Assembly (NCBI GenBank): GCA_002269645.1
Contig: NIVC01000420.1
Location: 124,001 to 188,000, forward strand
Source of the DNA: Macrostomum lignano
Taxonomy: Eukaryota
Length of the DNA stretch: 64,000 bases
Direction of reading: 5' to 3'
Shown: positions 1 through 64,000 of the stretch, piece by piece
Layout of the letters: each line of letters begins with the position of its first letter
How positions within the stretch are numbered: position 1 is the stretch's first letter
Made by a program: the position numbers and the translations under genes
Notes under the pieces: generated by a model
The model's input: only the letters and a program-made list of their open reading frames with translations
What the model was told of the DNA's origin: nothing
Database searches by the model: none

Positions 1-847
1 GGTCCTTGAGGTCCTTGAGGCCTCGACATGCCGTTCCCGTCCATTAGGTCCACCCCCCAGGCACGCACCTCCGAACTACGTAGATTTAAGGCTTACAGTG
101 CATGAACAATGTTTACCTCTAAGCAAAGCCTATTCGTCAGAAGTTTAATTTTCACACCAGCTCTTGTTGTTCAATAAAGCACTGCAACAATTTTTCTATA
201 AATGCCAAATCAAAATGCGGTCTGTTATGCTGCAGAATTGACTGCATGTTTTCTGTAATAATGTTTCACACGCAGCCAAAGTTATAATAAGATAAATAAT
301 GCGCGATCCAATGCAGCAATTTGCGCAGATGGAGCCGCTTAGCTTATACTTCAGTAATTTATGATTCAACCCGGCTTCACTCGTGCTGAAAATTTCCTGA
401 TTTCCTGCAAAGATTTCCAAGCTAGCAGTACTGAATCTCGCATTTCGTTTGAATATACACTAAACACGTTGTTAACGAGAACTTTCTATAAACTTATTAC
501 AATAATTTATTACAATATCAATAATGTAATTCTTGATGCGACACTTCTATCAATTATGCTAGCTTGAATATTGTTTGGATGATATTATATACCGGTAGCT
601 GTTAAACTAGACTGACACTTGCGAGACTCCGGTTTGAACTGGCGTTGAACTCGGAACACATTTCGCTGCTTCACCAGACAGGCACGTGATCGTTCAAGTT
701 AACTGAGGGAGAGAATCTAGAAAGGGTGAGAAAAACTGCATCTTACGCTTTGGTCCAATCTGCATGCACTGCGTGACTTCTCTCTCGCATAAACAGATTG
801 CTAGCCCTGCAAAGTAGCTTTGCCAACCCCCTCATGTGGGGGGCATG

Positions 848-1130
848 TATAAAGCCAACTGGACCTAAGGTGCGATTTTCATCACTTTCGCCCGCCGTTG
901 TAGCTTTTAACTAATTCAGCCAAGTGTTTTTATACCGGCTTGCAAAGCGGTAAGCGTAGCTTGTTGCTAAGCTCTGCAGCCTACCAAGTTGTCTATGGTG
1001 AAAAGCTGGGTTGACGTTGACCTCAAACGTCAACTTGGCATTCGTATTTTTTATTTGCCTTCACTTGAGCACTGATTTGAACAAACAGAATCAACTCTAA
1101 TAACAAATAACCCCACTATTCTAATTGAAG
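848..1130 (+). promoter_or_regulatory. Putative promoter and 5'UTR intron of the beta-thymosin gene
   Basis: TATAAAG at 848-854, Inr-like TCATCACT about 30 nt downstream, donor G|GTAAGC at 950, and branch-like CTAAT plus acceptor AG at 1129-1130, 11 nt before the ATG at 1142. Confidence 0.45.
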
Positions 1131-1141
1131 TTCGAGTCACC

Positions 1142-1411
1142 ATGTCCACCTCTGAGGAAGCCAAGCCCGAGTTCCTGTCCGACGTCAGCAAATTCAACAC
1201 GGAAAAGTTGAAGAAAGTCGAATCTCTGGACAAGACGGTGCTGCCGAGCGCTGAACAAGTTGAGCAGGAGAAACGCGAGGTCAGCCTTCGAGAGGAGATT
1301 GAGAAGGGCACCGAGCTGAAGCATGTCGAGGTGCAGGAGAAGACCGTCTTGCCGTCCAAGGAGGAAATCGAAGAGGAGAAGAAGCGTCAGTCGCAGGGTG
1401 ACAGTTCGTGA
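1142..1411 (+). CDS. Two-repeat beta-thymosin/WH2 actin-monomer-binding protein (89 aa)
   Basis: Two beta-thymosin motifs, LKKVESLDKTVLPS and LKHVEVQEKTVLPS, each preceded by an amphipathic helix. Good start context (CACCATG). AATAAA near 1585 and 1622. Confidence 0.92.
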   Translation: MSTSEEAKPEFLSDVSKFNTEKLKKVESLDKTVLPSAEQVEQEKREVSLREEIEKGTELKHVEVQEKTVLPSKEEIEEEKKRQSQGDSS

Positions 1412-1881
1412 TTGCGTGCTGTCTGCTTTCTGATGACTGCCCCCTCTCTGTCTTGGCATAAATTCCAACGACAAATTACTGCTCTCCAAACCTTCCTAAG
1501 TAATGATCTGTTTGTGTAACTGATTGGTTGCCGGCTTCTTAACTAATCAAGCAATTTCATTAATCAGCGTTAGTAAAGCTATTTAATAAATTCATAAAAC
1601 GATAATAACAAAAAATACGCCAATAAACTGGTACCATCAACAACTATTTATTTAAGTGTTTCTCATATAGTTGTTTCTTACAACCAGTGAGATTGTTTTT
1701 TTCGTGACTTACTCGTATTTCTGCTGAGCATGTCGAAGTTCAATTAGAAATGAACGGAGCGGAAATGAAATTGTAATAAAGTTTTTTCCTGGAATCTTTT
1801 GCTTTTCATAGCTCGTACGGAGCAAAATAGTGAAAGAAGAATTTATTTGTTGCACCCAAAGAGTATTGAGGTCGCCTGGTA

Positions 1882-2168
1882 TAGAGTGCCAATAAGGATG
1901 AAAATCTGAAGCCGATTTTTAGAATCCACCCACCCCCTCCGGTCACCAAGCTTTTTAGTCTATGGCACAAGTTGTGGCTAGAATGGTGTACAAAGCCGAT
2001 GCTCAGAAAGCTGAGTGTTCTAAGTGTGAAATGTCTTATATTTCTGAGCATCGGCTTTGTACACCATTCTAGCCACAACTTGTGCCATAGACTAAAAAGC
2101 TTGGTAACCGGAGGGGGTGGGTGGATTCTAAAAATCGGCTTCAGATTTTCATCCTTATTGGCACTCTA
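1882..2168. mobile_element. MITE A, near-perfect hairpin element
   Basis: 128-bp inverted arms (1882-2009 / 2041-2168, one mismatch) around a 31-nt loop; termini TAGAGTGCC...GGCACTCTA; TA on both sides. Confidence 0.85.
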
Positions 2169-2170
2169 TA

Positions 2171-2589
2171 TAGTATTTGTCATGCTATCTCAGCCTAGAG
2201 ACATCCAAACTCAGCCAGTCCCATTCCGCAATGCGTTTTTTTGGCTCGAGCTAGTCGACTTTTACCATAGACATGCTTCTTAAGGCCATGCTATCTCAGC
2301 CTGGGACATGCAATCTCAGCCAATATAGATTTCAATTGCAAACAGATCTCAATGCTATCATTTCTGTAACGTGACATGAAATGGCAACAAACAGCAATGA
2401 ATGAACGCAGCAAGAAAAGTCAGTAAGGGTACGCAACAACGCTGAGATTGCATGTCCCAGGCTGAGATAGCATGGCCTTAAGAAGCATGTCTATGGTAAA
2501 ACTTGACTGGCTTACGTAAAAAATCGCACTGTCGAGATGGGCTGGCTGAGTTTGGATGTCTCTAGGCTGAGATAGCATGACAAATACTA
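2171..2589. mobile_element. MITE B with terminal and subterminal inverted repeats
   Basis: TIR of about 46 bp (TAGTATTTGTCATGCTATCTCAGCCTAGAGACATCCAAACTCAGCC) plus a second inverted pair at about 2260-2319 / 2441-2500; TA on both sides. Confidence 0.85.
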
Positions 2590-3189
2590 TACTAGGCGAC
2601 CTCAATACTCTTTGGTTGAACCCTACCTATATACTTTTCATTTCGACCGTTAAAATTCGAAAGACCAATAGCATCATACTATACTTATAAATGTAAGTAG
2701 CAATAAATAATTTGCTTTAACCTCCGTAGCGCTTCGTAACCTCCGAGGCAGAACTTGAAAACTATGAACTAACAGACTGGAACTAGCAGTTTTTTAGCAA
2801 AACTGGCAGTTTCCTAAAATCTGCACATGGACGTAAGGAATGCGTGCTTATCGCATCGCATCGCCAGTGAGTTTAGTGTGCTCTCACAGATACTAGAATA
2901 ATTATAGTTATCTAGTATCTGTGTATGCTCTCGAAAATATGGAGTTCTCTCGACCGAATTCTCCATGCAGAGCATGCGACAAAAATCCGTTCCGTACCGA
3001 CCTCCAGTTCATTTCTAAGAAAACTGAGAGTATCGTCCATCTACATAATTCAGTTGTCTCATGCCTATGTGACGTTGTCAGTTTAAGTACCATGGTAGCC
3101 CCGCCAAGGGCCGTTTTGACATACGGTACCAAGTACCAAGTAGTCTGTTTAAAGTAGTACCCTAAGAATTTTAATCAGCTGCGTACATT

Positions 3190-3733
3190 TGTAAAGCCTG
3201 CGTACAGTGCGCGATCGATAATTTCTGTTTTCTGTTTTTTCCAGCCGGCCAATAGAATAGCCGCGCATTAATTATACTAAGTTCTCTTCGCGCGCCCACC
3301 CCCAGCCCGCTCCTTATCAGTTCTGTCTGGCCGTGCGCTCGGGGTTATCTTGGATCCTGGCTTTGCGTCCCCGCCTGTAGACCTTTGCCGCCCCGGCACT
3401 CTTGTTTGTTTGCCTTCTCTTCCTGCCTCACTTCGCCACGGTTCTAGACCACGCCTCTGCCACTCTCAGTCACACCACTCCTACTGTCTGTTCGAACTCT
3501 CACTACGAGCACCGCCACCGTACGTTCACCGCCATCATCTCGTCGCCACTGCCTCAAATCATCGACCCACTCTGCCTTCTACCATCTAACTCGTTGTGTA
3601 GCCGCCAGTGCATCGTTACGAATCCAACTTGTATTTTGACCTGTCTCTGTTGACAATAACAACTGTTCCAATAAACCAAGTCTGCGGCCATTGATCGCAT
3701 TAACTGATATTATTGCCAAGTGCTACCGCTACA
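3190..3733 (+). mobile_element. Probable solo LTR (544 bp)
   Basis: TGTA...TACA termini; imperfect 5-bp flanks ACATT/AAATT; internal CCAAT, TATA-like TATACTAA and AATAAA (about 3670) in U3-R-U5 order. Confidence 0.45.
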
Positions 3734-4472
3734 AAATTGTCTCTGCCGTATTCATTTGCCTTCGCTGATTATTCTCGAGGCCGCCACATTAATACGTCAC
3801 AGCCTCCATACAACCTGAGATCTTTTGAAGCCAGCATGATTGGTAAATCAACATCCAATAAAACAGACATAACCAAATTTACGTTACTAAATAATTCTTT
3901 GCAGTGACTCTAGCGACTCTGGGGGCGATTCTTGTGACTTGAACGACTCAAACACCCGCGTCTAATGCGACGAAGAGGCGACTGTTGGGACACAATAAGC
4001 GCGTCACGTCAGGTGTAGAGTCGTAAAATAGTCTCGAAAAAGAGTCGTCCAAGAATCGTTATGTTGGCGCTTAACTTTCTACTAACTCAGTAGGCTAGTT
4101 AGTGCTTCCAACACAACTCCAACCAGTAACTCTACGGCGACTGTAGCACGCCTCAAATAAGACTCTACTCTGGGACGCTTCTTGGCCTAGGAACCGTTTT
4201 CATCGGGTTAGTCTGGCTCTGCATGGTCCCATTTTGGAGTGTTCTAAAAACGCTTGAAGCAAAAAGTCTGACAATCTGCAAGGCATAGAGGTTTAGAGGT
4301 ATGAACAGTAATGGGGGAACTTGAGGGCAGGCGAGGTAAGTGAGGTAACACTGTCAATTTAATGCTGAAAAACAGAAAACTTTCTATATGTCCAATGCTT
4401 TAAACATTAGTTTGTTTATGTTCAAGTATTGTTCGTATGGAATTCTTGACGGTGGCTTCAGACACCATCAGA

Positions 4473-7400
4473 TCAGATGCTGGACTCTCGAATTGTGAAC
4501 TCCACTGAGCCGGACGTTCGACTGCACTTTTCCGCGCCGACAGCAGCGGAACCAGAGGGCACTCCTCGACTGTCAGCTGTGGCAGCGGCGGTGGCTTCCA
4601 GCATCTGTTGGGGCAGCTTTGTTGGCAAGCTGTTCCGGCTGCTGCTGTTGACTCTCTGCCAGACGCCTTCGCCAGTTGTCGGCGTTGATGATGAGTCGCC
4701 TGTCGATGGGTGGCGACCGCCTGTTGTAGGAATATATGAGCTGGCACTTAAGGTTGGTTTCTGTGCATAGAAATGAGCCCGTGTCAAGAACTGTGGATAG
4801 AACTAGACAGATGGATGAGATTAGAACTAGACAGATGGATGAGATTAGAATTACACAGATGGATGAGATTAGAACTACACAGATGGATGAGATTAGAATT
4901 ACACAGATGAATGAGATTAGAACTACACAAATGGATGAGATTAGAACTACATGAATGGATGATATTAGAACTACACAAATGGATGAGATTAGAACTACAC
5001 AGATGGATGAGATTAGAACTACACAGATGGATGAGATTAGAACTACACAAATGGATGAGATTAGAACTACACAGATGGATGAGATTAGAACTACACAGAT
5101 GGATGAGATTAGAGCTACACAGATGGTCGAGATTAGAACTACACAAATGGATGAGATTAGAGCTACACAGATGGTCGAGATTAGAACTACATGAATGGAT
5201 GAGATTAGAACTACACAAATGGATGAGATTAGAACTAGACAGATGGATGAGATTAGAACTAGACAGATGGATGAGATTAGAATTACACAGATGGATGAGA
5301 TTAGAGCTACACAGATGGTCGAGATTAGAACTACATGAATGGATGAGATTAGAACTACACAAATGGATGAGAATAGAACTAGACAGATGGATGAGCTTAG
5401 AACTAGACAGATGAATGAGATTAGAATTACACAGATGGATGAGATTAGAGCTACACAGATGGTCGAGATTAGAACTACATGAATGGATGAGATTAGAACT
5501 ACACAAATGGATGAGATTAGAACTAGACAGATGGATGAGATTAGAGCTACACAGATGGTCGAGATTAGAACTACATGAATGGATGAGATTAGAACTACAC
5601 AGATGGATGAGATTAGAACTACATGAATGGATGATATTAGAACTACACAAATGGATGAGATTAGAACTACACAGATGGATGAGATTAGAACTACACAAAT
5701 GGATGAGATTAGAACTACACAGATGGATGAGATTAGAACTACAAGAATGGATGAGATTAGAACTACACAAATGGATGAGATTAGAACTAGACAGATGGAT
5801 GAGATAGACGCAAGGAAATCAGATGAAGTCTTCTTGTACTTCTTAAAAAGCATATTTCAAAACTTTAATACGGGCATTTAAAATCGAATAAATGCAACTC
5901 ACCTGAACTGTTGCTAGTGAACGACTGCGACATTTAAACTGCACTCACAAATGTTCTCTAGTCTTGCTGCACTGGTTTGTTTTTGCTGATACTCTGCATT
6001 ATGGCCGAAATATGCTATTTTTGTTGACATTGCATTCTGGGTTGAGATGTTTTCCGACAGTGCCAGCAAGTCTCCTCATTGGCTGGGGAGGCCTAGGAGC
6101 AGAAATATAGCGATGGGGGAAGAGAGATAAGGAAACTGGACTTTGGGATTTGCTGAAGGTTTTTCTCATTACGAGATGGAGAATGCTGATTAAGAAGCCT
6201 CTGATTGATAATGATAATGATAATAATTTGATAATAATGGGTCCATGAGCACTGCTCGAAATCAGTACGACCATCATCGGCTTACAGACACTGAGAAGAG
6301 ATGGAAGTGTCTACCTTGACTACCTACAGACACTAGGGAGAGATGGAAGTGTCTACCTTGACTACCTACAGACACTAGGGAGAGATGGAAGTGTCTACCT
6401 TGACTACCTACAGACACTGAGGAGAGATGGAAGTGTCTACCTTGACCATCTACGGACACTGAGGAGAGATGGAAATGTCTACCTTGACTACCTACAGACA
6501 CTGGGGAGAGATGGAAGTGTCTACCTTGACCATCTACGGACACTGAGGAGAGATGGAAATGTCTACCTTGACTACCTACAGACACTGGGGAGAGATGGAA
6601 GTGTCTACCTTGACTACCTACAGACACTGGGGAGAGATGGAAGTGTCTACCTTGACTACCTACAGACACTGAGGAGAGATGGAAGTGTCTACCTTGACCA
6701 TCTACGGACACTGAGGAGAGATGGAAATGTCTACCTTGACTACCTACAGACACTGGGGAGAGATGGAAGTGTCTACCTTGACCATCTACGGACACTGAGG
6801 AGAGATGGAAATGTCTACCTTGACTACCTACAGACACTGGGGAGAGATGGAAGTGTCTACCTTGACTACCTACAGACACTGGGGAGAGATGGAAGTGTCT
6901 ACCTTGACTACCTACAGACACTGAGGAGAGATGGAAGTGTCTACCTTGACTACCTACAGACACTAGGGAGAGATGGAAGTGTCTACCTTGACTACCTACA
7001 GACACTGAGGAGAGATGGAAGTGTCTACCTTGACTATCTACGGACACTGGGGAGAGATGGAAGTGTCTACCTTGACCATCTACGGACACTGAGGAGAGAT
7101 GGAAATGTCTACCTTGACTACCTACAGACACTGGGGAGAGATGGAAGTGTCTACCTTGACTACCTACAGACACTGAGGAGAGATGGAAGTGTCTACCTTG
7201 ACTACCTACAGACACTAGGGAGAGATGGAAGTGTCTACCTTGACTACCTACAGACACTGAGGAGAGATGGAAGTGTCTACCTTGACTATCTACGGACACT
7301 GGGGAGAGATGGAAGTGTCTACCTTGACCATCTACGGACACTGAGGAGAGATGGAAATGTCTACCTTGACTACCTACAGACACTGGGAGAGATGGAAGTG

Positions 7401-10400
7401 TCTACCTTGACCATCTACGGACACTGAGGAGAGATGGAAATGTCTACCTTGACTACCTACAGACACTGGGGAGAGATGGAAGTGTCTACCTTGACCATCT
7501 ACGGACACTGAGGAGAGATGGAAATGTCTACCTTGACTACCTACAGACACTGGGGAGAGATGGAAGTGTCTACCTTGACTACCTACAGACACTGGGGAGA
7601 GATGGAAGTGTCTACCTTGACTACCTACAGACACTGAGGAGAGATGGAAGTGTCTACCTTGACTATCTACAGACACTGAGAAGAGATGGAAGTGTCTACC
7701 TTGACTACCTACAGACACTGAGGAGAGATGGAAGTGTCTACCTTGACTACCTACAGACACTGAGGAGAGATGGAAGTGTCTACCTTGACTACCTACAGAC
7801 ACTGAGGAGAGATGGAAGTGTCTACCTTGACTACCTACAGACACTGAGGAGAGATGGAAGTGTCTACCTTGACTACCTACAGACACTGAGGAGAGATGGA
7901 AGTGTCTACCTTGACTACCTACAGACACTGAGGAGAGATGGAAGTGTCTACCTTTACTACCTACAGACACTGAGGAGAGATGGAAGTGTCTACCTTGACT
8001 ACCTACAGCCGATAATGCAGCACAGAAATAGATTTCTCAGACCTGGAAAGCGGTTAGTCGAAAGATCAAATTCGATTTTTTTCATGCAGCCGTAAATGCA
8101 AAAAAATCCGGCCTGAAAACCGACACTAAGTCGCCCGCAGCGCTCTGCCTCACAGGAAGATTCACCATCTTCTTCCGGCAGCTGCAGAATCTTCTTCAGG
8201 AAATGCCGGCAGGCGATGGCAGCTGAGCTCCTCCTTGCTGGATGTGAAGAAGTGTCACCTGACTCAAAGCATTCAGCCTTTTGCGCTGAGATTTCTTGAC
8301 TCTCCTGACAGAAATCTTCTCTTCTCTCAAAAGGAGAAAGGATTTGCACTTTTAACACAAATTTTCTCTCGATTTTCTTCTTTTTCCCGGTATTGAAGAA
8401 AGCATTTGCTAACGCAGATAATTTCGATAATCATACAGACTGCAAGCTTCTCTGGTAATAAAATGTTTTTCTTTCTTACAAGACTTAATAAGCAGTAGAA
8501 ACTGACAGATCCAAGGCGACCGGTGTTATGCGATGATTTAAACTTTAACCTTTGACCTTTGACCTTTGACCTTTGAATCACTGTCAGCTTCATTAGACTC
8601 TTAAGACTTTTTGATATGGGATTTAAAAGATCTAGATCAAGCAGATACTGATCTAGAAGATACTGATCTAAAAAATACTGATCTAGAAGATACTGATCTA
8701 AAAAATACTGATCTAGAAGATACTGATCTAGATGATACTGATCTAGAAGATACTGATCTAGATGATACTGATCTAGAAGATGCTGATCTAGAAGATACTG
8801 ATCTAGAAGATACTGATCTAGAAGATACTGATCTAGAAGATACTGATCTAGAAGATACTGATCTAGAAGATACTGATCTAGAAGATACTGATCTAGAAGA
8901 TACTGATCTAGAAGATACTGATCTAGAAGATACTGATCTAGAAGATACAGCTCTAGAAGATTCAGATCTAGAGGATCCAGATCTAGAAGATTCAGATCTA
9001 AAAGACCCAGATCTAGAAGATCAATATCTAGAGGATCAGATCTAGAAGGTTCTAATCTAGAGTGATACAAAAATTGTTTGTCAATTTCTAGATCGGGCAA
9101 TTGATTAATTTATTTGCATTCACACGCTGCACAATGACCAAGACCGAATCTGTCCCCACGGGACACAGCCGCCTGTTGCAATCAGAGAGCCACAAAATTC
9201 AATCTCCCTCCATCAGTTCTCCCTCTTGGGTCGATGAGTCTTTTAAAAAAGACCAGCGAACTGGATTTAATCCATCCAATCCGCCCAAGGACTCACGCCT
9301 CACCACTCATCAGCCTCTAATTTTAATCCAATCCGTGTTTGCCTAGTCGGACTCTTCTCCATATTCTAGCCTCTTCTCAAGGTGAGGGAGAACGGGACAG
9401 CTGGATGAGATTAGAACTACACAGATGGATGAGATTAGAACTACACAGATGGATGAGATTAGAACTACACAGATGGATGAGATTAGAACTACACAAATGG
9501 ATGAGATTAGAACTATACAGATGGATGAGATTACAAGTAGACAGATGGATGAGATTAGAACGAGACAGATGGATGAGATTAGAACTACACAGATGGATTA
9601 GATTAAAACTAGACAGATGGATGAGATTAGAACTAGACAGATGGATCAGATTAGAACTAGACAGATGGATCAGATTAGAACTAGACAGATGAATGAGATT
9701 AAAACTACACAGATGGATGAGATTAAAACTACACAGATGGATGAGATTAGAACTAGACAGATGGATCAGATTAGAACTACACACATGGATGAGATTAGAA
9801 CTACACAGCTGGATGAGATTAGAACTAGACAGATGGATGAGATTAGAACTAGACAGATGGATCAGATTAGAAGTAGACAGGTAGATGGGATTATAACCAC
9901 ACAGATTGGTAAGATTAGAACCACACAGATGGATGAGATTAGAAGTAGACAGATGGATGAGATTAGAAGTAGACAGATGGATGAGATTAGAAGTAGACAG
10001 ATGGATGAGATTAGAAGTAGACAGATGGATGAGATTAGAAGTAGACAGATGGATGAGATTAGAAGTAGACAGATGGATGAGATTAGAACTAGACAGATGG
10101 ATGAGATTAAAAATATATTTGGTTGAAGTGAAACACAGCCAGAATTTTTATGCATTAGAAACCGGAGCAGCTGTGATTCACACAAGTCCCTCACGTGATG
10201 CACCAGATTGCGAACTGTATCTAAAATATGTCTTATTTCGGCATGTATTCTTTCAAAGATTCGACGTGCCCCGAGCATGCAGCGATGGTTACTTGCAAGG
10301 GGAAATAAAGCAAAGCGTGGCCTCCACCCCTTCCCTAGCCCTGGGTGGTGATACGGACATGGTATTCACGCTTCATATCACACTCAATCTCGCTCTCACT

Positions 10401-11490
10401 CACTCCCCTACTCACTGGAGGCCGTCAGTGTAACAAGAAGCAAGGGGCTCGGGTTGGACCTACTTGCATACTACTTTGCGGCAGACGCGAAAGCAAAGGA
10501 GGATACCCAGCTTTAGACAGGCAGTACGGGAGCGGGAAGAGGGAGCTCCACTCTACAGCGCGATGGAAATGCAGTTAATCACGATAGAAGCTGAGAAGAA
10601 GCCGGCGAGAGACATTTTGCTCTCGAGCCACCAAACTCAAACCCGAGTCCGCCTCCCCCCCCCCGCTACTCAAATAGTTCTCAATCCTCTCGCGCAAGAC
10701 CTGGCAAGGCCAGGGACTACCAGAGAGACTTATCTGAATCGGCTGTCTAGAGCACAAGTTTGAGGACCATCTTATTGCAGATAAAATGTTTCTGTATAAT
10801 GTGAAGACCTTTCTGCTGAGGTCGTTGCGGAGGTCGGTCCGTGTGGGCCCGTGTTGAGTTGAGCGAGTTAAATAAGTCTGGAAGCTCACCACGAAATATT
10901 TTACCATGCATTGAAAAAAAGAGATTTGCTTCCATAAATTTTATAAACATAAACCAACTCTAACAATATTTCGCACGTTACATGGCATTATAACAAAATA
11001 AGGTAAGCCCCGAGCCCTCCAGAATTCCAGTTTAAGATGTCCATGCCTGAGCTGCTCCAGCTTCCGTGCCCTTGTCCATCCATCCATCCATCTGAGGCTG
11101 AGAGCCTCATCGAATCTACTTCCATCCCTCACTCACTCGCTCTCTCCCTCATCTAAAGCGGTTTTTACAGACTCTCAATATACATTACCTTACAGCGGCT
11201 CCTTGAGGAACTTCGGCTCTTCCCAGTAAAGTAGGTTGGGAGCAAAATTGCTCTTTAAAAAACATCCAGGACGGAAGAGGATGGCTATCCAATGCGGGAT
11301 TCTTAATCAGCTTTTCCTCGGAACTCCGCTCTGCATCCTCGCGTTTCTCACCAGACCGTCGTTGGTCTCTCTTTAATGCAGGAGTCCTGCGCCGGTGTAG
11401 CGAGAAAAAATCAGCAACTTCGGAGAGCTTCAAGCATTCTATTGCTTTGTAAAGTTTGGTCCGGTTTGAGTAGTCAGAACGCCCCCTCAT
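4473..11490 (-). CDS. Possible uncharacterised multi-exon gene; structure and product unresolved
   Basis: Several GC-rich exon-like segments with splice-like ends: 11490-11189 (ATG ... AG|GTAATG), about 10879-10760, about 8250-8003, about 6095-5903 (CAG|GTGAGT) and about 4768-4473. I recognise no domain and could not close a single consistent frame. Confidence 0.25.
4795..5805. repeat. 24-bp minisatellite, about 42 copies (ACACAGATGGATGAGATTAGAACT)
   Basis: Direct tandem periodicity, seen as 8-aa repeats (MDEIRTTQ / WMRLELHR) in the ORF track. Confidence 0.95.
6283..8008. repeat. 42-bp minisatellite, about 41 copies (GAGATGGAAGTGTCTACCTTGACTACCTACAGACACTGAGGA)
   Basis: Tandem units with recurring variant blocks; 14-aa periodicity on the minus strand. 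Confidence 0.95.
8553..8572. promoter_or_regulatory. (TGACCTT)n run forming two overlapping DR1 nuclear-receptor-type motifs
   Basis: TGACCT at 8553, 8560 and 8567 with 1-bp spacers. Could be a neutral heptamer microsatellite. Confidence 0.2.
8628..9065. repeat. 15-bp minisatellite (GATCTAGAAGATACT), about 28 copies
   Basis: Tandem units degenerating at both ends; gives DTDLE and QYLLD pseudo-ORFs. Confidence 0.95.
9400..10108. repeat. Second array of the same 24-bp minisatellite family as 4795-5805, about 29 copies
   Basis: Same consensus and orientation, different variant mix (AAGTAGAC, GATCAG). Confidence 0.95.
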
Positions 11491-12042
11491 CCGGACCGTA
11501 AATCACTGGAGAGTAGAGATACCGGTGCGCTCGCTTATCAGCCCGCTCTTCTTCGACCTTGGAGAATGCAATCAATAATGTCTGGCAATCAATTATCAGA
11601 ACTTGGTCAGAACTTTCAGACACTCTCCGAACTCGCTTGATTTTCTCCCACCCAACCCAATCAGCGCAGTCGAAGTAGACCGACTTGAAGAATTCGATTG
11701 CCGCACTGCGGACTGCCCGCCCGGCCATCCTGTGCCGCAAAGAGAAATCAATTTACCTCACCTCAGCCTATTCTGTCAGTTTCTGTCCACCCCTTTGCTT
11801 CGATTATCAAATAACTGTTTCGTTTCGTGTCGACAGCTTTGTAGAGCCCGTGGAAAGCACACATTCATTTGGAAAGAAAGAAAAAACGAAAAAAAATTGG
11901 AAATACAGTTCGCTCATATTCGAAGAAGTATTTATTGCGCAATCATTCGGAATAGGCCCTAGTTACAATAAATGACCAATAAAGGCTTCTACTATAATAA
12001 ATTATTAATTGATAACAACTGTTTAAAAAACAAAAGTCTCGG

Positions 12043-24625
<12,583 letters not shown>

Positions 24626-24854
24626 CGGTTTGAGAGTTCAGCCATAGACATAACTCTACTGAATGACAGGCTCAGGAGCTGTAAGTCCAAAAGCACTTTT
24701 GTGTGGTTTTCAAGCATTTGAGGCTTTTTCCATAGAAGTTGATTAATATGAATAAGTAAATTGAGGTCTCGGTAAGCTCGGCAAGTATCTAGGTGTGCCT
24801 AAATGCTCAGTAACTTAAGCTAAATGTACTTTTTCGTAGCTTCTGCTGTGTTCT

Positions 24855-25696
<842 letters not shown>

Positions 25697-26352
25697 TTCA
25701 GGTCTTTCAAAAAGTGCACACATGATTCACTCTCGAAATATCACGAAAGCGCAACACGCCATTACTGCCACTCTGTGACCACCACAATAAACAAATATTT
25801 TGATGAAATTTAGTGACGCCATGAATTGCAACTGTGGCTCGAACCCTGGCTCGAGAGGCGTGGTTGCTGAAATAGAAATGGTGTTTCAATGGTAAGCAGC
25901 ATAGTATCACATTTTGAGTGTCCTTCGGATCGAATAGGGTGAGCACGAACAGATAGTGGAATTTCTAGGTTGCCATCATGGGGTCAAATAAGGTCATAAG
26001 AAAGATTAAATAGTTCGAAAAGAGCAGTGTGTCGAATACAATTAAAACAGCAGATTTTTATGGCACTGTGAAGGGGCGCCACTCCACAGCAGAGCTCTTT
26101 ACCTTTATGCCTGACTTTTCATTCAAATTGGTGCAATAAACATTTGATTTATTGGTCTTCTCCGGTCTTGCCATAGACATAAACGGAAGTTGATAAATCT
26201 GTTCTTTAAAATATGGCATCGTTTTTGTGCTGATGTGTATGGCCGAACTGTCAACTTGGTTGACTTTTTCAATCTATTTATATCTATGTCTATGTGCAAG
26301 ACCAAGTATACTGATGACAAATAGGAACTTTTGGTTTTGGTTACAGCAGTAC

Positions 26353-26547
26353 TGTAGACTAAGGCAGAGAGGTACGACTGAGAGTTGACGAAGCCTCTTG
26401 GCGTTTATTAGATCGATACGCAGGTTAAATACGATTCAACGATTGTTACATAGCAGGGTATAAAAGATAGAGACAGGGGTGGGTGAAAAGCGCGTACATG
26501 ATGTACAATAGCAACCCCCAACCCCGCTCTAGCGACTGGCGCATACA
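26353..26547 (-). mobile_element. Short solo LTR (195 bp) with perfect 5-bp TSD
   Basis: TGTA...TACA termini; AGTAC at 26348-26352 and 26548-26552; minus-strand AATAAA at 26409-26404. Confidence 0.8.
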
Positions 26548-26599
26548 AGTACACTTGCAACTCACTACAGTACTACCGTCAACTGGCCTTCAATAGTAA

Positions 26600-28618
26600 T
26601 TATAAGTCGGCCCGAATAAGTACAAACAGGTTGTGCAGGTAAATGCCTTTCTCCGTGTAGTTCAAACTGTTCAGCCCATCCTTGTTCATAACGTCTCTGA
26701 CCCGGCTCCAGTGAGGCCAGGGCATTGTGTTAGTAATCACGTCGCTCGAATGCTTCAGATTAACGAACCTGAAATGTTCGCGAGTTTATAGTGAAATGGT
26801 AGTCATAGCTAAACGGGACATCTTGTCTTAAATTCATCGGTCTCCTACCTGGCCACGTGGCCTCTAGGGTAGAAAATTCGCATCCCGCGGAGCCCCAGCC
26901 GAGAGGCCAGCTCGTCGTCCTCCCTGCCCCATCCGTAGTACCGGTTTGAGTTGCCATTGACTCTCTCGAACGCCTGCTTGCTGATTGCCGCCGAGCCGCC
27001 AAGGAAATTGTTGTACATCCGGCCTCGATGGTACTTCTGGGTGGCGTCCCCCTCCTGACGCATAGCCGAGATCATCAGCTTCGGCGAACGGACGCAGTCG
27101 TAGATGTTGCCGACATTCTCAGGCACTTTGTCTGCGTCCTGATCGAGGGAGCGGGTTTTTGATATCATATCAAGTCAGGCTGTCTGGGTGGTTAGATACA
27201 AATTATTTGTCAGTCAGATGTTCCACTAAAATAGATGCACATTATAAAGAAACATATCTCAATGTACATTCACATTTAAGCTACACAACAGATCAGTCAG
27301 GTGTAAAGGAAGGGTTTTGTAGCCTAGAGGTTAGAGCATCGGACTCACGACTTGAAGGTCGGGGGTTCGATTCCCGATCCAATTGAAACAATCTGTTTCC
27401 TTGAGCAAAGATACTTAACTCTGAATTGTTTCAGTTCACCTAGCTGTATGATGGGCTGGGGTAATTGAGGGTGTATGTGGCGACCCCCCAGTCCTTGGAC
27501 TCAACAGCCGTACGCAGCCTTCAGATGCGCCCCGCTATAGCTGCGGCTGAGCTGTCGGTTGCACACCTGGCCCAACTGAGCAGGTGTAATCAATTATTAT
27601 TACTATTATTAGTTCAAGCATCTTGACGATTATTTTTCACATGCATGCATTTTCAAATAGTCAATAAAAACCCCTTCCACTTGGGTCATTTAGATGTTAG
27701 GCCTACTGTAGACAAGTACAAAACAAAGCACATTCTGGTTTTGACTTTGTGCTTTTTGCAGTGTCCAAAAAGCCCTCCTTACGAGCTAATTAACTAGAAT
27801 GATACGAAGCCACGGATTCATAAAGATCTACTTACGTGCAGCACGAAGCAGTCAAACTTGGCAAACTGTTCGGCCACTCGGAAGCCAACGTTGAGCAGTT
27901 TGGCGCGGTTGAACAGCTTCGTATTCGCCTGCTCAATCACGAAGATGCCGTAGGCGATGTTCTGCTGCTGCAGCAGGGTCTGTATATAGGGCACGAACTT
28001 GTCGAGATTCTCGCTTCGGTTCCGGTACGGCACCAGGACGGCGGTTTTCGACAGCGGCGGCCAGCAGCTCCTGGGCGACCAGAAGCCGCCTCGGTAAGTC
28101 GGTCGAGCAAACGGAAAGCTGGAGGTCGGCTGGTTCAACAGGTGGGCCAGGTTCTTGTCTGGCGGACGGCGGCAGGCAGACAGATTCTTTGCGGTGTTGT
28201 TTGGCGCGTTTAGAAGATTTGGAGCAACCGCGGCTGGCGATTCGGTCAGCTTGGTGAGATGTCGGTAAAGCTGCGGGTAGACCATCTGGAATCGCTTCCA
28301 ACCAGTCGAGTTGCCTGACTTTGAGCTCGGCACCAGCATAGCGGCCAATTCGTTGAAGGGATCAAATCGGAGCCCTGTTGAGGTCGTCGGTCGAAGATTC
28401 TTCCTCCACGAGTTGTCTCGACGATTTGTATCGTTAAAATCACCACCGCTGTAGCTATTGACGAGCCGGAACGGCAGCCAGGCAATTTCCTGACTCAGTT
28501 TGCGACCCCTGACGGAGCCGGTCTGACCAGCTGTCATCAGCAAGACGAAGGTCAGGCACAGAGCGCACAAACCGATGATGACGCTCTGCTTGCGAGTCAG
28601 GGCGCGAGACTCCGTCAT
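26600..28618 (-). CDS. GT7-family beta-1,4-galactosyl/GalNAc-transferase, type II membrane protein, 3 exons, 413 aa
   Basis: Exons 28618-27836, 27138-26849, 26768-26600 (1242 nt). N-terminal TM anchor, VPYRNR, FNRAKLLNVGF, metal-binding H|DAD across the first junction, GWGREDDE, KH motif and DGLNSL. Confidence 0.93.
27312..27612 (+). mobile_element. tRNA-derived SINE family 1, full-length copy, in GT7 intron 1
   Basis: A-box TAGCCTAGAGG, B-box GGTTCGATTCC (27364-27374), central TCCTTGAGCAA...CAGTTCACCTAGCTGTA domain and (ATT)n tail. Two more copies in the window. Confidence 0.88.
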
Positions 28619-29791
28619 TGTGCTTGCTGCGATGGGCCTTCTCTATAGCTGTCTGCATGCATCTGTCTCCATGCCGCTGAGCAATAGACTGCTTTGCATC
28701 CTATGCAAGTTGAGCAGGCAACTGGATCGCTCCTACATCCGTGCTAGGATTATAAGCCATCAACGAGGCTTATATCGTTACTTACGTGCCGGCTTTATAC
28801 TTGCTTGGCAGGGGCAGAGCCAGCCCACACTTTGTTTGCTGTCCCAACAATCCAACCCCGTCCTCACCTGAGCCGTGTGCGACGATGCAAAACAAAATGG
28901 GGAAAAGCCGCGCCTGAGGGGAGGGGGTGGAGAGGACGCGAGTCCCGCATCCTGCTGTCCTAAATTGTGGGACACTCTCTGCTGCTCAGGCTCTTTCATT
29001 TTCTCTGCCCGCCCTCGCCCTCACTCTCTTCCCTGGATCTGTTTTGTTTAAGGAGCCAATGTACGCAGGTCGCGTCCACAGGCTGCCCGAGATGGGAGGG
29101 GACGGAAGGATCTGAGCCAGAATGGTAAAAAAGCGATATGGCAGATTATTAATGCTAATTGCGCACCACCCACTCGGCAAAATATCGGGCTGAATGCATT
29201 GCAGCTAGCAGGATCTTGAGTGCCTTCAAGGGCCTCTTGCGGTGCAGCCTCTCGCATATAGTCGTTTTGGTTCTCTTCACAATAATCATTCCATCGTTGA
29301 CTGCAGTTCGTGAGAAATTCTTCCCATGTCGAGAGACAATTATTGGGTAGGCTCGATTTTTATAAATTTATGCCGGCGCTATTAATTTCAGGCTTTTTAT
29401 CTGGATTTCTTGCTGCAAGTCAAGGCTTGTTGTTCTGCGAATGCTTGCCGAACTATTGTGGCCATGGCAACTTCGGCCCAGCTGGAAAAAACTCACGCCT
29501 GTCAGTCAGGCTGCAGTGTTCTACATCCTACTTTGCTGTCGATTGTAGAGAGAGCCTTTCTCTTCTCTCCTCTCCATACCTCCAGCCTCCTTTCTGCAGG
29601 CAGCCTCCTCTCGTCCAACTCCAACTTTGACTGCATCCAAATTCTGGCAAAACAGCTGGCTGAACTGATGTTCTGAGCCTACCGTAGAGCAAGATCATTC
29701 CCTACCCCAAGGACTGCTCAACTTGAGGGACGGGAAAGTAAGTAACTTGAAAAAATTTAGGAGGCAGGTTTAACGGGAAAAATTACGTTAA

Positions 29792-31229
29792 CAGTAGAAA
29801 GACCACGCTATTTTTCCCCATGGGGAAAGACCACGGGGGGTGTATTAAAAATGCACACAACCCATTTCACGATAGCTCGCAAACCGAATTACCGATTTTC
29901 GTAAAAGTCCGTCATATTTATCAAAATTTTCCGCCCTTTCTGACTAACTAACTTTCAATGTCATCCGACGTCGGCATCGTCGAGATATTCAACGATTCTT
30001 GTCGAAGACACTGGTGGCAAGGACAACCAACACTACACTGTATAAACCTTTATGGTGAATCCATATTGGCTCAATAATCTGGGTCTATCTGTCGTAGACG
30101 CCTTTGTTCTCAGAATTCCAGGCATCAGGGTCCCCTTCATCACCGTCTGGAGCATCGGCGGCGACCGTCGGGACCTTCAACAAAAGCACCCGATCGGAAT
30201 TTCAGAGACGGCTGCGTTCCCAAAACTGAAATTGAAGAATCCTCTTTTGCATGCAGCATTCCGTCAATAGAGATAATCGGTGAATGAAATGGACGATAGC
30301 GACCCTCTAGACTGACCTGTAGACATACAAGCGACCTTCGGGTCGTTCAACGGAGTGCCACCACGCGGCCCCGACGAGCTGACACCGTCAATGCCAACAT
30401 CCTGCTTTTTTATCAAGGCACCAAACCAGGCATGTCTGCATATTATACAATGGTCCTGCATCATTTTCACCATTCAGCTCTATCCGGACGACCTTCGGGA
30501 CCTTCAACGGAGTGCCACCACGCGGACCTGACGCGCTGGCACCCCAAACGTCGTGATTTTTCTATCAAGGCACCAAACCAGATTTGTTTGCATATTATAC
30601 AATGCTTTTGCACCATATTAAGTTGAAGAGTTACAGACCACGATGTTGGGGGTGCCAGCTCGTCAGGGCAGCGTGGTGGCACTCCGTTGAACGACCCGAA
30701 GGTCGCTTGTATGTCTACAGGTCAGTCTAGAGGGTCGCCATCGTCCATATCTTTCACCGATTGTGTCTACTGACTGAATGCTGCATGCAGAAGAGGATTC
30801 TTCCATTTCAGTTTTGGGAACGCAGCCGTCTCTGAAATTCCGATCGGGTGCTTTTGTTGAAGGTCCCGACGGTCGCCGCCGATGCTCCAGACGGTGTTGA
30901 ATGGGACCCTGGTGTCTGGGATGCTGAGAAGAAAGGCCTCTACGACTGATATGCATAGTTTGTTGAGTCGACGTGGTTTCATGATGAGATTTTGTGAGCA
31001 GAAAAATTTTGCCAATGTTGGTGGATTTTGCCACCAGACACCCCGTGGAAAATCGTTGAATATCTCGACGATGCCGATTTTTCGTGACTCTCAAAGTTGC
31101 TTCATCGAATAGAGCAGAAAATTTTAGCCCGTGTTCTGGATTTTCATGGCAATTGGTTTAATATTTTTGGAGATCCAGACAAAAGAAAGAATGTGTCTAT
31201 TTGAAATACACCCCATGGTCTTTCTACTG
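29792..31229. mobile_element. Non-autonomous TTAA-flanked foldback DNA transposon (1438 bp)
   Basis: TTAA at 29788-91 and 31230-33; perfect 14-bp TIR CAGTAGAAAGACCA; long imperfect internal inverted arms (about 29950-30370 vs 30660-31085); central direct duplication of about 155 bp; no transposase ORF. Confidence 0.85.
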
Positions 31230-31794
31230 TTAAGAATCTTAGTTTTCTAAACAAAAAGCTTTATGATTATCAGCAGAGCTATCAGAAAGGCAAGTCATAT
31301 CAAAATATGGACATAGGGTCTGCCTCCTATCAAAGGTAAAAACAATTTTGATGCAGAAAAAATGCAAACCTCAGGTCTCCTTATTGTCTTTCTTCGCTGA
31401 ATCTGCCTCCTAAAATAGCTTAAAAACTTGAATAGATAAAATAGAGATACAGAAGGCGCATTGATTTACACAAAGATCTTCCAACTATAAAAAAAGATGT
31501 AGCAAAAATGTGCTTTTCTAAATGTATATTCACCCCTGTTACTTACAGTAGACAGTAGTCTAAGGTAGGTCTTAAATTAATTTTTTGTTTTCTTGAGATG
31601 TTTTAGAAAAAAATAATATTTTAAAAGAGAAACCGACAAAATTAGATTTTTGAAAACTCAAGGATGTACGTACTTGCTTTTCTAATGTGAGCAATGCAAC
31701 TCAATCAGAGTGTTGCGTAATAAAATTTCGATCGTCAGACTTGTTCACAGTTTTTATCGTTCTTATTGGTTTGGTCAAAAATGGCGCCAAGGCC

Positions 31795-34700
31795 TCAGGC
31801 TGGCGCGGTGGCGCCGGTCCCGCTGCCGGCCGCTTTGCACAGCGTGAGAACAGCACCGATGACCAGCGACAGCGCGGCGGCCGAGCACACGACAGCGCCG
31901 AGGCCGACGAGCTTGCGGAAGCTGGACAACTGGCTGATGTCTGCGCCAGCAGCGCCTTTGCTTTTGAGTATTGCAATGATGCGCTCGCAGCCAGCTATGC
32001 GGCAGGTGACGTTCTCCAGACCGCTTCCCGGACACGTGACTGATTCGGCGGCTGACGGAGCTGGACAGTTGCACAGGCGCTGGCGGTACATGAAGCCGCT
32101 GTTGAACGGCCCGGCTGTGAAATTGCCCCAAGGACACCAGGCTGTTGGAGCAGAACTCGTTGATGCAGCGCCGGTGGTGGACGCTGGGGTCGTGGTGGCG
32201 CAGGCGGTTGCATTGCACGGATAGTGCTCGACTGAGACGCCCGAGCAGGCGACTCCGATGTCATTGGGTGCGGAACAGTTGCACTGTCGGGTGCGCGACA
32301 CCGCACCATAGGTGTATACGAGTTCAGACCAGGCGCACCAACTGCCATTTACCTGAGCCAGCCAATCTGTCGTGTTACCTTGACACGTCTCTCCCAGTAC
32401 TGACGCCGGTGGGCACTCGCAGGTTCGATTCCGGACGCCCCAGCCGCCTTCGACGGTGTAGTTGCTCCAGGCGCACCAGCTACCGTTGACAATCTGGCGC
32501 GTGTCCACAGCCGAGCCGGGGCAGACAGTTGAACCTCCAAAGTCGCCGCCAGTCGGACAGCTGCAGTTTCGCTGTCGGGTCTCGTTGCCAGACCCGTCGG
32601 CTGCGTAGGCGGACCAGGCGCACCAGGTCGCGTTTATAGAGAGGCCAGACTCGGTCGAGTTTCCCGAGCAGACAGCTGAGCCTCCGTGGGCTGGCACAGC
32701 AGGACAGGCGCAGCTGCGGTTCCGCGTGCCAACGCCGGTGGCAGGGTCGACAATGTAGCTGGACCAGGCGCACCAGGCTGCGTCCTGCTTCAATCCGGTG
32801 TCGTTTCCACTTCCGGGACAGTCGGTGCCCCCGAAGGCCACAGCCGGACAGTTGCACGCCCGAGTTCGTGTACCGTAGTCTCCTCCAGGTGACAGGGTGT
32901 AGCTACTCCAGGCACACCAACTACCATTAATCACCACCTGAGTCTCATTGGCAGCTCCGATGCAGTCGGCACCGCCGTATGCCGGGGCGGAGCAGTTGCA
33001 ACTTCTCGCTCTGGTACTATTAGCGCCAGAAACTATGTAGGGTCCCCATGGACACCAGGTGCCGTTAACTACCCTCTGAGTCTCACTAGCATTGCCTGGA
33101 CAGGGTTGGCCGCCGAACGCGGGCGCTGAGCAGTTGCAAAGTCGCGAACGGTTGCTAAACTCCCCGTTGACTTGATAAGCGCTCCATGCGCACCAGCTGC
33201 CGTCCACTGCGGAGCCCGATTCGGTTGCCGAACCAACACAGTCCACGCCGCCGTACTCAGCTGCACTGCAGTTGCACTGACGCGTTCTCGTCCCGACGCC
33301 ACCAGCCACAGAGAAGGCACTCCAGCCACACCAGCTGCCATTGATGACTGTGCCAGAGTCGGTTGCTGGTCCTGCACAGTCGACACCGCCGTACGCTGGT
33401 TTGCTGCAGTTGCATTGTCGTGTTCTTGTTCCAACCCCTCCTGTCACTGAATAGGCGCTCCATCCGCACCAGGTACCATTAACGACCGTACCAGAGTCAG
33501 TGCCAGAACCGGGACAATCAACTCCGCCGTACGATGGTGAGCTACAGTTGCACTGACGAGTTCTAGTCCCGATGCCGCTGGACACTGCGAATGCACCCCA
33601 ATCGCACCAGGTGCCGTTCACTGCCGTACCGGAATCGCTAGCGGAGCCGACGCAGTCGTTGCCGCCGTACGCCGGAGCGCTGCAGTTGCACTGTCGCGTT
33701 CTAGTTCCAACTCCAGAAAACACAGAGAACGGGCTCCAACCGCACCAGCTGCCGTTAACGACAGCTCCTGAGTCGATGGCAGACCCGGGGCAGTCTGTAC
33801 CGCCATACGCTGGAGCGCTGCAGTTGCACTGACGTGTCCTAGTGCCGACGCCTGAAGCCATGGAGAAGGCGCTCCATCCGCACCAGCTACCATTTGTTAC
33901 CAAACCCGTGTCATTTCCGCTGCCAGGACAGTCCAATCCGCTGTTTGCCGGTGCCGGGCAAGCGCAGGCGCGAGTCCGGGTGGCAAAACCTCCGCCTGCC
34001 GGTGCGTAGGCAGACCACGGGCACCAAGTCCCGTTGACTACTGCCCGCCATTCGGTGCTGTTTCCCTCGCATGTTGTGCCGTTGCCAGCAACGCTCGGAC
34101 AGCTACAGTTCCGTTCGCGCATCTGCCACTCGCTGCTCACTGTACTCCAGTCGGTCCAGTTGCACCAGCCGCCGTTGATGTCTAGCTGGTCGCATACGTT
34201 CAAATTGGACTTCTCCAGATCGGAGATCTCTTCGAATAGCCATACAGTAGGAGTGCTTGATTGCAGAGTGAGCACAGAGTAGCCGCTGACAGTGCTTGGC
34301 GCCAGGAAGTATCCGGCAGTATCGTTGAACGAAGATTTTATTGTGTACAGTCCACTGCCGCCACTGCCACCGGCTGAGTCAACAATCCAAAATTCGCGTT
34401 CTTTTGTTATGTTCTCAAAAGTGGCGTCTGCAACATCGGAGGACCAAGCGTCAGCCGGGGTGTAGCATGGCACAACGCTTCTGAAGATGAAGAAACCGTT
34501 AGGCTGAGGCATGGCCTCCCACATGACTGCGGCTTCGGTGCTTGGAGCGGTCAGAGCCAGTCGTCGCGAACCGTAAGCTGCCAGTGGAGCTGTGGAATTC
34601 GCCGCGGCAATGCTAGCGTTACAAAAACTTCCGCCGCTGCCGCAGCCAGTCTGCAGGTAGATCCTGTAAAAGCCCCAACGTAGCGCGAGTGTCTTGATGC

Positions 34701-35484
34701 CAACGTAGCTTCTGTAGTAGGGGCAGAATCGGATGCGCTTATTGGGCTGGTAGTAGCGCTCTGTACTGCACCAGATCAGGTACCAGGGAAAGCCGGCCCC
34801 ACTGGTGCAGTCGTCGTAACACTTTCCATTATAGTAGAATGGAAAAGTACAGTTAGCATAAGGATCAGCCTGGGTGTATATGACGGAATAGCTGCTCAGC
34901 TGCGGCGTGATGTAGGCCGGCTCTGATGCGTTAAGCCGGGCGCAGCTCTGCGATGCCGCACCAGAAATTGTATAAGCGCAGTATTTGAAGTTGTTATCGA
35001 TGATAGCGCTCTCTGCAGTGGTGGCGCACCACGGCTCAGTTGTAGTGGTCAGGCAGTCATAGTGACACTTGCCGTTATACCGAAACGGGAACACACACTT
35101 GGTCCCGGAGCCGAGGCCAGCGTAGAGTACAGACGGCTCGGAACTCTGAGCCGCGGTTGCCAGACCGGAACAGTTTTCCTGCGTCAGGTTCGCCAGCCGA
35201 TAGTTGCAGTATCGCCACAGGGTGCTGCTGGCGCCGTAGTCGCAGGAGGTCGCGCACCAGAAGCGGCACTGGCCGCTCGAGCAATACTCGGTGCAATCGT
35301 TGTAAGTGTTGGAGCCGTCCGCAAATGGGAAATAGCAGACGCTGCCTGAGCCGCCCCCAGTGGTAGAGATTGTGACTCTGCTGTCTGAAGTTGAGTTGGG
35401 GGGATTGCAGCTGAGCGCTAGGGAAATCTGAATCAGCAGCAAGAGAAGCAGGGGCAGCAGACGCTGTCCAACTGTCAGGATCAT
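31795..35484 (-). CDS. Intronless type I membrane glycoprotein: signal peptide, 3x fibronectin type II, ricin-like beta-trefoil segment, 15 atypical TSP1-like repeats, TM helix, short tail (1229 aa)
   Basis: 3.7-kb open frame (first ATG at 35484; the track starts at a TTG). Leu-rich signal peptide; three C-x-FPF...C...WC.T...C FN2 units; WIVDSAG..GLYTIKS ricin-B-like motif; 15 W-C-x-W...R-x-R-x-C-x-C...C repeats; TM LVGLGAVVCSAAALSLVIGAVLTLC. Confidence 0.93.
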   Translation of the reverse strand: MILTVGQRLLPLLLLLLIQISLALSCNPPNSTSDSRVTISTTGGGSGSVCYFPFADGSNTYNDCTEYCSSGQCRFWCATSCDYGASSTLWRYCNYRLANLTQENCSGLATAAQSSEPSVLYAGLGSGTKCVFPFRYNGKCHYDCLTTTTEPWCATTAESAIIDNNFKYCAYTISGAASQSCARLNASEPAYITPQLSSYSVIYTQADPYANCTFPFYYNGKCYDDCTSGAGFPWYLIWCSTERYYQPNKRIRFCPYYRSYVGIKTLALRWGFYRIYLQTGCGSGGSFCNASIAAANSTAPLAAYGSRRLALTAPSTEAAVMWEAMPQPNGFFIFRSVVPCYTPADAWSSDVADATFENITKEREFWIVDSAGGSGGSGLYTIKSSFNDTAGYFLAPSTVSGYSVLTLQSSTPTVWLFEEISDLEKSNLNVCDQLDINGGWCNWTDWSTVSSEWQMRERNCSCPSVAGNGTTCEGNSTEWRAVVNGTWCPWSAYAPAGGGFATRTRACACPAPANSGLDCPGSGNDTGLVTNGSWCGWSAFSMASGVGTRTRQCNCSAPAYGGTDCPGSAIDSGAVVNGSWCGWSPFSVFSGVGTRTRQCNCSAPAYGGNDCVGSASDSGTAVNGTWCDWGAFAVSSGIGTRTRQCNCSSPSYGGVDCPGSGTDSGTVVNGTWCGWSAYSVTGGVGTRTRQCNCSKPAYGGVDCAGPATDSGTVINGSWCGWSAFSVAGGVGTRTRQCNCSAAEYGGVDCVGSATESGSAVDGSWCAWSAYQVNGEFSNRSRLCNCSAPAFGGQPCPGNASETQRVVNGTWCPWGPYIVSGANSTRARSCNCSAPAYGGADCIGAANETQVVINGSWCAWSSYTLSPGGDYGTRTRACNCPAVAFGGTDCPGSGNDTGLKQDAAWCAWSSYIVDPATGVGTRNRSCACPAVPAHGGSAVCSGNSTESGLSINATWCAWSAYAADGSGNETRQRNCSCPTGGDFGGSTVCPGSAVDTRQIVNGSWCAWSNYTVEGGWGVRNRTCECPPASVLGETCQGNTTDWLAQVNGSWCAWSELVYTYGAVSRTRQCNCSAPNDIGVACSGVSVEHYPCNATACATTTPASTTGAASTSSAPTAWCPWGNFTAGPFNSGFMYRQRLCNCPAPSAAESVTCPGSGLENVTCRIAGCERIIAILKSKGAAGADISQLSSFRKLVGLGAVVCSAAALSLVIGAVLTLCKAAGSGTGATAPA

Positions 35485-36473
35485 CTTCGAGTCTTTTTTA
35501 TTCAATGATGTATTTGTCTTCGATTCGAGCGTAGCAGAGTAGCGGTGCAGTTTATATAATTTTTCGAATTGCTAAACCCATTATAAGCCCCTGTGGATTT
35601 TGTCACACATTGTTCTTCGAGGACTGCAACAAGCATCAATGCAGCAACCATTGCCTCATTAGATTAAAAGAACAAAATTGAGTACGAGATAGGCAAATAA
35701 TAGAAGGCAAAAGGCTCCACTCGAGCCTGGAGTGTCCCACTTAGACTAATGGATGCTGAGTGCATTGCCTGCATCGCTTGCGCTCGAATTGGCCTGCCTG
35801 TGCACTCCTGGCCAACGTTTCAAGTACCACTGCGACAATGGGGGGTTGCGAAGGAGAGTGATGAGGCAGCGCCGCAGGGTGCTGAAATGGAACAGGTGAT
35901 TTGCCAATTAACAGAGGCGCGAGAACATAACAGGGGGCCCAGTTAGAGTGACATGCCTTTCGCACAATGCCTTGCAGGCTCGGCTGCAGAAACTGGCAGC
36001 CCGTGAGAAAGAAGCCCTGTTGAAAATAAGCTGCGTGCGACCGTTTCCACTTATTTATTATCTCATTCCGCCTGCCTAAATACGTCAGGCATGGCTCTTC
36101 AATAAAAACAAAAGAAGCAAAAGGACTTTCAGTTTGAATTGTTTTACAACTCTTGATGTGAAATCTTCTTTTCTTGAGCGAAGCGCTCGCCTTTCCGTTT
36201 AAACTGGAAAACACTTGTTTTATTATAAGTTTCCTATGTGACTTTGACAGCTTTGACAAGCCACCAATGCGTACGTGACTGCAGATCAATAGATGAACCA
36301 TTAGATAAAAAAGGTTCGAGATTGAGTACTCGTATATGAATGTCTTTTTATTGGACTTTAAGGTTTGCTGCAACTACAGAACTGCCTAGCACTTTGCAAC
36401 TGATATTTCAATGTTCGAGAAATATAGCTTTTTTGCAGCCCATTTGGGCTTACGCGCATTGTCAAAAATCAGC

Positions 36474-37396
36474 CTTTAGGATAATGCAATCGTCTATGGT
36501 TAAACCATGAGCACATTTATTTTTTTTTTTTCACCTAAACTTCAGGATAATGATTTCAAACTCGGGATAATGGACGCCTATTTTTAGAACAAAACAGCAA
36601 ACACCAACAACAAAAGATTAGCGCTATGGAAAGTTAATTGTGCAGTATCAATATGGCGCAATTGTCATAGTGCCGAAGACCATTACAGATTGCAATTGTT
36701 GAAAGTGCAGTTGTTCATAATAAAGATATTCCGACCGTTCATCTGACGACCATCAGACACGCTCACTGCTTCTTGCACGATGGAACTTTGGATGCTGATG
36801 TCAGCAGGCATTGTTACTTGACCGTGGGTCGCGGCGCTTTGTCCCATGTTCAACGCACGCGACACTGCATCGCTGCATTGTTGCAGGGACTTGTCCCGTT
36901 TAACTGCCAGGTAGCGCCGGACCGTGCTCTCGGACTTTTGACCCGTGATAGCCATGATCTCGCTCATCGAATGCCCAGCCGATTCCAGGTCTCAAGAAAG
37001 TGCAAGAAGTTCAAAAAGTCTTCGTTATCCTTCATGTCCTTCTGAGATGTGGAAAGTCTTGAGATCCAATTGAGTTCGCTGCTAGATACGTTGGCTAAAC
37101 TTTCGACAGGCAGATTGCCCCAGTTGATCGGATATGACGTCTGGTTCTCCATGGCCAAGCGAATGTAGCTATTTACGTTTTATTCTCTCTTTCTCTCCAC
37201 ATCTCCTTCCTTTCCACCCTCTTAACCCCCAGCCTGTTTGCAACTTCGTTGTCTATGGCCCAAACTCCAGTAAACCACCTCAGTCTTTATGTCTCTCTCT
37301 CCTCGGTAACCCCTCTCTCCTTTCGATGCCCTTTTTGTCTATGGCCCCACTGAAATTCGACAATGCGGTTATTCGTAAGTGAGACTTTAGGATAAT
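36474..37396 (-). mobile_element. Internally deleted Crypton-like (tyrosine recombinase) element
   Basis: Minus-strand DLESAGHSMSEIMAITGQKSESTVRRY matches the C-terminal YR/DUF3504-type box (IMxxTGHKS...Y). A 12-bp direct repeat CTTTAGGATAAT lies at 36474-85 and 37385-96. The R and HxxR boxes are absent. Confidence 0.6.
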
Positions 37397-38337
37397 AGTC
37401 CGGCTCATGAGTGCGCGCAGAACCAACCATTGAATTTAATCCAAGATACGTTTGCCAATGAAACGGAGCTTTTGTCTATGGTAGCAAGGCTGGCACAGCG
37501 GCACTTGATTTAGTCCAACAAGCATCCATTTGGTCCATAGCTTTATTTGCAACTGTTGCGGAGGAGCAAGATCGGCCCCAGAATTGTGAACCATGCTAGG
37601 TTGTCGAACGTATGCCACTGGCTTGTGATCAAAGCACTCAACAGAGGTGAACACCCAAAGGACATTGCAAGGTTGCTGAACATAGAAGAAAGATGACTTT
37701 ACAGCATCCATCAGCGTGTTGAAACCACTTCTCGCATAGGTCGCCTGTGAGAGGTGGCAATCGCCAAGACGAACCCTTTGTTGACGTTGCAGAAATGCAG
37801 CAAACGTCATTGGCAAACCTATCTTGGATTAAATTCAATGCGCGTACGCCCAAATAAGCTGCAAAAAGCAGCTTGATATATTTGATGATCTATTATATCG
37901 CATTTATGCGTAGCGACCAAAGAACAACTAACTACAAGCAAAAGTTTGTGTAGAGTATATACTTCTACAGACTGCTCAAGTCATTAGCAACGTAGCAACA
38001 ATGGAAATGACTAAATTCAAAAGTCAGACAACAAATTCAAAAGTCAGAGCAAAGTTTCTTTTGCTTGATTTCATTTGGTTGATAAATTTTTGCAGTTTTT
38101 TCCACAGTTACTCTGCTTTGACTTTATTGAACTTAAAACTCTTAAACGTTACTAAACTCGCGTTTTCAAAACAAATAAGAAAAAAATTTCCGTGGCGGAT
38201 CCAGACCGAATAAGTTAGCCAAGAGCTTCCTCACTCATCTCGCGTGCTCGTTGGTCGTCAGGACCCGGATCTTCTATCAGAGTGGATCCTCCGCCGACAA
38301 GACTAACGACAAGCGGCTGCTGACCATGGGCTCTCCG

Positions 38338-38507
38338 GCTCTCTCCTGCCCTGATGCTAGCTCGTACTGCTCTCTCCTCCCCAGATGCTAGCTCGTACTG
38401 CTCTCTCCTCCCCAGATGCTAGCTCGTACTGCTCTCTCCTCCCCAGATGCTAGCTCGTACTGCTCTCTCCTCCCCAGATGCTAGCTCGTACTGCTCTCTC
38501 CTCCCCA
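38338..38507. repeat. 31-bp minisatellite (CTCGTACTGCTCTCTCCTCCCCAGATGCTAG), about 5.5 copies, between two direct repeats of about 55 bp
   Basis: Tandem units; flanking repeats at about 38243-38298 and 38514-38570. Confidence 0.9.
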
Positions 38508-38765
38508 TACGCTCACGTGTTCGTTGGTCATCAGGACCCTGTCATTCTATCAGAGTGGATCCTCCACCGCAACATTGGTTTCTAAGCAACAGCTAAGCAA
38601 CACGAATAGATGTTATAACACTTGTTGCGCACCCACTCACGCCAAAAGACTCCACTACGAATTTAAATTTCGTCGCTCGAGTAAAAAGACGTAGAATGCA
38701 TGCAACGTCGAGTTTTAACCATTGGTATCAATACACAAATCAAATTGAAGAGTAGCAACACACAA

Positions 38766-41700
38766 TTACTCAGCAATGTACACATAGTACACCCAATAAC
38801 CCAGGTTAAACATGCCGAACGACAGAGGAAACGCAGCTCTCGAGATCCTGTCGATCATCTCAGCGCTGCTAACGAACTCCTCCTCCTGCAGGCTGCCGTG
38901 GCTCCCACCGAATGGACTGTCGGAGTCGCCGCTACCGACAGACTGGAAGGCGACCCGTCTGCGCAGGCCGCCGATCCCACCGCCGCCATCACCCGAGGTG
39001 GCGCCAGCCGCGCCAGCACCGACGCTTCGAGAATTATTAATAAGGGTATCCGTCTCGCAGCTCCCGGTAGCAGCGTCCGCCTCTCGGTTCATGAAAGTCA
39101 TCATCGGGTTGGCCTGAGAGCGGTTCTGAAAATTGAATGCAACAAATGTCTTGTGAGATTGTCGTTGTCAGGTACAAACAGACTCTCCTCTCCTCTCCTC
39201 TCCTCTCCTCTCCTCTCCTCTCCTCTCCTCTCCTCTCCTCTCCTCTCCTCTCCTCTCCTCTCCTCTCCTCTCCTCTCCTCTCCTCTGCTCTGCTCTCCTC
39301 TCCTCTCCTCTGCTCTGCTCTCCTCTCCTCTGCTCTGCTCTCCTCTGCTCTGCTCTCCTCTCCTCTGCTCTGCTCTCCTCTGCTCTGCTCTCCTCTCCTC
39401 TGCTCTGCTCTCCTCTCCTCTGCTCTGCTCTCCTCTGCTCTGCTCTCCTCTGCTCTGCTCTCCTCTCCTCTCCTCTCCTCTCCTCTGCTCTGCTCTCCTC
39501 TCCTCTCCTCTCCTCTCCTCTCCTCTGCTCTGCTCTCCTCTCCTCTGCTCTCCTCTCCTCTGCTCTGCTCTCCTCTGCTCTGCTCTCCTCTGCTCTGCTC
39601 TGCTCTCCTCTGCTCTGCTCTCCTCTCCTCTGCTCTGCTCTCCTCTCCTCTGCTCTGCTCTCCTCTGCTCTGCTCTCCTCTCCTCTGCTCTGCTCTCCTC
39701 TGCTCTGCTCTCCTCTCCTCTCCTCTCCTCTCCTCTCCTCTCCTCTCCTCTCCTCTCCTCTCCTCTCCTCTCCTCTCCTCTTATCTCCTCTCCTCTCCTC
39801 TCCTCTCCTCTCCTCTCCTCTCCTCTCCTCTCCTCTCCTCTCCTCTCCTCTCCTCTCCTCTCCTCTCCTCTCCTCTCCTCTCCTCTAGGTGACAAACTGT
39901 TAAGAAGTTTTAATTAAATGACACTTAACGGCATACCCTCTTGTTAGATCCAACGCTATTGTCTCTTGCCTCGGCCAGCGCTGCACTCCGCTCGTCCAAC
40001 ATCCTGCGCAGGTTCTCCCAGCGTTCCAGAGTGCTGTGCTGCCGGGCCAGCACGTTCGCAATGGCGTACTCGATCAGGGCACCGAACACGAACACCAGGC
40101 AGGTGGACATCCACACGTCTATGGCCTGATTGGGACAGTGAGGGTTTGTGCTGTGTCATTTACAATCATTGGTCTACATTTCTTGATACGATCCCTTAGA
40201 TATCCTCGGAAAAGCTACAGAAGGGCTCATCTCAAAAATCTCGTGACGCAAACGGCAAAGCAGTCAAAGCGCTCTATAGCTTAAACTTTGCATCTTTTGC
40301 TTTCTCTTCCCCAGCCAGCATTTCCTGGAGCTTCATCGCCAACTCTGAATGCATTTCTGTTGACACGTAGAAACTATAAAAAGTTGTAAACACGATCGTA
40401 GCCGCTCCAGCAATACGGGCAGCCAACAGAAAGGTTGAATGACAAAGCAAATTTTCTGGTCTGCTTTTGCTGAACAAAAAGCAGTTGAGCCTCTATTTGC
40501 TCACCCGGAGCTACGGACAGGAAGTTGGACTCCCAAAGCGGAGCATCCGGCTTTCTTCTCGCCCAGTTCTGGCTTCTGGACTCGGCAGAGTTGATGGAGT
40601 ACATTGTCAGAGCAATTTCCCCTCAGCATTCACGTCCATTTTTTCTCGGTCTCCCTGCTCCCTTCTCTATCTGATCTGTTCATTCAGCTTGGCTCTTTGT
40701 TAGGAAAACAAACCACGTTAAAAGTTTAGACAAGTTAGCCAGCCCCCGCTTTAACAACTGAGAACTTATCAGATTTCGATGGATGCATCAACTTAAATGA
40801 GTGGCTGTCAAAATTATAAAGTATTCTTTGATTATCAATCAATTTATCCTAACAGAGTGAGTTTCGGCAAGTACTCAGGTGAATAATAGGCTGCTTGCGT
40901 CACATTCGAAGGAGGCTGTAAGATTTTATGTGAATTAATAATAATAGTAATTGATTAAACCTGCCCTGGGCAGATGTGCAACCGACAGCTCAGCCGCAGC
41001 TATTGCGCGGCGCATCTGAAGGCTGCGTACGGCTGTTCAGTCCAAGGACTGGGGGAGGGGGGGTCGCCACACACACCCTCAGTTCCCCAGGCTATTGCAG
41101 ACACCCATTTTACAGCTGGGTGAACTGAAGCAATGCAGAGTCAAGTAGTGTCTTGCTCAAGGACACAAGCTGTTCCGATTGGGTCGAGAATCGAACCCCC
41201 GACCTTTCAGTCGTGGCTACAAGCCCCTTATGAACGTAGAAAATTGAGAAGCGAACTCCATCCCCTTCACAAGAGAGTAAAGGCACTTTCTTAGCTAAGT
41301 AAAATTCGCAGCAGCTTCCAACAGTGCAGTCAGAGAAAGCTCTCCGAATTTGGTTTCCCCTCTCTCCCCCCATCCTCCCCCTGCCCTGCCTGCCAAGCGA
41401 ATAAAGACGTCTGCGACGGGTCGGCTGGCGCAAAAAGTAGGAAATTCCTTCTAGAAGAAGTGAGTGCCTTTTTCTTTGGGCGGTGGAGGTCAACCAACCG
41501 ATGCTGCTAGTGAGACCGGCTTAAAAATTGGGTCCAAATTGAATTATCCACCCCCCCCGAAAGCTGCTGGAGACTGGCGGCTGATCCCAGTGGGAAATGA
41601 AAGTGGCTGGGGTACATAAGTACGGCTTGAGCTGAGGAGAATGAAGGAAGTTTCTTTTATCCCTTTCCTCATCTGACATCAGCTACTTAGTTTTCTTATT

Positions 41701-44700
41701 AATGACAGCATTTTTGTCCTTCGTCAATCAGTGAGAAGGACACTATTAGCTATATAACATCAGGACGTTCTAGATTACCTTCCGGACATTAAAAACGAGT
41801 CTGAAGTCCTTAACACCTATGCAAGGCATTTGTGTTGACCAGAAAATTATCCTGAAATCAATTTAAAACGTTTTTGAAGGAGGAACCGATAAAGCAAATA
41901 TTGGACCAGAGCCTAACCCTTCAATGGATGTGATCTTTCGAAGTTCAATCGTGCCTACATAGCGGCACACCAGCCGCTAGAGAACGAAAGAAAGAATGAA
42001 ATCTAAAAAATCGTCTATGGCCAAAACTCTTTATTTAAAACCCACTAAGGCTAACTATAACAACACTCCCGCGTAGATAAAAAACTTCATCTTTAGAATA
42101 TCCTACTAAAAAAATCGAGCTTTCGCCTGACATTTTAACATGCCAAAACCTACACGTGAACTGTCAAAGTTGTCTCAAAGAATGCCTTTCTTAATAGTTC
42201 TACTATGAAAAATTAAAAAAATTAATTGACTGTGGACGGCACTTCCACTCTCTTAAGCTGCGACCAAATAGTTCTATACACGGCAGACCTAGTCACGAAA
42301 ACTTTCATTATTGCTGCCTTCGCTCCCGCTTTCTCCTGTTAACGGATCCGAGAATGAAGAAAAAATTTCTGCGTGTCAGGAAAATTTTCTCAAATCTTAT
42401 TCGGCCGGCTCTGGGAGCGGAACAGAGGACCCCTCAGCAGCAAAATGTTGAGGGGCTGCGTGGCTTTACACCAAGCCAGAAAAACTTCATTCCTTTAATC
42501 GAATTCTAATCCAGAATTGAGAAGACAAAAAAGGACAATAGCCAGATTGAGATTCCCTGTGAGCTGCTCAAGAGGTCCTCAATAGTCTCACCTAAAGCTG
42601 ACAGAGCAGCTTCAGTGCCATGAATAGGCGGAGTCAGAAGGCCTGATAAAATCGATAACGCCGGCCAACCTCTACAAGAGTCACGAAAAACACGGAGGCA
42701 ATTCTGAATGTTCTTCCGCTGCATTCTAAACCCCCCCTCTCTATATCATGGCTGCGGACAGTCTTTAGACAGATTAGACTGCTTATAAATCAGTTAAAGT
42801 TTCTTCCTCTTTACGCTTAATCCAAAAGAGATTTAGTAGAACTACTATTGAATTGAAGAAAGTGAAGTAAAATCATTGTGTAGGGAAAACCAACAGCGGA
42901 CACAATTGGGAGCTCCTGGTCTTAAGGTGAAAAATCCATATCTGAAACCTTACAAACAGCGGTATAGATCATACCAATCATAACAAACCTTGATGTAGGA
43001 CACCCTGGGCAGCTGTCCCAATGCCCCAGAGCTCTGCGTAGTCATGCTGAGAACCGTCAGCAAGCCAAGACTGATCCTGGCTGGCACCGCTCTGACGTCG
43101 ATCCAAAATGACACCCAGCTCAGGATGACAATCAGAATGCTGGGTATGTAGGTCTGGATCAAGTAGAACCCCGACTTTCGGTTCAGGTAAAATGTCACCA
43201 GCAGATATGAGTAGTCGCCTAAATAGGAATGTCCAGGTTCACGGCAAGACGCCATTGACAATTGAGCTCTCCCACTTTCTCCTCCCCAGATGCTACCGCT
43301 CTCCCCTCCCAACTCTATCACTGTCCCCCATAACTCTAGAGATTCCCATGACTTTTTGCATCTGAATTACCCCCAGCAGCAACCGCAACTCACCAGTGAG
43401 ATATTTCACAACGCAAGTCTCCGTACTGATATTTGGGGGCGTGACAAACTCGGGCAGTTCTAAGTCATCGCTGAACTCGACCCTCTCGTCAATCTTAGCC
43501 ACCCATTCGAACAAGAGCTGATGGGTTGTGTAACCGTCTGAAAATACGAGTAGAGTGTCTCAGGCTCATTCGAAGGTCAAGGCAGTAATGCCTATGTATG
43601 CCCACGCAGGATGTTCTGACTGTCTTACAATGGGGTTGGCCCTCATGGGTATAAATCATTCGACAAGTTCAAAATTAATGAAGTAATCGAGGTCGAGCAC
43701 GGAATCTAACCTGGGCAGTTTCGCGCGCTAGACAGGGTTGATAAGAACGTATTCTAGAAGTGTTTATATAATACTGTAGCTAGTAGTGATCATAATGTAA
43801 CCGCATTCTGGCAGCTGTTCCGGATGATCAGAGAGGCAGTCAGAAAAGACTGACCAGCAGTCAGCTGTCGTTGACCTATTTGTCCTATGAATTTGCGAAA
43901 ATAAAAATGACTGTCCTTCTATGCTTGACAGGGAGGCATTCATAGAGACTCATTCCCCCTCTACATTTCCATCTGTCTGTCTTCTAAAGCCGTTTTACTC
44001 AGCACTGTTGCAGAAGTGGAGAGGCCTGCGTTTGCGTTTATAGAAAGGCAGAACAGGTGTTTCAACAGGCCCAAGTTGCTATACCGAAAAAAGCATAATT
44101 TACTGCAATTCCAATGGACAGAAAGAAGTACATGCAGCCGCGCCAGGTGATACTTTCACTCACAGCTCTCCATCTTCAGGTGGCACTTTTGCTTGTCCAT
44201 TGGAAACTTTTTCAAGTCCATGTTGCATGAGAGCTTCACGGTGAGTCTGCAAGATTTATGGATAAAAATGTGAGGGAAGTCGGCTGGAAGGTGGGAAGCT
44301 ATGTTCTGCGTATGGCCTGATGCTGAGCGGAAACTCATCCTAAACGCGCCTCATCTCATGCCTCTTAAACATGTCTCATAACAGTAGAACTACCAAAGGT
44401 TGGGGAAGGTTGTTGCGCACTTTCTCAAACAAGAATCAAGTCGCCAGCCCACCGGACAGTCGAGATATTCGACAATTCTGCCAGAAGGTCGGATTTTTCC
44501 CATAAGCGCCAGTGTATTCAGTACACCCCTGTGTGCCAATCAGCACTGCGCCTCAGTGCAGCCTTGCCAAGTCTCCAAATTTCATCAACACGTCGACCAC
44601 ATGTGTCTGCATCAGCTCTGACTTTGTTGGTCACTGGCCTTCACCCAGACGGAGCTTCTGCACCTTCAACGGGTGACCAAGAAAGTTAAAGCTAATGCAG

Positions 44701-47700
44701 ACATACCCATACACTGTACACATCGGCAGCTAATGAGCGATCAAACGCCTTGTGCGTGACCTTCTTTGTTAAAGCTATAAATCAATAACGAAAGGTACCC
44801 CTGAAAGACGCGGAAGCGAACTCACTTTTGACTAAAAGTCACCTCGCCGCTCGGTTTAACCCTTAGCAGCAAATTCGGCGTGGTGATCTCGTGAAAATTG
44901 CCTCGTTTCTCGTTGATAAAATACAAATCAGGGACCCACAGTTCGGATTTCTTTGAGTTTAGGGTTAGCGACTCGTTGTAGCCCCGATGGGCGTATGCCA
45001 GCCGCGTGTCGTTCCAGTACTGCCTCAGGAACATGTTGACGGAATAGTCCTGAGAACGAGGATGTTGGACAGAAATTTTAATTTATTCTTGCTTGAAAAA
45101 ATCAGGAAAGGATTAAAAAACAGATGCCTCGATAAAGCATGATTTATCCTGATAAAAATAAATTACATTTTCACTAGCAATAGTTTTTCCGGTAACAAAG
45201 AATTGAAGCAATCTCAGTAATGACAGTCAGATCCAGAATCTCAGCAATGACAGTCAGATCCAGAATCTCAGCAATGACAGTCAGATCCAGAATCTCAGCA
45301 ATGACAGTCAGATCCAGAATCTCAGCAATGACAGTCAGATTCAGAATCTCAGCAATGACAGTCAGATTCAGAATCTCAGCAATGACAGTCAGATCCAGAA
45401 TCTCAGCAATGACAGTCAGATTCAGAATCTCAGCAATGACAGTCAGATTCAGAATCTCAGCAATGACAGTCAGATCCAGAATCTCAGCAATGACAGTCAG
45501 ATCCAGAATCTCAGTAATGACAATCAGATCCAGAATCTCAGCAATGACAGTCAGATCCAGAATCTCAGCAATGACAGTCAGATCCAGAATCTCAGCAATG
45601 ACAGTCAGATCCAGAATCTCAGCAATGACAGTCAGATCCAGAATCTCAGCAATGACAGTCAGATCCAGAATCTCAGCAATGACAGTCAGATTCAGAATCT
45701 CAGCAATGACAGTCAGATTCAGAATCTCAGCAATGACAGTCAGATCCAGAATCTCAGCAATGACAGTCAGATCCAGAATCTCAGTAATGACAATCAGATC
45801 CAGAATCTCAGCAATGACAGTCAGATCCAGAATCTCAGCTATGACAGTCAGATCCAGAATCTCAGCAATGACAGTCAGATTCAGAATCTCAGCAATGACA
45901 GTCAGATCCAGAATCTCAGCAATGACAGTCAGATCCAGAATCTCAGCAATGACAGTCAGATCCAGAATCTCAGCAATGACAGTCAGATCCAGAATCTCAG
46001 CAATGACAGTCAGATCCAGAATCTCAGCAATGACAGTCAGATTCAGAATCTCAGCAATGACAGTCAGATTCAGAATCTCAGCAATGACAGTCAGATCCAG
46101 AATCTCAGCAATGACAGTCAGATTCAGAATCTCAGCAATGACAGTCAGATTCAGAATCTCAGCAATGACAGTCAGATCCAGAATCTCAGCAATGACAGTC
46201 AGATCCAGAATCTCAGTAATGACAATCAGATCCAGAATCTCAGCAATGACAGTCAGATCCAGAATCTCAGCAATGACAGTCAGATCCAGAATCTCAGCAA
46301 TGACAGTCAGATTCAGAATCTCAGCAATGACAGTCAGATCCAGAATCTCAGCAATGACAGTCAGATCCAGAATCTCAGCAATGACAGTCAGATCCAGAAT
46401 CTCAGCAATGACAGTCAGATCCAGAATCTCAGCAATGACAGTCAGATCCAGAATCTCAGCAATGACAGTCAGATTCAGAATCTCAGCAATGACAGTCAGA
46501 TTCAGAATCTCAGCAATGACAGTCAGATCCAGAATCTCAGCAATGACAGTCAGATCCAGAATCTCAGCAATGACAGTCAGATCCAGAATCTCAGCAATGA
46601 CAGTCAGATCCAGAATCTCAGTAATGACAGTCAGATGCAGAATCTCAGTAATGACAATCAGATCCAGAATCTCAGCAATGACAGTCAGATCCAGAATCTC
46701 AGCAATGACAATCAGATCCAGAATCTCAGCAATGACAGTCAGATCCAGAATCTCAGCAATGACAGTCAGATCCAGAATCTCAGCAATGACAGTCAGATTC
46801 AGAATCTCAGCAATGACAGTCAGATTCAGAATCTCAGCAATGACAGTCAGATCCAGAATCTCAGCAATGACAGTCAGATCCAGAATCTCAGCAATGACAG
46901 TCAGATCCAGAATCTCAGCAATGACAGTCAGATCCAGAATCTCAGTAATGACAGTCAGATGCAGAATCTCAGTAATGACAATCAGATCCAGAATCTCAGC
47001 AATGACAGTCAGATCCAGAATCTCAGCAATGACAATCAGATCCAGAATCTCAGCAAGGACAGTCAGATCCAGAATCTCAGCAATGACAGATTCAGAATCT
47101 CAGCAATGACAATCAGATCCAGAATCTCAGCAATGACAGTCAGATCCAGAATCTCAGCAATGACAGATTCAAAATCTCAGCAATGACAATCAGATCCAGA
47201 ATCTCAGCAATGACAGTCAGATTCAGAATCTCAGCAATGACAGTCAGATCCAGAATCTCAGCAATGACAGTCAGATCCAGAATCTCAGCAATGACAGTCA
47301 GATCCAGAATCTCAGCAATGACAGTCAGATCCAGAATCTCAGCAATGACAGTCAGATTCAGAATCTCAGCAATGACAGTCAGATCCAGAATCTCAGCAAT
47401 GACAGTCAGATTCAGAATCTCAGCAATGACAGTCAGATCCAGAATCTCAGCAATGACAGTCAGATCCAGAATCTCAGCAATGACAGTCAGATCCAGAATC
47501 TCAGCAATGACAATCAGATTCAGAATCTCAGCAATGACAGTCAGATTCAGAATCTCAGCAATGACAGTCAGATCCAGAATCTCAGCAATGACAGTCAGAT
47601 CCAGAATCTCAGTAATGACAATCAGATCCAGAATCTCAGCAATGACAGTCAGATCCAGAATCTCAGCAATGACAGTCAGATCCAGAATCTCAGCAATGAC

Positions 47701-50700
47701 AGTCAGATCCAGAATCTCAGCAATGACAGTCAGATCCAGAATCTCAGCAATGACAGTCAGATCCAGAATCTCAGCAATGACAGTCAGATTCAGAATCTCA
47801 GCAATGACAGTCAGATTCAGAATCTCAGCAATGACAGTCAGATCCAGAATCTCAGCAATGACAGTCAGATTCAGAATCTCAGCAATGACAGTCAGATCCA
47901 GAATCTCAGCAATGACAGTCAGATCCAGAATCTCAGCAATGACAGTCAGATCCAGAATCTCAGCAATGACAGTCAGATCCAGAATCTCAGCAATGACAGT
48001 CAGATCCAGAATCTCAGCAATGACAGTCAGATTCAGAATCTCAGCAATGACAGTCAGATTCAGAATCTCAGCAATGACAGTCAGATCCAGAATCTCAGCA
48101 ATGACAGTCAGATCCAGAATCTCAGCAATGACAGTCAGATCCAGAATCTCAGCAATGACAGTCAGATCCAGAATCTCAGTAATGACAGTCAGATGCAGAA
48201 TCTCAGTAATGACAATCAGATCCAGAATCTCAGCAATGACAGTCAGATCCAGAATCTCAGCAATGACAATCAGATCCAGAATCTCAGCAATGACAGTCAG
48301 ATCCAGAATCTCAGCAATGACAGTCAGATCCAGAATCTCAGCAATGACAGTCAGATTCAGAATCTCAGCAATGACAGTCAGATTCAGAATCTCAGCAATG
48401 ACAGTCAGATCCAGAATCTCAGCAATGACAGTCAGATCCAGAATCTCAGCAATGACAGTCAGATCCAGAATCTCAGCAATGACAGTCAGATCCAGAATCT
48501 CAGTAATGACAGTCAGATGCAGAATCTCAGTAATGACAATCAGATCCAGAATCTCAGCAATGACAGTCAGATCCAGAATCTCAGCAATGACAATCAGATC
48601 CAGAATCTCAGCAAGGACAGTCAGATCCAGAATCTCAGCAATGACAGATTCAGAATCTCAGCAATGACAATCAGATCCAGAATCTCAGCAATGACAGTCA
48701 GATCCAGAATCTCAGCAATGACAGATTCAAAATCTCAGCAATGACAATCAGATCCAGAATCTCAGCAATGACAGTCAGATTCAGAATCTCAGCAATGACA
48801 GTCAGATCCAGAATCTCAGCAATGACAGTCAGATCCAGAATCTCAGCAATGACAGTCAGATCCAGAATCTCAGCAATGACAGTCAGATCCAAAATCTCAG
48901 CAATGACAGTCAGATTCAGAATCTCAGCAATGACAGTCAGATCCAGAATCTCAGCAATGACAGTCAGATTCAGAATCTCAGCAATGACAGTCAGATCCAG
49001 AATCTCAGCAATGACAGTCAGATCCAGAATCTCAGCAATGACAGTCAGATCCAGAATCTCAGCAATGACAATCAGATTCAGAATCTCAGCAATGACAGTC
49101 AGATTCAGAATCTCAGCAATGACAGTCAGATCCAGAATCTCAGCAATGACAGTCAGATCCAGAATCTCAGTAATGACAATCAGATCCAGAATCTCAGCAA
49201 TGACAGTCAGATCCAGAATCTCAGCAATGACAGTCAGATCCAGAATCTCAGCAATGACAGTCAGATCCAGAATCTCAGCAATGACAGTCAGATCCAGAAT
49301 CTCAGCAATGACAGTCAGATCCAGAATCTCAGCAATGACAGTCAGATTCAGAATCTCAGCAATGACAGTCAGATTCAGAATCTCAGCAATGACAGTCAGA
49401 TCCAGAATCTCAGCAATGACAGTCAGATCCAGAATCTCAGCAATGACAGTCAGATCCAGAATCTCAGCAATGACAGTCAGATCCAGAATCTCAGTAATGA
49501 CAGTCAGATGCAGAATCTCAGTAATGACAATCAGATCCAGAATCTCAGCAATGACAGTCAGATCCAGAATCTCAGCAATGACAATCAGATCCAGAATCTC
49601 AGCAAGGACAGTCAGATCCAGAATCTCAGCAATGACAGATTCAGAATCTCAGCAATGACAATCAGATCCAGAATCTCAGCAATGACAGTCAGATCCAGAA
49701 TCTCAGCAATGACAGATTCAAAATCTCAGCAATGACAATCAGATCCAGAATCTCAGCAATGACAGTCAGATTCAGAATCTCAGCAATGACAGTCAGATCC
49801 AGAATCTCAGCAATGACAGTCAGATCCAGAATCTCAGCAATGACAGTCAGATCCAGAATCTCAGCAATGACAGTCAGATCCAGAATCTCAGCAATGACAG
49901 TCAGATTCAGAATCTCAGCAATGACAGTCAGATCCAGAATCTCATCAATGACAGTCAGATTCAGAATCTCAGCAATGACAGTCAGATCCAGAATCTCAGC
50001 AATGACAGTCAGATCCAGAATCTCAGCAATGACAGTCAGATCCAGAATCTCAGCAATGACAGTCAGATTCAGAATCTCAGCAATGACAGTCAGATCCAGA
50101 ATCTCAGCAATGACAGTCAGATCCAGAATCTCAGCAATGACAGTCAGATCCAGAATCTCAGCAATGACAGTCAGATTCAGAATCTCAGCAATGACAGTCA
50201 GATCCAGAATCTCAGCAATGACAGTCAGATTCAGAATCTCAGCAATGACAGTCAGATCCAGAATCTCAGCAATGACAGTCAGATCCAGAATCTCAGCAAT
50301 GACAGTCAGATCCAGAATCTCAGCAATGACAGTCAGATTCAGAATCTCAGCAATGACAGTCAGATCCAGAATCTCAGCAATGACAGTCAGATCCAGAATC
50401 TCAGCAATGACAGTCAGATCCAGAATCTCAGCAATGACAGTCAGATCCAGAATCTCAGCAATGACAGCTGCTGGTAAGATTCAGAGAATGAGCACATCCC
50501 AGCAGACAGACAGAAGTCAGATATGGCGGTTGATTAAAAGTACACGATTCCGCGGTCAGTCTGCTCACTACACTACAGTGATGAGCATGAATACTAAGTG
50601 CTCAATCTCTCCAGTTTCCCACATATGCCTGCTAAAACTTCTGGCAAACACAAACAAAAGGCCTCAGAGCAGGGCATTTAGGAGCACTTCAGATAAATCT

Positions 50701-52990
50701 GCTTGGAAATGGCTGCGGCATTCAGCTCCCAATTTTCTCTCTGCATGCCCTCCTCCACTCTTCCCTACTTCCAAAAGGCTTTGCCGCCGGTTGAGAAGTT
50801 AAATGTGACGCCAATTTCCCACAGAAAACTCGCGCGTCTGCGCACTGCAGGTCGCAACTCATTTGCCACTTCTAAGAAACGAAGTTTACCCAGGGACCGA
50901 CGGAAACTACTCAAACTAAGAGATCTCACAGCCTATTAGCTCATTCTGAGCGAGTGTGTACTCAATCAGAAATACGATGATTTCTATCGCTAGAAAATCG
51001 CTCTCACCATATCGATTACGTTGATGGAACTCATCGCGTGAACCATTAGTGACACTCTGACAATGGTTGTTTTGCCTGCAATTTTTCGGTTGCAAAAGAA
51101 ACACTGTAATTTATTGCATTGGACACTGACACAAATTGAGCTACCGACACAAGAGTTGATATCATACATGTACTCAACTATTTTAGCAAGCACCAATTTT
51201 ACTAATGCTATTCGTAACAGTGCACCAACGAGATCGAATTCTCTTCACATATAGAGAAAGTGAAGTTTAGAAGAGCTTAGCCATTCACTACTTGGCCCGC
51301 ATAGTAGGGCTAGGTACTCTTAGAGCGCCGAGCTGCACTCGATGAAGATGGGACGGCAGGAGAAACTTGGGGGAACCCCCCGTCCCCCTTTACCCCGGTC
51401 GCCGGGTCAGCCGTAGCGCCAGGCTCTTTGTCACGCGCCCAGACCGCCTCCCCAATGCTGTTCTCTCAATTAACTGCGACCCAAGCCAGAGACGGAGATT
51501 CTCAATCTGCAATCCAGACTCCCTCAATTCTCTCTGCACGTAATTCTCTGGTGAGTCTCTTGAGACAACCCCAACCACCAATCCCCAACCCGGGGATAGG
51601 TGCAGGAGACAAGTTCATACAGTCTAACGGACGAAGGAGCTGAGGGGAAGGCAAGGGGAGAATCTGGGGAAGTGGTAAATCAATGCAAGAAAATCTGGTT
51701 GGTCTGAGTCGTCTCATCCACGACGACTGTGTTGCGATTTTCCTTGAGAAATAACCTTCGAGGAGGGGAAGGTAAAGAGAGAGACAAAGGGAAATGGGGT
51801 GAGATGAAGGGAAGGGAGAAAGATGCATAGCGAAGGAGAGAGATGCAGGGAAAGGGAGAGAGATGCAGGGAAAGGAAGAGACATGCAGGGAAAGGGAGAG
51901 AGATGCAGGGAAAGGGAGAGAGATGCAGGGAAAGGGAGAGAGATGCAGGGAAAGGGAGAGAGATGCAGGGAAAGGAAGAGAAATGCAGGGAAAGGGAGAG
52001 AGATGCAGGGAAAGGGAGAGAGATGCAGGGAAAGGGAGAGAGATGCAGGGAAAGGAAGAGACATTCAGGGAAAGGGAGAGAGATGCAGGGAAAAGAAGAG
52101 ACATCCAGGGAAAGGGAGAGAGATGCAGGGAAAGGGAGAGAGATGCAGGGAAATGAAGAGAAATGCAGAGAGAAGGGAGAGAGATGCAGGGAAAGGAAGA
52201 GAAATGCAGGGAAAGGGAGAGAGATGCAGGGAAAGGAAGAGAAATGCAGGGAAAGGGAGAGAGATGCAGGGAAAGGAAGAGACATGCAGGGAAAGGGAGA
52301 GATGCAGGGAAAGGAAGAGACATGCAGGGAAAGGAAAAGAGATGCAGAGAGAAGGGAGAGAGATGCAGGGAAAGAAAGAGACATGCAGGTAAAGGGAGAG
52401 AGATGCAGAGAGAAGGAGAGAGATGCAGGGAAAGGAAGAGAGATGCAGGGAGAAGGGGGGAGATGCAGGGAAAGGGAGAGAGATGCAGGGAAAGGGAGAG
52501 AGATGCAGGGAAAGGGAGAGACATGCAGGGAAAGGGAGAGAGATGCAGGGAAAGGGAGAGAGATGCAGGGAAAGGGAGAGAGATGCAGGGAAAGGGAGAG
52601 AGATGCAGGGAAAGGGAGAGAAACGAAGGAGCTGCATTCCTAGTGCAATTGAGTGACATCAGCACGCCCCTCACCTGTGTACATTGACGGCGGAATCGAT
52701 TTGTCATATTTCTCAAATATTTTCGCAATAAAATCGCGCATCGTGTCATTGTTGTGGCCAATTCTGAAGTGGTCATTGATTTCAATTGAACGATTAAAAT
52801 TCCAGCTTTGAGTATTTTCTAGCATTTTGAGTACTTAAAAAATCGAACAGACTGCTCACCGCAGCTTAATGTCGGCTTGCAGTCCTCCGCAGAGGCAGGC
52901 AAATGCCAGGCAGCTGGCAACGAAAAAGTCGCCCAATTGGCGACGAAGTCTTTCTCGACTGCCGCCGCTGATGCGACCGGCGGGCGGCAT
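38766..52990 (-). CDS. Anion-selective Cys-loop ligand-gated ion channel subunit (GlyR/GluCl-like), 9 coding exons, 501 aa
   Basis: Exons 52990-52860, 52763-52675, 51075-51008 (68 nt), 45049-44826, 44246-44164 (83 nt), 43537-43394, 43218-42989, 40125-39937, 39113-38766. Total 1506 nt in frame. Signal peptide, FLRQYW, WVPDLYF, Cys-loop [21 protein letters not shown]1 [10 protein letters not shown]2 PARISLG, M3 AIDVW, M4 [10 protein letters not shown]. Confidence 0.95.
39183..39886. repeat. (CTCCT)n/(CTCTG)n pentanucleotide microsatellite, LGIC last intron
   Basis: Direct reading. Confidence 0.97.
40938..41235 (-). mobile_element. SINE family 1 copy, in LGIC intron 7
   Basis: Minus-strand B-box GGTTCGATTCT; same body and (ATT)n tail as 27312-27612. 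Confidence 0.88.
45208..50467. repeat. 27-bp satellite (ATGACAGTCAGATCCAGAATCTCAGCA), about 195 copies with higher-order repeats, LGIC intron 3
   Basis: Very homogeneous units; variant marker CAGCAAGG at 47051, 48609 and 49600. Confidence 0.97.
51770..52622. repeat. 20-bp purine-rich minisatellite (AGATGCAGGGAAAGGGAGAG), LGIC intron 2
   Basis: Direct reading. Confidence 0.95.
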
Positions 52991-53029
52991 CGTTCCAGAT
53001 TCGGATTCCGAATTATCTGCCGCTGTGAA

Positions 53030-54760
53030 GTGACGGGGTGGTGAGTTTATGTTTACCTGTGTCTGTAGCTTATCAGTAACGGGGTGGTGAGTTTATGTTT
53101 ACCTGTGTCTGTGGCTTATCAGTGACGGGGTGGTGAGTTTATGTTTACCTGTGTCTGTGGCTTATCAGTGACGGGGTGGTGAGTTTATGTTTACCTGTGT
53201 CTGTAGCTTATCAGTAACGGGGTGGTGAGTTTATGTTTACCTGTGTCTGTGGCTTATCAGTGACGGGGTGGTGAGTTTATGTTTACCTGTGTCTGTGGTT
53301 TATCAGTGACGGGGTGGTGAGTTTATGTTTACCTGTGTCTGTAGCTTATCAGTGACGGGGCGGTGAGTTTATGTTTACCTGTGTCTGTGGCTTATCAGTG
53401 ACGGGGTGGTGAGTTTATGTTTACCTGTGTCTGTAGCTTGTCAGTGACGGGGTGGTGAGTTTATGTTTACCTGTGTCTGTGGCTTATCAGTAACGGGGTG
53501 GTGAGTTTATGTTTACCTGTGTCTGTAGCTTATCAGTGACGGGGTGGTGAGTTTATGTTTACCTGTGTCTGTGGCTTATCAGTGACGGGGTGGTGAGTTT
53601 ATGTTTACCTGTGTCTGTAGCTTATCAGTGACGGGGTGGTGAGTTTATGTTTACCTGTGTCTGTGGTTTATCAGTGACGGGGTGGTGAGTTTATGTTTAC
53701 CTGTGTCTGTGGTTTATCAGTGACGGGGTGGTGAGTTTATGTTTACCTGTGTCTGTGGCTTATCAGTGACGGGGTGGTGAGTTTATGTTTACCTGTGTCT
53801 GTGGCTTATCAGTGACGGGGTGGTGAGTTTATGTTTACCTGTGTCTGTAGCTTATCAGTGACGGGGTGGTGAGTTTATGTTTACCTGTGTCTGTGGCTTA
53901 TCAGTGACGGGGTGGTGAGTTTATGTTTACCTGTGTCTGTGGTTTATCAGTGACGGGGCGGTGAGTTTATGTTTACCTGTGTCTGTAGCTTATCAGTGAC
54001 GGGGCGGTGAGTTTATGTTTACCTGTGTCTGTAGCTTATCAGTGACGGGGTGGTGAGTTTATGTTTACCTGTGTCTGTAGCTTATCAGTGACGGGGTGGT
54101 GAGTTTATGTTTACCTGTGTCTGTGGTTTATTAGTGACGGGGTGGTGAGTTTATGTTTACCTGTGTCTGTGGTTTATCAGTGACGGGGCGGTGAGTTTAT
54201 GTTTACCTGTGTCTGTAGCTTATCAGTGACGGGGCGGTGAGTTTATGTTTACCTGTGTCTGTAGCTTATCAGTGACGGGGTGGTGAGTTTATGTTTACCT
54301 GTGTCTGTAGCTTATCAGTGACGGGGTGGTGAGTTTATGTTTACCTGTGTCTGTAGCTTATCAGTGACGGGGTGGTGAGTTTATGTTTACCTGTGTCTGT
54401 GGCTTATCAGTGACGGGGCGGTGAGTTTATGTTTACCTGTGTCTGTAGCTTATCAGTGACGGGGTGGTGAGTTTATGTTTACCTGTGTCTGTAGCTTATC
54501 AGTGACGGGTGGTGAGTTTATGTTTACCTGTGTCTGTGGCTTATCAGTGACGGGGTGGTGAGTTTATGTTTACCTGTGTCTGTGGCTTATCAGTGACGGG
54601 GCGGTGAGTTTATGTTTACCTGTGTCTGTGGCTTATCAGTGACGGGGTGGTGAGTTTATGTCTACCTGTGTCTGTGGCTTATCAGTGACGGGGTGGTGAG
54701 TTTATGTTTACCTGTGTCTGTGGCTTATCAGTGACGGGGTGGTGAGTTTATGTTTACCTG
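53030..54760. repeat. 46-bp minisatellite (GTGACGGGGTGGTGAGTTTATGTTTACCTGTGTCTGTAGCTTATCA), about 37.6 copies, 40 bp upstream of the LGIC ATG
   Basis: Direct tandem periodicity; only a few positions vary (mainly TAGC/TGGC/TGGT and GGGT/GGGC). Confidence 0.97.
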
Positions 54761-55384
54761 TCTTATTGATAAATTTAAATTTAATTTCTTTCTGATATAC
54801 TGGCATTGCAATATACTCAAAATTTTGAATATTGCTTCGTAATTTCACAGTATGTCTAAAGATTTATCGTATCAGAGATTGAAAATCAGCTAATAACTGA
54901 TTGATTGGGTCAGTAAAGACAGGGGATCATACAGTAAAATGGGGATTCATATCCCGCCAAACAATGCGCCAAGCAAATCTGCCTTCGGCTTCAAGTTTCA
55001 AGTTTCAGGTTTTTTCTCCCAAATTAAATTTTCCAGCTTGGGGATCGAGTCAGCCTCCCAAAAACCAAGCCAGCAGATCCCCGCTTGTAAAGCAGCTCCA
55101 AAGCTTTCCAAGAAACCAAAGTTTTTAAGCCGAAGCTTCCCGCTTCGCTAATTGGGGGGGGGGCAAAGAAGATTCCGAATTCGGGAAGAAGACAAGAAGT
55201 GAGGATTTCAAGAAGAGCGAGCTTCACCAGAAAACACCAATAAGTCAAGACAGAAGCCCTAAGGATAGAATTTTTCACCCCAGCTCTCCCAGTAGATCTT
55301 TCAGGGTTGGTTTTAAACACAGAAGTGAATTATTTATGTTTGAATTCCTTTAGAGATTGATTATATTGGCATCTTGTGCTTGTC

Positions 55385-55545
55385 TTTGGCTAGATTAGCA
55401 ATCTATTCTATTCCTTCATGTGTGATGTGTTGGCTAGATTAGCAATCCATTCTATTCCTTCATTAGTGGTTGGCTAGATTAGCAATCCATTCAAATTCTT
55501 CATCAGTGATGTTGGCTAGATTAGCAATCCATTCTAATCCTAGCT
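55385..55545. repeat. Degenerate tandem repeat of about 40 bp (GGCTAGATTAGCAATCCATTC core), 4 copies
   Basis: Core recurs at about 55388, 55431, 55471 and 55514. Confidence 0.8.
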
Positions 55546-56429
55546 ACCGGTAGATTGGTGTCCAATGTTACTCGTTTCAAATTATGAATTCCAGATCAAC
55601 TCATATGGACTCATAAATGTACTCATATTTATTTAGCAATCCACACAAAACTATCGCTAAGCTTGAGTATAGTAAATCTCATCGTGAGAATGTGGAGGCA
55701 TCCGAGCAGGTGCCCAAGGACTGCACACCGCACAGCAAGTGTCCTCTCCTCAGTCTCCTAGAGGAATATTTCCGCATTAACTTTGCAGCAGCTCGGGGCC
55801 GGAACTTCCTTATCGATTCAAACGGGAGTCGGTTAGCTGCCGGGGGGATCTGCAGTGAATCTGAGCGGAAGGCGGCCTGTGTTTCATGCGGATAGATTCC
55901 GTTCTTGGAGACTGCATCCGGCATAAAGTCTACTTTTAGTTCCGTTGGACAGAAGAGATAAAAAGATCGCAGATTTTTTCTGATAGATGCATTTTTATTG
56001 TAAGACACGGCTAAGCTTTACAAAGGGTGCCGCCAGACACACGGGGAAGATAACAGAGGATCTGAAAAATTGCACAACGTAATCCCCAAGCCACTCCCTG
56101 CAATATGGGCTCTCCGCTAACCCCCCAAGCCCTAGCAACTGAGCCTGCTTTGACAATTGGAATTTAAATTTAAATTATATTACATATTTTTTCCCATACC
56201 AAAAGCTATCCCAGCTCAAAACATCAATGATGCTAATTTATCTCGCAGGACGCCGACCTGTCAGAAGAGCCACCCGCAGCCTCCCTTCAGTGCCGTCTCA
56301 GGTGGCATTGCAAATGATAAATTATCAGTAGTTGCAGTGCCGCGTAAAACATTTTTAATAACTTTGCTGATTGGGCTGTTGGGGAATAAAATTATTATTG
56401 TACTTTAAACAATCCTATATGCAGCAAAA

Positions 56430-56945
56430 TCTAACCTACCGATCTATTCAGAATCTACCAACTCCACGGAAAATCTACCTAATCTACTCAGAATCTACCA
56501 AATCTACGGAAAATCTACCAAATCTAATCAGCATCTATCGAATCTACTTAGAATCTACCAAATCTACTCATACTGACTCTACTCCGAATCTATGAAATCC
56601 AATTCGAATGTACCAAATCTACCTCCGAACCTACTAAATCTACTCCGAATCAACCGAATCTATTTAGAATCTATCAAATCTACTCCGAATCTACTGGATC
56701 TACTCAGAACCTACCAAATCTACTCAGAATCTACCAAATCTACTCCGAATCTACCAAATCTACTCAAGAATTTACCAAATCTACTCCGAATCTACCAAAT
56801 CTACTCAAGAATTTACCAAATCTACTCCGAATCTACCAAATCTACTCAAGAATTTACCAAATCTACTCTGAATCTACCAAATCTACTCCGAATCTACCAA
56901 GTCTACTCAGAATCTATCAAGTCTGCTTCTCTAATCTACCCAAAA
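56430..56945. repeat. Degenerate 19-20-bp repeat (AATCTACCAAATCTACTCCG)
   Basis: Direct reading. Confidence 0.85.
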
Positions 56946-57716
56946 TGTACTCCATATGTACTTCAGCTAAGTGTAAATATCCAACAAAATCAATTTACAG
57001 TGCCTTTTGTTCTATCTTCAAAACCCTTAGAATAATCTGACATTTCAGTAGTCAATGTCACTCTCCCAAAAAACAGCTTTTCCTACAAAGAATACAATTA
57101 TAATCTCACCTTTTCACCTTTTTGCTCTGGGCAAGTCAACAAAAATTGCAGCAGTTTATTCAGGTGTCTGTTTCTTGAAGCTGCCCTTTTGGAGAAATTT
57201 TGAGGCGAACCTCTCTTAGGAGCAGAGTTTGCAATGCTCCCACATTTTTGGTCTCTCGGTCCGAAGCCTTTATTTGCTGTCCGATCCTTGATTGGACAGC
57301 CGGGCAGCCAATCACGGAACATCTCGACGCTGCAAGATGGGCAGGTGTGACCGAACCTGTTCCTTGTACAGTTAGCTGCATGCTCATGACAGCGAGTGAG
57401 AGGCTGCGACACCCCGTGTGCTCTACCGCTGCTAAAGAGCTCAGCTTAATTTTTGCATTTTGTAGTCAGCCGCGTACTAACCGCAATAGACTCTGCTTAA
57501 CTATTGTACTCTAGGCACCATATAAAATCGCAAGCCCTTTCAGCACACAACCAGCATAAATGCATAATTAACAGGCATTTCCGTGTCAAAAAATTAGGCT
57601 GCCCAGTCGGCAACTTGTCGGTAGTTTTAATTAGTCAATACTCAGGTAAGCATAAATAATTAACTAATAAATGCAGCAAAAAAAGTCTAGGTTAAAACAA
57701 GCCGCCCCGGGCGCTG

Positions 57717-60700
57717 TCAGTCTTTCTTCAATTTCGAGCCTTGGAACTTTGCCTTGCCGGCGATAGCCTTGGACTCGGACGGCTGGGCACCGTTGGTGAG
57801 CAGGAGTTCCTCGATATTCGCCTGATTTGCTGAAACCACCGCACCAACCTTGGCGCCGTCTTTGAATAGCACGAATGTCGGCACCGCCCTGACGCTGTAC
57901 TCGTCAGCGACAGCCTGCAGGTACATTGCGATAGTTTAGTCGATTGTAAAGACTTTCTCATGTAAATAACTTTAACCCAGACGCAAATGACAAGTAAAAA
58001 CGATCATTCAGGGACTCCACTGACAGATTTTTTTTCCAACTGATAAGAGCAGGCATACTGCCTTGATTTTATTGAACTAATTAACTGACTAAGATACAGA
58101 CTCTATCTTATCAGATTGCCAGTTCAACTGCCCCTCGCCACGCGTACATCAATGTACATCAATACTCTCTGCCCCAAGTGACCAACTAAGCATTACTGCG
58201 CTTGATAAACCAAGGATTATTGCACTTGATAAACCAAGGACTATTGCACTTGATAAACCAAGGATTATTGCACTTGATAAACCCAGGATTATTGCACTTG
58301 ATAAGCCATGGATTATTGCACTTGATAATAAAGAATATATTGCACTAGATAAGCCAAGGATTATTGCACTTGATAAGCCAAGGATTATTGCACTTGATAA
58401 ACCAAGGACTATTTCACTTGATAAACCAAGGATTACTGCGCTTGATAATAAAGAATATATTGCACTTGATAAACCCAGGATTATTGCACTTGATAAACCA
58501 AGGACTATTTCTCTTGATAAACCAAGGATTATTGCTTGGTTACTTGATAAACCAAGGATTATTGCACTTGATAAACCAAGAATTATTGCACTTGATAAAC
58601 CAAGGATTACTGCGCTTGATAAGCCAAGGATTATTGCACTTGATAAACCCAGGGTTATTGCACTTGATAAACCAAGGACTATTTCACTTGATAAACCAAG
58701 GATTATTGCACTTGATAAACCAAGGATTACTGCGCTTGATAAGCCAAGGATTATTGCACTTGATAAACCCAGGGTTATTGCACTTGATAAACCAAGGACT
58801 ATTTCACTTGATAAACCATGGATTTTTGCACTTGATAAATCAAGGACTATTTCACTTGATAAACCAAGGATTACTGCGCTTGCTAAGCCATGGATTATTG
58901 CACTTGATAATAAAGAATATATTGCACTTGATAAGTCAAGGATTATTGCACTTGATAATAAAGAATATTGCACTTGATAAGCCAAAGATTATCGCACTTT
59001 GATAACAAGGATTATTGCACTAGATTAGAAAGGGCTATTGCACTAGCTGAGACATCAATTTTTGGACTTGATGAGTAAAGGATTATTGCACTAGCTGAGC
59101 CATCGATTTTTGGACTTGATGAGTAAAGGATTATTGCACTAGCTGAGACATCGATTTTTGGACTTGATGAGTAAAGGATTATTGCACTAGCTGAGAAGCT
59201 GATTCTTGCGCTGTCTAAAAAAGAGATTATTGCGCTCGCTGAGACGTGGATTGTTGCACAACCTGAGAAAGCGATTATTGCATTAGCGGAGGTAACATTT
59301 GCACTAGCTACTTGCTGTCTCGCGTATGCTTGCTATCTGGAGGATGCTTGCTCTCGAGGGGGATACTTGCTATTTGGGAGGGGGGGGGGTACTGGCTACA
59401 TGTATGGGATTCTTTCTATCCAGGGATGCTTGCTATTTAGGGATTCTTGCTATCTGCAGGATGCTTGCTATCTGGGTGGTTACTTCTACAAAATTTGGGG
59501 GATGCTTGCTATCTGGGTGGTTACTTCTACAAAATTTGGGGGATGCTTGCTATCTGGGTGGTTACTTCTACAAAATTTGGGGATGCTTGCTATCTGGGTA
59601 GATGCTTCTATCTGGGGGATGCTTGCTGTCTACAGATGCTTGCTATCTGGGGTGATGCTTGCTATCTGGGGTGATGCTTGCTATCTGGGGTGATGCTTGC
59701 TATCTGGGGTGATGCTTGCTATCTGGGGTGATGCTTGCTATCTGGGGTGATGCTTGCTATCTGGGTAGATGCTTCTATCTGGGGGATGCTTGCTGTCTAC
59801 AGATGCTTGCTATCTGGGGTGATGCTTGCTATCTGGGGTGATGCTTGCTATCTGGGGTGATGCTTGCTATCTGGGGTGATGCTTGCTATCTGGGGTGATG
59901 CTTGCTATCTGGGGTGATGCTTGCTATCTGGGGTGATGCTTGCTATCTGGGGTGATGCTTGCTATCTGGGGTGATGCTTGCTATCTGGGGTGATGCTTGC
60001 TATCTGGGGTGATGCTTGCTATCTGGGGTGATGCTTGCTATCTGGGGTGATGCTTGCTATCTGGGGTGATGCTTGCTATCTGGGGTGATGCTTGCTATCT
60101 GGGGTGATGCTTGCTATCTGGGGTGATGCTTGCTATCTGGGTGGATGCTTCTATCTGGGGGATGCTTGCTATCTGGGTGGATGCTTCTATCTGGGTGGAT
60201 GCTTGCTATCTGGGGTGATGCTTGCTATCTGGGGGATGCTTTGTATGAGCATTAGGGGATGCTTGCTATCTGCGGTTGCTTACTTTTGGGAGGGGGTGCT
60301 TGCTATCTGGGGGGGGGGGATGCTTGCTGTCTTGGGAATATTTTCTATTTAGATTGAGCTATATTTTGTTGTCTGTTTGCTAATTTTAGAGAAAAAGTGA
60401 TTCATAGCAAACATCTTTGTCCGTGACCATTTTACACGAATAAGCGGATTTTTAAAAGGGAAGAAGGAATTGGTTCTTAAGAAAATGTGCTTTTTTAATT
60501 GTTTTCCATGAACGATTTTTGCTCCTTGCTTTTTGGGCGCCCTGAAGGGGGGCCGCACTAGATTGCTAGTAGTCGCTAAAAAGTGTGTTAAATTGACCGG
60601 TTAGGTGGTAAAAATTCTATACAAATATTTTTCAGGCATGCTATCTAGCACTCCCAAGTCGGTGCAACCAATGACCGCCCGCTTGTATCTTGAAGGATGC

Positions 60701-62439
60701 AGAATAACCGCTTTTTTCGTGAGATAATATCGGTTATTACAATTCCTTCATCAAATCAGCAAAAATCAGTGACGAAAAATTTGGCGTTTCTCTTGGCCAA
60801 AGCCTTCAATTTGTAATTATAGGTGTCGTATATGTTGAGCAAAGTATTGTGGCCAAATTGCATAGAATGAAATAATAATTTTTTTGTCTGTGCAATAGGA
60901 AATTGAATTTAAAAAATGTTCAATATAGTCGCATCAGCCTGTCCACCCCACCTCATACACTATAGCTTTTACTCAGAGTAGTATGAGAAAGAAACTGCAA
61001 CCGGGAATAAAGAAACATGAACCTAGTACTTTGTTTTTAACTTCACCTGTTTTTATCAAGCAATAACACTCAACCGGTATCCCTCATCTGTTATCTCTCT
61101 CAACCGGTATCCCTCAACAGGCATCTCTCAACCGGTATCCCTCAACAGGCATCTCTCAACCGATATCCCTAAACCGGTATCCCTCGACCGGTATCCCTCA
61201 ACCGGTCTCCCTCCTAACTAGTATCCCTCTTGACTGGTATACCTCAACCGGTATCTCTCTCAACCGGTATCCCTCCTAACTAGTATCCCTCTTGACTAGT
61301 ATCCCTCAACCGGTATCTCTCTCAATTGGTATCCTTCTTAACTGGTATCTCTCAACCGGTATCCCTCTTAACTGGTATACCTCAACCGGTATCCCTGAAC
61401 AGGTATCCCTCAACCGGTATCCCTCAACCGGTATCCCTCAACCGGTATCCCTCAACCGGTATCCCTCAACCGGTATCCCTCAACCGGTATCCCTCAACCG
61501 GTATCCCTCAACCGGTATCCCTCAACCGGTATCCCTCAACCGGTATCCCTCAACCGGTATCCCTCAACCGGTATCCCTCAACCGGTATCCCTCAACCGGT
61601 ATCCCTCAACCGGTATCCCTCAACCGGTATCCCTCTTAACTGTTATCCCTCAACCGGTATCCCTCAACCGGTATCCCTCAACCGGTATCCCTCAACCGGT
61701 ATCCCTCAACCGGTATCCCTCAACCGGTATCCCTCAACCGGTATCCCTCAACCGGTATCCCTCAACCGGTATCCCTCAACCGGTATCCCTCAACCGGTAT
61801 CCCTCAACCGGTATCCCTCAACCGGTATCCCTCAACCGGTATCCCTCAACCGGTATCCCTCAACCGGTATCCCTCAACCGGTATCCCTCAACCGGTATCT
61901 CTCAACAGGCAATCCCAGACCCGCCTCACCGTCATTCTATCCACGTTAATCTTAACAAAGGCAACCTGGCTGAACCGCCGAGCCAGCAACTCCAGCTTCG
62001 GCGCAAACACCACGCAGGGTCGGCACCATTTCGCACCGAAGCAGGCCAGCACCAGATTCTTGTTGCTGTTCTTCTTCTTCTTCTCCTCCTGCTCGCTCTC
62101 CGCCGAAAGCAGAGCCTGAAAGCTGGCGACTTCGGTTATCTCAACTAGGGCGCTCGTTGAAGCGGCAGAGTCCGAAGCGACAGAAGCCAGCTCTTCTGCG
62201 GGATCGGCAAGAGCGCCGTTCACCAGCTGGCTCTCGTCTGCCGCGGTGGCATCCGCCGGCTTTGGCGCGGCGCCCATCTGCGAGTCCTGCGCCTTTTTTA
62301 CTTTCGTTCGCTCTGACGACTTCTTCCCGGCCGCTCCGGCCGCAGAAGCAACAGCAGCAGCAGCAGCCGCCTGATTGTCTTTTGATTTTTGCTTCTTCGA
62401 CTTTTTCTCTGCGGCGTTGGACGATGAACTCAGCGGCAT
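57717..62439 (-). CDS. Thioredoxin-family protein with long Lys/Ala/Ser-rich N-terminal extension, 2 exons, 235 aa
   Basis: Exon 62439-61930 (ends ACG|GTGAGG) and exon 57914-57717 (TGCAG|GCT), phase 0. FGAKWCRPC active site, VAFVKINVD and cis-Pro motif AVPTF. Confidence 0.92.
58190..59200. repeat. 24-bp minisatellite (GGATTATTGCACTTGATAAACCAA) grading into a 48-bp derivative, thioredoxin intron
   Basis: 24-bp period to about 59010, then 48-bp period (59080, 59128). Confidence 0.92.
59325..60330. repeat. 19-bp minisatellite (TGATGCTTGCTATCTGGGG), thioredoxin intron
   Basis: Homogeneous core with degenerate flanks. Confidence 0.93.
61068..61907. repeat. 14-bp minisatellite (CCGGTATCCCTCAA), next to the thioredoxin donor site
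   Basis: Direct reading. Confidence 0.95.
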
Positions 62440-62719
62440 TCTTGGCTGTGTCTGAGCTCGAGGCTTTTAGCGAGGAGCTGGAAGGAGCTGAAAGCGCTTC
62501 TAAATCATATTATAGCAAAGCAAAATATCTATGGCCAATAAATACATAATAAAACATATTCGCAGAAAAGTCGCGGGCACCCGGGCGCAACGCCTTTAGA
62601 GGTCTTTTCCCACATCCAGAAATGAGGCAATTCTGCCGATTCCACTGACTCGCACTGGGTGCCCGCAGGCACGCACTCAAGCATGTTCACTCTCTGTGCC
62701 TTAAGGGTTGGCCCTCATG

Positions 62720-63290
62720 GGCCCTCCATCATCCTCCCCTTGATTCTTCCTCATCCGCCCCTTGATCCTCCATCATCCGCCCCTTGATCCTCCATCATCC
62801 GCCCCTTGATTCTCCCTCATCATCTCCTTGATCCTCCCTTCATCCGCCCCTTGACCATGCCTCATCCCTCCTTGATCCTCCATCATCCGCCCCTTGATCC
62901 TCCCTGATCTGCCCCTTGATCCTCCCTTCATCCGCCCCTTGATCCTCCATCATCCACCCCTTGATTCTCCTTCATCCGCCCCTTGATCCTCCCTCATCCG
63001 CCCCTTGATCCTACCTCATCCCCCCTTGATCCTCCATCATCCGCCCCTTGATCCTCCATCACCCGCCCCTTGATCCTCCATCACCCGCCCCTTGATCCTC
63101 CCTCACCCGCCCCTTTGATCCTCACTCATCCGCCCCTTGATCCTCCCTCACCCGCCCCTTTGATCCTCACTCATCCGCCCCTTGATCCTCCCTCACCCGC
63201 CCCTTGATCCTCCATCATCCGCCCCTTGATCATCCATCATCCGCTCCTTGATCCTCCATCATCCGCCCTTTATCCTCCCTCATCCGCCCT
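62720..63290. repeat. 22-bp C-rich minisatellite (CCGCCCCTTGATCCTCCATCAT)
   Basis: Direct reading. Confidence 0.92.
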
Positions 63291-63677
63291 TTCTTTTCTT
63301 ACAGCTGCATTACTAAACGCACAAGTAGATATGTAAAAATTCTAACAATAAAAATGTATTTGCGGACATCAAAAACAAGGAAAAGCATGAAGCTGAGCCT
63401 CTACCCGATTTTATTGCGTTCGGAATTACGTCGAGCAGTGAAAATCGACACCTGCCGCCGCCCGTTCATGGAGTTGGCACAAATTTTCTCGAAAAATTGC
63501 TTTTATGCAAATATTTTTTGGGGCTGCAGAAACCGCTGGCAGCGCTGGACTTCTTTGGACAGTTTTTTCGGATGGAATTTCGCGTCGTAATTATTGCTGC
63601 TCTATATATATAAGCACTATAAGCATATGATATTGCTGATGGCGCTGCGGCTACTGCGACACTGTGACAGTTTTCTA

Positions 63678-64000
<323 letters not shown>

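Follow-up and report, generated by a model that had tools for sequence, protein, structure and literature searches.

Canonical group 1 thrombospondin type 1 repeats (TSRs), such as TSR2-3 of TSP-1 (PDB 1LSL/3R6B) and the repeats of properdin, start with N-G-x-W and set a W-x-x-W ladder opposite R-x-R within a three-stranded fold. They carry six cysteines, of which C1 and C2 belong to the CSxxCG hairpin that is the POFUT2 site, while C3 and C4 lie in RxRxC and GGxxCxG. At the level of whole proteins, the mannose-receptor family (MRC1, Endo180/MRC2, PLA2R, DEC-205) consists of type I molecules with an N-terminal head that includes FN2, a stalk of repeated modules and a short tail, and the apicomplexan TRAP/MIC2 proteins (PDB 4HQF, 4OKU) are TSR-containing type I surface proteins, also with a short tail. 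Here we describe a gene in a 64,000-nt stretch of the flatworm Macrostomum lignano (contig NIVC01000420.1, positions 124,001 to 188,000), called the window below. Its product resembles the mannose-receptor family in its type I layout, N-terminal FN2 head, long repeat stalk and short tail, but it has three FN2 modules instead of one and a stalk of TSR variants instead of C-type lectin domains. TRAP/MIC2 structures are among the weaker PDB and Foldseek matches; the vWA head, the one to few TSRs with a group 2 cysteine pattern and the acidic, Trp-bearing tail through which they engage the motor are all absent from the window protein. No mention of the locus was found in the literature searched.

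Gene and predicted topology

One uninterrupted minus-strand frame encodes a protein of 1229 aa (Table 1), which aligns end to end with two other M. lignano proteins. The gene is genuine and intact, occupies a single exon and belongs to a flatworm of the Macrostomum type. The ATG is preceded by a TATA-box-like element, whose 5' end is 74 nt away. A neighbouring B4GalT gene (26600-28618, minus strand) has at least three exons, and the window is packed with minisatellites. One of the two strongest hydrophobic stretches is the signal peptide at the N terminus (aa 9-27), the other a transmembrane (TM) helix (aa 1192-1216). The protein is thus predicted to be a type I membrane glycoprotein and, because a signal peptide is combined with a single TM helix, nearly the whole chain would be extracellular. 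No Tyr, di-Leu or di-hydrophobic endocytosis motif occurs among the 13 residues of the tail, which is unconserved in alignments with the M. lignano relatives. The Ser/Thr-rich linker is probably a mucin-type O-glycan spacer.

Table 1. Features of the gene and its predicted product, with coordinates in the window.
Feature	Protein positions	Window coordinates	Strand	Remarks
TATA-box-like element TATATAAA		35551..35558	-	read from sequence; putative promoter role
CDS, single exon, complete		31795..35484	-	1229 codons + stop; ATG at 35484, TGA at 31797-31795
Signal peptide MILTVGQRLLPLLLLLLIQISLALS	aa 1-25	35410..35484	-	second-highest Kyte-Doolittle window; predicted cleavage site
FN2 module 1 + N-terminal Cys-bearing extension	aa 26-95	35200..35409	-	8 Cys; Pfam fn2; PDB match MMP-2 FN2 over aa 39-96
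FN2 module 2 + extension	aa 105-171	34972..35172	-	6 Cys; best Pfam fn2 stretch aa 130-169; fibronectin, PDC-109 over aa 104-170
FN2 module 3 + extension	aa 181-256	34717..34944	-	6 Cys; MMP-2, fibronectin FN2 over aa 203-257
Orphan beta-rich module	aa 257-434 (~178 aa)	34183..34716	-	4 Cys, 4 sequons; 40-42% identity to copies in P0001/P0002
14 contiguous TSR-derived repeats	aa 435-1095	32200..34182	-	period 46-50 aa; repeats 1-13 with 4 Cys each, repeat 14 with 6 Cys, ending CNATAC
Ser/Thr-rich linker ATTTPASTTGAASTSSA	aa 1096-1112	32149..32199	-	17 aa, 59% Ser+Thr; precedes repeat 15
15th TSR-derived repeat	aa 1113-1166	31987..32148	-	6 Cys, ends CRIAGC; same terminal repeat in P0001
TM helix LVGLGAVVCSAAALSLVIGAVLTLC	aa 1192-1216	31837..31911	-	top Kyte-Doolittle window of the protein, 2.42
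Cytoplasmic tail KAAGSGTGATAPA	13 aa	31798..31836	-	directly after TM helix
AATAAG, possible variant polyadenylation signal		31762..31767	-	~28 nt past stop codon; putative, read from sequence

A short four-cysteine variant of the TSR

The repeats are TSRs, and represent a short, four-cysteine variant of this known module. A repeat profile retrieved 2803 proteins at E<=1e-3 among 1.84 billion representatives, the best matches being TSR-array proteins (down to E 1e-164), and the pattern is far above chance; phmmer matched TSR2-3 of TSP-1 at 1.4e-11. Repeats 3-5 were modelled by AlphaFold2 with a pLDDT of 82.5, and all significant Foldseek matches of this model in the PDB were TSR structures (properdin 3.6e-6, TSP-1 9.5e-6), with single-module superpositions on C7 and ADAMTS13 at 2.9-3.6 A, so that the predicted fold is the three-stranded one of group 1.

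The first Trp of the 15 W-C-x-W repeats is found at aa 440, 487, 534, 580, 626, 672, 718, 764, 810, 856, 904, 954, 1003, 1049 and 1116, and the consensus reads xVNGxWCxWSxYxVxxGxGTRTRxCNCSAPAxGGxDCxGSxxDxGx, with W6, C7, W9, R21, R23, C25, C27, C37 and G39 invariant in 15/15 repeats. Compared with canonical group 1 TSRs, the N-G-x-W start, W1, W2, the RxR motif, C3 and C4 are retained, while Phe or Tyr stands in place of the third Trp, C1 and C2 are missing together with five residues of the A-B loop, and 13 of the 15 repeats also lack C5 and C6, the cysteines of the C-terminal cap. Two cysteines are gained, one after the first Trp (W1+1) and one two residues past C3 (C3+2). Repeats 1-13 accordingly hold 52 cysteines, four apiece, and the terminal CxxxxC is present only in repeats 14 and 15, each with six. 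The period of 46 aa, as against ~57 aa in ordinary TSR arrays, is the shortest among 140 TSR-array proteins.

A motif scan found no C-x-x-[ST]-C-x-x-G (the POFUT2 site) in the repeats. C-mannosylation, in one account, hits the first Trp of WxxW/C (PMC8433626), and the window protein has 16 WxxW motifs. N-glycan sequons number 48, of which the repeats contain 39, and the contexts include N-G/A-S/T-W (11 times) and C-N-C-S/T (8 times).

The coupled cysteine pair in other TSRs

The cysteine between the Trps and the C-x-C had been taken as new in the preliminary description. We found that both extra cysteines occur together in 33 of ~1520 unique non-Macrostomum TSR repeats (~2% of canonical TSRs), whereas the first occurs alone in four, two of them evident misalignments, and the second alone in one, which actually reads DCEW. 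This distribution shows that the W1+1 and C3+2 cysteines are a coupled pair, for which no description was found in the literature searched. The carriers are eight-cysteine TSRs of SCO-spondin (Latimeria H3AZK0, Branchiostoma), coadhesin (Lingula, Haliotis, Watersipora), hemicentin-like proteins (Lineus, Plakobranchus) and a sponge ADAMTS-like protein, with the same W-C-x-W and R-x-R-x-C-x-C. They range from Porifera to Vertebrata (sponge, nemertean, mollusc, brachiopod, bryozoan, amphioxus and coelacanth), and the pair is therefore not new. In these proteins, however, it is added to a complete six-cysteine TSR, in single repeats scattered among canonical ones.

The four-cysteine form is also found in transcripts of marine eukaryotes. 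P0009 (1655 aa) and P0047 (1452 aa), contigs of JGI/IMG and Tara metatranscriptomes, carry WCxW...RxRxCxC...CxG repeats that lack C1, C2, C5 and C6; their arrays have no caps and a period of 50 aa. They differ from the window protein in that these repeats are interspersed with two-cysteine ones (C3-C4 only), the third Trp is kept, FN2 is absent and the N- and C-terminal domains are others.

The FN2 head and the orphan module

Pfam recognizes three FN2 stretches (E 1.5e-10, 41.4 bits; cutoff 22.2), and PDB matches to FN2 of MMP-2 and fibronectin cover aa 39-96, 104-170 and 203-257. The modules bear extra cysteines and N-terminal extensions that could alter the binding pocket. The segment that follows (aa ~257-434) had been read as a ricin-like trefoil. 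The window copy has no Pfam match at E<=10, and one M. lignano copy has an unrelated sub-threshold match (MGH1-like_GH, E 0.056); the AlphaFold2 model reaches a mean pLDDT of only 34, hhalign finds no significant internal three-fold repetition, and the single PDB profile match is a 'Ricin B lectin domain-containing protein' at E=0.57. The trefoil is thus not confirmed, and we call the segment an orphan module. Apart from this trefoil, the observations of the preliminary description hold: the intronless frame, three FN2 modules, 14 contiguous repeats with a linker and a 15th, their identity as a TSR variant that keeps the Trp/Arg ladder and WxxW and lacks CSxxC and, in repeats 1-13, CxxxxC, and a TM helix with a 13-aa tail.

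Relatives within Macrostomum

The preliminary description spoke of an undescribed protein. The architecture as a whole is not catalogued with this annotation, and a database search returned only two proteins with it, both from M. lignano at 44-49% identity: A0A1I8FYL0 (P0001, 969 aa) and BOX15_Mlig014498g1 (P0002, 873 aa, partial). Both are annotated with FN2 only, one under the mistaken name 'Protein-tyrosine-phosphatase', and Pfam TSP_1 scores at or under threshold on them. They share the signal peptide, three extended FN2 modules, the orphan module and then WCxW four-cysteine repeats with a 46-aa period, followed by a TM helix and a short tail, and within the repeats every Cys, Trp and Arg is conserved; P0001 further shares the capped repeat, the linker rich in Ser and Thr, and the terminal repeat. 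They differ in repeat number (10 in P0001 and 8 in P0002, compared with 15) and in tails unrelated to that of the window protein. The protein thus appears to be lineage-restricted to Macrostomum.

Proposed function and alternatives

With a probability of about one half, we regard the protein as a Macrostomum-restricted, ECM-binding adhesion receptor, in which an FN2 head would be carried on a glycosylated TSR rod. The head comprises the three FN2 modules and the orphan beta-rich module; in the stalk, a run of 14 modules with the TSR fold and a run of one are separated by the Ser/Thr linker. The coupled pair may form a second disulfide at the W1 tip, which would staple strand A to the remainder of the module and so replace the lost C1-C5 bond; the candidate connectivities are Ca-Cc + Cb-Cd, or Ca-Cb + Cc-Cd. 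Because CxxxxC occurs only in the last module of each run, neighbouring modules in a run probably pack head to tail and cap each other, and a rod of roughly 60-70 nm would therefore result. Such a rod may be rigid; confidence in how the modules are placed relative to each other is low in the model (pTM 0.45; two of five models with pLDDT ~50). The rod would be N-glycosylated at N-G-S/T-W and C-N-C-S, possibly C-mannosylated on W1, and presumably unable to take POFUT2 O-fucose. FN2 of fibronectin, MMP-2/9 and members of the mannose-receptor family offers an analogy by which the head may bind collagen-like molecules, other ECM components, or phosphorylcholine, which is the ligand in the seminal BSP proteins. 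Of the earlier interpretation, the FN2 head on a TSR-derived stalk stands. The novelty of the cysteine pair and retroposition or recent assembly fall away, and the trefoil is unverified; its label, 'adhesin or pattern receptor', is interpretive.

One alternative is a pattern-recognition or scavenger receptor resembling the mannose-receptor family, with a lectin-like module and FN2 at the stalk tip, which would bind glycans of microbes or matrix, or pieces of collagen, and take them into the cell. The layout of FN2 head, long repeat array, single TM helix and short tail agrees with it, as does the non-significant ricin-B match of the orphan module. We consider it unlikely, since Pfam finds no C-type lectin domain, a ricin-type fold (the CysR domain of the mannose-receptor family) is unverified, and the unconserved tail has no endocytosis motif. 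It is comparably improbable that the TSR array is the working part and the FN2 head an accessory, the array offering a multivalent surface to which sulfated glycans, receptors on cells or other ligands of TSRs could bind (cf. properdin, TRAP/CSP, SCO-spondin). Strong purifying selection on the repeats and strict retention of the W/R ladder, the known TSR binding face, in 15/15 repeats and in the relatives speak for such a role. On the other side, up to two sequons beside the ladder would mask a basic GAG-binding groove, the repeat number varies (15, 10, 8) as for a spacer, and the repeats are net acidic (36 K+R vs 43 D+E), unlike GAG-binding TSRs, although this acidity is a poor guide to whether the stalk itself binds anything, and to what.

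The match of FN2 to the seminal plasma protein PDC-109 raises the possibility that the protein belongs to the reproductive system or the gamete surface, or that it is shed into a matrix or egg shell, its anchor being removed after delivery; FN2 would then act as it does in seminal BSP proteins. Lineage restriction, variable repeat number and fast paralogue divergence (44-49% identity) are common in reproductive proteins, but no cleavage site is evident and dN/dS among repeats is low rather than raised, and we hold this to be quite doubtful.

Between repeats, pS is 0.60-0.87, pN 0.11-0.37 and dN/dS 0.04-0.33; even in the most similar repeats synonymous sites are saturated while pN is 0.11-0.19, which points to old repeats under purifying selection. 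The GC3 of the ORF is like that of the neighbouring gene, and its base composition is native. A recent retrogene, a newly assembled array or a non-functional ORF, as hinted by the lack of introns beside a split neighbour and by the minisatellites, is hence strongly disfavoured by this saturation and GC3, by P0002 (44-46% identity) being likewise a single exon of 873 codons, by only 71% matches in the array at the DNA level, by an intact 3.7-kb ORF with all structural Cys, Trp and Arg conserved, and by the TATA-like element upstream of the ATG.

For the FN2-headed adhesion receptor that we favour, the unconserved 13-aa tail suggests that the protein acts as a passive tether or in adhesion, and not in signalling or endocytosis.

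Protein layout and relatives

The single-exon gene encodes 1229 residues in one uninterrupted frame (Table); TATATAAA is read 74 nt 5' of its ATG and AATAAG about 28 nt past its stop codon. Scanned in 19-residue windows, the protein is most hydrophobic at its N-terminal leader (LLPLLLLLLIQISLALS) and in a helix at residues 1192–1216, after which comes a 13-residue tail, KAAGSGTGATAPA. The layout shows a type I membrane topology with a fibronectin type II (FN2) head and, in two runs, a stalk of the thrombospondin type 1 repeat (TSR) fold. The preliminary description of the reading frame, FN2 modules, repeats, transmembrane (TM) helix and tail was accurate except for a ricin-like trefoil. Several overlapping ORFs of 110–150 aa also lie in the GC-rich repeat region, on the plus strand and in other frames; these are by-products of repeat composition and not genes.

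This architecture, regarded at the outset as undescribed, is common to only two of 5.8 billion clustered proteins, both from Macrostomum lignano: A0A1I8FYL0 (969 aa, named "Protein-tyrosine-phosphatase") and BOX15_Mlig014498g1 (873 aa, partial). End-to-end alignment of the window protein with either gives 44–49% identity; they carry 10 and 8 repeats respectively, and their database annotation is FN2 only. On these alignments we define a Macrostomum FN2-TSR membrane protein family, consisting of three FN2 modules, an orphan module, four-cysteine WCxW repeats with a 46-aa period and a TM helix. A literature search for Mlig014498, and for Macrostomum with FN2 or TSR, found no description of the protein; it is distinct from ap1 and ap2, the adhesive proteins of Macrostomum.

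Features of the window, with positions, strand and basis of each call
Feature	Position	Strand	Basis
FN2-TSR gene	31795-35484	minus	ATG at 35484, stop at 31797-31795, 1229 codons
FN2 modules (aa 26-256)	34717-35409	minus	Pfam PF00040
Most similar adjacent repeats	33179-33894		
Overlapping ORFs, 110-150 aa	32200-34182	both	
Beta-1,4-galactosyltransferase (B4GalT) gene, at least 3 exons	26600-28618	minus	Pfam and motifs
B4GalT exon 1	27818-28618	minus	Glyco_transf_7N, E 1.4e-28
ORF with weak Slo-like RCK domain match	14289-15242	minus	24.5 bits against a cutoff of 24
Mini- and microsatellite arrays, more than 20	4798-10109, 16177-20530, 22176-25696, 38338-39886, 45210-54761, 56442-63998		
27-bp unit, 196 copies	45210-50467		
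23-bp unit, 124 copies	16177-18978		
(TCTG)n	24860-25696		
Satellite similar to one near the M. lignano paralogue	59017-60570		

The repeats as a TSR variant

Canonical TSRs have six cysteines, paired as C1–C5, C2–C6 and C3–C4 (group 1) or in the group 2 pattern, and a POFUT2 site is one of their common features, not an obligatory one. In the window protein 15 W-C-x-W motifs are found between residues 440 and 1116, the first 14 spaced by 46–50 residues and the last preceded by a linker of 17 residues that is 59% Ser/Thr. Their register was set by aligning an eight-cysteine SCO-spondin repeat to TSP-1, so that N-G-x-W-C-x-W-S-x-[FY] corresponds to D-G-G-W1-S-x-W2-S-x-W3, R-x-R-x-C to C3 and GG-x-x-C-x-G to C4. 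A first phmmer register, with WCxW on the second and third Trp of TSP-1, was dropped, the SCO-spondin alignment supporting the N-G-x-W1 register.

Invariant in all 15 aligned repeats are W6, C7, W9, R21, R23, C25, C27, C37 and G39, which include the strand B R-x-R followed by C3 and then C4 in GGxxCxG (R21, R23, C25, C37, G39). The strand A motif W-x-x-W(-x-x-W) is also present, its third position being Phe, Tyr or Trp in most repeats. Repeats 1–13 have four cysteines each and fall outside the six-cysteine TSR definition, since they are without C1, C2, C5 and C6 and place two cysteines at non-canonical positions, directly after W1 and two residues after C3; six are found in repeat 14, which ends in CNATAC, and in repeat 15, which ends in CRIAGC. 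The POFUT2 motif C-x-x-[ST]-C-x-x-G was found by motif scan in none of the 15. Alignment and scan thus bear out the earlier view that the Trp/Arg ladder and WxxW motif are kept while the CSxxC loop is absent, as is CxxxxC in repeats 1–13. In comparison with a canonical TSR, the CSxxCG hairpin bearing C1 and C2 is deleted, leaving a loop five residues shorter, and C5 and C6 are missing save in the last two repeats. No shorter period than these 46 residues occurs among 140 TSR-array proteins (median 57). The whole protein contains 16 WxxW motifs and 48 sequons, 39 of them within the repeats, mainly as N-G-S/T-W and C-N-C-S and dense beside the two extra cysteines.

Pfam TSP_1 scores 23.6 bits on the window protein (cutoff 21.6), matching only four of the 15 repeats, and 20.0 bits or nothing on the M. 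lignano relatives, and a PDB sequence search matches TSP-1 TSR2-3 (1.4e-11). An exhaustive HMM search was the informative one: a profile of the 15 repeats, run against 1.84 billion representative proteins, retrieved 2803 at E ≤ 1e-3, and the best 150 of these are nearly all canonical six-cysteine TSR arrays, in agreement with the initial assignment to TSRs. A word-index search with the repeat profile gave one canonical TSR fragment. An AlphaFold2 model of repeats 3–5, made from 20 repeat triplets taken from the window protein and both relatives, reached a mean pLDDT of 82.5 and a pTM of only 0.45, a low inter-module confidence that lends no support to rigidity of the stalk. Foldseek against the PDB gives 14 matches at E ≤ 1e-3, every one of them a TSR structure (properdin, TSP-1), and single modules superpose on the TSRs of C7 and ADAMTS13 at 2.9–3.6 Å with 38–40% identity. 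Because the profile retrieves TSR arrays and the model matches TSR structures, the repeats are predicted to adopt the three-stranded antiparallel layered TSR fold.

A coupled pair of extra cysteines

The cysteine between the Trps and the CxC were at first taken to be new, a claim that does not survive comparison with other TSRs. For the count, 1715 TSR repeats of the proteins found by the HMM search were aligned to the repeat profile, and duplicates and Macrostomum proteins were then taken out. Both extra cysteines occur in 33 repeats and neither in 1406; the first alone is found in four, two of which are evident misalignments, and the second alone in one, which in fact reads D-C-E-W. By these counts the two are a coupled pair that other proteins share, and from their strict co-occurrence we infer one added disulfide at the W1 tip. 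The pair is present in about 2% of ordinary metazoan TSRs, SCO-spondin included. It stands on top of a complete six-cysteine TSR in SCO-spondin of Latimeria and Branchiostoma, coadhesin of Lingula, Haliotis and Watersipora, hemicentin-like proteins of Lineus and Plakobranchus, and an ADAMTS-like protein of the sponge Corticium. The four-cysteine form itself recurs in two clusters of unnamed proteins (P0009 and P0047) from JGI/IMG and Tara metatranscriptome contigs, which differ in that their four-cysteine repeats are mixed with two-cysteine repeats holding C3–C4 only, in cap-less arrays with a 50-residue period.

With the four cysteines of a short repeat labelled in order Ca (W1+1), Cb (C3), Cc (C3+2) and Cd (C4), the simplest reading of the predicted pairing is Ca–Cc with Cb–Cd, because the two-cysteine repeats retain only C3–C4. 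Given the canonical TSR layer geometry, Ca–Cb with Cc–Cd is also possible. A literature search for four- or eight-cysteine TSRs and WCxW found no description of the extra pair. TSR subtypes are still being defined, for instance "type 1A" in THSD7A, and TSR cysteine patterns vary beyond the group 1/group 2 scheme. Further reduced-cysteine TSR arrays (P0007, P0029, P0091, P0130, P0102) were seen in unnamed assemblies and metagenomes, some with two-cysteine repeats (C3–C4 only) at a period of 53–54 aa, others with four-cysteine repeats that have C1 and C5 and are without C2 and C6.

The head

Pfam fibronectin type II (PF00040) matches three stretches (E 1.5e-10; 41.4 bits against a cutoff of 22.2). 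A PDB sequence search matched the FN2 modules of MMP-2, fibronectin and PDC-109, with residue-level alignment to MMP-2, and each module has the canonical C-x-F-P-F, Y-x-x-C and W-C-x-T motifs. The modules contain 8, 6 and 6 cysteines in total. Since each has a conserved Cys about 25 residues upstream of its C1, and the extra cysteines are all kept in the M. lignano relatives, each is likely an extended FN2 that holds a third disulfide.

The beta-rich orphan module that follows (residues 257–434) shares 40–42% identity with both relatives. It had been called a ricin-like trefoil, a reasonable guess that the searches did not confirm. The ricin B-type fold is a 12-strand trefoil with a three-fold internal repeat, (QxW)3. 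None of the three orthologous segments matched the ricin-B family in Pfam at E ≤ 10; the window copy matches no family at all, and one M. lignano copy gave an unrelated sub-threshold match. The single match of a PDB profile search, a "Ricin B lectin domain-containing protein", is not significant at E 0.57, nor are the hhalign comparisons among the three putative subdomains (E 0.0098–0.6, probability ≤4%). AlphaFold2 on a three-sequence alignment gave a pLDDT of 34, too poor to use. A word-index search returned zero matches and missed even the M. lignano relatives, which is a limit of the tool.

A model of the stalk and its alternatives

We propose that the cap-less four-cysteine repeats of 46 aa stack head to tail, each capping the preceding module, into a long N-glycosylated rod. 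Because CxxxxC is kept only in the last module of each run, neighbouring modules of the same run would probably be in contact and cap each other, so that the rod would measure roughly 60–70 nm. The W1+1/C3+2 disulfide would take over from C1–C5 as the staple for strand A, and may be the element that made the loss of two canonical disulfides possible. Having lost the loop that is fucosylated, the repeats would not pass through POFUT2/B3GLCT quality control when they fold. W1 may carry C-mannose, since in WxxW/C it is the first Trp that the C-mannosylation enzyme modifies (PMC8433626). FN2 domains of other proteins bind collagen/gelatin or phosphorylcholine, and by analogy the head may bind collagen-like or other matrix ligands. 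A role in signalling or endocytosis is unlikely because the tail is short, non-conserved and without Tyr or di-Leu motifs. We give a probability of roughly one in four to the following holding together: a distinct TSR subclass, a self-capping rod, POFUT2/B3GLCT-independent folding, an enabling disulfide and a Macrostomorpha-specific adhesion receptor. If true, a rod of self-capping modules would be a novel type of extracellular spacer.

A reproductive or shed protein would be one, less likely, alternative to an adhesion receptor. Another is that the stalk serves as the binding surface itself, against which count the net acidic repeats, their predicted glycan shield and their variable copy number. 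A mannose-receptor-like pattern receptor would likewise have FN2 and a TM helix, but in that family eight to ten C-type lectin-like domains stand between the two and the tail bears endocytosis motifs, whereas the window protein has no Lectin_C match in Pfam, a stalk of TSR-type modules and a tail with no Tyr-based or di-hydrophobic endocytosis motif, and a lectin fold of its head was not confirmed. In the TRAP/MIC2 adhesins the head is a vWA (I) domain and the tail is acidic, with a Trp in subterminal position; the window protein differs from them in having no vWA match in Pfam and a tail that is neither acidic nor Trp-containing.

Age of the gene and its neighbourhood

The lack of introns had suggested retroposition or recent assembly, and a recent retrogene is contradicted by several observations. 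The M. lignano paralogue is also a single exon, with 2622 contiguous bases for 873 codons. Within the window gene, even the closest repeats are saturated at synonymous sites (pS 0.67–0.79; pN 0.11–0.19), dN/dS is 0.04–0.33 across all repeat pairs compared, and the tandem repeat of the array at the DNA level has only 71% matches. The TSR gene has a GC3 of 0.65, the nearby B4GalT exon 0.70 and the M. lignano paralogue 0.69, values so alike that horizontal transfer or a foreign origin is ruled out as the cause of the high GC (0.60). These comparisons indicate that the intronless state is old and shared, that the array is old and the gene under purifying selection, and that the gene is thus less recent than first held; it is very improbable that the ORF is dead. 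The most similar adjacent repeats have a pS of about 0.75, as in random sequence, though they are 72–78% identical in amino acids; age alone, or selection against recombination between repeats, could account for this saturation.

About 3.2 kb downstream on the same strand lies the B4GalT gene, whose later exons contain the WGWGREDDE and DGLNSLNY motifs, and the ORF with the RCK match probably belongs, as an exon, to a gene for a calcium-activated potassium channel. No neighbouring genes are shared with the locus of the paralogue BOX15_Mlig014498g1. The only non-coding similarity between the two loci is a satellite family, the window copy being 72–80% identical to positions 12893–13407 of the paralogue's locus (L001, contig NIVC01002590.1), about 300 bp downstream of the paralogue. 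Over 59–60.5 kb of the window the identity is 77–80%, which suggests that the stretch comes from M. lignano or a near relative in its genus. The satellite arrays of the window create long spurious ORFs in several frames; their Pfam matches to HTH_Mga, Dicty_CAD and PsaF are spurious, with zero significant stretches.

Significance

The feature is real, a new TSR variant in a lineage-restricted architecture. It is less novel than was held because the extra cysteine pair and the four-cysteine form are found elsewhere and database relatives exist. TSR folding normally relies on O-fucosylation, whose loop is deleted in the window repeats, and on C-mannosylation. The repeats thus offer a natural experiment on TSR folding and on the limits of the fold, in which the Trp/Arg ladder is kept, two of the three canonical disulfides are lost and another staple is predicted. 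Recurrence of the W1+1/C3+2 pair across Metazoa, in TSRs of SCO-spondin, coadhesin and hemicentin-like proteins, predicts an extra disulfide there as well. There is also an annotation gap, in that Pfam TSP_1 barely detects such repeats, and such arrays are probably under-counted since even the relatives in M. lignano bear an FN2 annotation alone. Macrostomum serves in the laboratory as a model of regeneration, adhesion and reproduction, and this predicted large, lineage-specific surface glycoprotein would be amenable to RNAi knock-down; it is of moderate interest for TSR folding and glycosylation and for flatworm cell surfaces.
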